64,000 bases of DNA from a virus, in IMG/VR virus record IMGVR_UViG_3300027861_000010; one strand, 5' to 3'. Shown here in pieces: positions 1-64,000 of this stretch. The position numbers and the translations under genes were made by a program. How positions within the stretch are numbered: position 1 is the first letter of the stretch; each line of letters opens with the position of its first letter. A model generated the notes under the pieces. That model was not told where the DNA came from. It made no database searches and was given only the letters and a program-made list of their open reading frames with translations.

Positions 1-4
1 CCGC

Positions 5-1570
5 ATGCCGTCAGACGTATTGGTCGCCACGTCCATGCTGAAAAACATGATTCAACTCCAGATGCACCACTTTTCGTCGAGTGACTCGCCACTGCCGATT
101 GTGAGCTGGAGGTTGCACGGCACGTCAGAGCTGCATAAACAGTGGTCGTCTCTGGAGGGTAGGCAGGTTGTTATCTGGGAGCGAGAACCCACAGCACCGA
201 TGCTGCATCAGGCCATGATGTGTAATGCGAACATTTCATTCGTCGGCCCTGAGACCAAGAGGCAAAAACCTAAAGAGGTAAAAGGTGCTCGCTGGAAAGC
301 CTGGGTCAGTCACGATCCGGCCATAGACATCTGGCGAAGGATCGTTCGCACGTCGAGGCCTTATGAGCAGGCTCTGAAAAACTGGGCCAGGCTGGCTACC
401 CCGCAACAACAAGTCAAACTGCTACAGGATGCTGAACAATACGAGGTAGAAACAGCCCGGTTGGTACGCAGCGTGCTGAAGCCGAAGGTCAGTGTCAAAG
501 TTGGAAAAAAGATTACAGTTGGTACCAGTTCCACTCGCGAACGACCTCGAACCACGACCGGTAAAACTACCGTAATTGAACGAGACGGTAAGTGGTACAG
601 CCGGGAAGGTCGAATTCGACTGTCTGGCGTGGTGCGAGTAACTCACGTCGTTGCCCGTCCGTCCGGTCATCAGGATTATGTCGGTTTCCTGGAAGCTGAC
701 GGTCAGAAGTTTGACTTTCAGGTTCCAGTTAAAAAGGCAACAGCCCAGTGGCTACGAGACTTCGGACTAGGCAATGGTGTTTACCTTTACGAACACCATG
801 GAGCTCATCGCAACCAGAATGACCTGTCGTCTCGCTTCAACCCGTTCGAGGCTGCTATTCAGTTTCAGATACCCGAAGTAGTGAAAGGTGTTGACTCCGT
901 CGGCTGGGACGGCACTGGGTTTCAATTCCATGGAGCTCACTTAGAGAACGGGGTGTTCCATCAAAATCCAGATTTTAAGCTGCCAGTCAAAGCTCCAGGC
1001 CCTAAGCAGAACTATTGTCGAATGCGAGAGGAGGTTAAAACGGCTCTCGCCAAAGAAGGGAAAGAGATGTCGATCGTGTGGGCAACCGCTATCGCCGTCT
1101 GTGCTCAAGTGACCGCTCCAGTGGTCGAGCTGCATCCGTTTGGCATTTGGATCCATCGTAAGCAATGCGATTTGTTCCTTCAGACGCTTTACAATCGCTT
1201 TGATATTTACCGCGGTGACTATACGGCCTGGAAGCACCGTTGGCCGCGACGGCTGGATAAGTGGCATCAAGCTATCAAGAAGGACGACACAGGTTTCTTT
1301 GTCACACACTACCAGTCGCAGCCTACAAAAGAGATTCAAGAGCTGTTGGTAGTAGAAGCCAATGACGAGGACTTACAGCCTCGAATGATCACACACAGTG
1401 CTGACAAGATCGTGCTCAACTACCTGCGACACTTCAGTCAACTCGACCACAAGTTCCCAGGTGACTGGAAGACTTGGGTTGAGCACACTGTTGCAGGCAT
1501 GCATGAAGTGTTTGACTTCGTAGATACCGCAGCATTCCGCCAGGCTCCTGAACGAGTGAAAGTTGTTTAA
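5..1570 (+). CDS. Hypothetical protein, possibly 5'-truncated by the window edge; weak resemblance to primase/helicase-associated phage domains
   Basis: 521-aa ORF, frame open to the window edge; no catalytic motif recognised. Stop overlaps the terL stop (TTAA at 1567-1570). Confidence 0.6.
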   Translation: MPSDVLVATSMLKNMIQLQMHHFSSSDSPLPIVSWRLHGTSELHKQWSSLEGRQVVIWEREPTAPMLHQAMMCNANISFVGPETKRQKPKEVKGARWKAWVSHDPAIDIWRRIVRTSRPYEQALKNWARLATPQQQVKLLQDAEQYEVETARLVRSVLKPKVSVKVGKKITVGTSSTRERPRTTTGKTTVIERDGKWYSREGRIRLSGVVRVTHVVARPSGHQDYVGFLEADGQKFDFQVPVKKATAQWLRDFGLGNGVYLYEHHGAHRNQNDLSSRFNPFEAAIQFQIPEVVKGVDSVGWDGTGFQFHGAHLENGVFHQNPDFKLPVKAPGPKQNYCRMREEVKTALAKEGKEMSIVWATAIAVCAQVTAPVVELHPFGIWIHRKQCDLFLQTLYNRFDIYRGDYTAWKHRWPRRLDKWHQAIKKDDTGFFVTHYQSQPTKEIQELLVVEANDEDLQPRMITHSADKIVLNYLRHFSQLDHKFPGDWKTWVEHTVAGMHEVFDFVDTAAFRQAPERVKVV

Positions 1571-3567
1571 CCTTCCCAGTCCAGGATCTGTTTGCCGCGT
1601 GTTGACATTATGACTTCCTCGCTAATCTGAATGTCTTCGTAAGCAGACAAATCAGGCCAACGACCGTGCATTTGGAACAGCATCATAGTTCCCATGGTCA
1701 CAGCTTGAGCGAAGTCATCTGGCCCTGCCGGGTCTCGAAGAATTTTATAACTGTCGCGACCTCCCCCTGACTCTCCTTTGTCTTCAATCAAGTTCAAGAA
1801 GTCGTGCAGTAAGCCAACATCTTCGCCACCTCTGTAGTCGTACTTAAAGAATCGTACGATATTGGACTTTATGAACTGGCAGGTGTAGTTAATAGCCCGG
1901 TTACGGTCCATTGTGTAATGGGCTCGAGGGTGGTTGTCTGTTGGTGGCTTGAAAATGATCAATCCACCCTTGGCTGGACCGGTATAGGCTACGGGCAGGA
2001 TGTTGTTCATCCCCAGGCCAGCTTGACGCATGATCGTCTCGCGAACAGTACCAGCACCAGTGTAATCGTGAACCAGGTGACTGCATTTGAATGTGGACAT
2101 CACGCCCATGACAACCTTGGCTTCACGAACGTGGTCATGCGGGTTCATGCTGCGGTAACCATAAATTACATCTACCCGTCCGTCAGGCCGCAAACCACAA
2201 ACAGCGATCGAAGTGTATGACTGCAGGGCCAAGTCGCTTTTGCCTTTGCTCACACCGCCACCACCCCAGTCAACCGAACAGAAGCGAAACAGGTAGCCGT
2301 CAATATGATCTCGGGCTTGGTCGACAGTGCGTTTCCAAGGCAAACAGGCGGCTTTCTTCAGATCAGTTACTGTGACTAACTTGGATCCGCTGTCCCAGGA
2401 TTCTCCGCAGACTTCGTTATAAAAAACGTGAACTGGAGTGTTGCCTTTACCGATCATCTTGTCGTTGAGCTTCTGCCACTTTTCCGGATCAGCATAATGC
2501 ATCGGCATGATGATCTGAGGGACGTGGTAGCCAGCAAACGACCAACGTTTATCCTGATGGCGATGTACCCAGCGGCCTGTGCCTCCCTGGTAAGGTGGTC
2601 GCGGATTGATTGGCTTCGCACATTTGGCACAAATCACGCCAGGCCGAAACTCACTGATATCTGGATGCGGTGGCCCGATCATCTTCATCAGGTCGTATTC
2701 CAGTGCCGGAATGTTCCAGTGGCGACAACCAGGGTGGTGGCATTTGACCATCCACTCCGCCATGGAGGAGTCAGTCCACAGTCGCTCGATTGTGTTATCG
2801 AGCGTCTTGGGAGTACCGGCATATTGAATAAGCCCCCAGTCCCGAGACGCTGAGACAGTCTCGTGAATAATCGGCAAGAACGAGATATCCATATCCTGGA
2901 TCTCGTCGATGACATTCTTGTCCGCCGAAATACCGCGAGTACGTTCCGCATCCAGATATGCGAACGAGAAAATCATCTGGCTGCGATTCTTAAAGGACCG
3001 CTGCAAGACATTGTTGATCGTCGAAGTCCCTGAGAACAGCTTCCCGACGGGGCTGGTTTCGATGAAGGGAGCGACGTAGTTCTGAGAAAAACGTCGGATC
3101 ATCTCAAACAGAGGAGTGATGAATAATGTGGAAAAGTAAGGGATGCAATTGGAAAAGAGGACCCCCTGTGACGCCAGCGACGTGGACTTGGAGACCTGGC
3201 GACCGGTCTTCAACAAAGTCATTCGTGGCATCCGCGTCCTAAAAAAAGGAGCAAATGGAAAGTGGTCGTGTAAGTGATATGGCTTACCGCGAATCGACAA
3301 CAATAAAGGGAGGATTGGTTTCAGTGTCGTGTTGCCCGATTGGTGCATCACGTACTGAGCCGCCCGTAGGCGTTGAATGATTGGGTCGTCTGTTGGAGCA
3401 GGTCTAAAGTCCTTCAACAGCGGCGTATCAAGCAACTCCTCGATCTTGACGTTGTACGGATCGTGAGCCTTTTCTTCTGCCAGGACCTGACTGGAAGTAC
3501 GCCTGGCTTTTTTAATATCTTCGTAACTTGTCATCAAGGAGTGCCAAATGAAGTACGAAACTGACAA
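1567..3567 (-). CDS. terL: Terminase large subunit (likely start ATG at 3534)
   Basis: N-terminal ATPase with Walker A-like LLKTGRQVSKST and Walker B-like NVIDEIQD; GTPKT coupling motif; C-terminal RNase H-like nuclease (CSVDWGGGG, DDFAQA). Confidence 0.85.
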   Translation of the reverse strand: MSVSYFIWHSLMTSYEDIKKARRTSSQVLAEEKAHDPYNVKIEELLDTPLLKDFRPAPTDDPIIQRLRAAQYVMHQSGNTTLKPILPLLLSIRGKPYHLHDHFPFAPFFRTRMPRMTLLKTGRQVSKSTSLASQGVLFSNCIPYFSTLFITPLFEMIRRFSQNYVAPFIETSPVGKLFSGTSTINNVLQRSFKNRSQMIFSFAYLDAERTRGISADKNVIDEIQDMDISFLPIIHETVSASRDWGLIQYAGTPKTLDNTIERLWTDSSMAEWMVKCHHPGCRHWNIPALEYDLMKMIGPPHPDISEFRPGVICAKCAKPINPRPPYQGGTGRWVHRHQDKRWSFAGYHVPQIIMPMHYADPEKWQKLNDKMIGKGNTPVHVFYNEVCGESWDSGSKLVTVTDLKKAACLPWKRTVDQARDHIDGYLFRFCSVDWGGGGVSKGKSDLALQSYTSIAVCGLRPDGRVDVIYGYRSMNPHDHVREAKVVMGVMSTFKCSHLVHDYTGAGTVRETIMRQAGLGMNNILPVAYTGPAKGGLIIFKPPTDNHPRAHYTMDRNRAINYTCQFIKSNIVRFFKYDYRGGEDVGLLHDFLNLIEDKGESGGGRDSYKILRDPAGPDDFAQAVTMGTMMLFQMHGRWPDLSAYEDIQISEEVIMSTRGKQILDWEG

Positions 3568-3721
3568 ACCCAGTGAGGTGATCTATGCGTTTTTGCACGC
3601 GATAGCAACCATCTGTACCAACATAGTCAAGCTCATCTTCGGATGTCTCTGGCTGGTTGGCGACCGGGTGGTTAAACTGATAACCAGTGAATCAGCAAAG
3701 GCTGACTCAGAAAACAGCTGA
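3548..3721 (+). CDS. Small putative membrane protein (57 aa, below the ORF-track cutoff)
   Basis: AAGGAG RBS at 3536-3541; hydrophobic core YAFLHAIATICTNIVKLIFGCLWLV; translated by hand. Confidence 0.5.
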   Translation: MKYETDKPSEVIYAFLHAIATICTNIVKLIFGCLWLVGDRVVKLITSESAKADSENS

Positions 3722-3745
3722 CATTCTACTCGTGGGGAGGCCAAC

Positions 3746-3961
3746 ATGCCATCTCGTAGTCCTTTCGCGTTCCAACGCCGAAAACAAATGCGACCGCTAG
3801 ATTGGCCGTCGCCGAGGTTTTCTCCGAGCCAATTACTCGTACATCAGTACCCCGATCCTGAGGGTAAATCTACGAAAGAATTGGTTGCAGGCGAAGGGGC
3901 ACCTCCCTCTGATAGAGTACAGCTGAATGACTGGTCTCCTCCGATACAATCGGAGGAATAA
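3746..3961 (+). CDS. Hypothetical protein
   Basis: GGGGAGG RBS upstream; 71-aa ORF in the tandem + strand run. Confidence 0.45.
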   Translation: MPSRSPFAFQRRKQMRPLDWPSPRFSPSQLLVHQYPDPEGKSTKELVAGEGAPPSDRVQLNDWSPPIQSEE

Positions 3962-3963
3962 GT

Positions 3964-4098
3964 GTGGACCGTGGTATTGCCCTCTGGTCCCTGTGTTTTC
4001 TGATCGCCTTTGTAGTGATGCTGATAATGGGAGAGGTAGGCCTCAGCCTGCTTGTTCTCCTGTTGTTGTTCATCGGGCTAGATTTTAACGGTCATTGA
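3964..4098 (+). CDS. Small membrane protein (44 aa)
   Basis: GGAGGA upstream, GTG start; almost entirely hydrophobic (IALWSLCFLIAFVVMLIMGEVGLSLLVLLLLFIGL); translated by hand. Confidence 0.5.
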   Translation: MDRGIALWSLCFLIAFVVMLIMGEVGLSLLVLLLLFIGLDFNGH

Positions 4099-4111
4099 TA
4101 CTGGGATTAGA

Positions 4112-4462
4112 ATGAACTTGATTGTTGCCGCTCTGGCTACCTGGCAGATCATCGAAATCTGGCACCATTCTCTACTAATGGCCCCGTTACGTTCTCGAAC
4201 TGAGATGTGGACGGGTAAGTTGGGAGAGCTTCTGAGCTGTCCGTTCTGTTTGTCTCCCTGGGTCGCATTGCTTTGCACTGCGGCACTTGGATTGGCAGAG
4301 TATGGGTTGGCGGGTCGATGTGGTAGCGTAATCATCTACGCCTTTGCCGCTGCTCGACTCGCCAACCTGGGCAACGATTTTTTCAAGCAATACGACCTAA
4401 CCCCGAAGGTAACCTTCGATTATGACGACGAATCAGACGGATACGGAGACTCCGTTGGATGA
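4112..4462 (+). CDS. DUF1360-like membrane protein
   Basis: Hydrophobic segments flanking the LLSCPFCLSPW motif typical of DUF1360. Confidence 0.6.
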   Translation: MNLIVAALATWQIIEIWHHSLLMAPLRSRTEMWTGKLGELLSCPFCLSPWVALLCTAALGLAEYGLAGRCGSVIIYAFAAARLANLGNDFFKQYDLTPKVTFDYDDESDGYGDSVG

Positions 4463-4811
4463 CGAGCAACAAAAGCTCATGTTCGACGAGAATCTCAATC
4501 AAGTATTTCGCGAAGCGTGCCAGAAGGCTTTCCTTCAGGTGCCTGAGCTTCGCAGCGTGGTTGTAGTCTACGACTACTACCGCAATTTGAATGACATGGA
4601 GGGCATCAGCAAAGGACTTTGGTTGCATACGGAAGGCGGTAAAACCAAGCCTTCCGATTCAGTAGCTGGTTCGCTTGGAGCGACATTGCAGGCAGCTGCT
4701 CACATCCTGGATGAGCAAATGCAGCTGTACGTGACGCTGACAAATCAACTGACTGAAGTTTCCAAAGCCCTGATGGAGAAACAGAATGAGCTCGAAGCCA
4801 GCCAAGAATGA
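4422..4811 (+). CDS. Hypothetical protein with C-terminal coiled coil
   Basis: 129-aa ORF coupled to its neighbours; heptad-like C-terminus. Confidence 0.6.
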   Translation: MTTNQTDTETPLDDEQQKLMFDENLNQVFREACQKAFLQVPELRSVVVVYDYYRNLNDMEGISKGLWLHTEGGKTKPSDSVAGSLGATLQAAAHILDEQMQLYVTLTNQLTEVSKALMEKQNELEASQE

Positions 4812-5385
4812 GGCACTCCAGGAGTCCCTCGATCAGTTGCTGGATAGGCTTGGTATCGAGAAATGGGATCTGCTCCTGATTGGAGACGGTTCCGGCTCTA
4901 ATTGGAATTTTGAATGTGGCTGGGGTTGTGTGTCGATTGAGCATGCAACCTTGGCACGAAAATCCTGGCACGGAGCCATGAGTGCTGGTACAGTTAACTT
5001 CGCAGAGATGATGGCTTATTTGCAGCCACTCTGCTGGTATGTGAATCGAGAAATGTTGCGGCGGAAGAAGGCCACTTATCAGGCCAAAGTCCGACACATC
5101 CACATCATCACCGATTCGCAATACGCGAAAAACAAGGGATCTAGTAAAGATCTTCTCTCAGGGAGGAACGGAGCCCTTTGGCAAGTGTTCAAACAATTCG
5201 GTGCCCAAGGTATGATGTTGCACTGGCACTGGATCAGACGAGAAACCGTCGCGTTGAATCAATTTGCCGATCAACTCAGCAAGACTGCGAGGTTGAACCT
5301 TAAAGGCAAGGACTTGCCGACACGAGTCGAGGAAAAGTCCTTTGACCCCTCGAGGACAATCTACCAGTTTAACCCTTGTGAGTAG
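4786..5385 (+). CDS. rnhA: Ribonuclease HI-like protein
   Basis: RNase H acidic motifs IGDGS, NFAEMMA, ITDSQY, WHWIRRE and NQFADQLS. Confidence 0.8.
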   Translation: MSSKPAKNEALQESLDQLLDRLGIEKWDLLLIGDGSGSNWNFECGWGCVSIEHATLARKSWHGAMSAGTVNFAEMMAYLQPLCWYVNREMLRRKKATYQAKVRHIHIITDSQYAKNKGSSKDLLSGRNGALWQVFKQFGAQGMMLHWHWIRRETVALNQFADQLSKTARLNLKGKDLPTRVEEKSFDPSRTIYQFNPCE

Positions 5386-5388
5386 ATC

Positions 5389-5970
5389 ATGAACCAGTGG
5401 TGGCAGTATTGGCCTGGCTATTTCAAAGCCGAAGAGTGCAAAAAGATCATCGAGCTGGCAGAGACCCTGCCCGCTATTGATGGAAAAATCGGCCACTCTG
5501 CGGACCTTGTCGAAACGAACCATAACGTCAGGCGGAGCACAATCAGATGGCTGCCTCGATACGATGGTCGTTTCTTCAATCTCTTCGGGGCTATGGAGAT
5601 GCTCTTCAATGAGGGCAACCGTAATGCCTTTGGTTTCGATCTCTCAATGTTTACTGAGATTCAATTCACAGAGTACGCCTCGGAAAACGAAGGCAAGTAC
5701 GACTGGCACCACGATACCACCTGGGTTTCATCAAAGCTCCAACGTCGCAAGCTTAGCATGGTCATCCAACTTACTGATCCAGCCGCTTATGAAGGTGGTC
5801 GGTTTGAGCTGAGCAAGGCAGACTGCGACGAAGTCCCTGATCCAGAAAAAATTCTGCCGCAAGGCACTGTAATCGTATTCCCTGCATTCTTGCGTCATCG
5901 CGTGACATCGGTGACCAAAGGCACCAGGCACTCCCTGGTTAGTTGGATGGAGGGTCCTTACTTTAGATAA
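5389..5970 (+). CDS. 2OG-Fe(II) oxygenase (prolyl-4-hydroxylase/PKHD-like)
   Basis: YDWHHD (HxD), RKLSMVIQL and HRVTSVTKGTRHSLVSW (distal His and 2OG-binding Arg). Confidence 0.85.
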   Translation: MNQWWQYWPGYFKAEECKKIIELAETLPAIDGKIGHSADLVETNHNVRRSTIRWLPRYDGRFFNLFGAMEMLFNEGNRNAFGFDLSMFTEIQFTEYASENEGKYDWHHDTTWVSSKLQRRKLSMVIQLTDPAAYEGGRFELSKADCDEVPDPEKILPQGTVIVFPAFLRHRVTSVTKGTRHSLVSWMEGPYFR

Positions 5971-5982
5971 AGGAGAAACTAT

Positions 5983-6315
5983 GTGATTGATCCGTTAGAC
6001 GAACTGATCAGCGACATCTTGGAAGATTCACCGAAGCCTCAGCCCTCAAAAGCTGAGGCTTCTGTCGTTGACACTCAAAGCGAAGAACCTCACGAGGAGG
6101 AAGATACGGACTTAACTTGGAAGAGAGTCCCAGCAAGGAAGCGAAATCCAACCTGCGGCACATGCCGAGCTAAACTCAAAGGCGGCACCTGGCATTGGTA
6201 CTACAAGGACGACGATGGCGACATCTCCTGGTGGTGCTACAAATGTATGGCTTCCATTGACTGTCTACCTACAGAGGAGGAAATGAAACGTGCAGAAAAA
6301 AGTACCAAAGTTTGA
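5983..6315 (+). CDS. Hypothetical Zn-finger protein
   Basis: CGTC and CYKC pairs; AAGGAG RBS. Confidence 0.55.
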   Translation: MIDPLDELISDILEDSPKPQPSKAEASVVDTQSEEPHEEEDTDLTWKRVPARKRNPTCGTCRAKLKGGTWHWYYKDDDGDISWWCYKCMASIDCLPTEEEMKRAEKSTKV

Positions 6316-6496
6316 CGTCAAGTCTGAGAGGAATGACATCAGCACTCAGGTACGAGTGCAGCAACTCGAAAACGGGTTTGTCGTGAAGACCGGCAACAAA
6401 CCTATCCATTATCCAACAATCGAAGAAGCCGCTGACGCTATAAAAGCCGGTCTGATTGCAGCAAAGTGGCCCAACGGAGAAAAACGACATGACTGA
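6290..6496 (+). CDS. Hypothetical protein
   Basis: GAGGAGG upstream; coupled ORF. Confidence 0.5.
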   Translation: MQKKVPKFDVKSERNDISTQVRVQQLENGFVVKTGNKPIHYPTIEEAADAIKAGLIAAKWPNGEKRHD

Positions 6497-7019
6497 GTCG
6501 GACATGAGTGAAACCTTGCGTCATTGGGAACAGGAAATCAAGGATCGTAAAACACTGGCAGTGAAGTTCGTGCTGATGGCAATGAAGCTTCACAACGTCA
6601 AATGTGTGGTCTGTGAGTATTCCGGCAGCGGCGACAGTGGTTGCGTTGAGGAGACACACATCCTCGAAAAACCCGTCGAACCTGATGATTTTCACTGTGC
6701 TGATGTGGGCGTCGACGAGACTGGAAAGACTGCGTTGGAGACGTCACCTCTTGGCGAACTGCTCAACACGTTTGAAGACACCCTGTTTGAATCCCACTTC
6801 GGAAACGCACCCACCACACTGCTCGAGGCGATCAATTGGGCCGCGGAGTACATGACGACTTCAGGTTTCGAGATCAACGACGGCGGACAGGGTGTGATTG
6901 TCTTTGATGCCGTCAACAACGAATGTCGTTGTGAGCACGGTTCCAACATCGTTGAAGTCAACTACGAGACTGAAACGATCGAGTTTGAGGAAGGTGAAAA
7001 TGCTGCCTCATCGGATTGA
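6489..7019 (+). CDS. DUF6878-like protein (paralog 1)
   Basis: CEYSGSGDSG and FEINDGGQG motifs. Confidence 0.6.
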   Translation: MTESDMSETLRHWEQEIKDRKTLAVKFVLMAMKLHNVKCVVCEYSGSGDSGCVEETHILEKPVEPDDFHCADVGVDETGKTALETSPLGELLNTFEDTLFESHFGNAPTTLLEAINWAAEYMTTSGFEINDGGQGVIVFDAVNNECRCEHGSNIVEVNYETETIEFEEGENAASSD

Positions 7020-7153
7020 CTTTGACGTGTGGCGGAACCTGTATGTCTCCACGCTGCTCGGCGGGGAGTTCGCCAACTGTCACGGTCAAGGTCCAACTCC
7101 TGAAGTGGCATACATCAGCCTGTTACTAACTGTCAGAGCAAAGAGGAGGCAAA

Positions 7154-7567
7154 ATGCCAAAGTACAAAGTTGAGTACGGGTTCGATGTACCAGCCTATGG
7201 CGAAGTTGAAATCGAACTCGATACCGAAGACCAGGAGAAGGTCATCAAGCACATCAAGGAGCTCTACAACAAGGACGAGCTCATTGACGGCTGGGATACC
7301 GCTCCGGATGTCGGTTGTGAGAATCACAGGGTGGTCCATGTCTTCCGCGAACATGGCGACCCCAAAGGCGACTTCCACAACTGGCAGAATCTCGACTGGG
7401 GTTACTTTGACCTCACCGAGGACGACTATTACGAAAACGACCCGGCTCTCTGGATCGTCTATGACGACGATTCGGGAAGCATCATGGGTCATGCAACCAA
7501 ACGTGAGGACGCCGTGGCTATCGCGGAACAGCTCAGCGACGTCCGTATTCTCAAAGCGAGGATGTGA
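7154..7567 (+). CDS. Hypothetical acidic protein
   Basis: GAGGAGG RBS; 137-aa ORF. Confidence 0.6.
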   Translation: MPKYKVEYGFDVPAYGEVEIELDTEDQEKVIKHIKELYNKDELIDGWDTAPDVGCENHRVVHVFREHGDPKGDFHNWQNLDWGYFDLTEDDYYENDPALWIVYDDDSGSIMGHATKREDAVAIAEQLSDVRILKARM

Positions 7568-7568
7568 T

Positions 7569-7976
7569 ATGGCGATCATCAGACACAAACTGAACGACTA
7601 CGAGTCCGTTACGGACAAAGCCGCGAAAAAAGGCGGAGCAAAAGAACGTAAATCGGAAGACTTTGACCTCGGTTGGGGAGAAACCCGCGTCTACGTGCTC
7701 GATGAGCACGAGTGGTGGGATCCGCATACCAGTACCAAGTACGACGGCCAGGGCATGTCGCGTCATGCGATGTATGGTCCTGCCGTCATCGTCTACGACT
7801 TTGCAGGCGGCGGCAGCAGTTCACATGAATTCCACGTGAACGATCCCCGTGCTTGGTCGTACGTCCGCCGGTGTATTGACGAAGGGCATGCTGCTCCAGG
7901 CAAAATGCCCTTAGGCCCTTCGTACAAGGAAGACCTTGTGACTATCCGAAGTGCAGGGGAGAAGGAGAATACATGA
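7569..7976 (+). CDS. Hypothetical protein
   Basis: ATG at 7569 immediately after the previous stop; in frame with track ORF 7170..7976. Confidence 0.55.
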   Translation: MAIIRHKLNDYESVTDKAAKKGGAKERKSEDFDLGWGETRVYVLDEHEWWDPHTSTKYDGQGMSRHAMYGPAVIVYDFAGGGSSSHEFHVNDPRAWSYVRRCIDEGHAAPGKMPLGPSYKEDLVTIRSAGEKENT

Positions 7977-8392
7977 GTCACCCGTACCACCACGCTCTTA
8001 GCAGCGTGAAGAAGTGGGGTGGAGAGCCTGAAGATTACCAGGCAATCCATAACTGGTTCGACGAGACCAAGGCCCACTTCGCTGACTTCCGGCACCGAGC
8101 CGCCCGTCATCATTCCGAAGGCATCTTCATGGCCGAACAGATCTTTGGGAAGACGATCACCATCAGTACCGGGCGGGTCGTTCCTGTCCGGTTCATCGGA
8201 GAACAGCACGTTATGGAGGACTGCGGCTGGATTCCAACCCTGGCTGACTGGCTCAAGAACATTCAGGCTCAACCCTGGATGAAGCGAGTGGGCCGTCAAC
8301 TGTCCAAAGAACTCGAACAGGAGAATTTCTGTGCCACCGCATCCCCTTCCGAAGAAGCTCTACGATCGTGCGAAACAGTTGGGGCTGGTTGA
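7973..8392 (+). CDS. DUF6915-like protein
   Basis: HPYHHALSSVKKWGG, HNWFDETK and RHHSEG motifs. Confidence 0.7.
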   Translation: MSHPYHHALSSVKKWGGEPEDYQAIHNWFDETKAHFADFRHRAARHHSEGIFMAEQIFGKTITISTGRVVPVRFIGEQHVMEDCGWIPTLADWLKNIQAQPWMKRVGRQLSKELEQENFCATASPSEEALRSCETVGAG

Positions 8393-8714
8393 AATCATTC
8401 TGGAGTTTTCAGGTGGCAGCGACGAAGGTTACCTGACTGTCCTGACGGGTGAGAACCCGCCGCAGGCTCCTGAAAAGCATTACAATGATCCCAATCTCAA
8501 GGCCTTTCACCAGGAGGTGGAAGACTGGGCCTGGTCAGTGTACGATTACAGCGGGACCGGTGACGGTTCCGACTACGGTGATGACATCACCTACGATCTC
8601 GAACACGACAAGGTAACGTACTCAGAGTGGTGCATGGTTCGTGAGGACCAGCCCACCGAAGAGATGAAACTCGAATGTGACAATGAAGAGAATGAGGAGA
8701 ATGAAGATTCATGA
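8331..8714 (+). CDS. DUF6878-like protein (paralog 2)
   Basis: LEFSGGSDEG and YSGTGDG motifs; AGGAG RBS at 8319-8323. Confidence 0.6.
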   Translation: MPPHPLPKKLYDRAKQLGLVEIILEFSGGSDEGYLTVLTGENPPQAPEKHYNDPNLKAFHQEVEDWAWSVYDYSGTGDGSDYGDDITYDLEHDKVTYSEWCMVREDQPTEEMKLECDNEENEENEDS

Positions 8715-9049
8715 CTACCAAAGTTAAACTTGGAGGAGTTGCGAAGTTCAAGGATGATGTCAAGAAGTGGGAAGCCCTGAGTCGCAAATTTGCGAAGTTC
8801 GGAGCTTCCGACACGGAACCTGATGCAGTGTTCCAGTGGTGCCTTAGGGATAAGGTAAACGGCGTGGACGTAAGAATCCCGCAATCCGCCCGCGACTGGC
8901 AATTGTATTCCAGTATGCAGGGCGTCGGTTTGGCTGCCTCTCACCTGACAAAAGCATTGGTGCGTTGTCTGGACTCGCTTGGGCAGGTCACCGTCTCGGA
9001 GCAAAAGGAACTTCGAGAATTCTTGAACGGATACCTGTGGCGTTGCTAG
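8711..9049 (+). CDS. Hypothetical protein
   Basis: ATGA overlap with the previous gene; 112 aa. Confidence 0.55.
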   Translation: MTTKVKLGGVAKFKDDVKKWEALSRKFAKFGASDTEPDAVFQWCLRDKVNGVDVRIPQSARDWQLYSSMQGVGLAASHLTKALVRCLDSLGQVTVSEQKELREFLNGYLWRC

Positions 9050-9273
9050 TGCAGAGCCACCATGAACATCCCCGAAACTCACGAGAACTCTGTAATGGTT
9101 GCCAACAAAGTCTGGTTTCTTTGTTGCGAGGGTAATTCTAGCGACTTCATGTGAGCGGATAAGCTGTAGCCGGTGGAGATTCGGATAAACCAGTTACTCC
9201 GATGGATCAGGGTGAAACCGGGCAGTGGGGATGTTCTTTTTTCAACAACCTTTTAGTAAGAGGAATTCAAACG

Positions 9274-9798
9274 ATGGCAAGACGTAAAAAGAGTCCGAGC
9301 AAGACGGTTCGTAAGGAAGTCCGAAGTGGGCAGGGTCGCGTCAACAAGGCGGCACAGATTCGGGAGTTCCTTCGGATCAACCCTACCCTGACTTTCGCAC
9401 AAATGACGAGCAAGTTCGAGGCTCTCGGATTGACGGTAACGTCCGCCCAGTTCTATTCGTTGCGTAACGAGATGAAGAGTGGCGGGTCGAACAAGAGTCC
9501 GAGGAGAAAGACAAAAACGCAAGCGAAGCAACGGCGTAAGAAGATCACTCCAGCTCGTGCTCCTGTTGTGACGGCCAAGCAAGGCTGCACGATGGAACCG
9601 CAGACGGCTGCTGAGATCTACGGCGATCCGTCATTGTCGCTGGAAGCCAGTACGCAACCGCCGAACGTGGAACGGGTGCTTCAAGCCCGCAACATTCTCG
9701 AGCGGGCGTACTTGGAAGCCTGGCAGATTGTTGGTCAGAACTATGACCTGGTTGATATCATCGTGGATGACATTCAGGAGAAACATAAGGCCCACTGA
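9274..9798 (+). CDS. Basic putative DNA-binding protein (HTH-like)
   Basis: AAGAGG RBS; K/R-rich; NKAAQIREFLRINP...LGLTVTSAQFYSLR motif. Confidence 0.65.
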   Translation: MARRKKSPSKTVRKEVRSGQGRVNKAAQIREFLRINPTLTFAQMTSKFEALGLTVTSAQFYSLRNEMKSGGSNKSPRRKTKTQAKQRRKKITPARAPVVTAKQGCTMEPQTAAEIYGDPSLSLEASTQPPNVERVLQARNILERAYLEAWQIVGQNYDLVDIIVDDIQEKHKAH

Positions 9799-9818
9799 TC
9801 TGCGGCGAAACTACAGAT

Positions 9819-9856
9819 AGCAGGACGAGGTGCACAACACACCTCGTCCTGCTTTT
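9819..9856 (+). terminator. Intrinsic terminator
   Basis: Perfect 14-bp stem AGCAGGACGAGGTG / CACCTCGTCCTGCT, 7-nt loop, then TTT; 20 nt after the stop codon. Confidence 0.75.
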
Positions 9857-9887
9857 CACGCGTGGGGCGACATGGGAGGTAAAGGGC

Positions 9888-10118
9888 GTGCGGTACTATA
9901 TTTTAACGATAGGCGGCGTCTGGTTTTTGTTTTCACTCGTTTTCACTCGTTTTCACTCGTTTTCACTCGTTTTCACTCTCGCACTCTGTAAGGCAGCATC
10001 AGACGCGGACGACTGGAATGAGGAGATGTTTAGAAAATTAAAAGAAAAGGAGGAAGCTAGTGCTTTTAACGAGAAGTGGGATCTTGAAAGCGATTCAGGA
10101 TGGCTACATCGGAATTGA
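9888..10118 (+). CDS. Small membrane protein containing a VNTR
   Basis: GGGAGG RBS, GTG start; hydrophobic N-terminus followed by ALCKAAS. Confidence 0.55.
   Translation: MRYYILTIGGVWFLFSLVFTRFHSFSLVFTLALCKAASDADDWNEEMFRKLKEKEEASAFNEKWDLESDSGWLHRN
9929..9978. repeat. 10-bp tandem repeat (GTTTTCACTC) x5
   Basis: Five perfect copies starting at 9929, 9939, 9949, 9959 and 9969. Confidence 0.95.
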
Positions 10119-10611
10119 ACCTTTCAATGAGAATCAACTCAACCCGAACAGCTATGATCTCCGGTTGGGTCGTCAGGTCTTGCTTTATGAGCCCGGTGAG
10201 ATTGACGCGGCGAAACCTCATCAAATAATCTCACAAGAGATCACCGACGAAGGCATCCTGCTTCAGCCAGGAGAGCTGTATTTGATGGCGACCGAAGAAG
10301 TAACAACTTCTGCGAATCACGTACCGGGCATTGAAGGGCGTTCGTCGGTCGGGCGTCTTGGTGTGAATGTTCATGCCACAGCAGGCTTTGGTGACGTCGG
10401 ATTCCACGGAACCTGGACTCTCGAAGTATCCTGCGTTCGCCCTGTTCGATTATATGCAGGCATGCGTATTTGCCAGATCTATTACACAACCTGCTCCGAA
10501 ATTGAGGAAGGCGATCTCTACGCAGGCAAATACCTTGGACAACACGAGCCCTGTGCAAGTCGCATCTATAGGGAATGCGACGAATGGCACTGCTCAAAAT
10601 CTGGAATTTAG
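10060..10611 (+). CDS. dcd: dCTP deaminase
   Basis: NQLNPNSYDLRLG, EGRSSVGRLG, AGFGDVGFHGTWTLE, ICQIYY and GKYLGQ. Confidence 0.9.
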   Translation: MLLTRSGILKAIQDGYIGIEPFNENQLNPNSYDLRLGRQVLLYEPGEIDAAKPHQIISQEITDEGILLQPGELYLMATEEVTTSANHVPGIEGRSSVGRLGVNVHATAGFGDVGFHGTWTLEVSCVRPVRLYAGMRICQIYYTTCSEIEEGDLYAGKYLGQHEPCASRIYRECDEWHCSKSGI

Positions 10612-10764
10612 GTCGAGCCAGAAACCCAAGATACGAGGCTCGAGGATCCGTGAACTGTAAACTTAGTGAGTCCTGAATAGCTCGCCCAGGTCGCAGGAGG
10701 TGCGATATGAACCCGAGCGGCGAAGATGGTCAGGCATCTGTCGCTGTTCTTTTTAATTTTGAAT

Positions 10765-10790
10765 AGCCCAGGGAATCCCCCTGGGCTTTG
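10765..10790 (+). terminator. Probable intrinsic terminator
   Basis: 9-bp stem AGCCCAGGG / CCCTGGGCT followed by TTGTT. Confidence 0.5.
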
Positions 10791-10813
10791 TTCGTTTAAG
10801 GACTGAGAGAATT

Positions 10814-11671
10814 ATGAGCACAATGACAAAGAAAACGAAGAAGAAGAAGAGAGGTAAGTTGCCAACCGGCATCGGTGAAAACGAAGTAGTGATCCCATTT
10901 GAGGAAAAGTTCAAGTGGCCAGACACACATAAGCGAGTCACGTTTGATGGGCCTCAGTTTCAAGAGTGGATTCACCAGACATTACCAGTGTCTCGCGAAC
11001 TCAAGCCTATGGATCATGAAAAGGCCAAGACAGACGGCGTCAAGTTGGATGAGTTCGTATTCTACATGCGACCACTTCCAATGTGGCGGTGGGGTAGCCG
11101 TTACGAAAATGTTGGTTATTTCATGCCGTTCCTGGATACCAGCCCACCGATTGAGAAGCGGTGCTGCCTGGAGCTGTATCGTAACAGGCAAGCTGCTTAT
11201 TGTGCCTTCAGCTCTGTGATCGACATTCCTGTGCTTGCAAAGCCTGGGCCTGTTTTGGACGGCAGCAAGTTGGAGCCATGGATGTCACTGACACCCAATG
11301 AAGTGCTAACTCAGCGTGGCCAGATCCGGCGTGCCAAGAAAGACACAGCTATGGCTGGTCTTGGACTCGGCTGGGCTGCTCGCAAAGTACTCGAACGCAA
11401 GCAGGTCAAGCACCTGACTGTGTACGAAAAGTCACAGGCCATCATCGACTACTTCGGTGAGTCACTGGCGGCTGACTACCCCGACAAAGTCACGCTGGTA
11501 TGTGCCGACGCTTACGAGGTGGACTGGCAACAACACGATGTCAGCTTATGGGACATTTGGGAGGACTGGGGCGGTGCCGCGTGGGACCGTAAGTTCGAGA
11601 AGATCCGAATGGAACTTGAAGCTGACGGTAAAGTCTGTGTCGGTTGGGGCCAGGGAGTATCAACGACATGA
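10814..11671 (+). CDS. SAM-dependent methyltransferase-like protein (spermidine synthase-like fold)
   Basis: Motif I AMAGLGLG, then LTVYEKS, CADAY and WDIW. Confidence 0.65.
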   Translation: MSTMTKKTKKKKRGKLPTGIGENEVVIPFEEKFKWPDTHKRVTFDGPQFQEWIHQTLPVSRELKPMDHEKAKTDGVKLDEFVFYMRPLPMWRWGSRYENVGYFMPFLDTSPPIEKRCCLELYRNRQAAYCAFSSVIDIPVLAKPGPVLDGSKLEPWMSLTPNEVLTQRGQIRRAKKDTAMAGLGLGWAARKVLERKQVKHLTVYEKSQAIIDYFGESLAADYPDKVTLVCADAYEVDWQQHDVSLWDIWEDWGGAAWDRKFEKIRMELEADGKVCVGWGQGVSTT

Positions 11672-12132
11672 AAAGAGTCCAACGAAAGATCAGGGGCTTC
11701 AATGACAAGCCTCCTGGTGAGCAGTGTCAACGCTGCAAGAAATGGGGAGAAGACAGGCGAACGCTTTGGCAAGCCTGTTTCTACGCCCTGGATGAATACG
11801 ATGTCCCGTTTAACCAGGTGCAAATAACGGGACATTTTTGTGAACAAAACGGGACTGAGAACCTTGAGTTTCTCAACAACAAAGAGGTCCCGACGTTTGC
11901 AGAGCCGGACACAAGTGAGGCTGCCCGCAACTACAAGTTTTTCACTTTGCGTGTTTGCAAAGAGTGTCGAGCTTCGTGGATGCGGGCTATCGCTGATTGG
12001 TTCCAAGCTGCACCAACCCAGCCCGAGTCGTGTGGCTCGGGCATTCTCATTCGCCGCGACGGTATTAACGTCGAAGTCACTCTCGAAGAGTGGCAACAAC
12101 TCCAGAAGGAAAAAGCCGATGAAGATCAATGA
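11668..12132 (+). CDS. Hypothetical Zn-binding protein
   Basis: CQRC and CKEC pairs; ATGA coupling. Confidence 0.55.
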   Translation: MKRVQRKIRGFNDKPPGEQCQRCKKWGEDRRTLWQACFYALDEYDVPFNQVQITGHFCEQNGTENLEFLNNKEVPTFAEPDTSEAARNYKFFTLRVCKECRASWMRAIADWFQAAPTQPESCGSGILIRRDGINVEVTLEEWQQLQKEKADEDQ

Positions 12133-12418
12133 CGTAATTGCTGAGATCAGCAAAGGTACGTTTGACAATCAGTTGAGGACGTTGAATGACGTCATTAAGT
12201 CCCGAAAGGAACGTGTCGCTGAACAAACCTTGTACTCGCTGCAACCTGGTGACCTGGTTCGGGTCGATAACATCCGACCGAAGGCCATCTGCGGCAAGAC
12301 CGCGAAAGTGGTTAAAACCAACCGTACCACTGTCACGGTGAAGTTTGGTGAAGACGCCGGACGACACCGCGGGGTGTGTCGCGTGCCGTCTGCCTGTTGT
12401 GAGAAGGTGGAAGCGTGA
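12119..12418 (+). CDS. Hypothetical protein with KOW/SH3-like C-terminus
   Basis: LQPGDLVRV...KTAKVVKTNRTTVTV pattern. Confidence 0.5.
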   Translation: MKINDVIAEISKGTFDNQLRTLNDVIKSRKERVAEQTLYSLQPGDLVRVDNIRPKAICGKTAKVVKTNRTTVTVKFGEDAGRHRGVCRVPSACCEKVEA

Positions 12419-12708
12419 GGCGTCGATCCAAACGCAAATCTGTGCAAATAGTCGTCTGTCCGGAAACGGGCAGGCGGCTTTGCCAGGACAACAAATGGCG
12501 TGAGTTCGCAAACTTCGGTACCTATCCCGAGTGCGTCAAGCTCTTCAAGTACCCACAAGCGGCACTGAAGGCTGGAGCACGGTATCGAATCAAACCGGCT
12601 CAGCCGGGCGACACTCTTAACAGTATCGTTTACCTCTATGACGGCGACTCAATGGACGCCTCAGGAAGGATTTATCGTGAGTCGAAAGAAGAACAAGCAG
12701 TTTGCTGA
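12415..12708 (+). CDS. Hypothetical protein
   Basis: GTGA overlap; 97 aa. Confidence 0.5.
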   Translation: MRRRSKRKSVQIVVCPETGRRLCQDNKWREFANFGTYPECVKLFKYPQAALKAGARYRIKPAQPGDTLNSIVYLYDGDSMDASGRIYRESKEEQAVC

Positions 12709-12773
12709 AGCGTATCAATGGACCCCGTTGATGCCTCGTCAGCGGTTGTTCGAGACAGCTGTCAGCAAGGAGG

Positions 12774-13073
12774 TTGAAGTTGAGTAACCCCGATAAAGTA
12801 GGAAGTGTTCTGTTGATTGTGCTTGCATTGGCCATTGGGATTATTGGTGTCCAATCCTGCAGTCAATCCAACATGGACTATTACGATAGCGACATTCTGC
12901 AAGTTGGACGAGAACGGCTCATCCAAAGCTTCACCGATCCAGATGAAGTGCAGGTAATACAAGAATCAGTTATTAGGCCGGGTCGCCGCGGTGGCGAGTT
13001 CGGGTACTGGGCTAGATACAAGCGACTCACTGCCGATGGTAGCTGGGTCGAGGAGGAACATTACGATGAGTAG
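12774..13073 (+). CDS. Membrane-anchored hypothetical protein
   Basis: AAGGAGG RBS; N-terminal TM segment VGSVLLIVLALAIGIIGV. Confidence 0.55.
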   Translation: MKLSNPDKVGSVLLIVLALAIGIIGVQSCSQSNMDYYDSDILQVGRERLIQSFTDPDEVQVIQESVIRPGRRGGEFGYWARYKRLTADGSWVEEEHYDE

Positions 13074-13560
13074 CATGATAGAACCAGGCAAGCCACTGTC
13101 CCTTGAACGCCTGATGGGTACGTTGGCTTCGTCTGTCGAAAAGGCTGAGCAGGAACGAGACAAGATCGCTACCGACGCTGGCGAAGCAGAACAAAAGAAC
13201 TGGTTCTTCTTCAACGGTAAGGTAACGGCCTTGCATGAGCTTGAAGCTCAGTTGCGTATGTGGTTGAAGTCTTTCCCGATACCCGCTTGCATTGATTGGT
13301 TGAAGTCTTTCCCGATGCCCGATTGCATTGATTTACCTAACCCTGGCGAGGTCAATGTTAAGTTGTCCAACGGAGAGACTGTAAGCCTTCGCGAAGACCG
13401 CGACTGCCTCCACGTCGGCCAAGTCGATGGCGTCGGAGAAGATTGGTGGCTTTGCACCATTCAAAAGAACGGGGTGCTTGTCGCACCTAACAGCAGTAAT
13501 AGCTGTGAGGTACTCGCACACAAACTGAAAAACCATGACCCATTAGGAGCTGAGGCATGA
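13066..13560 (+). CDS. Hypothetical protein with an internal 12-aa duplication
   Basis: GAGGAGG upstream; WLKSFPIPACID-WLKSFPMPDCID. Confidence 0.55.
   Translation: MSSMIEPGKPLSLERLMGTLASSVEKAEQERDKIATDAGEAEQKNWFFFNGKVTALHELEAQLRMWLKSFPIPACIDWLKSFPMPDCIDLPNPGEVNVKLSNGETVSLREDRDCLHVGQVDGVGEDWWLCTIQKNGVLVAPNSSNSCEVLAHKLKNHDPLGAEA
13261..13332. repeat. In-frame 36-bp tandem duplication
   Basis: tggttgaagtctttcccgat(a/g)cccg(c/a)ttgcattgat x2, two mismatches. Confidence 0.9.
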
Positions 13561-13721
13561 ATGTGACAGTCAACATCAACATTCGTATTACTGAGGATAC
13601 CGATCTCGAGAAGCTCAGGGAGCGTATTGCGGATCAAGTCCGTAAGTTGTCGAACCCTGTCCGTACCGATGAAGGCATCACTTCAGTCCAAAGCGTCACT
13701 CTTTCGGATCTGGCGAATTAG
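13557..13721 (+). CDS. Small hypothetical protein (54 aa) whose 3' end lies in the inverted copy of the 53577 gene start
   Basis: AGGAG upstream, ATGA coupling; MNVTVNINIRITED...VTLSDLAN*; translated by hand. Confidence 0.55.
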   Translation: MNVTVNINIRITEDTDLEKLRERIADQVRKLSNPVRTDEGITSVQSVTLSDLAN

Positions 13722-13767
13722 TACGAACTGAATTATCGGCCATGGCGTTACCTGATAGCTAAAAAAA
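13698..13767 (-). repeat. 70-bp inverted dispersed repeat, copy A (partner at 53553-53622)
   Basis: Reverse complement matches 53553-53622 at 69/70 positions by manual alignment. Confidence 0.95.
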
Positions 13768-13793
13768 GATTACGCATCAACAAGTGAGAGATT

Positions 13794-14282
13794 ATGACAT
13801 CAAAACGAGAAATCAAACCGATTGAGTGGGTTCGCTACCAAGACGAGCAGGGCAAACGCTTTTGGTGGCATCCGGACGACGAACCACCGGCTAATGGTAC
13901 GCAGGTAGAAGACGATGACTTCTCAGTAAATACCATGCTGCGAGTCAGACTCGATCCTGGCGTTGACTTGTTTGGAAACCGTTACGACGAGCTCAGTGTG
14001 TTGTGGAGTGAGATGCAGTGTTGCAACTTCCTTTTGGCTCACGGCATTGATAGCGAGGGCCGATACACGGAACAGCGATTGTCTGTAAATTTGCTGCCAC
14101 AGCATTCAACAGCTCATGGCTACTTCTATTGTCGCGATGACGATTACATGAAGGCCGCCATCGACGAACTTGTTAATCGCAAGATCTTGGTGCCAACGGG
14201 GAAAAAAGCTCCGTCAGGTTTCATCGAGATACCTTTGTTCCGTTTCATGCCTATCGAGGCTGCCCATGAACTCCAACACTAA
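13794..14282 (+). CDS. Hypothetical protein
   Basis: 162-aa ORF in the + strand run. Confidence 0.6.
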   Translation: MTSKREIKPIEWVRYQDEQGKRFWWHPDDEPPANGTQVEDDDFSVNTMLRVRLDPGVDLFGNRYDELSVLWSEMQCCNFLLAHGIDSEGRYTEQRLSVNLLPQHSTAHGYFYCRDDDYMKAAIDELVNRKILVPTGKKAPSGFIEIPLFRFMPIEAAHELQH

Positions 14283-14325
14283 AGAACAAGGGACAAAGCC
14301 AAACCAAAACCTGAGGAGGAATCTG

Positions 14326-15093
14326 ATGAACACGAAAACTGAAAAAGACAAGAACGTGCTCGAAGAGTTTGAGCGATGTGGCTACAGCTACATGCATCGA
14401 CTGTTCGAGCGTTGGAAGCACCGTGCCTACTTCAATGACGCGGCCAAGGCTCGCCTGGGTTGCATCCTGGGCTACATCCTCGGACTCAAGCATTCCGGTC
14501 AAACGGAGTTTGCTGAGAAACTGGCCGAGGACATCGACGAGCAACTTGATCAGCTCAGCTTCAAGCACAACCAGCTCGAGATCAACGAGAAGAGCACGGA
14601 TGATGATGGCAACGAAAAGACCATCACCGTCAAAGTTCCGATGCGTAAGTGCCTCGTCGGTGACGACGGTACCTGGCACGGCTTCACGCTGGTGTGGTAC
14701 TCGCTTCTCAATTCTGATGTGTACGACGAGCACTTCCAGCAAGCTCGTGACGAGATCAGCAAGTCGCACGAAAAGCTCGACGAGCTGGACAAGAAGCTCA
14801 AGAAGGCCAAGAACTGGGACGACAAGCAAGCCATCGAAAGGCAGATTCGGGACGCGACCATCTACGAGTCGGCTCATCAGCTTGTCGTCAAGAAGCTCGG
14901 CATCCTGGAGCGATCCGACCCGAACGCTCAGTACTCTGAAGAGTTGACCGAGTATCGGTACATCAACGGGGTGCAGCGTCGGTTCTACTACGTCCCTGGT
15001 TTCAACGGCGGGCTGATCTACCACGGCCCCGGTGCCGGTGAGACCTTCACTGTCAATCTCGGGAGTGGAACCCTGTGGGGGATTCACACATGA
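14326..15093 (+). CDS. Hypothetical protein
   Basis: GAGGAGG RBS before ATG 14326; helical, coiled-coil-like middle. Confidence 0.65.
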   Translation: MNTKTEKDKNVLEEFERCGYSYMHRLFERWKHRAYFNDAAKARLGCILGYILGLKHSGQTEFAEKLAEDIDEQLDQLSFKHNQLEINEKSTDDDGNEKTITVKVPMRKCLVGDDGTWHGFTLVWYSLLNSDVYDEHFQQARDEISKSHEKLDELDKKLKKAKNWDDKQAIERQIRDATIYESAHQLVVKKLGILERSDPNAQYSEELTEYRYINGVQRRFYYVPGFNGGLIYHGPGAGETFTVNLGSGTLWGIHT

Positions 15094-15257
15094 ACTGGAT
15101 TGAAATCTTTGAGGAATTCACTGACCAGGCTTGGACCGCTGAGACCAAGCTCGGCCTCTTGCTTGAGTTCCTCGACCAAAACGACGGCATCATCGTTGTC
15201 ACCGTAGACATGTTTCGTGAACACCTTTCTGAAATTACCGGTCAGGAGATCGCGTGA
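15090..15257 (+). CDS. Hypothetical protein
   Basis: ATGA coupling to the previous gene. Confidence 0.45.
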   Translation: MNWIEIFEEFTDQAWTAETKLGLLLEFLDQNDGIIVVTVDMFREHLSEITGQEIA

Positions 15258-15472
15258 ACCAGATCAATCTACGTTGCCCGACAGGGTCTAAGAAAGAACG
15301 AACCGGCTGGGGCGAATGGGACACGGTATTTCTCTACAAATGCTCGGAAGGGCATGAAGTTAGAGTGCGGGCGAGTTCGTTCCGCGGGACAACACCGGAG
15401 CCAGGCGTCGGAGCCATTTCATGTCCTCAATGTGAAAGGAGCGAACGTGAGCAGCGACGAGAATCGAAATAA
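15254..15472 (+). CDS. Small Zn-ribbon-like protein
   Basis: YKCSEGH and ISCPQC motifs. Confidence 0.5.
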   Translation: MNQINLRCPTGSKKERTGWGEWDTVFLYKCSEGHEVRVRASSFRGTTPEPGVGAISCPQCERSEREQRRESK

Positions 15473-15803
15473 GGAGTTCGCGAAACTGTATCGTGAACAA
15501 CTTGACAACGTGGCTGGTATAGCTGACCGCAACCAGGTGCACATGGAGTACGCCTTGTGTCACCTAATCAACAGGTTCGCTGAAGAGATCCCTCCGGTTG
15601 AGTGCGATCGTTTCCACAAGACGTTCCGGCAGAATGACGTCCTGGATTTTGATGCTCCAGAAGATTGCGGCGGAGCCATGGACATGGTGTTCTGGAACCT
15701 GTTGAACGGCCAGTGCGAGATCTTCTGGAGGCTGCAAGGTGAGTGGTCCGAGAAGCTGAAGGCCGAGGAAGCCAAACAGGAGGTGACCGATGGAGGTAGT
15801 TGA
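15354..15803 (+). CDS. Hypothetical protein (true start probably downstream)
   Basis: Coupled ORF in the + strand run. Confidence 0.5.
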   Translation: MKLECGRVRSAGQHRSQASEPFHVLNVKGANVSSDENRNKEFAKLYREQLDNVAGIADRNQVHMEYALCHLINRFAEEIPPVECDRFHKTFRQNDVLDFDAPEDCGGAMDMVFWNLLNGQCEIFWRLQGEWSEKLKAEEAKQEVTDGGS

Positions 15804-16056
15804 ATACTACATGGACGACAACCCTGACATCGTCATCGTCCAGAATCCGTTATCCGGTGGGTGGTTCATCGAAGGACAGAAAGGCGAAAGTCTTCCCTAT
15901 GTTAGGGATGACTTTGCTCAAGCATCCAAGATGTATCAGGCTATCAAGGCTTTCAATGCCACTGGCGTACCGAAAACAGAAGATAAGTTCGGATCCATTC
16001 CGAAATCCCGTTTCAAAACACGTAAGGTCCTTCGGGGCCAAAAGAAGGAGAATTAG
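15790..16056 (+). CDS. Hypothetical protein
   Basis: AGGAGG RBS; 88 aa. Confidence 0.55.
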   Translation: MEVVEYYMDDNPDIVIVQNPLSGGWFIEGQKGESLPYVRDDFAQASKMYQAIKAFNATGVPKTEDKFGSIPKSRFKTRKVLRGQKKEN

Positions 16057-16059
16057 CTC

Positions 16060-16524
16060 ATGGGTTACACGCACTATATGAATCAAAAGAAAGAGATCCC
16101 ACAGGAGAAGTGGAACGAGGAAGTTATCCCCGCCGTTAAGGCCATCATCGAGACCGCCACGGAGAAGTGGAACATTCCGATTGTTGGGCCTATCAGCGAG
16201 CAGGACACATTTCCGGAGTTCAACAACGATCGCATTATGTTCAACGGCATTGGCGAAGATAGTCACGAAACCATGGAAGTCCTGCGACAACCGCGAGAGT
16301 TCTACTTCTGCAAGACGGCCCGAAAACCGTACGACGCTGTCTGCGTTGCGGTGAATGTGTGGTTGGAGACTTGCTTTAAGTCGTACTTCTCCTGGAGCAG
16401 CGACGGCGAAGGAGAAGATTACAAAACTGAAGGTGAGCGTCTGCTTTACGACACCTTCAAGTTTGAAGCTCTCAACCGCCGCGGACTCATCAAAGCCCTC
16501 AAGGAGAAAGTTGCAGCAGCATGA
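16060..16524 (+). CDS. Conserved-looking phage hypothetical protein
   Basis: AAGGAG RBS; MGYTHY, FNGIGEDSHET and FCKTARKPYD motifs. Confidence 0.65.
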   Translation: MGYTHYMNQKKEIPQEKWNEEVIPAVKAIIETATEKWNIPIVGPISEQDTFPEFNNDRIMFNGIGEDSHETMEVLRQPREFYFCKTARKPYDAVCVAVNVWLETCFKSYFSWSSDGEGEDYKTEGERLLYDTFKFEALNRRGLIKALKEKVAAA

Positions 16525-16865
16525 CCAATTGGTACGCTTACCGTTGGGTATGTGACAATTGTCGGGCAGTTTATTATTATGATGCTGGTATTTGTCGCAG
16601 GTGCGGCTGTAAGAATCTTGAGAAAAAGGTCAACAATCAGAGGCTCGTAGATGAGCTCAAATCTGGAAAGCGACCTCGTAAGACTTACGGCCCTGAGAAT
16701 GTGGAACGCGAAACTGATCATGGGCCTCAGAACCTTAAAGAGCCGATCCATCCTCCTGAAGAGGAGGATGATGACTTGCTGGGTAAGTCCGACGGTGAAA
16801 CAGTCCAGCAATCTGAGGACCCAGATGATCTTGACGACATGATTAACGATATCCTGGAAGGGTAA
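16521..16865 (+). CDS. Hypothetical Zn-ribbon protein with acidic tail
   Basis: CDNC and CRRCGC motifs. Confidence 0.55.
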   Translation: MTNWYAYRWVCDNCRAVYYYDAGICRRCGCKNLEKKVNNQRLVDELKSGKRPRKTYGPENVERETDHGPQNLKEPIHPPEEEDDDLLGKSDGETVQQSEDPDDLDDMINDILEG

Positions 16866-16872
16866 AACAGCA

Positions 16873-17193
16873 ATGGAGATTCATGGAGGACCTGAAAAAC
16901 GCAGGAGGCGTAAACCGGCTGACCCTGAATGGTTGGCCTTTATGTCGGATGACGACAAAGAGGCTGAGCGAATCAAGGGCTGGCAGTCCGTGTCCCTAGC
17001 GGATGTTGGGCTGCCAGTCCGTTTCGTTAACACACTCGAAGAAGACGGAATACTGACCGTCGGAGGCTTGTGCCAAAAGACTGCGGAAGATCTCCGCCAA
17101 ATCCAGAATTTAGGGGAGATCACCATCAAGAAGTGCACCAAACTGCTGGACGAGCTTCGGCTCCCAAACAGGCTGCATGAACATGGACCCTGA
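16873..17193 (+). CDS. Stand-alone RNA polymerase alpha-subunit C-terminal-domain-like protein
   Basis: LADVGLPVRFVNTLEEDGILTVGGLCQKTAEDLRQIQNLGEITI matches the alpha-CTD pattern (L.VR..N.L...GI.T+..L......L..I.N.G). Confidence 0.75.
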   Translation: MEIHGGPEKRRRRKPADPEWLAFMSDDDKEAERIKGWQSVSLADVGLPVRFVNTLEEDGILTVGGLCQKTAEDLRQIQNLGEITIKKCTKLLDELRLPNRLHEHGP

Positions 17194-17959
17194 AGTACTG
17201 GTTGTCATCCCGACGATCGTCGAACACTCGAAGAAGTACCACCTGTTGGATCGACTTTGGCATGAACCAAACGTCGCCACGGTGATTGTCGTCGACAATG
17301 GGGATTGTTTCGGTATTCCAGCGAAGAAGCAGAAACAGTGGAGCAAGGTCTGGCATGTTCGCCCGGGCTGCAATATGAACTGGCTCCATTCCAACAATTT
17401 CGGAGCTACGATTGCCCTGGAGCGGAACATTCCTTTCGTTTGCTTCATGAACGACGATGTTCAGCTCTCGAAGCCCTTCTTCCCGCAGATGTTGAAGACG
17501 TTTGAGAATCACCCTGACGCTGGGGTTGTCGTACCGCGGTATAACGGCAGCTTTGGCGATAGGGCCAATCATCCTGCCAATCCGCGGCATTTCGAGCCAG
17601 AGGACGCCGATACAGCGGTCAAGTGGGTCGACGGCACCTGCATGATGATCTCACAGCAGACCCTCAGAAGTGTAGGGCTGCTCGACCCTTGCTTCAGGGC
17701 TCCAGGATGGGCCGCAGACGTCGATTACAGCCACAGGGCGTCAGAGGCCGGATTTGGGCTCTACGTGAGCCACAGAGCGATGCTGTGGCACTTCCGAGGC
17801 CACGGAGGCCTCTCGGCCACTCAAGTCTACGGAGGACGCCGTGCGTGGGTCGCTAACGGCCTCAAACAAGCCAAGGAAGACCTGAGGACCAAATACGGAC
17901 CTCACTGGCGTGACGTGCTTCCCCTGCCCCGAGATGCCTACGGCGGCAAAGGCGGCTAA
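17177..17959 (+). CDS. Glycosyltransferase family 2 (GT-A)
   Basis: VLVVIPT, VIVVDNG, FMNDD (DxD-like), VDGTCMMI and ADVDYSHR. Confidence 0.8.
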   Translation: MNMDPEVLVVIPTIVEHSKKYHLLDRLWHEPNVATVIVVDNGDCFGIPAKKQKQWSKVWHVRPGCNMNWLHSNNFGATIALERNIPFVCFMNDDVQLSKPFFPQMLKTFENHPDAGVVVPRYNGSFGDRANHPANPRHFEPEDADTAVKWVDGTCMMISQQTLRSVGLLDPCFRAPGWAADVDYSHRASEAGFGLYVSHRAMLWHFRGHGGLSATQVYGGRRAWVANGLKQAKEDLRTKYGPHWRDVLPLPRDAYGGKGG

Positions 17960-17977
17960 TTGTAACCCCCAAGGGGT

Positions 17978-18330
17978 GATAACGAATAAGTCTACCAATT
18001 GGTAGACTTATTCGTCTCTACTCTCCTACGGAGAGTAGACTCACGCGTCACGTACACATAGGCCTTTTCGCGTCTGGTAGACATTGCAGGCGTCGATTTC
18101 TGAGGCTTCAAATCGTGTCACCTTTGTGGGTGATAACGAATAAGTATACCATGTCGAACGTGGGTCTTTCCCTCGCCTTCAAAGGTTTGGGTCTAAGTTC
18201 TTACGTGGCAACTGTTTATATCTAATAGAGAAGACAATCAGACAGACCCGGCATTTAGCCGGTCTGAGTCTACTCTCCGTAGGAGAGTAGAGACGAATAA
18301 GTCTACCAATTGGTAGACTTATTCGTTATC
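17978..18330. repeat. Non-coding element bounded by perfect 66-bp inverted repeats, each with a 34-bp perfect palindrome and a 10-bp hairpin
   Basis: 17978-18043 is the exact reverse complement of 18265-18330. Palindrome ACGAATAAGTCTACCAATTGGTAGACTTATTCGT at 17982-18015 and 18293-18326; partial third copy at 18128-18151. Confidence 0.95.
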
Positions 18331-18362
18331 TCCAACAACTTTCAACAACGAAGGAGGCTCAA

Positions 18363-18686
18363 ATGTCCCTCGAACTCGCACTCGAAGCTCGAGAATACGA
18401 CCCAAGCCTGGTTTTCTCGAGCCACGGGGTATTCAACATCGACCAGAACGGTTTCGTGCTCACTTATGTACAGGACGGTCCTGATACGGAAGACACCCGA
18501 CACATGCACACCGTTCGCCGATTTAACCTTGAAGAGCATCGGCGAAAGTACAAAAAGACTGACGTTGAGTTCGACATCCTCGATCTTGGCTACTGGTATC
18601 GAGAGGCTCCTGATGAGGGAGACAAATACGCTCAGCCCGCCCACGATTGGCGGAAAGATCGTATGGAGGAGGCTGCCAATGGGTGA
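18363..18686 (+). CDS. Hypothetical protein
   Basis: AAGGAGG RBS; first gene after the inverted-repeat element. Confidence 0.65.
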   Translation: MSLELALEAREYDPSLVFSSHGVFNIDQNGFVLTYVQDGPDTEDTRHMHTVRRFNLEEHRRKYKKTDVEFDILDLGYWYREAPDEGDKYAQPAHDWRKDRMEEAANG

Positions 18687-19470
18687 ACCTCTGAAAGGGA
18701 CCGTGAGGCATACGTTGTCTAAAATGGATCCCCATCCAATTCAGTGGATCACTCGTAAGTGCATTCTGGAGCCGAACGATAAGGACGCGAGAAAGCATTG
18801 GCATACCAGTGCCAGTGATATTCAACGCTTAATGCAGTTTCAGTACTACCGGGCCATCACCCGGTATCCGGAACGTCGGCGAGAATTAACCTATGCGTTG
18901 AACTGCAGACCGAGCGGTTTCAAGACCGCTCCATACACTCAGGCCTGTAAGCTTAGACGCGTCTGTCCTTGGTGCTTCTCCCGAGGCTTGTTGTCGGTTT
19001 ACGACGCCCTCTTGGAGCCGGACGCTAAAATCCAGAATTTACACAGTCTTCTGCTGTGGAAGCGGCGATTGACACCTGGGATCAATCTGCCCTTCTTTCG
19101 ACCTGATCGTGGACCTCACGCCTGGTGCAAGGCCCTTGTAACTGCCCAGATCGTGGTTCCGTTTTACCACCAACCTTCTGATGCCATCATGATGGAGCAC
19201 ATCGGATTTCAAATTATTCCAAAGGACATTGATTATGCGAAGCTATTGAAACGCAACACCGTTCACCCAGAGTTGAATTGTATTCAACTCAAGTCCGCGA
19301 CTCCCTCAACGATCGTCAAAGCCTTTGGAGTTTGTTTAAGCTTTAATTGGACTGACCTATACTTGAAGGCCAACCTGGACCGTTTCATTGAGTTACTTGA
19401 CGGTTACAAGAATCAGAGAATGGTTCGAGTCAGCCGTTACAAACCTAAAGGAGAAAATTGTGGAGATTGA
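18679..19470 (+). CDS. Hypothetical protein with a Rep-like Zn-finger (CKLRRVCPWC)
   Basis: GGAGGAGG RBS before ATG 18679; C-x3-R-x-C-P-x-C-like motif. Confidence 0.6.
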   Translation: MGEPLKGTVRHTLSKMDPHPIQWITRKCILEPNDKDARKHWHTSASDIQRLMQFQYYRAITRYPERRRELTYALNCRPSGFKTAPYTQACKLRRVCPWCFSRGLLSVYDALLEPDAKIQNLHSLLLWKRRLTPGINLPFFRPDRGPHAWCKALVTAQIVVPFYHQPSDAIMMEHIGFQIIPKDIDYAKLLKRNTVHPELNCIQLKSATPSTIVKAFGVCLSFNWTDLYLKANLDRFIELLDGYKNQRMVRVSRYKPKGENCGD

Positions 19471-20014
19471 TTCACCTCCGTTCCCGAAGAACAGCACCAA
19501 TCCAGAGCAGTTGCACAACTTTTTGCGAGACCTGTACTACTGGGTTGAGGGGAAAAAAGACTGGGCAAACATGGAGGCGTCTCGCCTGAATGCTCCCGAA
19601 CAGCCCTACATACCGGACATGGGGCCTTACCCTTCGGAGGATGCTAACCGGTACTTGCAGTTGGCCGTGCCTGACATGTTTGTGTCATGGCAGGCCATGC
19701 GTGCAATCCGTGAGAAGTACGACGCGGTTGTGCGTAGTTACGAGGAAGAAGAGGCGTGGCTTTCTGACGCCTGTATCTTCCATCGGATCAACATCGTTAA
19801 ATTGGCGGCGTTGCTTCTGACAATGGCCTTCCTGGATCGCGAGAAGCGGGAAGCCAAGGAGATGGAACTCATTAAACGTCAACGAAAGAGCATGCTTCAA
19901 ACCCTGAAGAATGCTTTTGGTGACATTCAAGGACTTTTCTCGGGAGAGGACCACCACAATGACGACGACGAAATCGACTTTGACTCACTCTTCAACCCAC
20001 CCGAAGGAGAGTAA
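19460..20014 (+). CDS. Hypothetical protein
   Basis: AAGGAG RBS before GTG 19460. Confidence 0.55.
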   Translation: MEIDSPPFPKNSTNPEQLHNFLRDLYYWVEGKKDWANMEASRLNAPEQPYIPDMGPYPSEDANRYLQLAVPDMFVSWQAMRAIREKYDAVVRSYEEEEAWLSDACIFHRINIVKLAALLLTMAFLDREKREAKEMELIKRQRKSMLQTLKNAFGDIQGLFSGEDHHNDDDEIDFDSLFNPPEGE

Positions 20015-20324
20015 GTACAAACAGTTGCGGCCTCGTTTGTGTAGAGTACACGTTTCGCAGCCAGCGATTCGTGCGAACAATAAAAAGAAGCGGCAAGGTG
20101 AGGAAGGGTACGATCCTTGCATTACCGTTAAGCGAGGCAGCGAAAATGTTTACGGCCACGAGGTGATCATCTACGACAAAGAAGGCAACGTCGTGGCCAA
20201 AGTTGTGCAGCCGCGGGACAAGCAATTGTCCTGTGGTGCGAGAATATGGATCGAGTGCTCCACAGTGGTGGAAGTACGAGAACATAAAGAAGACCACGAT
20301 CTGGTCACAGAACTGTTGAGGTAA
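19911..20324 (+). CDS. Conserved-looking phage hypothetical protein (start uncertain)
   Basis: HVSQPAIRAN, ITVKRG and LSCGARIWIE motifs. Confidence 0.55.
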   Translation: MLLVTFKDFSRERTTTMTTTKSTLTHSSTHPKESKYKQLRPRLCRVHVSQPAIRANNKKKRQGEEGYDPCITVKRGSENVYGHEVIIYDKEGNVVAKVVQPRDKQLSCGARIWIECSTVVEVREHKEDHDLVTELLR

Positions 20325-20326
20325 CT

Positions 20327-20908
20327 ATGACGACACCACAAATTTCGATCAACAACGTAAAACCTGGAATTGTGGTTGTCGAAGATTTCCTCAACAACCC
20401 GCACGAGCACCGTGAGTACGCTCTCGGACTCGACTACGAAAAGAAGGGGAGTTATGGAGTTCGCTCCGCTCCTCACCAATATCCCGAATACCGTGAGGCA
20501 TTTGAGAAGATTCTTCAAAGACGCATCGTCGGATGGCATTCAGATATCAACGGATGTTATCAGTGGTGTGATAAGCACCAGGACATCGTGTACCACGTTG
20601 ATCTGCAAAGTTATGCGGCGGTGCTCTTTCTTACGCCTGATGCTCCTGTGGCGAGCGGTACTTCTTTTTGGAAGAGCAAGCACACCGGGCAGAGGATTCA
20701 CCATGGGAATCAGACCGGACTGACGTTCGGTCCCAATGGGGAACACCTCAAAGATCCAGATCAATGGGAGCTCGTCGATCGCGTTGGCAACGCGTTTAAT
20801 CGGCTAGTGATCTGGTACGGACAATACATCCATAGTGCCACCGAGTACTTTGGGGAAGATGTCCATGATTCACGCCTGTTTCAAATCTTCTTTTTCGATT
20901 GTGAGTGA
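20327..20908 (+). CDS. 2OG-Fe(II) oxygenase-like protein (DUF6445-like)
   Basis: VVVEDFLNNP, YHVD (HxD), AAVLFLTPDAP..SGTSF, NRLVIW, HSA and RLFQIFFF. Confidence 0.75.
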   Translation: MTTPQISINNVKPGIVVVEDFLNNPHEHREYALGLDYEKKGSYGVRSAPHQYPEYREAFEKILQRRIVGWHSDINGCYQWCDKHQDIVYHVDLQSYAAVLFLTPDAPVASGTSFWKSKHTGQRIHHGNQTGLTFGPNGEHLKDPDQWELVDRVGNAFNRLVIWYGQYIHSATEYFGEDVHDSRLFQIFFFDCE

Positions 20909-21634
20909 ATGATGACAACTGCAACAAGAAAGAAGCTCCAGCTGCATGTCAGCCTGGAGCATGATGGCGATACGGAAAGTCCGTTCGACAATGATGTGTT
21001 CAGCCTATGCTCTTTGTTCAGCGACGGACGTGGAGCGATGGTTGAGAAGATTGAAGAGTTTAGCGAAGCTGGCCGCGGTGAAGGCCGCAGTTGGTGGTGG
21101 GTGTCCTGTTATCGCCACGGCGGCGAGCATTGGTTTCTGGAAGGTGAGACACCTTGTGGAGCCGACCACTGGGACACGACCGGTAAGGCTGGAATCCTTT
21201 ACCTGGACTCTGGCAAAGCTGATGACGTTGGTCCTTCACTTCAGGAAGATGCTGAAGGAATCCTGGAGGAATACAACCGATGGTGCAGCGGCGATTGTTG
21301 GCTCTACAGCGTCAAGGTTGAAGAGGAATTGCATCATGAGGGCTTATGCCCTTGCTGCGAGACACCTGACGTGAACTGGTACACGACTGAGGTCGTGGGG
21401 CACGATAGCTGCGTAGGATTTATTGGTCTCGAGTACGCACTTGAAGAGCTGGCCAGTGTGTTGAAAAATTTTAAGGAAGATCACCCTGATGACCACCACC
21501 GCTATGAAGTCGTTATTAGCGGCGATCAAAGCGGGCAGGCTTACGAAGGCGATGTAGCTGAGCAAGTTCGCAAAGTTGGTTTTAGGGTTGTAGGAGACCC
21601 TGAAGATGAGTCAGAGAACTGCGAAGATCGTTAA
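20909..21634 (+). CDS. Hypothetical acidic protein
   Basis: 241-aa ORF; CPCC motif. Confidence 0.6.
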   Translation: MMTTATRKKLQLHVSLEHDGDTESPFDNDVFSLCSLFSDGRGAMVEKIEEFSEAGRGEGRSWWWVSCYRHGGEHWFLEGETPCGADHWDTTGKAGILYLDSGKADDVGPSLQEDAEGILEEYNRWCSGDCWLYSVKVEEELHHEGLCPCCETPDVNWYTTEVVGHDSCVGFIGLEYALEELASVLKNFKEDHPDDHHRYEVVISGDQSGQAYEGDVAEQVRKVGFRVVGDPEDESENCEDR

Positions 21635-22160
21635 CTTTGTGTTCTTCATCATATTTTCGCTAGTGTGCTTCTTTTGTGGAGCACTCACGCAGTACAAGTA
21701 CACCGGTTCGCAGGAACGCCCTGAAGTTGAGCGAATGGTAGCACTGCCAGCCTGTGAATATGAGTTGGACAACATTCGCGTCATCGACGGCGACACGATC
21801 GAGTCCGACATTTTGTTTCCGCTTGGGTTGACCCTGCGTGGCGAGTACATCCGGTTCTCGGATTTCGACGCGTGGGAGAGCTCCAAGCGGAGACGGTCGG
21901 TCAAAGTGACTGACGCAGAGGTCGTCAAAGGCAAGAAGGCAACAGCCCTGCTGATTGACCTGATTGAAGACAAAATGATGGTCCTCATGCTTGATCAAGG
22001 CGAGCGGGACAATTACGGTAGAATTCTCGGACGAGCGGCTGTATATGCCGATGATGGCTCAAGGACCGAGGTGATGACTTTCATGAAAAACAATGACATG
22101 TTGAGGAGAAACAATGAAAGAAGAGAAACCGATGACCCCAGCGGAGAGGAACTCGATTAA
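21606..22160 (+). CDS. Membrane-anchored thermonuclease (SNase-like)
   Basis: N-terminal TM segment; RVIDGDTI, IRFSDFDAWE and DNYGRILG motifs. Confidence 0.8.
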   Translation: MSQRTAKIVNFVFFIIFSLVCFFCGALTQYKYTGSQERPEVERMVALPACEYELDNIRVIDGDTIESDILFPLGLTLRGEYIRFSDFDAWESSKRRRSVKVTDAEVVKGKKATALLIDLIEDKMMVLMLDQGERDNYGRILGRAAVYADDGSRTEVMTFMKNNDMLRRNNERRETDDPSGEELD

Positions 22161-22659
22161 GTATTTTGGTGAGTGGTTCAAGAAGTACAAAGGTGTGTCG
22201 AATCCGGTGGATTTGAACACAGAGGAGAAGTACAACTTCGCAATGGAGATCTGTGGAAGGGGTGAAGTTCGCTTCCTGGCACAGATGCTGCGTGAACGTA
22301 AAAAGTCTAAAGTCATCCCCGGCGTAGGACGGACTTTTCCTCACACTCATTACGATTACTGGCACGAGAAAGATCCGAAGAATTATCCGTTGGTGGCTAA
22401 GCCCAAAAAGCAAAATACCGTTGCGTTGGATGAGGCCGGGATAAAGCTGGCTGTTGAACTTCACGGACGCTTCTACACAAAGGCCCCTGGTTTTGATAAC
22501 CCTTCAGACATCAATGATCCACCCAAGTACGCTTTCATGAAAGAAGTCGGATGGAAGGCGGCTGTCTTGATGCACAAGGCCAGGAAAGGGTCAATCTATG
22601 GCACTAAGGCAAAGCAATGGAAGGACGGTAAGTTAATTGACCCACCAACAACTAAATGA
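22114..22659 (+). CDS. Hypothetical basic protein
   Basis: GAGGAG RBS; 181 aa. Confidence 0.6.
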   Translation: MKEEKPMTPAERNSIKYFGEWFKKYKGVSNPVDLNTEEKYNFAMEICGRGEVRFLAQMLRERKKSKVIPGVGRTFPHTHYDYWHEKDPKNYPLVAKPKKQNTVALDEAGIKLAVELHGRFYTKAPGFDNPSDINDPPKYAFMKEVGWKAAVLMHKARKGSIYGTKAKQWKDGKLIDPPTTK

Positions 22660-22906
22660 CGTCGGCGAGCACTGCATTGATTGCGGTGACTCTGTCGCCC
22701 AGGGATCGGGCAAGTACGTCAACCGCATTCCAGCGGATGACGGCGAGAAGTCAGGGTTTCTTTGTGCTGACTGTCAGTGCATGACCTGCGACCGTTGCGA
22801 CACTCCCACATTTGAGCCTCACACCATCGAAGACTTGATGGATGTGGAGCACGTCTGTGACGATTGTTTAACACCTAAAGAAGTAGAGGAATTGGCAAAT
22901 GAATAA
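22637..22906 (+). CDS. Small Cys-rich Zn-finger protein
   Basis: CIDC, CADC, CDRC and CDDC pairs. Confidence 0.55.
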   Translation: MTHQQLNDVGEHCIDCGDSVAQGSGKYVNRIPADDGEKSGFLCADCQCMTCDRCDTPTFEPHTIEDLMDVEHVCDDCLTPKEVEELANE

Positions 22907-22926
22907 CAACCCCAAAAAAGACCCGT

Positions 22927-23319
22927 TTAGCTGCTGATGTGATTCATCTTGCAGTCTTTGAATTCTGACTGACCGGTTAGTTCGGCAATCTGATTTTTGA
23001 TGGCGACTCTGGTACGATTCAGATCGCGGATACGAATGGCTCGGCGACCGACCTCTTCCAACCCAAGGTCGTCGTCGAGCCCTTTTCGTATATCGTATTC
23101 AGCGTCCCACATTTGGCCGTTGATTTGGTGCAGGTCGATGATCAGCTCCCTGAGCTTGATGTTGTCGACGTCGATACCGCTTTCGTAGTACTCAATCTGT
23201 TTTTGCAATCCGGCCTTGTCGATCTGATCGTCAGACAGTCGTTGTATCTTGAGTTGAGCGATCGTCAGGCGATCACAGAGTTCACAGATGGGCATCGCAA
23301 TGGGTTGAACTTCAGACAC
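22927..23319 (-). CDS. DUF6165-like protein
   Basis: ELCDRLTIAQLK, INGQMWDAEYDIR and LNRTRVAIKNQI pattern; GGAGGA RBS 6 nt before GTG 23319. Confidence 0.65.
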   Translation of the reverse strand: MSEVQPIAMPICELCDRLTIAQLKIQRLSDDQIDKAGLQKQIEYYESGIDVDNIKLRELIIDLHQINGQMWDAEYDIRKGLDDDLGLEEVGRRAIRIRDLNRTRVAIKNQIAELTGQSEFKDCKMNHISS

Positions 23320-23346
23320 AATCAATCCTCCATGAAAGGCGGTAAC

Positions 23347-24462
23347 ATGAAAATACTGGTAACAAGTGACCTACACTTGAGCGACAAAATTTGGAAACAC
23401 AGGCCTATCGAAGGTGACAGCTACCACTCATGGCGACAGATCGTGAATCTTGCAATCGAACATGAGTGCGATGTTGTCATTCTAGCAGGTGATTTACTGG
23501 ATAAGCAGACCAACGTATCAAATCCTGTGCAGGAATTGGTAGCGGGTTTGCGTCGACTTGAAAAGGCTCACGTCGAAGTTTGGTACAACCAAGGACAACA
23601 CGAGTACCAGGCCGTACCGTGGATGTCTCTCGACGAGGGCACCGTTTGGCTGGAAGATACAGGCGTCACAACCAGCAACGACTGGAACATCGCAGGGTGC
23701 GATTACCAGAACGCCGATGGTTTGATGAACTTCCTTCAGACGACCGCGGCACTACAGGCAGACATCTTGGTGTGCCATCAGGTCTGGCTCGAGTTCATGG
23801 GCGAGGAGTGCAAACCGCAAGGTTCGTTCGCCGATATCCCTGAGAATGTCCGTTACCTGATCACAGGTGACTATCACGATAACATCTGTCAGAAGTTCGG
23901 ACAGTTGACGGTGCTCAGCCCTGGTAGCACACACTTGCGTTCGATTAGCGAACCCGAGGACAAGTCCGTGTTTTTCATGGAATTGCCGGATGCTGGGCAT
24001 CGAGCCAAGATCAGTTCCTGGCCTTTAGCTACGCGTCGACGGTTTGAGATCGACGCAAGCAAGGAGGATGATTTCAACGTACTGTTAGAGCAGATTGAGG
24101 GTCATCTAGGTTTGGCCGCTGATTATGCTGATGAGCAGAATCTGCCGGAAGAATTGAGAAAGCCGCTGATGCGATTGATCTACCCTCAATCTGAGGTTGA
24201 TCTCTGCAACAAGCTCACCAAGTTGGTTGGCGACCGTGCCCATCTATTCTTCAAGCAGATCAAGTACGTTAGTCCTGACTCACTTGAGCCGCAGTTGGTT
24301 GAGCACATGGATGCGGAGGAGCGTGTCGGTATGCTCAATTGCTTGGACACTTACATTGACAAGAGTAAACAACCACTTACGCACGACCTGGCGACCCAGC
24401 TTCTCGAAGCACCGGATCCTGAGCAGGCGTTGCATAAGTGGGTAAAGGAGCATGTGAAATGA
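23347..24462 (+). CDS. sbcD: SbcD/Mre11-like metallophosphoesterase nuclease
   Basis: ILVTSDLHL, LAGDLLD, NQGQHE, LVCHQ and TGDYH motifs. Confidence 0.85.
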   Translation: MKILVTSDLHLSDKIWKHRPIEGDSYHSWRQIVNLAIEHECDVVILAGDLLDKQTNVSNPVQELVAGLRRLEKAHVEVWYNQGQHEYQAVPWMSLDEGTVWLEDTGVTTSNDWNIAGCDYQNADGLMNFLQTTAALQADILVCHQVWLEFMGEECKPQGSFADIPENVRYLITGDYHDNICQKFGQLTVLSPGSTHLRSISEPEDKSVFFMELPDAGHRAKISSWPLATRRRFEIDASKEDDFNVLLEQIEGHLGLAADYADEQNLPEELRKPLMRLIYPQSEVDLCNKLTKLVGDRAHLFFKQIKYVSPDSLEPQLVEHMDAEERVGMLNCLDTYIDKSKQPLTHDLATQLLEAPDPEQALHKWVKEHVK

Positions 24463-25154
24463 ACCCAGAATTCGACGTTGTTGATCTTGGAACCAAACAC
24501 GGCAATGCCATTGATGAGTTCCGAAAAAATGGCAACATGTACCTAAAGCGTCAGACGCTGTTCAACAGAATCCAGCTATATCGGTGCGTCGGATATGAGC
24601 GACCTCAGGCGGAAAACTATCGCTCGATTGTTGAAGGGAAGAAGTACAAGTTTCGCACTGCTGATTTGGCAACAGACGAGGCGATTGCCAAGCTGCCGAT
24701 GGCTGAGGTCTACCTGGCCTGGCATTTCCTGGAACACGTTCCGAACAAGGACTGGTCCCGTAAACTGGTGCGTGCTTCATTGACGTACGCCCGACACTTG
24801 GCCTGGTTCCGCCTGCCAAGCTTCCAACAGGACGAACTGACAGGTGAAGGCGTGCTGAGGAAGCATGGCATGCGTTTCACTTGGACCAACTGGCGAGGAC
24901 ATCCTTCTCACTGGTTGGTTGAGGATTGCAAAGATGCAATCGAGGGATGGGGCAAGGATGTGCCAGTTAGAGACTTTGATGTGATAGTGAAGCCTGCGGG
25001 CTTCATCAAGAATATGGCTGATCATCGTGTGGTTCCCATCGACACACCGATCGACGTCAACAAGTACGAACCCAAACATGGGCCGAAACCGTTGCACGTC
25101 AAATTCAAACAGCCGATCGTTGCCGAATGGGAAGTGATCGTGAGGTTCAAATGA
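24459..25154 (+). CDS. Class I SAM-dependent methyltransferase-like protein
   Basis: VVDLGTKHG motif I-like; AWHFLEHVP post-motif. Confidence 0.55.
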   Translation: MNPEFDVVDLGTKHGNAIDEFRKNGNMYLKRQTLFNRIQLYRCVGYERPQAENYRSIVEGKKYKFRTADLATDEAIAKLPMAEVYLAWHFLEHVPNKDWSRKLVRASLTYARHLAWFRLPSFQQDELTGEGVLRKHGMRFTWTNWRGHPSHWLVEDCKDAIEGWGKDVPVRDFDVIVKPAGFIKNMADHRVVPIDTPIDVNKYEPKHGPKPLHVKFKQPIVAEWEVIVRFK

Positions 25155-33938: not shown

Positions 33939-36900
33939 ATGGCAAGACGACGCATTATCACCCCTGCAGGTGGTGTCAATCTCAACCGCAGGGGAAAAGG
34001 TACGATCTCGGCGGCGAACGCTTATCAGAAGCGACTAAATCACTGCCGAACAAGTGATGCAATCTTCCCAGCGAACTCTCCTGGGCTTCCCCCGTTGCCT
34101 CCGAACTCCGCGTTTGTGAGCTACGTGCACGCCCTTGGGGATACCGAGACCGAAGTGTACGAAGAAAATGTGCTGGACGAGGAAGGTAATAAGAAGAAGG
34201 TCAGACGACTGAAGGCTAGTGCTCAGTTGCACGAGTTGATTCGAGATGCTCTGCGTACGCCGAGTTTCATGTTACCTGTGGAGATTGGTCCGCACAGAGA
34301 GAAGGAAGCGACATTTGTTCCTGGGCATTTGTGGGGAGCAGAAGGGGCGACAGGCCCGCGACAGGCTGACGTTATGATCCTGAACAAGATGCCTTGGGTC
34401 ACTGAGACTCACGAAGAGAGGTGTCTTGCTGGTGAAGAAGGTGAGTTGCTGCTTGAAGCGTTTCGACGCATCAAGGCTAAAGGGATCGGTAAGTTCTACA
34501 TCACTCACCTGGTGAAGTTCATGCCTCCCGATTGGAAGACCAATTTGAAGGCAGCTTGGGTTAAGGACTGCATGCATCTGCTGCACCACGAACTTAAGAT
34601 TGTTCAGCCCAAGTACATTTTGTGTTTGGGTTCTGACGCATGTAAGGCTTTACTTGGGTCGCAGGCCAGCATCACTTCCATGGAAGGTCGTGTTGAGCCC
34701 TTTGAGTACAACGTCGGTTATCTGCCTGAACAGCTCGGTGAGGAGTATACGAAGACTGCTCAGGTCATGGCTGTCATTCACCCAAAGCAGGTTCTTCGGG
34801 ATCAGGCAGCGGGGCGGCAGCTTGAACAGGGTGTTGGCCGGTTTGCAGCACTGACACAGGGAGCAGAGGTTGGAGCTTCAGAGAAGATTGATCACAGACA
34901 GATCGACAATCACATTGACCTGTACTGTCTGCTAAAGGAGATCGAGCAGGATCCGACCAAGGAAGACGATGTCATTGCAGTGGATGCTGAATGGCATGGC
35001 GATCACCCTGTCAATGAAAACGCGTACGTGCGGACTATTCAATTTGCGTGGCATCCGAAAGTGGCTGCCGGAGTCAAGCTGTGCGAAGCGGGAGGCGAGA
35101 TCACGAACGGTTTCAAGAACTGGGAAACAAACGGCGGCGGCTTCGCTCCCGCAACCATTGAGTTACTTACAAAGTTCTTCAACGGTGGCGAGTATCCGGA
35201 TATTGGTGAGCCTGGTGGTGTAATCAAGTTCCGTAAAAAGCGAGTTGTTGGGCACTTCTTTAATGCTGACCTTGAGTGGTTCGTTGACGCATTAGGGATC
35301 GACCTGAGGCCATCGTTTGCCTGCTCGCTCTTTGATTTCGAGATGAAACCACTTCATAGCATTAAGGGCCGTCGACGTAAATTGACCAAACTCTACAAGG
35401 ATGAAGGCTTTCGGATTGGCGATACTGTGTCAGCCTGGGCTCGGACGAAGCTGGAAGGTGGTGCCGATACTGGTTTGATGGCTCACGCTATTGAAGAGAC
35501 CGCCAGTTACAAGCTGGAAACTTTGGCCATGAGGTACACCACTGCTCCGCGGTACGATGCCGCTTTGGATAAGTGGAAAGAAGCTTACTGTAAGGAGAAG
35601 GGACTTAGCAGTAAGTCAATGGAAGGATATGGCGAGTGTCCTGACGATGTTCTGTTGCCGTACGGTATCTACGATGCTGACGTGACTTTGCGGCTCTTCT
35701 ACGCTCTCGACGTCCTACTGGACGAAGACTACGAGGGTAATGACTGCCGTGAGGCTTTCTGGGAGTCACAGATTGCAACTCCAGCTGTGTTAGAAATTCA
35801 TCGAACAGGGATCGCAATTGACAAGGCCCGTGTTGACGTACTCACCACAGCTTTTGAGAATTCACGAAGTCAACTCGAGGATAGCCTCCGGCAAGCAATT
35901 AACTGGCCGGACTTCAACATCCGGTCAACACAGCAGGTGAAGGAGTTCTTGTTTGGCCACAAGCTGAACGGGAAGCTCGACAAAGAGACGGGGAATCCTG
36001 TGAGGATCCGTCCGGAAGGTGCGATGAGCCTGGGTCTCCAGCCTCTGTTTGATACCGGCAAACCACCGAAACAGTGGATTGAGATCAAGAAGGCAAGGAA
36101 GGAGCACGAGCATTCACCTTCAACCAACAAGCAGGTGCTTTCCATCCTGGGTCGAGAGACTGCCGAGGAGCACAAATGTAAGTTGGTCAACATGGTGAGG
36201 GATTACCGGTTCCTTGATCAAGTGCTGAAGACAGTGCTGCGTCCAGCTCGACGCGACGATGAGAACAACAATGCTAAAATCGTCGACGATGATGGGCACT
36301 TCACTTACGAAGATGGTCTGGCGTCCATGGCTTGCGATGACGGCAAGGTGCGGACACACATTTACCAGACCAAGGAAACTGGTCGCTGGTCGAGTGCTCG
36401 ACCTAACCTGCAGAATATCTCGAAGCAGCGTGACCCTGATTACAAGCGTTTGCTGGGTGAGTCCTACAAGTACAGTCTTCGGAGTGTGCTGAAGGCTTCA
36501 CCTGGGCATGTGCTGGTTGAGGCGGATTACGTTGGTGCTGAGTTGTTCGGTATGGCTGTGATGGCTGGCGATCAAAACATGATTCAGCACGCGATGCGAA
36601 ATCAGCTGCCGGAAGATCACTCTGACTTCTACGACATCCACAGTAATGTGGCCGTCTTCGCTTTCAAGCTGAAATGCCCTCCAACCAAGAGCGGGCTGGC
36701 TTCGATCGGTAAGAAGCATATTCGTATCGTTGCGAAGTCTGTGATCTTTGGTATCGCCTACGGTCGAGGGGCCAAAGCGATTGCCGTGGCAGCAAAAGAG
36801 CAGGGAATCGACATTACGGTCGATGAAGCTCAAGCTGTGATTGATGCGATTTTCCAGATGTACCCAATGCTTCAGCCGTTCTTTCAAGAGTGTCAGGAGC

Positions 36901-37553
36901 GAGCAACTGGTAAGTACCTTGATCCGGAAACAGGTCAGCCGCTTGGAGCGAATTACCTGTGCAACTGTTATGGTCGCTTTCGTCGTTTTCCAGATTCCGG
37001 TGGCGACAATAGTCTGGCGGCGGAGTTCGAGCGTCAAGCTATGAACTTCCCAATCCAGTCAATGATTGCTTCGGCGGTCAGTCGAGCCATCGCGTACGTT
37101 CACGACTACAAGCTGCGGCAACTGAAACGCGGGCACGATATGTTCCGTATTCTGTTGCAGATCCATGACGCCATCCTGCTTGAAGTGCCTTACAAGTACG
37201 TCAAGCATGTTTGTGAGTACGTCTTGCCGACATATATGCGGGAAGCTGTGCCGATCTATCCGACCAACTTGGACGGTATTCCGTCAGGGGATGGTCCGTA
37301 TACGCTGGGTATTGAGGCCGACGTGATGAATCACTGGGGCGAATTGCTCACGTACAATGAAGCGACGAAGCATGGATTGCCGACCGGAAGCGGTAAGGTT
37401 ACTGGTTGCGTGGTTAACTATAGCCACGCGAAAGAGATAACCAAGCCGATCCGTAAACAACGTTCGGTGGCGAAAGCCAGCAAGGCACGCTCTCAGCGTG
37501 ACTTGAAAGCCGAGTCATACCCGTTTAACAAAAAGAAAAAGCGGAGGAAGTAG
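33939..37553 (+). CDS. polA: Family A DNA polymerase with N-terminal uracil-DNA-glycosylase-like domain (SPO1-type architecture)
   Basis: UDG-like motifs (FYITHLVKFMPP, ELKIVQPKYILCLG, VIHP); 3'-5' exo (AVDAE, FNADL, YDADVT); pol motifs A EADYVGAEL, B RIVAKSVIFGIAYG and C QIHDAI. Confidence 0.92.
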   Translation: MARRRIITPAGGVNLNRRGKGTISAANAYQKRLNHCRTSDAIFPANSPGLPPLPPNSAFVSYVHALGDTETEVYEENVLDEEGNKKKVRRLKASAQLHELIRDALRTPSFMLPVEIGPHREKEATFVPGHLWGAEGATGPRQADVMILNKMPWVTETHEERCLAGEEGELLLEAFRRIKAKGIGKFYITHLVKFMPPDWKTNLKAAWVKDCMHLLHHELKIVQPKYILCLGSDACKALLGSQASITSMEGRVEPFEYNVGYLPEQLGEEYTKTAQVMAVIHPKQVLRDQAAGRQLEQGVGRFAALTQGAEVGASEKIDHRQIDNHIDLYCLLKEIEQDPTKEDDVIAVDAEWHGDHPVNENAYVRTIQFAWHPKVAAGVKLCEAGGEITNGFKNWETNGGGFAPATIELLTKFFNGGEYPDIGEPGGVIKFRKKRVVGHFFNADLEWFVDALGIDLRPSFACSLFDFEMKPLHSIKGRRRKLTKLYKDEGFRIGDTVSAWARTKLEGGADTGLMAHAIEETASYKLETLAMRYTTAPRYDAALDKWKEAYCKEKGLSSKSMEGYGECPDDVLLPYGIYDADVTLRLFYALDVLLDEDYEGNDCREAFWESQIATPAVLEIHRTGIAIDKARVDVLTTAFENSRSQLEDSLRQAINWPDFNIRSTQQVKEFLFGHKLNGKLDKETGNPVRIRPEGAMSLGLQPLFDTGKPPKQWIEIKKARKEHEHSPSTNKQVLSILGRETAEEHKCKLVNMVRDYRFLDQVLKTVLRPARRDDENNNAKIVDDDGHFTYEDGLASMACDDGKVRTHIYQTKETGRWSSARPNLQNISKQRDPDYKRLLGESYKYSLRSVLKASPGHVLVEADYVGAELFGMAVMAGDQNMIQHAMRNQLPEDHSDFYDIHSNVAVFAFKLKCPPTKSGLASIGKKHIRIVAKSVIFGIAYGRGAKAIAVAAKEQGIDITVDEAQAVIDAIFQMYPMLQPFFQECQERATGKYLDPETGQPLGANYLCNCYGRFRRFPDSGGDNSLAAEFERQAMNFPIQSMIASAVSRAIAYVHDYKLRQLKRGHDMFRILLQIHDAILLEVPYKYVKHVCEYVLPTYMREAVPIYPTNLDGIPSGDGPYTLGIEADVMNHWGELLTYNEATKHGLPTGSGKVTGCVVNYSHAKEITKPIRKQRSVAKASKARSQRDLKAESYPFNKKKKRRK

Positions 37554-37556
37554 CTC

Positions 37557-38237
37557 ATGTTTGTAGCCATAGAAGGGATTGATGGCTCAGGAAAAGGGAC
37601 TGTCACCAAGGCATTGTACGATCAACTGACCGAAGAGGGTTCAAAGGTTGACGCGTTGAGCTTCCCGCGTTACGGGGAAACCCTGTATGGGAAGCTTGTC
37701 GGTCGTTACCTCAACGGCGAGTTCGGAGACAACACGCATCCGTATTTACATGGAACGCTGTATTCGCTGGACCGGTTTGAATCGAAGCCATTCCTTGAGT
37801 CGGCAATCTCGTACAACGACGTGGTGTTGTGTGATCGCTACATCCCGTCAAACCTTTGTTACTCGGCCTTGAAGGCAGGAGAAGGAGAAAGAGATGAAGT
37901 CGTTGAACACTTCGTAAAACTTGAATACGAGATCATGAAAATGCCAGTCCCTGACGTCATTTTCTTTCTCGATGTACCGGTGAAATTTGCCGTGCAGAAC
38001 ATTGCCAAGAAGGCGGCTCGGGAGTATACTGATCGCACCGCTGATATTCACGAAGCGGATGATGAATACCTGAGCCAAGTGAGAGCTTTTTACGCGTCGA
38101 CGCTGATGAAATTTCATCCGCAGACTCGCTTTGAAGCTGTAAAATGTGAGCGTAATGGGCACCTAATCCCGATCGAAAAGGTCGTGGAGAAAGTGCATAC
38201 ACTGTTGTCAACAATGATGAAAGGTAAGAACGAATGA
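37557..38237 (+). CDS. tmk: Thymidylate (dTMP) kinase
   Basis: IEGIDGSGKGT P-loop, FPRY, LCDRY and PDVIFFLDVP. Confidence 0.9.
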   Translation: MFVAIEGIDGSGKGTVTKALYDQLTEEGSKVDALSFPRYGETLYGKLVGRYLNGEFGDNTHPYLHGTLYSLDRFESKPFLESAISYNDVVLCDRYIPSNLCYSALKAGEGERDEVVEHFVKLEYEIMKMPVPDVIFFLDVPVKFAVQNIAKKAAREYTDRTADIHEADDEYLSQVRAFYASTLMKFHPQTRFEAVKCERNGHLIPIEKVVEKVHTLLSTMMKGKNE

Positions 38238-40153
38238 GTCGAAAGAAGCGATCTCTCAAACCACGAACCCGTGAGTCCGTGGAAAACCGTCAGCTCGATG
38301 CTGATGCTGATGGTGGTCGGTCCCTGACCCCACGCGGCGATCACAGCATCAACCCGAACGTCAATAACGTTCGACTCGACAAGTTGCGGTGCTACAAGAA
38401 GGGCAAGTCTGTCATCCGCGTTTGGAACATGCTTGATCCGGAAAATCCCGGTGAAGCCCTGTTGAATGGTCGGTTGTCGGCCATTGATCTGGCAGGTCTT
38501 GGAGGCATGTCGATCTCGGAACCTGCTTTGTGCGTCCAGTACGCAGGCGTCCATAAGGACTCTGGTTCTTTCCTGGGTAATGACGACGTCGAGCAGTGCA
38601 GCTACATCATCGCACGCTCGAAGGGAAGCTCCTACGAAGGGGTGAACTTCTGGGATCTACCGTACCCCAAGCTGTATGTCATGGCGAAGAAGGCTCGAGA
38701 CTCGGGCGAGTTTGGCCACGGCGGTGCTTGGAATCCGAAGTGGAACGCTCTCATGTCGGGTCAGATGCCTGCTTTGGGTTCGTTCAAGCAGCGGTACTTC
38801 GTTGTCTGTTCGGTCCTTGAGAACGGCCCTAACCTGGACTTGGTGCGGGAACGTGTTGAGTACCGAAAGGACGGCAAGGACGTTGCCGAAGAGTACAAGC
38901 GGGAAGGCATTCCGCTTGGTGACAAGGCAGACGATCCTGTGATGATCTTGCAGTTGCCGGTTTCGGCAGGGCGTAAGTTGTTGCAGTTGTGCTGCATGGA
39001 GAAGCAGGATTACAACGGCAATCCTGATGTCAATCCGTCGGTGATGTTCAAGTACGGCGATCCGTGCGGGAAGTTCGATCCTGCGACCCAGACGGTCAAA
39101 GGCGGCGTTTTCTTTACGCTGTACAACCCTGAAAAGGTGACGATCGACAAGCACACCACGTTCCAGGGTGTCACCAATCCTCAGGTTGTCGAGTACGAAG
39201 CTGCTGTAACGGCTAAACACTCAGGCCCCAAGGGGCCTATCAGTGCAAGCCTCGGTGCCGAACAGGTCGACAACATCTTCAATAAGCATTTGTTCTTGTG
39301 GAAGGACAGCGACGAGGATCCGAAGGATTCGTACTTGCTGCACGAGCCCTCAATTGAAGAACGTTGTGTTCTCCTGGCCCGTGCGTTCAAGCAGGTTCCG
39401 AAGTTGTTGGAATTCTGTTGGATGTCGCAACCGGAGTACATCCAGTTCGATGCAGTGCAGGCGATTCTGAAGAACCGCACAACCAGTGTCGGAAGCGGTG
39501 TGGCTAAGCCAAGTCTGGAAGAGGACGAAGAAGAAGCTCCGTTCGATACCGAGGAGGACGAGGTTCCCACAAGCAAGGCGGCTAAGAAGTCCGCAGAAGA
39601 GTTGGTTGATGAGTTCGACGATGAGTTCGACGAGGACGAATTGAAGGATGGCGACGAAGTCGAAGCCTCTGGCGACGAAGTCGAAGCCTCTGGCGACGAA
39701 GTCGAAGCCTCTGACGACGATGACGAGTTCAGCGACGAGGACGAGGACGAGGAGTTCGAGGAAGGGGACGACGAAGACGAAGAAGAAACTGACGCTGAGG
39801 CGTTGGATGAATCTGAGTTGGTTGACGAAGCCGAAGACGAATTCGCGGACGATGACGGGGATGACGGGGATGACGGGGATGACGACGACGACAGCGACGA
39901 CGACGATGACGAAGAAGAAGAGGCTAATGCGGTCTCCGAGGACTTCGATGAATTCGACGATGAAGCTGAAGCGGAGCCTGAATTGGAAGAGCAGTTGAAC
40001 CAGAGCCTGGCAAAGGCGAAGGCGGTTGCCCGAAGCAAGAAGCGAGTTTCCAAGAAGACGACGAAAGCTGCTCCGAAGGCGTCTACCAAGAAGAAGTCCA
40101 CCAAGAAGAAGTCCACCAAGAAGAAGTCCACCAAGAAGACTGCTTCTAAGTAG
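38234..40153 (+). CDS. Putative ssDNA-binding/recombination mediator protein with a very long acidic tract and Lys-rich tail
   Basis: About 410-aa globular part, then a D/E-rich tract and KKKST repeats; lies between tmk and recA. SSB role is inferred. Confidence 0.5.
   Translation: MSRKKRSLKPRTRESVENRQLDADADGGRSLTPRGDHSINPNVNNVRLDKLRCYKKGKSVIRVWNMLDPENPGEALLNGRLSAIDLAGLGGMSISEPALCVQYAGVHKDSGSFLGNDDVEQCSYIIARSKGSSYEGVNFWDLPYPKLYVMAKKARDSGEFGHGGAWNPKWNALMSGQMPALGSFKQRYFVVCSVLENGPNLDLVRERVEYRKDGKDVAEEYKREGIPLGDKADDPVMILQLPVSAGRKLLQLCCMEKQDYNGNPDVNPSVMFKYGDPCGKFDPATQTVKGGVFFTLYNPEKVTIDKHTTFQGVTNPQVVEYEAAVTAKHSGPKGPISASLGAEQVDNIFNKHLFLWKDSDEDPKDSYLLHEPSIEERCVLLARAFKQVPKLLEFCWMSQPEYIQFDAVQAILKNRTTSVGSGVAKPSLEEDEEEAPFDTEEDEVPTSKAAKKSAEELVDEFDDEFDEDELKDGDEVEASGDEVEASGDEVEASDDDDEFSDEDEDEEFEEGDDEDEEETDAEALDESELVDEAEDEFADDDGDDGDDGDDDDDSDDDDDEEEEANAVSEDFDEFDDEAEAEPELEEQLNQSLAKAKAVARSKKRVSKKTTKAAPKASTKKKSTKKKSTKKKSTKKTASK
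39650..39712. repeat. 21-bp in-frame tandem repeat x3 (GDEVEAS)
   Basis: ggcgacgaagtcgaagcctct x3, perfect. Confidence 0.9.
40085..40139. repeat. 15-bp in-frame tandem repeat, about 3.7 copies (TKKKS)
   Basis: accaagaagaagtcc x3 plus a partial copy. Confidence 0.9.
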
Positions 40154-40166
40154 TGAATTGTCACAG

Positions 40167-40210
40167 CGGGGCCGGGGAGTGAGGAAACTCAGTCCCGGTC
40201 CCGTTTTTTT
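40167..40210 (+). terminator. Intrinsic terminator
   Basis: CGGGGCCGGG / CCCGGTCCCG outer stem with inner TGAG-GAAA-CTCA hairpin, followed by T7. Confidence 0.8.
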
Positions 40211-40229
40211 GTTTAATCAGGAGGTTAAG

Positions 40230-41732
40230 TTGGTAGATACACCAGAGTCTGACGATGTCTTCGACGAGTTCGACGAGTTCGACGATATCTTGGAGCCACC
40301 TGCTGCCCCCGCACCTAAGAAGGCACCTAAGAAGGCAGCAAAGAAGAAAGCGGTCAAGAAAAAAGCTCCAACAAAGAAGACCGTGAAGAAAAAACCAGCA
40401 GCCGAGGTTGCGGACTCTAAGAAGCCAGCCAAGAAACGGGTTGGTAATCTCGGAGATAATCGCAAGCTTACTGTTAAAGGAAAGAAGTCTCTGCGTTCCA
40501 GGTGGAGTGTTGAGAACCGCGGTAAGTCTCGAGACGGGTTGATGAGTGGGCTGGTAAATGCCGCTCGTGACAAGTTCGGGGCTGATCGTGTTTTTGGTTC
40601 CCGCGAGGAGCTCGGACAACTGGCAATCGGCATCCCCACTCCGTCGTTGTCGTTCGAGTACCTGGTAGCCAACGACATCTTCCCATTGTCGTCAGTTATG
40701 ATGCTGGCAGGCAGCTGGGGTAGTTGTAAGTCTGCGTTGTCGTATGAATTCTTCCGGTGGTTCTACGAGCTGTCCGGATTGGCAGTTCACATCGACACTG
40801 AAGACAAGTTTGATGCGGATTTCGCTTGCGACATCATGCGGGTTCCACACGAAGAGACGCCGATCATCTCGAACCGAGCCAATTCGGTTGAGCAGATGCA
40901 GCAAATTCTGACACATTACGTTAAGGAGCTGCAGAAGATTCTGATCGGCAATAAAGAGAATCCAGGGCCAGGGAAGATTGTTCCTTGTGTGCTGGCTATC
41001 GACAGTCTGGCCGGGGCGACATCAACCGAGATTCAGGAAAAGATCCTGAAAGACGGCAACGCAAACCGGACTCACCCCGTCAACGCGTTGAAGAACACGA
41101 TCTACTTAAGCGGCATCAAGAAGCAATTCGAGAACTGGCCGTTTACCTTATTGGTCGTGAATCACATGAAGGAGAAAACTGATGACATGGGTAACACCCA
41201 CCAATACACATTGGGTGGTCAGGCTTTCAACTTCCACGAGTCGTTCGAGTTGCGGAACTCGATCTGGAAATCGAAATTTAAGAACGCACAGTTCGAGGGT
41301 ATCGGTATTCGGATCCACTGCTCCAAGAACTCGTTCGGCCCCACGGGTCGCCGCATCAAGACTCGATTCCTTTGGTGGATTGAGGATGATCCGGAGACAG
41401 GTGAGCCTCGTGATGTGTTTCTGTGGGATTGGAACTGGTCGCTCTGCACCCTGTTGAACGAAATGGATGGCATCCAGAAACAGCGATTGAAAGATCGTGA
41501 TCTGGTCATCAAGTGCAAGTCTCCTCAAGCTGACATCGAGTGCTTGGCCAACTTTCGGGCAATTGGAATGGGCAAGGATGAATACCTGCCATTCCAGGAA
41601 GTCGGTCAGTTGATCCAGGATAACGAAGAAGTCTGCGAGAGAATTCGTGATGCCCTGAATATCAAACGGCGATACCATTTGGATCGCCCATACGATGAAA
41701 TCATCCAGGGACACTTGGAGAACTCAGAATGA
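40230..41732 (+). CDS. recA: RecA/UvsX-like recombinase with an acidic then K/A-rich N-terminal extension
   Basis: AGGAGG RBS before TTG 40230; Walker A GSWGSCKS, IDTEDKFD, Walker B AIDSLAG, VVNH, TLGGQAFNFH and KNSFGP. Confidence 0.85.
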   Translation: MVDTPESDDVFDEFDEFDDILEPPAAPAPKKAPKKAAKKKAVKKKAPTKKTVKKKPAAEVADSKKPAKKRVGNLGDNRKLTVKGKKSLRSRWSVENRGKSRDGLMSGLVNAARDKFGADRVFGSREELGQLAIGIPTPSLSFEYLVANDIFPLSSVMMLAGSWGSCKSALSYEFFRWFYELSGLAVHIDTEDKFDADFACDIMRVPHEETPIISNRANSVEQMQQILTHYVKELQKILIGNKENPGPGKIVPCVLAIDSLAGATSTEIQEKILKDGNANRTHPVNALKNTIYLSGIKKQFENWPFTLLVVNHMKEKTDDMGNTHQYTLGGQAFNFHESFELRNSIWKSKFKNAQFEGIGIRIHCSKNSFGPTGRRIKTRFLWWIEDDPETGEPRDVFLWDWNWSLCTLLNEMDGIQKQRLKDRDLVIKCKSPQADIECLANFRAIGMGKDEYLPFQEVGQLIQDNEEVCERIRDALNIKRRYHLDRPYDEIIQGHLENSE

Positions 41733-42280
41733 GTGGAACTAATCCGCTGAATCCGCTGCTCGGCAAGATCGAAAAGTTCGAGCAGTCCGATGAGCAGGTT
41801 CGACAATGGGTGTCGTCCCGAGTAGAGTGGACCCTAAGGAGGTTGAAGTTCGAGACCCAAAGAAAGGAGATCCTTTCGGAGGCTGTCGGAGGTTTGTATA
41901 CTTTTGAGGCGTTCAACCGTGTGGTTGATTTTCCAATGACCCTGTTCGGCGAGCCCCTGAAAGAAGAGCCGCCGATACACAGGGACGCGAGGTCAATTCA
42001 CCCACTTTGGTTCAAGGCGTTTATCGGACTGCCGTTCATGCGGTACTATGAAGAGGAGTTTTCAACGTTCAATGCTGCGAATCCAGAAAGGCCGCTCGGT
42101 ATGGTCTTTCCCCGAAAAGGATTCTCGCAAGGGTTGATTGTTCACAATGGCGACTGGGACTTGTTCGTTCCGCCGCAGTCCAGCTGCCACATATTCAAAG
42201 GCGGAAAAAAGCACTCAATGAACCTGCTCGTCCAGCCATACACGGGTTTCATTGACCACGTCAGAAAAACCCTCGTGTGA
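41729..42280 (+). CDS. Hypothetical protein
   Basis: ATGA coupling to recA; 183 aa. Confidence 0.6.
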   Translation: MSGTNPLNPLLGKIEKFEQSDEQVRQWVSSRVEWTLRRLKFETQRKEILSEAVGGLYTFEAFNRVVDFPMTLFGEPLKEEPPIHRDARSIHPLWFKAFIGLPFMRYYEEEFSTFNAANPERPLGMVFPRKGFSQGLIVHNGDWDLFVPPQSSCHIFKGGKKHSMNLLVQPYTGFIDHVRKTLV

Positions 42281-42317
42281 GGGCTGACTTAAATTCCAGA
42301 TTTTAGAAGAAGGGAAA

Positions 42318-43439
42318 ATGATGGCTGTATCAAATGAATTGACCGTCCAGCAACGAGAAGTGATCTTCGAGGACATGGATCAGGTCACACAGGAAGCAGC
42401 CACGGACGGTGCTAAAAAGCTTCAAGCAGGTTTCCAGGTCGCACTCCTGATCCAGTACGACCTTGGGACGATCGTGAACCGAATCTTCGAGGCTGAGCAT
42501 CTCAACGAGACTCAGCAGAAGCAGGAGGTGAAGAAACTGGCAGCGTACTGGAACCAGGATAAACTGGGGCCGACTACGTTGTACGACCTGCGAAATGTCG
42601 CATCCGCTTTTGACCGCGAGTTCATCAAGGAGCAGGTCGAAGAGCGACTGACAAATGGAGGGTATCTGACGTGGAGTCACTTCAAGGAGCTCCAGAAAGT
42701 CAGCAGCGAAAAGCGTCAACTGTCGATCTTGAAGCAGGTTCGTCGCCACTCTTGGAGTGCGAACGAATTGGCTCTGGAGCTTCAGGGCAAAAAGGAATCG
42801 GAAGTCAAACGAGCTGGTGGTCGCAAGCCGACACTGCCTAAGACACCGAACGCGATGCTCCAGAAGCTGTTCACGTCAATCCAGCAGTCGGACAATTATG
42901 TCCAGGCCGTTAACGAGCCTCTCGAGGGAATCTTCCTGGAGATGCCTGCCAGTGACGTTGACGACCAGTTCGTCTCGAACATCGACAATACTTTGGCTCG
43001 CATGGATGAGGCTCAGGCTCATATCAAGGAAACCGAGAAGAAACTGAAGAAAGTTCGGACTCGGGTCGTCAATGTGTTGAAGAAGGCTGAAAAAGCCGGT
43101 GCGAAGGAAGAGGCCAGCATGGCCTTGGCCGCTAAGGAATCTCCTGACGCAGGGGAGGGCGGCGGCAGCGTTACCGGAAAAAAGCGAGCCAAGAAGCGGG
43201 TTTTGAAGAAGACCCCGCAGCAGCGAGCAGCGGCGGCCAAGGGGCCGGTTTTGAAGAAGACCCCGCAGCAGCGAGCAGTGGCGGCCAAGAAGTCAACTTC
43301 AGTGACCTCGGCGAAGAAGAGCTCCAAGAGCTCGAAGGCTCCGGCGGCGACGAAGAAGAAGACTTCTAAGCGGGGTACTCCTCGCCGGTCGTCCAATGCA
43401 GCTCCTTCGGAAGCCGACGCAATACTCGCTGAGGATTGA
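42318..43439 (+). CDS. Putative DNA-binding protein (DUF1016-N-like helical domain) with histone H1-like K/A tail
   Basis: YDLG...LYDLRNVASAF...LTWSHFKEL pattern; KKA-rich C-terminus. Confidence 0.55.
   Translation: MMAVSNELTVQQREVIFEDMDQVTQEAATDGAKKLQAGFQVALLIQYDLGTIVNRIFEAEHLNETQQKQEVKKLAAYWNQDKLGPTTLYDLRNVASAFDREFIKEQVEERLTNGGYLTWSHFKELQKVSSEKRQLSILKQVRRHSWSANELALELQGKKESEVKRAGGRKPTLPKTPNAMLQKLFTSIQQSDNYVQAVNEPLEGIFLEMPASDVDDQFVSNIDNTLARMDEAQAHIKETEKKLKKVRTRVVNVLKKAEKAGAKEEASMALAAKESPDAGEGGGSVTGKKRAKKRVLKKTPQQRAAAAKGPVLKKTPQQRAVAAKKSTSVTSAKKSSKSSKAPAATKKKTSKRGTPRRSSNAAPSEADAILAED
43199..43289. repeat. In-frame duplication with 48-bp period (VLKKTPQQRAxAAK)
   Basis: Two 43-bp copies at 43199 and 43247, one mismatch. 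Confidence 0.85.
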
Positions 43440-43493
43440 GCGAGTAGGTGAAAATAGGATCCTGACGGTATTGGAACGAAGCCGTCACTGATG

Positions 43494-43530
43494 CCCGTAG
43501 CCTGACTTGTACAGGCTACGGGTTTTTTTT
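43494..43530 (+). terminator. Intrinsic terminator
   Basis: Perfect 11-bp stem CCCGTAGCCTG / CAGGCTACGGG followed by T8. Confidence 0.9.
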
Positions 43531-43755
43531 ACATGAGGAAGCATTGAAGCCTGCAAGCGAAATTCCGCTTCATGTGGCGTGGCGAATGGTTGGCTGGCCT
43601 TGAAAACCGGCACCCGGCTTATACCCGGTGAAAACGCCCTATACTTGTGGGAGTCAAATGCGAGTTAGGCAGGTACCAGCTTAAAAGTCGCATGGTCAGA
43701 GGTACCCGATTCATCAGTTGTGCGACGACTCGAAAATGATGTCGAATGAGGAAGA

Positions 43756-44574
43756 TTGATTATGTTCACAGTGTGTGCAGTACTTTACGGTGACCACCTC
43801 CCATTGGCTGTGAAGCTTTTGGAATCACTTAGGGTGAATTCACGCGTTGCGGACATCCGGCTTGGGCTCAACTCGGTCTCGACGGAAACGTCAAACTACG
43901 TCCATTCGTGGGCATTGGACCAGATGCGAGCCCAGCCGGTTTTTATCTTTGAACCGACAAATAACGGCAACGTGGGCAAGTACCCGTTGATGCGGCAGAT
44001 GTTTCGCTACGGAGATTTGTCCGACAAGATCATGTGGTTCGACGATGATAGCTATGTTGACCCTGCTGCCGGTATTGATTGGTGGCACCGGGCTGATGCG
44101 GCATCGAACAAACAAACACAGATTGGTGCGATCCACATCATCATGCAGCGTGGAAAGCAATTTGAAGTGATACAGCAGCAGCCGTGGTTTCGCGGCAAGA
44201 TCATCAATGCCCGTCATCGGTTCAAGTTCGTGACGGGTGGTTGGTGGGTTGCCAACACAGCTTTCCTGCTGAAGTGGGATTACCCCTTCCCTCAGCTGTA
44301 TCACAACGGTGGTGACTCCATCCTGGGTGAGTTGCTTCGGCAACAGAACATCACGCCAGGAAAGTTCCCAGGGGGCTTACAGTGTTGTTGCGAGGCTTGC
44401 AGTAAAAAAGGCATTAAGCCGAATCAGCCTGTTGTGCACATCAATGTTGGTGGGCGACAAGGACGCAGAGGGATCGGCGTCAAGAACGAGAAGTACATTT
44501 GGTCGGATGGAAATCCGAACCCAAGCCTCGAACATCAGAATTTTGACATGAAGGTCTACCGATATGAAATTTGA
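43756..44574 (+). CDS. GT-A (GT2-like) glycosyltransferase
   Basis: GKYPLMRQM, IMWFDDDSY (DxD), FVTGGWW and GGDSILGE. Confidence 0.65.
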   Translation: MIMFTVCAVLYGDHLPLAVKLLESLRVNSRVADIRLGLNSVSTETSNYVHSWALDQMRAQPVFIFEPTNNGNVGKYPLMRQMFRYGDLSDKIMWFDDDSYVDPAAGIDWWHRADAASNKQTQIGAIHIIMQRGKQFEVIQQQPWFRGKIINARHRFKFVTGGWWVANTAFLLKWDYPFPQLYHNGGDSILGELLRQQNITPGKFPGGLQCCCEACSKKGIKPNQPVVHINVGGRQGRRGIGVKNEKYIWSDGNPNPSLEHQNFDMKVYRYEI

Positions 44575-44968
44575 GTACCACACATTTGAAGTGGAACCCT
44601 ACCTGGCCGCAGGAAACCAACCATCATTCACAATGAAGGGCGTTTCTGCTGCTTCCAAGTACTACACGCTGATTGATCCTGGCAGCATGAAATACTCGCT
44701 GACGGCAAGTCAAAGTGAGGGAGTCAGGATTCCGGTATTTGCCGTGGCTACCTCTCCTGAAGTCGAACAACCGGAGGATGTTCGTGATCTAACTGTTGGC
44801 AGTATGTTGTTCGCTATGGGGTTGGAGAACGCCATGCGATTTATTGAAAACTTGAACCTGACCCTACCAATTGGACGTGTCGTGGTAGTTCTGGCAACAA
44901 ATTGTCACGAACTTTCTGGTGGCCGATACAGGGCCTACTTCGGCATAACGGTGGAGGTCCCAAACTGA
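44564..44968 (+). CDS. Hypothetical protein
   Basis: Coupled ORF, 134 aa. Confidence 0.55.
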   Translation: MKFEYHTFEVEPYLAAGNQPSFTMKGVSAASKYYTLIDPGSMKYSLTASQSEGVRIPVFAVATSPEVEQPEDVRDLTVGSMLFAMGLENAMRFIENLNLTLPIGRVVVVLATNCHELSGGRYRAYFGITVEVPN

Positions 44969-44976
44969 GAAGACAA

Positions 44977-45522
44977 ATGAAACAACACAACTGGGGCAGG
45001 ATGAAGCCTGATGATGGTTTCTTCGCAGCCTTGAACGTAAATGGTGAAGTGAGTGCCGAGTTGGTCTTTGGTTTTTATGTCCAAGGCTCGCTGGTCAAGT
45101 CAAGAATCGTCGATAGCCGTAAATGGCCGACAGCCCGACAGATTGGTGATCTGAAACGTCGGTTGATTTTTTGGGAAGGTTTTGCGGAATACCTAAATGC
45201 AGGGGGAAATCCGCACGAACTGTCCGAAGATTTCAACAGCATATTGGCGGACTTCAATGGGAGCCTGTTCTTCGAGGGGTGGTCGTATTTCGATACGGGC
45301 ATCAACACGAACGGCAATCGCGTCCATGAGTTCATCAGTGATAACCCCGAGCATGTAACTCCGCAGCGTTTCGTACGTTGGGTGAGGAATGAATTTATTG
45401 ACTACAAATTGACTGAGATTGATATGACGGATACTGAAAATCATGGATACAACGACACACCCCCCGAAACCAACAGTCTCCGTGAAGTTGGTTTTGGCGA
45501 GAAGGGACAAGCTGACGAGTAA
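44977..45522 (+). CDS. Hypothetical protein
   Basis: ATG at 44977 after the previous stop. Confidence 0.55.
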   Translation: MKQHNWGRMKPDDGFFAALNVNGEVSAELVFGFYVQGSLVKSRIVDSRKWPTARQIGDLKRRLIFWEGFAEYLNAGGNPHELSEDFNSILADFNGSLFFEGWSYFDTGINTNGNRVHEFISDNPEHVTPQRFVRWVRNEFIDYKLTEIDMTDTENHGYNDTPPETNSLREVGFGEKGQADE

Positions 45523-46354
45523 GCTGACTCAGTTCCTTGGACATAAAATGGTGTCTGAAACATTTCAAGGGTTTGTAGACACCATGCACGCTAACCTGCC
45601 GGATAACATCCTGCGGGATACCGTGCTCAACAGCGTTAAGGGGTTGCTCAAGAAGAAGCTCTCTGATGAGATGTTGTACGAAACCTGTTGGAGGATCGCA
45701 GGTAACCTGGATGATTTGCTGGACCAGAAGCCTGTACCTGTGTGGGCAAGGCAGACTCGGTTTGAGTGGATTCCGGCTGAGGTTTGCGAAGTGCAAACTG
45801 TTAAGCGATTCCACAGACTGACGAATCAGTTGGTGTTTCAGTCGCTTGCCGGTTCTGTGGTTCCACGCCGAGTAGTGCAGCATTGGTCGTTTCGGAAGAC
45901 GAGCTATCTGGCTACGTTCCGAGACGAACAAAACCGTGGTTTTGGTTTTGGTCGACATCGGTTGAATCGCCGCGGTGAGCAGCAGGGCCGATGTCTGTAC
46001 TACGATGTGCGGCAGTTCTACGGCTTGCGTTGTCTACTGCTTCTGGATCCTGAGCGGTCCAAGGTGGAGCCCGAGGCCACTGAAGTAGGCCACACTGGTT
46101 CTCTCATGACACATAATCGTGAGTTGATTCGAGCCAGGGACAGGGTAGAGACGCCTTGTGCCCGAGGACTACCTGACACTCAGGAGTGTTTTGCGTGTCC
46201 GTACGGTACGGATATCTGTTCTTTTGCAACGCACCCGTCTACTTACAAACGAGGCAGTTGCCCGCGGTGCGGAGCTGCGGGATTTTTCGACACAGATGAG
46301 GAAGATCACCCAGGTATCTGTATCAACTGTGTTTTCGAGGAAAGGAGAATGTGA
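45443..46354 (+). CDS. Hypothetical protein with Cys-rich C-terminus
   Basis: CFAC, CPRC and CINC pairs. Confidence 0.6.
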   Translation: MDTTTHPPKPTVSVKLVLARRDKLTSKLTQFLGHKMVSETFQGFVDTMHANLPDNILRDTVLNSVKGLLKKKLSDEMLYETCWRIAGNLDDLLDQKPVPVWARQTRFEWIPAEVCEVQTVKRFHRLTNQLVFQSLAGSVVPRRVVQHWSFRKTSYLATFRDEQNRGFGFGRHRLNRRGEQQGRCLYYDVRQFYGLRCLLLLDPERSKVEPEATEVGHTGSLMTHNRELIRARDRVETPCARGLPDTQECFACPYGTDICSFATHPSTYKRGSCPRCGAAGFFDTDEEDHPGICINCVFEERRM

Positions 46355-46704
46355 TGGGAATTCACCCCAATCGCGAAGTTGTGGCTGTCGCAGAACATAC
46401 TCGGCCACTTGGACGCACCCCATCTCTTTTCATCGAAGAGTACTGGGTTAACGGACCAGAACAGCACTTCGAGGAATGGTTGTACCGCAAGGGCTTTCGA
46501 CCTGTGTGGGATCATTTCCTTGGGTCTACAGAAACATTGGACGGCATCGACGCAGATACGTTCAACGCCTATTACCATGACAAGGAACACGGGTTCCAGG
46601 TTGACCGGGAGCGAAGCCGTCGTGGCTGGACATGGGGCAACGTGGCTGCCTTTGCGTCCAGGATCAAATCAATCAAACGCTTTACCAACAGGAGCGACAC
46701 ATGA
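46351..46704 (+). CDS. Hypothetical protein
   Basis: AAGGAG RBS, GTGA coupling. Confidence 0.55.
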   Translation: MMGIHPNREVVAVAEHTRPLGRTPSLFIEEYWVNGPEQHFEEWLYRKGFRPVWDHFLGSTETLDGIDADTFNAYYHDKEHGFQVDRERSRRGWTWGNVAAFASRIKSIKRFTNRSDT

Positions 46705-47219
46705 CTTTACAAGCACGAATGAGTGCAGACGATCGTCGGCTGTACAACCCAGGCCGAGACGTGGCTCATAACTTTCAAGAGGTGATGAATCTCGTTGCCG
46801 GTAGACTGGAAGACGAGAAGTGGCCGGAGCTCAAGGAGATCCTCGCTCGCGAAGAGGTCAACATGGACGATCTCGGTGAGGCTTGCGGAGCCTACTGCCG
46901 GTACATTGCTTCCGCAGCGGATGAGGACAAGCGTGAATTGTCGATGATTGACTCTATGCGGGCTTCCGGCTTCATGGACTGCAAACCCGCAGCCCAGGTT
47001 GCCGTACTGGCCATGATCGGCACCTGTTATGCTGGAATACAGTTCGGCGGCATTCGTGAAGCAACCGTCGGGGGCGAAGGTCCGCTCGAGACTATCGCTG
47101 ATGTTGCTAAACACGCTGAACGACTGAAGAGCTACATCGGCAAACCGCGATGGCGAAGGAGGCTGTCTGACCTGGTGCGAAGGATCGGACACGCGTTTCA
47201 AACCCTTCGAGGAGAATAA
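46701..47219 (+). CDS. Hypothetical protein
   Basis: AGGAG RBS, ATGA coupling. Confidence 0.6.
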   Translation: MTLQARMSADDRRLYNPGRDVAHNFQEVMNLVAGRLEDEKWPELKEILAREEVNMDDLGEACGAYCRYIASAADEDKRELSMIDSMRASGFMDCKPAAQVAVLAMIGTCYAGIQFGGIREATVGGEGPLETIADVAKHAERLKSYIGKPRWRRRLSDLVRRIGHAFQTLRGE

Positions 47220-47220
47220 T

Positions 47221-47475
47221 ATGGACTGTCCCAAGTGCGGCGAAGAATGCTGCCGTGATGAGGTGGATGTCGGCGTCGGTGTGATTCATGGTCCTTACGG
47301 TTGTATGTGCGGTTGGTCGGAAGATCCACGGTATGATGCCAGCGAGGGCGAGTCACCAGCACAGCAAGAACACCCAGACTGGTTTGTTGATTCACAGGGT
47401 GGGTTGGTTCGCAAGTCGACGGTAGAGAAGAAACTCAAACACTTTGGTGTGAAAACTGAAGGACTCGATCTTTAA
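47221..47475 (+). CDS. Small Zn-ribbon protein
   Basis: MDCPKCG and YGCMCG motifs; GAGGAG RBS. Confidence 0.6.
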   Translation: MDCPKCGEECCRDEVDVGVGVIHGPYGCMCGWSEDPRYDASEGESPAQQEHPDWFVDSQGGLVRKSTVEKKLKHFGVKTEGLDL

Positions 47476-47495
47476 CTTAGCGTCAAGGATGTAGC

Positions 47496-48461
47496 ATGAT
47501 TGTCAATGAATGGGACGCAGTCTTTACTGCTAAGTACGGACACCAATTTCCACAAAGTTATCTAACGTTCGACACGGAGTTCACCGGGTCAAACGGAAGG
47601 GATGATCTCATTTTGGAGATCGGACATACGATGGTGGAAGACGGTAAGGTCGTTGACGAGATGAACATCGTCTTGAATTGGTACGACCATCCACAGGTGC
47701 AGGAATCGTGGTTGAACTACAAGCTCAACAACATGCGTCACATTGTTGGCCCCAGCTGGACTTTGATGCCGGACATGGTACGTAAAGAGGGCATTGACCC
47801 AGTCAAAGCTCTCAGGTTTTATCACAAACTGTTTGACACTTGGAAGCAACGTGGGCTGCCTTTTGTAGCTCAGAACGGACAGACAGCTGACGAGCGGTTA
47901 TTGCGTGGGAACTTCGATAAGTTCCTGAACAAGCCGTTTGAGTTACCGGCCAACGGATATTTCGATACGGGAGCAATCTACAAGGCGACCCAAATCTGGA
48001 ATGCAACCGACGGTGACGCTATGAACTTCAAGCTGAACATGTTGCCTCATCGCACGGATACACTGAAGACATACTTTAATCGCGTCATTCACACGAGAGT
48101 TTCTGGTGTGAAGTGGAGTCTGGACTTGATCCTGGACCACTACGACCTGATCGAGAAACACAATGTAACGCCAGAGCAGAGGCACTCTGCTGGGTTTGAT
48201 TCGTTGTGTCTTTACTGGATCATGGAGGAGTTTCACAGTCGTGTATCCAAAGTCAACGTCGAGGAAAATCCGTTCGCATCTGCGGAAGCAATGCAAAGGG
48301 CTTTCGATCAGGAGTCAGCAAAATACAAGCTTGCTCAGGAAGCGAAGGCGAAAGCGACAACAGAAGAGGCCCCCAGAGAGGCACCCGCCACTGGACAAGT
48401 CAAGCGAACCAAAGCCGCTCCTTCACAGAAGCGACGACGACGCAAACAGCGAGTAATTTAG
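47496..48461 (+). CDS. DEDDh 3'-5' exonuclease (DnaQ-like)
   Basis: ExoI TFDTEFTG, ExoII AQNGQTAD, FDT and ExoIII HSAGFD. Confidence 0.8.
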   Translation: MIVNEWDAVFTAKYGHQFPQSYLTFDTEFTGSNGRDDLILEIGHTMVEDGKVVDEMNIVLNWYDHPQVQESWLNYKLNNMRHIVGPSWTLMPDMVRKEGIDPVKALRFYHKLFDTWKQRGLPFVAQNGQTADERLLRGNFDKFLNKPFELPANGYFDTGAIYKATQIWNATDGDAMNFKLNMLPHRTDTLKTYFNRVIHTRVSGVKWSLDLILDHYDLIEKHNVTPEQRHSAGFDSLCLYWIMEEFHSRVSKVNVEENPFASAEAMQRAFDQESAKYKLAQEAKAKATTEEAPREAPATGQVKRTKAAPSQKRRRRKQRVI

Positions 48462-48474
48462 GAGGTAAGAAAAG

Positions 48475-48915
48475 GTGAAGCGAAAGGATTATGTCTCTCA
48501 GGGCGAGCTGCCTGAGTATCGCGACGAAAATTGTCCAGTCAGTTGTCCTTTGTTGGGCCATGTTGAGTTCATTCCGGTGGTTGATCACGACCATAAGACT
48601 GGGAGGATTCGCGGTGTCGTGTCAAATGAAGGCAATGCGTTGTTGGGTAAGATCGAAAACTTCTACCGCTCGCGTTGTGTGAACGGGAAGTGGGACTTAC
48701 CTGAAGTGTTGCGTATGCTTGCTTGTTACCTGGAACAGGAACAAGGGCCACTTCATCCGGTAGGCACTAGGCAGTTGACGAAGCGATTCAACCGAATGAA
48801 GAAAAACGAACAGAAAACTTTACTGCAGATCGCTGGAGCTACTTCCGAGGAGATCGCGGCCTGCAAGAACAGCAAGGAACGAACCAAACTTTATCGGAGC
48901 AAAATTGTCAAATGA
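48475..48915 (+). CDS. Recombination endonuclease VII-like protein
   Basis: VVDHDHKTGRIRGVVSNEGNALLGKIEN motif. Confidence 0.85.
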   Translation: MKRKDYVSQGELPEYRDENCPVSCPLLGHVEFIPVVDHDHKTGRIRGVVSNEGNALLGKIENFYRSRCVNGKWDLPEVLRMLACYLEQEQGPLHPVGTRQLTKRFNRMKKNEQKTLLQIAGATSEEIAACKNSKERTKLYRSKIVK

Positions 48916-49124
48916 GTAAAACACTACCTGAGCATCTGCGGACAGATGTAAGGGCTGGCGATCTGGGGGAGATCCAAGTCCACACCAGACTGAAGAATAA
49001 CCGCGGCTCGTGTAATTTCTGCAATCGAACCAACTATTCTGTTGTGCACGAGTTGTCTGGTTCGCACCTCAAGGTGCGGCTGTGCAATCGTTGCCTACAA
49101 GTCGTGAGGAAGCACAAACCATGA
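48912..49124 (+). CDS. Small Zn-finger protein
   Basis: CNFC and CNRC pairs. Confidence 0.5.
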   Translation: MSKTLPEHLRTDVRAGDLGEIQVHTRLKNNRGSCNFCNRTNYSVVHELSGSHLKVRLCNRCLQVVRKHKP

Positions 49125-49327
49125 AAGAAGGTGACAAAGTAACCCGAATGCTGGCAGGCTCGCTGCCACTGGAGTTGAAGATTACCGAGCTCACGGATGA
49201 CCTTGTTGTCTGTGGGCCGTGGCAGTTCGATCGAGCAACAGGAGCTGAGATCGACGAGGACCTTGATTGGGGTCCACCGCCGCGACATACCGGGTCTTTC
49301 CTGAAGGAACTACAACGGAATGATTGA
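49121..49327 (+). CDS. Hypothetical protein
   Basis: ATGA coupling; CGPWQFDRATGAEID motif. Confidence 0.5.
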   Translation: MKEGDKVTRMLAGSLPLELKITELTDDLVVCGPWQFDRATGAEIDEDLDWGPPPRHTGSFLKELQRND

Positions 49328-50066
49328 TCCCGAGAAGATCACTGACTTTGAACGAGATGAAGCAGGGCTCCAAGAGTTCCTGCTTTTCGCATTATTTGCA
49401 GTCCACACAAATGCTGACGTAGCTGCCAATGCCTTGGCAACATTACTGAAGCGTGCTGGATCAAAGAAGGCTGAGCCCTTCAAAGCACTAAAACAACTGC
49501 GGCAGTTGTTGGATACTAAGAACGAAGAAAGCCGTCCTGGAGTAAAAGCAGACCTACAGGCCATTCTTTCTGAGTGCGGCCTTCGTTATCATGGGATGCG
49601 AGCAGAAGCAATTTTGAAACTCACGGACAAGATGGTCCTGGATCAGCATGGATTTTCAGCCCCAATGCTTTGGCAGCTGAAGCGAAGTGACCTGATACAG
49701 TGGTATGGGATCGGAATGAAGACCGCCAGCTTCTTTCTGATCCACTCACAGTATGATGCTGAAGTTGCTTGCCTGGATGTACACATCATGAGGTACTTGC
49801 GTCAACGACATGAAGACGCTCCTACTGACCCGTGGAAATCGAAGGCAGTGTACGAGAAGTGGGAGAGGGTGTTCCTCGACCATGCGACCGAATTGGATTA
49901 TCATCCAGCAGAGCTCGATATTCTCATTTGGTCGCGGTACCGTAAAAATCCGGATTTTAGCGTGAAGGACATTCCATGGCGGAAGAACAACCCGAAACTC
50001 CCAAGATTCCCGACGCAGCCGAGAGCCAGGAAGCAAGCCCAGCTCCTGAATCTCGACCAGCTCTGA
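49320..50066 (+). CDS. HhH-GPD DNA glycosylase/lyase (8-oxoguanine glycosylase-like)
   Basis: HhH GIGMKTASFFL with catalytic Lys; ACLDVHIMR with catalytic Asp; ELDILIW. Confidence 0.8.
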   Translation: MIDPEKITDFERDEAGLQEFLLFALFAVHTNADVAANALATLLKRAGSKKAEPFKALKQLRQLLDTKNEESRPGVKADLQAILSECGLRYHGMRAEAILKLTDKMVLDQHGFSAPMLWQLKRSDLIQWYGIGMKTASFFLIHSQYDAEVACLDVHIMRYLRQRHEDAPTDPWKSKAVYEKWERVFLDHATELDYHPAELDILIWSRYRKNPDFSVKDIPWRKNNPKLPRFPTQPRARKQAQLLNLDQL

Positions 50067-51172
50067 CAGCCGAGCAGCAGGAGATTGCAGAAGCAATGAC
50101 GGCTGTCGCTGCTATCGCAAATCGGCTGGTGGCTAATGACACGCGGTACGGTCGATTGATTGCCAGCATGTTGGCGTCTCGACAACTTTACGCGATGTGT
50201 CTGTACGAGCTCGAGCGGGTGTGTGCGGACACAAATTTCAAGAAGGCGACCGAACAGGAAGACGAGCCCGATCTGGAGGGTGTCGATAAAGAGTTGCCTG
50301 AAGCTCAACTGGCAATGCTTAAAGAGATCCTGATCAACTCCGCGGCGGTACAGGCCCAGCAACCGTTCGACGAGCAACTGCTATTTAACGGTTTCGTCAA
50401 TACGGTGTTCCCTTGGATGAAGGACGTAGTGTCTCTGCACACTGAGATGCAGAACAAGGAGCGTAAGCGTCAATTCATGGAAAAAGAGAAGGAGCGTGTG
50501 GTCAAGAAGATCGCCTTTAACATCCAGATGTTTCCTCAGACTGAGGAAAGCGATGGCTTCTGGTTGGATCGCGGAAAGCCTGTGCTGTTCGTCGGCGACC
50601 GGGCTGTCCTGTTGTGGTTGATGGATCACGTCATCGAGAACGCCGTGAAGGTAGGTAACAATGTCGAGCAGATCCTGAGACTCCACGCCGGGGGTAAGCC
50701 CAAGCACACTGACTCACAGGTCTGGTATCTTCCGAAGGACGATTGGAGTGCGGTGGCTGAGACAAACACAGCGTTCCAGCGGGTCTACCAAGAACACGTC
50801 ATGCACAACCTAGCGGCTCCAGTGGATTTGATGCTGGTGGACGATTTGTGTCATGCTCGCAAAGACATGTCGTATGCTTCAATTACCTCGATCGCTAACG
50901 AATCTCAAAAGAAATTCAAGCGTTGGGCTGAAGCTGCTGGTGCCTTACTGGTAGGCTGTCTTCCCTTGGATCGTTCACTCAAGGCCAACGAGCTCAACAC
51001 TACGGAGTTTGAGACCTTGCGAATGCATAATACGCTGCGAGGCGTGGCCAGCAGCCCTATCACTGTTGACGGGACTGATTGGGTAAAGATCGAAGTGGGA
51101 CAACATGAGGTTGCTCGATTACCTAAAGAGGAATTGGAAGCCTATCGAAAAAGCAATATCGTCATTCCTTAG
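49976..51172 (+). CDS. Hypothetical protein; C-terminal half may be a degenerate P-loop/RecA-like fold
   Basis: PVDLMLVDDL resembles a Walker B motif; no intact Walker A seen. Confidence 0.55.
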   Translation: MAEEQPETPKIPDAAESQEASPAPESRPALTAEQQEIAEAMTAVAAIANRLVANDTRYGRLIASMLASRQLYAMCLYELERVCADTNFKKATEQEDEPDLEGVDKELPEAQLAMLKEILINSAAVQAQQPFDEQLLFNGFVNTVFPWMKDVVSLHTEMQNKERKRQFMEKEKERVVKKIAFNIQMFPQTEESDGFWLDRGKPVLFVGDRAVLLWLMDHVIENAVKVGNNVEQILRLHAGGKPKHTDSQVWYLPKDDWSAVAETNTAFQRVYQEHVMHNLAAPVDLMLVDDLCHARKDMSYASITSIANESQKKFKRWAEAAGALLVGCLPLDRSLKANELNTTEFETLRMHNTLRGVASSPITVDGTDWVKIEVGQHEVARLPKEELEAYRKSNIVIP

Positions 51173-51180
51173 GAGACAGC

Positions 51181-51924
51181 ATGTACGTATTTGTAAGTTG
51201 GGCGTACCTGGATGTCGCCGTCGGAGCTGAGGAACGTCGAGTTTTCTGGCTCAAAGATATGCTGGAAAGGGAAGGCCTGGATGCCGGTAGCATTACCTTT
51301 CCAGGCGAACTTTCAGAAGAATCTGAAGAATCTGAAGAATACAGTCAGTTAACGGACAAGCTATCCACCGAATTCTGCTTGCCGGAATACGATGCCTGGC
51401 TTAAGGCGAGGGCAGACAACAAGACCCCCATAGATCGTGTGAATGGGAATCTGTTGGGAGTGCGTTTTGTCATTCCGGAGATGGAGAAGGTCGTCACGTA
51501 TCAACTGTCGAAGAGGATGCCAGGTACAGGAAAGCTGCCCGTCAGCCTTGCCTGCCGGTCATTGCTGCTCAATACCTTCAAGGGCGAGTGGACTGGAGAT
51601 TTGATCAAACCTGGCACAGACCGTTTGGTTCTGGTTGGGATGAAAGGCATCAAGAACTTCCTTAAAGATCTTGCGATAGCTTGTGCCGCCCTGGGGGAAC
51701 CACTCCCTGTCGACTTGTGGCAGAGGCAGTCTTGCGTGGCCCTGCCAGAGGAGAAGAAACTGCGTGAGCTTGTTGATGCGTGTGCGTTTAATAAGCAAGG
51801 AGAGTCAGATCAAGAGAAGTATAAAAACTTGATCCTCGGTTGGATGGGGCCTGGGGCTAGTGCGGAACGCGACAGTGCGATTGCACTGGCTACCGGCTTC
51901 AGGCTTGGACTTAGGGGAACGTAG
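51181..51924 (+). CDS. Hypothetical protein
   Basis: AGGAG RBS; 247 aa. Confidence 0.6.
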   Translation: MYVFVSWAYLDVAVGAEERRVFWLKDMLEREGLDAGSITFPGELSEESEESEEYSQLTDKLSTEFCLPEYDAWLKARADNKTPIDRVNGNLLGVRFVIPEMEKVVTYQLSKRMPGTGKLPVSLACRSLLLNTFKGEWTGDLIKPGTDRLVLVGMKGIKNFLKDLAIACAALGEPLPVDLWQRQSCVALPEEKKLRELVDACAFNKQGESDQEKYKNLILGWMGPGASAERDSAIALATGFRLGLRGT

Positions 51925-51925
51925 G

Positions 51926-52630
51926 ATGGATCAGCAGCCTCCGAAATTGGAAAAAGACAAGCATTACACTTTCCGTCCGTTTCGGGTGCCAAAGTATCGG
52001 GTGCAGTTCGAGCGAGCAGGGATGCTCGCCGACATCCCTGGTTATGTTTGGTACTCCCCGGCTGCGATGTACGTCTGGGGTCGTTACTCTGAAGTGAATC
52101 TGTCTGACTTGGTCCAGCAGAAGGACGTGAAGATCTTCTGGTACAAGTTTGATCGCCCGATCTTCAAAGGTTTTACGGTCAATGGGGATCCAAGCTGGAA
52201 CCACACATTGTGGGCAGCCCGGGAAGAAGACTGGGCTAAGATTTATGGTACTGTCCTTGAGACGGTGCAGTTCGATATCCCAAACAAGCGGTTGTACCAG
52301 TACGCTTTACAAAAGTTGACTGTTTATGATCCGCTGCATGTGGATAATAATCGGGTGGTACTTCAGTCAACTCCGCAGATTGATATCCACGCCTTTGCTG
52401 TACTCTCCAATGTTGGGCAATTCGCATTCGATACCCGAAAACCGGATGTGCGGGCTCAACCTGGAATGGTCACATTCAAACCTGAAAAGTTACATACCGA
52501 CGCGGCGAAACGGCTGTTTGCTCAAGAGGGGCTGACTCAGGACGACGCCTTTGAACGTTACAAACAGATCATGCTCGACGCTCAAGACGCTGTGTTCGAG
52601 CAAAAATGGAAGAGGGAAACAGATGGCTGA
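51926..52630 (+). CDS. Hypothetical protein
   Basis: ATG at 51926 right after the previous stop. Confidence 0.6.
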   Translation: MDQQPPKLEKDKHYTFRPFRVPKYRVQFERAGMLADIPGYVWYSPAAMYVWGRYSEVNLSDLVQQKDVKIFWYKFDRPIFKGFTVNGDPSWNHTLWAAREEDWAKIYGTVLETVQFDIPNKRLYQYALQKLTVYDPLHVDNNRVVLQSTPQIDIHAFAVLSNVGQFAFDTRKPDVRAQPGMVTFKPEKLHTDAAKRLFAQEGLTQDDAFERYKQIMLDAQDAVFEQKWKRETDG

Positions 52631-52919
52631 ACAAGTGGATGAAGTACCAACTGGGAATAACGCACCTGCTCCTGTGGAGTTCCCACTGCCTTCGCTGCGT
52701 AAATTCCTACTGCCGGATCAGTTGGTGTTGTTACGCTCTTTTGAGGCTCCGACGTTGCCTGAGCTTGACGCTCAAGTGAACCAGTGGGTTACCGAGACTA
52801 TGGCTATCATCACCATTCCATCCTCGATTAACAAAATTGAAAGTGCGTCTGGTACAACTTATACCGTGACTTTGACACACATTCGAGCGGCAGACGGGAT
52901 TGAAAATGTCAAAGCTTAA
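52623..52919 (+). CDS. Hypothetical protein
   Basis: GAGGG RBS; coupled ORF. Confidence 0.55.
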   Translation: MAEQVDEVPTGNNAPAPVEFPLPSLRKFLLPDQLVLLRSFEAPTLPELDAQVNQWVTETMAIITIPSSINKIESASGTTYTVTLTHIRAADGIENVKA

Positions 52920-53547
52920 AGAGCAATGGGAGAAATACCTTGACACAGTACCTGGCCTTGTTGACGTCGTGGTTCCGCAGAACACTCCGCTTGGAGACGA
53001 CGACGCCGAGTATCGAGCCTTCGCGGCAGACTTACCTGCCGACATCGCGGAACGCATGGCTGAAGCCCCCAACCAGGCCGATGAACCGCCTTGGGAAAAG
53101 GTCATCGAGCACCAGTGGTGTCTTTGCGAAATGCCCGAAGCGGACTTTCCCAGAGTCTACGCCTTTCCCTCCCTCAAAAGACTGGTCGAAGCACTTGCCA
53201 AACGTGAGGGAAATGAAACCGCCGTTTGGCCGATGTTCGGAGTACCGCTACGACTTACCAAAGCATTGCCGAACCCTAAGAAGCCTGGAGCCTTGACCCG
53301 CTACCTTTTACTGCCTAACCAGCTGGCTGCGGTAGTTTCAAGCAATGAGGGTTTTCAACTGATACCCCAAACCGTCCTACCGGACAGCCTGGAGATGCAG
53401 GATGAGGGTTGGTTAGGTGATCCAGATTTGTTGAAAGAGCAAGGTTACTTCATTGATGGCTTTGTAGAGGAAGACGAGTTTTCGACTGATCCCGACATGG
53501 GGTCGGACGATGACGATGGGGAAGACCCCAACTACATCGAAGAATAA
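52906..53547 (+). CDS. Hypothetical protein with acidic tail
   Basis: About 213-aa ORF. Confidence 0.6.
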   Translation: MSKLKEQWEKYLDTVPGLVDVVVPQNTPLGDDDAEYRAFAADLPADIAERMAEAPNQADEPPWEKVIEHQWCLCEMPEADFPRVYAFPSLKRLVEALAKREGNETAVWPMFGVPLRLTKALPNPKKPGALTRYLLLPNQLAAVVSSNEGFQLIPQTVLPDSLEMQDEGWLGDPDLLKEQGYFIDGFVEEDEFSTDPDMGSDDDDGEDPNYIEE

Positions 53548-53552
53548 TCCTT

Positions 53553-53622
53553 TTTTTTTAGCTATCAGGTAACGCCATGGCCGATAATTCAGTTCGTAAT
53601 AATTCGCCAGATCCGAAAGAGT
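53553..53622 (+). repeat. 70-bp inverted dispersed repeat, copy B (leader and first 15 codons of 53577..54680)
   Basis: Matches the reverse complement of 13698-13767 at 69/70 positions. Confidence 0.95.
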
Positions 53623-54680
53623 ACCACCAGAACATTGGCGGTATGCCGGGTACGATGATTCCTCGTTCTGGTCGGGATGGCCAGTCCCTGGCGTTCGACC
53701 CAAACAAACCTCAAACTGTTATTGTAGATCCCGGTGAGGACGGTGGCGGGTTCCAATTGGACATGTCTGTCCTGGCAGCAACTAAAACCAAATTCAACTC
53801 CGCGGCAGTACGATCAGAAGTAGCCGGTGACGTCACGTCTTTCTATCGTGAAGTCAGCGAAGGGCTCGTGGAGAAAGAGCAGCTCCAAGAGGAGCTGAAG
53901 ACCAAACTCCAAGCAAAACTGAAGGAACCTTCACCGATGCCTGAACCAATCAAGCCGATCACGTCCTTACCTCCTGTGGGTCAACCGAAGCCGAAGTTAC
54001 CAAGTGAAGCCGAAATGGAGGCTCAAGCCGCAGCCTTCGACACCGAGGGAGCGATCGACCGGTTGTTGAGCGAGGAGAAGGTTAAAGCTGAGCAAATGAA
54101 GGAGAAGCAGCGAGCTTGGTCTGCCATGGCTCACGATGCAGGAGAAACTCCAGCTCACTTGCAGCGGCAGCCGGAGGAGATGACAGAGATACGGGCCTCA
54201 CTCAACAAGCAAGGCGAGGCCATTAACGCCTTGATCGGTGTGCTGCACCGTATGGAGGAGAAGTCTGCTGAGCCCCCAGCGGAGCAAGCCCCACCTGCTC
54301 AAGAAGAGACACCCGAGGCCACAAAGGCGGAAGAGGTAGAGAAGCTCAATCCGTTCGAGAGCCTGAAGATTGAATTCCTGGTTGAAGACAAACCCAAACG
54401 GCCACAGTATGAAACCTATTTCGAGATGTCGAAAATGGGTACAATGGCTGCACGTTACCACGCTGTGGTGGTCGGGCAGCAGTGCTTGGCCTTGGTTTAC
54501 GACACACGGTTCGAGGACGGTTTCCAATACCTTCCACCGAACTTAGGTGAAGAGAAGATCACAGTTTCAGTTCCAAAGCTGGATGACGGCGTTTATACTT
54601 GCTCCTCATTAGGGTTGCATTGGTCCATGGGTTGTTTGGACGTCGTCATTCTCATTAAACATGACGGAGTAGAAGAATGA
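53577..54680 (+). CDS. Hypothetical protein two genes upstream of the portal (possible head-assembly factor)
   Basis: 367 aa, P/E-rich with a coiled-coil middle; function inferred from position only. Confidence 0.6.
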   Translation: MADNSVRNNSPDPKEYHQNIGGMPGTMIPRSGRDGQSLAFDPNKPQTVIVDPGEDGGGFQLDMSVLAATKTKFNSAAVRSEVAGDVTSFYREVSEGLVEKEQLQEELKTKLQAKLKEPSPMPEPIKPITSLPPVGQPKPKLPSEAEMEAQAAAFDTEGAIDRLLSEEKVKAEQMKEKQRAWSAMAHDAGETPAHLQRQPEEMTEIRASLNKQGEAINALIGVLHRMEEKSAEPPAEQAPPAQEETPEATKAEEVEKLNPFESLKIEFLVEDKPKRPQYETYFEMSKMGTMAARYHAVVVGQQCLALVYDTRFEDGFQYLPPNLGEEKITVSVPKLDDGVYTCSSLGLHWSMGCLDVVILIKHDGVEE

Positions 54681-54880
54681 CGATGGAAAAGAATGGTGCA
54701 ATCAGCAGTGAAACCCCTGGGTGTTGCGGCGGCGGTTTTAACCCCAAGGAAGCGTCGGCAGACAACCAGCCCCAACAGCTCAAGCTTTTTCCGGAGACGG
54801 ATGTGGAGGCTGATGCCATGGAACAAGACCTCACGAAGCAAGCTGTCGACTCGGTCGAAGACGCTAGTAAGCCTAAGTAG
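54677..54880 (+). CDS. Hypothetical protein
   Basis: ATGA coupling; 67 aa. Confidence 0.5.
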   Translation: MTMEKNGAISSETPGCCGGGFNPKEASADNQPQQLKLFPETDVEADAMEQDLTKQAVDSVEDASKPK

Positions 54881-54913
54881 TAATTTTGACAGCAAGTCAC
54901 GGAGGATCGGTGA

Positions 54914-56860
54914 ATGTCCATTCTTTCAGCAAATAGTCCCTATTTCCAAGCCGGAGCAGGTGCCAACGGTGATGAGGGCTTTGCCGATCCGTTCAACGAT
55001 ATAGCCACCACCCAGATGCCGACAACAATGAAGTCGGCTCTGTGGTGGTCCGAATACATCTGGACGGTGATGGGCACCTACCGGATGGCGATGGAACGAA
55101 TCGTCAGTTACTTCATCACTGACGTTGAGCTCGGAGGGGATGCCAGCGATGACGAAAAAGACAAGTACCAGGACTTCCTGGGCGAACAGCTTGACGCTTT
55201 AAGTTTCCTGGGCCTGATGATGCGTGACAGGCTTTGCTACGGGAACGCATTTGCCAGTGTTGTTGTTCCTTTTCGCCGCTATCTGCAGTGCCCCAAAACA
55301 GGCGATCTCTACCCACTCAAGATCGTCTATTACAACTTCAACTTCCAATTCAACGACAAGTTCGAGTTCATCGCGACATGTCCGAAGACAGGCTGGCGTG
55401 GAGCTTGGCATGTAATCGACAAGCCTCGTGAGGAGTCGGATCACTTAATTCTCAAGCGGTGGAACCCGCACGAGATGGAATTGCTGCACGACCCCTACAC
55501 TGACGAAGTAGCATATTTGTGGCGAGTTCCTGAGTACTACAAGCGGATGATTAAAGAGGGGAATCTTTATCATCTGGAGCGAGCCAGTAAGCAAGTACTC
55601 GAAGCGATCAAGCACGATAAGCTGTTCCGCTTCAATCCTGATGCGATCTATCACATGAAGGAACAGACCCTGGCGGGCATTCGCAACATGGGTTGGGGCC
55701 TTCCTCGCAGCCTCGTCAATTACAGGCAGATCTGGTACGTCCAGGTGCTGCGGCGATACAACGAAGCAATTGCGTTGGATTACATCATTCCCTTCAGGTT
55801 AATCACGCCTGAAGCTCGAAGTGGTGGGCAGAGTGGGCTTGGTACTCAAGACCCCATGTCGGTCTACAACGCAGGCGATTTCCGCTCACAGATCCGTCAC
55901 ATGTTGAATAAACGACGGCGTGATCCGGCGTCTTGGCAGATGCTGCCATTCCCTGTGAATTACCAGATGCTGGGCGGTGATGCCAACCAACTGGCTCCTA
56001 CGGAGCTGATCACACAGGGTTTCGATACGTTACTCAATGAGACGGGCACGCCGGTTGAGTTCTACAATGGTTCCTTGTCCATGCAGGCCGCTCCTGTGGC
56101 TCTGAGGCTGTTCGAGAGCACTCACCGTCAATTGGTGTCTGATGCGAACAACTTCTTACAGTGGATGTGCAACACAGTCAGCAGGGTCATGTCCTGGGAG
56201 ATTGTGGACTGCAAGCTCAAACGAGTTACGCTGGCTGACGATATTGCAAAGCAGACTACTGCTCTGCAGTTGATGATGGGTCAGCAGCTTTCTGGTACAT
56301 CTGGTCTGGCTGCAATTGGTTACGACTGGGAGACCGAACAGAAGCGACTTGCCGACGAAGCACGCAAGCAACAGGAAATGGCTGCTCGGCAAGCGGAAGA
56401 AGCAGAGCAGGCTGGGCTTGCCCAGCAGATCGCCAAAGGACAGCCAGCAGGAGGCGGTATGCCTCCTGGCGGCGACCCAGCAGCTGCTGGTGCAGGTGGG
56501 GATCCTGCCGCGGCTGCTGGTGGCGGTGGTGGCGATCCTGCTGCGGCTGGTGGTGGTCCAGGTATGGCCGCACAGGGCGGTATGCCTGTGTCGGACTACA
56601 TCCAGTCGATGGGTCCGAATGCCAACGTTACGCCTAACGATCTGCAGTCTGCTGCTGAGATGATTGCTCAGGAGTTACTTGGTTTGCCTGAAGGCACCAA
56701 AGATTCGCAGCTTCGAGAACTGAAGAAGCACAATCCAACCCTTCATGCTATCGTGAAGGAAAAGATGAACGACACGCGACAGGCTGCTCGTCAACAAGGT
56801 GGCGACCAACTCCTGCAACAGCAGTTCGGAGGGGGAGGCCAACCTGGAGCTCCCATGTAA
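54914..56860 (+). CDS. Portal protein (putative)
   Basis: 648 aa with helical N-terminal wing (DRLCYGNAFASV), WGLPRSL, AIALDYIIPFRLITP and a low-complexity G/A/Q C-terminus; GGAGGA RBS. Confidence 0.65.
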   Translation: MSILSANSPYFQAGAGANGDEGFADPFNDIATTQMPTTMKSALWWSEYIWTVMGTYRMAMERIVSYFITDVELGGDASDDEKDKYQDFLGEQLDALSFLGLMMRDRLCYGNAFASVVVPFRRYLQCPKTGDLYPLKIVYYNFNFQFNDKFEFIATCPKTGWRGAWHVIDKPREESDHLILKRWNPHEMELLHDPYTDEVAYLWRVPEYYKRMIKEGNLYHLERASKQVLEAIKHDKLFRFNPDAIYHMKEQTLAGIRNMGWGLPRSLVNYRQIWYVQVLRRYNEAIALDYIIPFRLITPEARSGGQSGLGTQDPMSVYNAGDFRSQIRHMLNKRRRDPASWQMLPFPVNYQMLGGDANQLAPTELITQGFDTLLNETGTPVEFYNGSLSMQAAPVALRLFESTHRQLVSDANNFLQWMCNTVSRVMSWEIVDCKLKRVTLADDIAKQTTALQLMMGQQLSGTSGLAAIGYDWETEQKRLADEARKQQEMAARQAEEAEQAGLAQQIAKGQPAGGGMPPGGDPAAAGAGGDPAAAAGGGGGDPAAAGGGPGMAAQGGMPVSDYIQSMGPNANVTPNDLQSAAEMIAQELLGLPEGTKDSQLRELKKHNPTLHAIVKEKMNDTRQAARQQGGDQLLQQQFGGGGQPGAPM

Positions 56861-56869
56861 AGGGCGATT

Positions 56870-57667
56870 ATGCTAAGAATTGGTTTCATTTGCCCTGCCT
56901 ACGACGCCGTCGCATTCGACACATACACCCGTGCAGCCTTGATCTCGTTCTTTGATACGACTCCAGGTGGTGTGGCTCTGGTTGTTGATGACGGCTCTAC
57001 ATCTTGGACTCCAGCATACGAACAGTCATTGCGGGAGCTCGTGTGTGGTTACGACCATGCTGAGATTCACTTCAAGCACTTCCCGCAAAGAGGTGGGCTG
57101 ACTCGCAGCTGGAATGCGGGTCTGGCCATGGCCGATGCAATGGGACTGGACTACGCTATTGCGGGTAACAATGATGTGATCTTTACGGCCAAGTGGTACG
57201 AGGGACTGTTACATGCATTGACCAACGGTTATGCGTTAACTGGTCCACTCTCTAACGCTCCAGGCATCACAGCCAAAGGGAAGCAAGAAGTCCAACGTTA
57301 TCTTTCGAGGTTCGTTCTGACGGACGATCGTGATAAATTGGATACCATAGCGGCTGAGTTACATGAGAAGCATCTCGGTAAGGTTGTTGAGTCATCAGTC
57401 AATGGCTTCTTCCAGATGGCTTCCATGGACGCTTGGCGACAAGGTAAGTTCGACGACAGGCATTACTACAAACCCAAAAATACTCACACCAGCAAAGGCC
57501 GTCGAAATCCTACACCTTTGATGACACTGAATGAGGATGAATTGCAAGGTCGTTGGGCAAGGAAGAAGATGCGATCCGCTATTGCTTTAGGAAGCTTTGT
57601 ATTTCACTATCGGGCTGTTTCTCGAGGCGATAAGTACAAACGCGGAAAATGGTACAGACAAAAATGA
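56870..57667 (+). CDS. Glycosyltransferase family 2
   Basis: FICPAY, VVDDGS, GGLTRSWNAG, GNNDVIF and FVFHYR. Confidence 0.8.
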   Translation: MLRIGFICPAYDAVAFDTYTRAALISFFDTTPGGVALVVDDGSTSWTPAYEQSLRELVCGYDHAEIHFKHFPQRGGLTRSWNAGLAMADAMGLDYAIAGNNDVIFTAKWYEGLLHALTNGYALTGPLSNAPGITAKGKQEVQRYLSRFVLTDDRDKLDTIAAELHEKHLGKVVESSVNGFFQMASMDAWRQGKFDDRHYYKPKNTHTSKGRRNPTPLMTLNEDELQGRWARKKMRSAIALGSFVFHYRAVSRGDKYKRGKWYRQK

Positions 57668-58362
57668 GCAAAACAGTCATCTACAGCTGCGTGACAGGCA
57701 ACTACGACAAGTTGCTGTCGGCCATTCTGGCCTCTCGGGCAATTCCCGAGAAGGATGTAACTTACGTGCTCTATACCGATCAACCTGGAGTGCCTGAGAA
57801 GTACATGTCGTCAGGCTCTCATTTGGCATGGGAAATACGTCCTCCGGTATGGAAACACAGGCTTTGTCGTCGTCGCACGGCTCGCTGGCATAAGATCATG
57901 AGCCACGTCCTGTTTCCTGAGGCAGAGCACACCATTTGGCTTGATGGCTCTCAGCGGCTGCATGCAGTTAAGGCATCAGAGATTTTGTTGCCTCACTTGC
58001 AAGACAACCACGTCGCGACTTTCAAACATCCTGATCGTACATGTGTGTATCAGGAGTTGCATGCTTGCAGGCGACTCAAGAAAGACAACGCAGTGTTAAT
58101 GGAACGCCAAATGGGGGCGTACCGTACTGACGGCTATCCGACATTTAATGGTCTGGTCGAGACAGCTTGTGTCCTCCGTACAAACAGACCGGAACAGATC
58201 GAGTTCAACCAGCTATGGTGGAAGCAGATCAAACAGCACAGCTTTCGGGATCAACTGAGCTTCAATTATGTAGCATGGAAGCTGGGAATGAAGTATGGTC
58301 GAGTACCTGGTTGTCGTGCGAAGTCTGACTTCTGTGACTTCGTAATGCATGGTCACGGTTAA
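57664..58362 (+). CDS. DUF616 (TOD1/MUCI70-like) glycosyltransferase
   Basis: VIYSCVTGNYD, IWLDGS, FKHPDRTCVYQE and RDQLSFNYVAWK. Confidence 0.8.
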   Translation: MSKTVIYSCVTGNYDKLLSAILASRAIPEKDVTYVLYTDQPGVPEKYMSSGSHLAWEIRPPVWKHRLCRRRTARWHKIMSHVLFPEAEHTIWLDGSQRLHAVKASEILLPHLQDNHVATFKHPDRTCVYQELHACRRLKKDNAVLMERQMGAYRTDGYPTFNGLVETACVLRTNRPEQIEFNQLWWKQIKQHSFRDQLSFNYVAWKLGMKYGRVPGCRAKSDFCDFVMHGHG

Positions 58363-58380
58363 CTCGTCCAAGGATCACTA

Positions 58381-59454
58381 ATGCTTAAGGTCGGTCTGCT
58401 TACTCCCTATGTCCGCAACGAGGTAACACTGGCCGCCACGCAATTTGCAGATTGGCTGACTCGTTGCGGTATTGATGTGGCGATTCTGTCTGACTCAAAG
58501 ATAGAGTCAGGTATTCACCCCGTTTGGGACAAAAGGGTCAAACGGGCTCACAGGAAGAACGTGTACGCTTGGGCCTACGGCTCGACGCATCTTTGTTGGT
58601 TTAGTGCGAACTCCAAAGCCTTGCAGTGGTCCAGGCTGGTCGGCTTCGACAAACCTAAGTTTCGCACCAAACATTACTTCTTCCCTTATTGGTCACACTG
58701 GCCTGACCGTTGTGACAATTTCCTACGGCAGTCCGATCGGGTCATCTGTTTGAACCAGGACCTATTCAACTGGCTCAAGGAGCATCGGCGACCCAACATC
58801 CTGGAGTACGACCGAACCTGGGCTAATCTGCTGCCTGCTGAGCAAGTGCTAGTGCCGAAGCATGGCCGAGTCAGCAAAGATCAAACCTACCTGATGGCTT
58901 TGCTGACCAGCACCACGCATTTGGACCTGGGTGAGGGTATTCTCGACGTATTCGACTTCTTGTTGACTACGAGGCCGGACCTGTGGTTGACTGTTGTCCT
59001 GGAGAAGTCATTACCGCGGAACTATCGAGCCAAGTTGTCCAGGCTGGGTCAGGTTCACAGGGAGCGACTCACAGTCGTACATAATCCGCCGTACTACGCT
59101 TACAGCGATCTGGCTCGCAGACATGATTGGGTTTACGTCGCCAATACCCGGCATCTGTTTGGTTCCCTAATATATGCTTTGCTGCCGAGCACAGTTCCGT
59201 TAATCTGTCATGATGTGCCACCGGTTGGAGCTCACATACAAGACAACAACAATGGGCGACTGATACCATGCGAGGTGCACGACGACTCGGCCCCGATAGC
59301 TGGAGTCAGTTTAGATGTGGTTGGCAATTATCTGGACGAGATACTGGATGAGCCTTCCATTGTGTTGAAGGCGTTGCAGCTTACAGGCGTAGAGCTGTTC
59401 AACAAGCGTCAAACGGCATTCGAGCGTTTTATCAATAAAGAGTTCATTGAATGA
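58381..59454 (+). CDS. GT-B (GT4-like) glycosyltransferase with degenerate motifs
   Basis: HDWVYVANTRHLFG...PLICHDVPPVGAHIQDNNNGRLI matches the GT4 C-terminal pattern, but the acidic residues are missing. Confidence 0.55.
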   Translation: MLKVGLLTPYVRNEVTLAATQFADWLTRCGIDVAILSDSKIESGIHPVWDKRVKRAHRKNVYAWAYGSTHLCWFSANSKALQWSRLVGFDKPKFRTKHYFFPYWSHWPDRCDNFLRQSDRVICLNQDLFNWLKEHRRPNILEYDRTWANLLPAEQVLVPKHGRVSKDQTYLMALLTSTTHLDLGEGILDVFDFLLTTRPDLWLTVVLEKSLPRNYRAKLSRLGQVHRERLTVVHNPPYYAYSDLARRHDWVYVANTRHLFGSLIYALLPSTVPLICHDVPPVGAHIQDNNNGRLIPCEVHDDSAPIAGVSLDVVGNYLDEILDEPSIVLKALQLTGVELFNKRQTAFERFINKEFIE

Positions 59455-60032
59455 AGCCCTTAGTGAAGAAGAACATCATCGTAGCTGGCACTCCAGGGGC
59501 CTGGATCAACGTGATTGCTGGCCTGTTGAATGAGCGAGGCTGGCAGATCACTTGGCCGGGGCAGGACATTGACATTCGTGACGGTCAGTTATTCCATGAC
59601 CACAACAAACAAAACATCGAGGTGCAGAACATCCACTACATGTTGTGCTCTCAACACGGGTGTCAGTTGGTTTCAGCGGATTTGCCGAAGTTTTACGGTA
59701 CGCCGTTTCCTGGGCCAAAAGAGTTCATCGAGAGGTTTGACAAGCCTGCTGTGATTTCGGGAACATGTATGTCACCGTTTTTGGATCTTTGGGTTGAGAC
59801 CGCTGACGTAGTGATAAGCATTGAGGCCACACCTGAAGAAGATGTTGAGATGCTGAATAAGTGGACCCACAACAAACGCTCCGAAAGACAACTGCAGGAT
59901 ATTTGTGATGTCCACGTTGAGCGATACAATGAGCACCTGAAATTATTTCCGAAGGTGTTTACAATGAGCAACGCGGAAGTTCGTGATCGTCGTGTTGACG
60001 GTTTGGTGCGATTCTTAAATTCCGTATTTTAG
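59451..60032 (+). CDS. Sulfotransferase/P-loop-like protein, degenerate
   Basis: IIVAGTPGAWINVIAGLLNERGW echoes the sulfotransferase N-terminal motif. Confidence 0.4.
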   Translation: MKPLVKKNIIVAGTPGAWINVIAGLLNERGWQITWPGQDIDIRDGQLFHDHNKQNIEVQNIHYMLCSQHGCQLVSADLPKFYGTPFPGPKEFIERFDKPAVISGTCMSPFLDLWVETADVVISIEATPEEDVEMLNKWTHNKRSERQLQDICDVHVERYNEHLKLFPKVFTMSNAEVRDRRVDGLVRFLNSVF

Positions 60033-60041
60033 GAGAAGGAC

Positions 60042-61481
60042 ATGGACCGAGTACGACCGAAGGGTGAGTACGGTGCCAAGTCCTTCCCAATTCCAGAAGG
60101 GAAAACCATGACGACCCCAGAGAACCCAGTAGACAAGAAGATGGACCAAAGCGTTAACAAGGCTGCGGGACTACAAGCTACACCTGTACCTCCAAGCGAG
60201 GTTCCGGTACCTCCAGTGACTGCTGCGGCTCCCACGCCTCCAGTTGCAGCTCCAACGCCGCCTGTAAGTGCTCCGGCTCCACCGGCACCTGGAGGACCAC
60301 CTCAGTCCACAGGGCAACCGAGCGGCATGAATACGGTCAATGTGGCCAACGTGGCTGCTCAACTGGATCCCAGTGCTCATGTGCAGGCCGCACAACAGGT
60401 CGTGGTTAACGACATCTTCGGCTATGACGTAGCCTTCAACATGGCCTTCCTTGGGGCAGGACAAGGCGGAGCACGCATTGCGTCGAGCTTCTACGACATG
60501 GGCTACCGGCGTGTTGGGTTGTTCAACACTGCGGAGAGCGACTTCCAAGGGCTGCCTGAGGAAATTGAACGACATACGCTCGAGTTGGGTGGTGCCGCCA
60601 AGGATGCCAGGTTTGCTGAAGAGGCACTTACAGGGCGTGAAGAAGAGATCTGGGATCTCCTTCAACGTTCCTGGGGCAACGACATGGATTATGGATTGAT
60701 CTGTGTCAGTCTTGGCGGCGGAACAGGCAGCGGTACCAGCGGTAAGTTGGTTGAGATTGCTCGCCAGTACATGGAGAGCAAAGGGAAGCCGCCGCGAGTG
60801 GGAGTGATTCTCTCAATCCCCGCCTATACTGAAGGGCAGCAGGTATGTCGGAATGCGGTTACAGCATTCCAGAAGCTGATGGAGCTCAAATGCAGCCCCA
60901 TGATTCTGATCGACAATGCTCGCATCCATCAGCTGTATCGCCCTGGCATGACCCAGTTGTACAATGTGGCTAACAGCACGGTCAGTCAGTTATTCCATCT
61001 GTTCAACCAGCTGGCAGCTGTGCACAGCCCGCTCATCACCTTCGATCGTAGCGAGCTGGCACAGTTGCTTGATCACGGCATTTGTGTAATGGGGGCAGCG
61101 AGCCTGCAGAACATTACCAGTCCTGCGGACATCTCTGCGTCGATTCGGGATCAGCTAACCAACAACGTGTTGGCCGAGGTGGATCTGAAGAGCGGAACCA
61201 AGGGAGCCTGTTTGTTTGTTGGCGATCAGACGCATCTGGACAATCTCAGCCTCGACTATTTCGATGCGGGTTTCACCCAGATGAACCGTACGCTTAAGGG
61301 AGGCAACAGCGTTGTTCACCGCGGCGTGTATATCGGCCAATCTCCTGGTCTTCAGGCATACGCCATGATCAGTGACTTGAAGCCGCCCGTGGCCACATTG
61401 GCCAAGTTGGCAAAGGAAGCCAACATCACTAAGGCCCAGCTCAACGGAGGACTGGCACAATTTCTTGGAGTAAATGACTAA
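60042..61481 (+). CDS. Tubulin/FtsZ-superfamily GTPase (PhuZ/TubZ-like) with Pro-rich N-terminal extension
   Basis: FLGAGQGGARIA, FNT, signature LGGGTGSG, IDN and T7-like TFDRSEL. Confidence 0.88.
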   Translation: MDRVRPKGEYGAKSFPIPEGKTMTTPENPVDKKMDQSVNKAAGLQATPVPPSEVPVPPVTAAAPTPPVAAPTPPVSAPAPPAPGGPPQSTGQPSGMNTVNVANVAAQLDPSAHVQAAQQVVVNDIFGYDVAFNMAFLGAGQGGARIASSFYDMGYRRVGLFNTAESDFQGLPEEIERHTLELGGAAKDARFAEEALTGREEEIWDLLQRSWGNDMDYGLICVSLGGGTGSGTSGKLVEIARQYMESKGKPPRVGVILSIPAYTEGQQVCRNAVTAFQKLMELKCSPMILIDNARIHQLYRPGMTQLYNVANSTVSQLFHLFNQLAAVHSPLITFDRSELAQLLDHGICVMGAASLQNITSPADISASIRDQLTNNVLAEVDLKSGTKGACLFVGDQTHLDNLSLDYFDAGFTQMNRTLKGGNSVVHRGVYIGQSPGLQAYAMISDLKPPVATLAKLAKEANITKAQLNGGLAQFLGVND

Positions 61482-61711
61482 TGGGTGCTGTAAAAGAATA
61501 CCTGATGGAGCAAGCACAGCAGGACGCTGACGATCAAGCGACCTGCGAGGACTGCGGTGCAGAAATGGATTTCATTGTGGCCGATGGTGATCATTATTAC
61601 TGCTGCCTAGAGTGCCAAGATCGTGAGCGTGAGCACCAGGAAGCAACAGATCCACCTCTTGATGCGGGTGAACTTGCCGAAGAAATCTATACTAAATTGA
61701 AGAGAAAATGA
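61481..61711 (+). CDS. Small Zn-ribbon protein
   Basis: CEDC and CLEC pairs. Confidence 0.55.
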   Translation: MGAVKEYLMEQAQQDADDQATCEDCGAEMDFIVADGDHYYCCLECQDREREHQEATDPPLDAGELAEEIYTKLKRK

Positions 61712-61802
61712 TACCCTTCGGGTGACAAAATTGAGCCCATTTTTGGGCCACTTGTCCTATATCTCTCCCTTGAAATCACACACATACGGAAGGAATTAAC
61801 CC

Positions 61803-62114
61803 ATGTTTACGAACCAAACTGACGCGATATCCGGCGATCTGCAGGATTTGTTGACCTACTTGGAGGCCAAATTTCGGGCTGAGACGCAACAACCCGAGGG
61901 AATTAAGCTCAAAGAAGACGGCTTTCTGGCCTGGGCCAAGGGGCATTTGGGTGAAACTCGGCCAAGCGAAGTCTTCGCTGTGGACAACAATTACGGCATA
62001 CTGCTGACCAATGGGCAGCGGATCAAGCTGTGTCCTGATGTTGCTGGCGAAGAGGTCAGAACTGGCGATATGGCCAATCCTGACCAGTCCATTCCTGTAA
62101 CAAGAATGAAATAA
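61803..62114 (+). CDS. Hypothetical protein
   Basis: GGAAGGA RBS; 103 aa. Confidence 0.55.
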   Translation: MFTNQTDAISGDLQDLLTYLEAKFRAETQQPEGIKLKEDGFLAWAKGHLGETRPSEVFAVDNNYGILLTNGQRIKLCPDVAGEEVRTGDMANPDQSIPVTRMK

Positions 62115-62117
62115 CCC

Positions 62118-62825
62118 ATGCACAATCCCTTACTCGTCGGCCTTGTTGCTTACGCTCTCCGGACCAGTCAAAGCGTCCACCAGAGTCATTTTCAGCCTCA
62201 CTTTCTGGAGCTGGTTAAAGACTTGCGGATGTCCGAAAACTGGGATGAATTGCCGTGGTACGCCGACTTACATCAAGACTGGGTTGATCGCATCGAGACC
62301 GAAGCGTTTCTCGAACTGCTTAGTGATTTCAAAGCCATGTTCGGCGAGATCCTGCCCGAGCAGTTGATACCTCCAGGGCAGGAGATTCGCCTCAGGATTC
62401 TCGTCGATAACGCCAAACCCATTAGCTACAAAATCAAGAGCGTCTACGGCACATTTACTGTGCAGTGGGAAGACGGCACGCAGATTGAATACAACTGCCG
62501 TCCGTTGGGTGCAGAGAAGGTTGTTTTCAACACCCAGATGATCGCCAAGCTCTCTCATTTATTTGCTGATCAATTCGTCGAGGCTTCCGTGCAGCCTGGT
62601 CTTGATACGTTTCATGACCAGGTGGCCAAGCCTTTCGATCCAGAGAAGTTCAGTGACTTGATGAAGATCCTGCAGGATCATATTCAAGGCCTGGATGCCG
62701 CGGATCGGGAGGACTATATGCACATTTTCATTCGTCTGAATCATCAGTTCGGCCCGGGGCCGGACATGCAGATGCAGGGCGAAGATCCTCCACTTGAGTT
62801 TATCGAGGGTGGTGGTGGTTTCTAA
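62118..62825 (+). CDS. Hypothetical protein
   Basis: 235-aa ORF. Confidence 0.6.
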   Translation: MHNPLLVGLVAYALRTSQSVHQSHFQPHFLELVKDLRMSENWDELPWYADLHQDWVDRIETEAFLELLSDFKAMFGEILPEQLIPPGQEIRLRILVDNAKPISYKIKSVYGTFTVQWEDGTQIEYNCRPLGAEKVVFNTQMIAKLSHLFADQFVEASVQPGLDTFHDQVAKPFDPEKFSDLMKILQDHIQGLDAADREDYMHIFIRLNHQFGPGPDMQMQGEDPPLEFIEGGGGF

Positions 62826-62843
62826 CTAGCAACGGAGTGCACT

Positions 62844-62963
62844 ATGTCCACGGATGGACCAAGAGAACCTAACGAAGATGCCGGATGTTTCATTTTCTCA
62901 CTCATTTTCCTGGCCTGGGCCTGGATTACAGGTATGGGTTTGGAGGCGATCTTCGGCCAATGA
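62844..62963 (+). CDS. Small membrane protein (39 aa)
   Basis: GGAG RBS; GCFIFSLIFLAWAWITGMGLEAIFG TM segment; translated by hand. Confidence 0.45.
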   Translation: MSTDGPREPNEDAGCFIFSLIFLAWAWITGMGLEAIFGQ

Positions 62964-63264
62964 CTTAAAATCCGGAATTGAACATGGAACTACTCAAGAG
63001 AAGAGATTAAGAACACTGATGTTATCGACAAGAACTCCATTTAACTTAATGGCACCTTGCGATTCGATACGGTGTGAGACTTCGTGGAAGGAGAAGTCAA
63101 ATGACTCTTCCTGACACTTACGATGACATGCAACGAAATGTCCTCCGCTTGTAATGATCCTACGGGGTGGTAAGACACCCGATCAGCATGGGTAGCTCCC
63201 TGTTAGTCTGATTGCGAAACGAACGAGAAATCGAAAAGGAGTAGATCGGATCGTTACAAATTTT

Positions 63265-63337
63265 GGAGATTTAGCTTTGATGGTCAAAGCGTCCGGCTGA
63301 AGACCGGAAGAACTCGGTTCGATACCGAGAATCTCCA
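63265..63337 (+). tRNA. tRNA-Phe (GAA), CCA not encoded
   Basis: Acceptor GGAGATT/AATCTCC, D stem GCTT/AAGC, anticodon stem TCCGG/CCGGA with loop CTGAAGA, T arm CTCGG-TTCGATA-CCGAG. Confidence 0.95.
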
Positions 63338-63410
63338 CTTGGTAGCTTAATTAGTTTATGTTTTTTATAAACAATTAAAGCTACCACACTACATAAAGGC
63401 AGGAGGAATT

Positions 63411-63881
63411 ATGCCTTTATGTAGAAAATGTGAAACACCGTTTCCGGTAAAAAAAGAAATAGATGGAAAGGTAAGAAATTTACAAAATAGAAAGTATTGC
63501 CTGACCTGTTCTCCGTTTGGAAGTGGAAACACAAAAAAACTGGAGAAGCCAAAAAAAGAAACTAAAAAGAGAGGCGAGAAATATGCTAAGTGGCAAAAGA
63601 AAGCTCGCAAAGAAAGAAAAGAAAAACTGGTGAACTTGGCAGGCGGCAAGTGTGTCATATGCGGATACAATCGTTGTCATAAAGCTTTAGAGTTTCATCA
63701 TAAAATTGAAGATGAAAAAAATGACAAGAGTTTTGGCATATCACAAAATGGTATGCTCGCAAAATGGAGCAAGCTAACAGAAGAAGTTCAAAAGTGTGTT
63801 TTGCTTTGCAGTAATTGTCATCGTGAAGTACACGAAAATTTACATCCAAAACTTGTAGAAAAATGGAACAACGAAAAATGA
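63411..63881 (+). CDS. HNH homing-endonuclease-like protein with N-terminal Zn ribbon
   Basis: CRKC..YCLTCSP; GGKCVICGY, ALEFHH and KCVLLCSNCHREVH; GGAGG RBS; visibly AT-rich. Confidence 0.85.
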   Translation: MPLCRKCETPFPVKKEIDGKVRNLQNRKYCLTCSPFGSGNTKKLEKPKKETKKRGEKYAKWQKKARKERKEKLVNLAGGKCVICGYNRCHKALEFHHKIEDEKNDKSFGISQNGMLAKWSKLTEEVQKCVLLCSNCHREVHENLHPKLVEKWNNEK

Positions 63882-64000
63882 AAACACCAAGAAGCAGCTT
63901 TGTTCCTTAACACAATTCCGTGTTAAGGGAGTGAAGCAAGATGGGATATCACAGAGCACCGAAGACAACACAAGAGCGACGTGCAAATGGTCGTCGATGT

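Follow-up and report, generated by a model that had tools for sequence, protein, structure and literature searches.

Genome context of the locus

The window, by which we mean the whole 64,000-nucleotide stretch of DNA analysed here, derives from an uncultured marine phage of about 213 kb and includes the phage's terminase gene (1567-3567). Within a small accessory open reading frame (ORF) it carries copy A, an inverted copy of the translation start of a head-module gene that lies 39.8 kb away (donor B; Table 1), and all genes called around the copy are on the + strand, as a preliminary description of this DNA had stated. Neither the recipient ORF nor its neighbours match Pfam or PHROG, and the same holds for the head-module gene and the portal-like gene. 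The head-module protein belongs to a family with 381 relatives at E ≤ 0.001, in which the position two genes before the portal is kept. Alongside the UvsX/RecA-like recombinase, the window encodes endonuclease VII, an SbcCD-like protein, PolA, a helicase and a primase. The polA product (33939-37553) combines a family A DNA polymerase with a uracil-DNA glycosylase-like domain in one fusion protein, and a Tubulin/FtsZ-family gene (60042-61481) follows the portal, separated from it by a few genes that include glycosyltransferases.

Table 1. Features at the inverted copy and elsewhere in the window that bear on its origin
Feature	Position	Strand	Description
Copy A	13698..13772	-	75-nt in-frame insertion, reverse complement of 53545-53622; 2-3 nt lost in an A/G run near the right end; one later substitution at 13721
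Donor B	53545..53622	+	Spans the upstream gene's stop codon, an intergenic leader of 29 nt, and the ATG and first 15 codons of 53577-54680
Recipient accessory ORF	13557..13721	+	54 aa in the window (nonsense)
18-nt insert site	13560..13563	+	Sister alleles only; absent in the window
18-nt insert donor	22113..22130	+	Base -1 and first codons of gene 22114-22659; chance 4e-6
16-nt insert site	13743..13744	-	Between copied ATG and copied leader; allele A2 only, absent in the window
16-nt insert donor	33922..33938	+	Ribosome-binding site directly before the PolA gene 33939-37553; chance 1e-5
Head-module gene	53577..54680	+	Conserved 367-aa protein, two genes before the portal
Portal-like protein	54914..56860	+	ESM Atlas features 0.92-0.94 to portal clusters
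UvsX/RecA-like recombinase	40026..41732	+	PHROG 97, E 4e-16; Pfam RecA weak
Leader motif	53551..53567	+	T-run, then 8 invariant bases; lies after the upstream stop and ahead of the ribosome-binding site in 53577 homologs

The leader of the head-module gene contains a motif that is kept in four relatives (L001, L056, L057 and L060; 45-51% protein identity) and occurs once per genome; it is a candidate late promoter of the phage family. In copy A the same motif faces left (about 13753-13767). Motifs with a similar T-run stand before other start codons in three related genomes (G001-G003).

The copy, its donor and its strain-level alleles

BLASTN alignment confirms that 13698-13767 matches the reverse complement of 53553-53622 at 69 of 70 nt (E 7e-28). 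The match had also been described as extending by 5 nt over a 3-nt indel, and these bases do belong to the copy, which is 3 nt short of the 78-nt donor in the window, or 2 nt short if the donor had the 8-T tract found in some strains. The donor starts at the stop codon of the gene 52906-53547 and includes the leader, ATG and first 15 codons, as had been proposed; the end point of the copy at 13772 proved exact, since the contig of an empty-site strain omits 13698-13772 through a zero-overlap joint that skips 75 nt, and the single mismatch does create the TAG stop of ORF 13557-13721. Both junctions are blunt, target duplication is absent, and no microhomology is found at the switch points of the 75-nt insert. 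In its original state the insert is in frame and free of stops, and read leftward it yields only the first 15 residues of the 53577 product before a junction-made stop.

Donor searches covered the 64-kb window, in which the longest other distant inverted match is 18 nt exact, a local palindrome at 17975-18333 apart. That element consists of 69-bp inverted arms, each with a 34-bp perfect palindrome, round a 221-bp core; it is kept in sister strains and is possibly an origin or control region. The 16 nt to the right of the A-run in the copy were considered as a fourth insert and rejected, as they correspond to 5 nt of donor followed by the native end of the ORF.

An exact empty site is present in three contigs (L040-L042) from strains 97.5% identical in the flank, as well as in a further run (X21), and is without similarity to the donor. 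The recipient ORF is 43% identical to, and colinear with, a 58-aa gene of a distant relative that is uninterrupted there; its colinearity with the empty form marks the latter as ancestral. The copy is thus absent from both the 97.5%-identical strains and the distant relative, so that the insertion is recent and the earlier suggestion of an acquired fragment holds to that extent. Around the empty form (allele A0, 51 aa) the strains define a short allelic series. Allele A1 has a perfect 70/70 copy together with an 18-nt insert at the ORF start and encodes 82 aa (L092, L099 and run X4); the window allele corresponds to A1 with a nonsense change and without the 18-nt insert, and shares with A0 the ancestral bases at 13579 and 13633; and allele A2, represented by 8-9 distinct contigs, is the 82-aa form with 16 nt inserted exactly at the copied ATG and another 16 nt deleted between 3-nt repeats, leaving a product of 79 aa. 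The fusion ORF has accordingly been broken in two independent lineages, and in A2 the complementarity to the donor is split at the start codon. Between alleles the copy is no better conserved than its flanks, with 7 differences in about 1060 nt.

The stretch was found in twenty studies (2012-2023), and near-identical strains (99% or more) sampled from 2012 to 2020 all keep the copy. The strain comparison is based on contigs retrieved by exact-protein look-ups, among which some JGI/ENA records are probably one assembly filed twice (L091/L097; L022/L023 begin at the same base). No copy of this phage turned up when IMG/VR and JGI contigs were scanned with patterns and proteins.

The two shorter inserts have exact donors of their own. 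The 18-nt insert lies on the same strand as the start of gene 22114, while the 16-nt insert matches 33922-33937 in reverse complement, with an exact donor match of 17 nt, and each is flanked on one side by a 4-5 nt microhomology that contains an ATG. All three inserts thus fall within 240 bp, all three donors are the phage's own translation starts, and two of the three land exactly on an ATG. With the microhomology allowed for, the post hoc joint probability of this bias is about 2e-4 (0.088 x 26/499 x 5/132). In a limited literature search we found no report of gene-start-biased templated inserts in phages.

The locus lies in a zone of plasticity that also shows gene swaps and further microhomology deletions, many of which coincide with gene starts. 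Strain junctions at or just after start codons are seen at a gene gain (7567), a fusion deletion (15094-15461) and a cassette swap (62997-63309). At 12678-12773 a small basic gene, intact in L004, L005, L007 and L008, has lost most of its start through deletion of 60 nt between 8-nt repeats. In a 186-kb sister contig a scaffold gap (L006, 5441-5840) replaces window positions 12695-13633 and may represent a deletion of the genes directly left of the copy. Within gene 16060 an internal segment (16098-16380) is only about 80% identical between otherwise 99%-identical strains and is a homologous exchange with a diverged relative. An AT-rich hairpin with an HNH endonuclease gene (63310-63881) is missing from L024, a contig with no other difference from the window over 19.7 kb, and is a very recent homing-type insertion. 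Finally, a 10-bp tandem repeat at 9929-9978 has five units in the window and three in L013 and L016, its copy number therefore varying between assemblies.

Probable origin of the copy

We consider copy A most likely, with a probability of roughly 0.6, to be a recent templated insertion, the scar of a template switch or of break repair that was tolerated in a dispensable region. This is preferred over an evolved switch because the site is empty in relatives and because sister strains are already breaking the copy. The change ran from an empty to a filled site with donor B as its source, and its enzymology can be pictured as follows: during break repair or recombination-dependent replication in a dispensable early ORF, a DNA end would have passed to the opposite strand of its own genome at 53622, by joining or by extension on it, and taken up about 77-78 nt before rejoining its own locus. 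As the insert was in frame, coupling to the next gene survived and the insert was tolerated. In the drift that followed, one lineage, that of the window, acquired a stop codon; another acquired the two further short inserts, templated through their ATG-containing microhomologies, and lost 16 nt between 3-nt repeats. The UvsX-like protein is a likely catalyst of such microhomology repair and of any flipping between the copies, and the 70-bp inverted pair would be a passive substrate at which it could occasionally flip the intervening 39.8 kb, with the colinear form dominating. Any effect of antisense pairing or of a leftward promoter would likewise be a by-product rather than an evolved switch.

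In support of a scar, three related genomes (175-205 kb) contain no distant inverted gene-start copies; the ordered allelic series, the plasticity of the region, the single-copy leader motif of the relatives and the phage's own UvsX, endonuclease VII, SbcCD-like protein and PolA count in the same direction. Against it, a blunt 75-nt insert is unlike typical template switches or the minihomology joins of phage T4, and the donor is 39.8 kb off; retention of the copy in all strains at 99% or more fits drift but fits a benefit as well. Plain random repair, moreover, does not explain the three-for-three bias towards gene starts. Part of the bias reflects the usual gene-boundary mosaicism, since other strain differences are also located at gene starts.

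Modular phage mosaicism has its junctions at gene boundaries, and other strain differences here likewise start or end at gene starts (7567, 15094, 62997). Modular mosaicism, however, moves whole genes, whereas the inserts at this locus are pieces of 16-75 nt taken from gene starts of the phage itself, so that a mosaicism filter fits the whole-gene changes better than it fits the fragments. Templated mutagenesis was reportedly described for T4 by Schultz and Drake in 2008. Template-switch mutations and the Ripley model are reviewed in PMC8604942: as in these, a stretch of the same genome, here in reverse complement, was copied between two switches, and the event is recent, confined to the strain level and has left a perfect inverted repeat. 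Classical template switches are nevertheless short, local and primed by a pre-existing imperfect repeat, whereas here the 75 nt were drawn from a donor 39.8 kb distant, have blunt ends and were joined by two more inserts; a local quasi-palindrome of the Ripley type does not describe the locus, given the distance of the donor and an empty site without similarity to it. In T4, UvsX joins broken ends through 3-4 nt matches (PMC8262927). The present phage resembles that system in its UvsX-like recombinase, in the non-essential region affected and in the 3-8 nt matches used by the nearby 16- and 60-nt deletions and by the two short inserts; the reported T4 products are deletions, however, while the main event here is an insertion without minihomology, for which a nuclease cut is conjectural.

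Read as a templated insertion, the locus is a well-resolved natural record, through an empty site and three derived alleles, of the accidental origin of long inverted repeats and would-be antisense sequences in a wild phage. It also cautions against taking every perfect antisense match to a start codon for a regulator.

Alternative readings of the locus

The intervening segment might instead have a history of its own. Although on balance unlikely, it deserves some weight that a real 39.8-kb inversion bounded by the copies has occurred. Either a staggered-break inversion would have given rise to the duplication and been undone by homologous recombination, or an inverted lineage would have arisen after the insertion. 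Once inverted, copy A would be the leader of 53577, and the PolA ribosome-binding site could have been inserted and selected there because it restored expression of the head gene, and then returned to site A on re-inversion. Consistent with such a history, five contigs (L020, L022, L023, L039 and L043) join the left flank of A via the copy to the inverted left flank of B, and L049 represents the reciprocal junction, with the A2 leader and its PolA site directly before a complete 53577 gene. An inversion would also account for a donor that crosses a gene boundary, as only such breakpoints would be viable, and for a stronger ribosome-binding site, correctly spaced from the copied ATG (anti-SD -6.2 versus -3.9 kcal/mol; relatives, -4.3 to -6.2), a PolA-type site never being found at colinear B (15 contigs). 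Selection in an inverted lineage would, if true, neatly account for the 16-nt insert.

The junction contigs are, however, all short or of low coverage (SPAdes coverage 1.7-3.2, or only 40-53 nt of one flank), and a simulated colinear genome gives false joins in 2-9% of assemblies at 2-4x and in under 0.5% at 6x or more, in a simple single-end graph model rather than an assembler. The Logan contigs (k 31) collapse the repeat. Furthermore, all 23 accounted-for contigs with a full 13794 gene are colinear, as are a 94-kb and a 186-kb contig across both sites and 15 contigs at site B. The junction contigs come from about five independent samples, which is somewhat, though not decisively, above the expectation for artefacts. 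The preliminary description had proposed a recombination site that flips this segment: the 70 bp of inverted identity, the UvsX-like recombinase and contigs of both junctions stand in its favour, but the copies do not form a dedicated site and the contigs may be assembler artefacts. Serine or tyrosine invertases were not found among about 30 proteins scanned or in external gene tables, and flipping, if any, would be homologous and proceed via UvsX. Invertible segments such as Mu G/Gin, P1 C/Cin and the shufflons, and RecA-type flipping between long inverted repeats, provide the precedents. The present locus shares with them an inverted pair round a segment and contigs of both junctions; unlike Mu G/Gin, P1 C/Cin and the shufflons, it shows neither an invertase nor a short specific crossover site, the segment measures 39.8 kb and the colinear form dominates, leaving homologous flip-flop as the only possible mode.

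A broader proposal, which we regard as improbable, addresses the gene-start bias directly: by mutation or by means of an enzyme, the phage would preferentially cut and paste its own translation-start regions, with the locus as three records of it. The PolA site would then be a working head-gene leader in the inverted isomer, ribosome-binding-site shuffling would combine with the 40-kb flip, and antisense complementarity would be a side product. Should either the gene-start bias or the inverted isomer with an upgraded ribosome-binding site prove true, a route would be revealed by which phages rewire expression through the relocation of 16-75 nt of leader sequence, and a new antisense element would have been caught at birth.

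Quite improbable, too, is a newborn regulator under selection, in which an early + strand RNA pairs with the 53577 start and delays translation of the head module or, alternatively, a leftward late promoter dampens upstream early genes; in A2 the transcript would also pair with the PolA ribosome-binding site. The predicted duplex with the 53577 start reaches about -130 kcal/mol, that of A2 with the PolA start -46 against a background of -30, and the complementarity covers both ribosome-binding site and ATG; the copy is kept in all near-identical strains and includes the motif conserved across relatives. Since pairing would be strong if the RNAs met, an accidental antisense effect is possible, and since the copied leader motif is possibly a late promoter, a leftward transcript is a second possible side effect. 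Yet the copy is absent from close and distant relatives, its identity does not exceed the flank background, it lies inside a translated ORF in two of three alleles, and the third insert is in sense orientation. Consensus scans, which do not cover phage-specific promoters, detected neither promoter nor terminator at copy A, the predicted RNA is unstructured (z +1.35), and Rfam gave no match. Antisense RNAs that block a translation start are well known, among them lambda OOP, P22 sar, IS10 RNA-OUT and trans-acting sRNAs. Copy A resembles these in its long complement (69/70) over a ribosome-binding site and start codon, but the known RNAs are conserved and possess a promoter, terminator or fold of their own, whereas copy A lies inside an mRNA and is unstructured, strain-specific and decaying. 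The trans-antisense switch first put forward for this locus, split at the ATG in A2, thus finds no positive support, and antisense control, as judged from sequence, is possible but unsupported.

Still less credible is a dedicated or RNA-templated process that captures the phage's own translation-start fragments at this site, possibly tied to its RAMP/Nop-like gene pair. The origin of all three inserts, the two placed exactly on an ATG and the blunt ends of the long one would fit such a process, but the inserts differ in length (16, 18 and 75 nt) and orientation, related genomes have no equivalent, neither a reverse transcriptase nor Cas1 was found among the proteins scanned, and the coincidence of other strain differences with gene starts resembles ordinary phage mosaicism. 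As for the guide-like fragment suggested earlier, the copy site shows no repeats, array or GGY-NN periodicity of a CRISPR, TIGR or VIPR guide locus and no Rfam family; the RAMP-like and Nop-like genes, which have no Pfam match, lie 14 kb away, and no link to them was found. VIPR guides, moreover, are reported not to self-target (10.64898/2026.04.26.720920), which counts against capture. A partial VIPR guide string of 10 bases, too short for a stringent comparison, matched neither the window nor the empty-site loci.

That copy A is an assembly artefact absent from real DNA, a chimera having been among the early concerns, is effectively refuted: assemblers do stumble at the repeat and some contigs end inside it, but independent assemblies span the copy with both flanks across samples, years and assemblers, in at least four other distinct contigs for the window allele and about 10 for the sister alleles, and there are three distinct alleles with their own linked SNPs.

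Elsewhere in the window, an AT-armed palindrome of ~16 bp with a CCGG-like centre recurs at about 10596, 17099, 19024, 26882, 33801, 42290, 49945, 60016 and 62966. It is found, with variants, in the three related genomes G001-G003, both in and between genes, and is possibly the binding site of a phage protein with a role in nucleoid organization, packaging or segregation.
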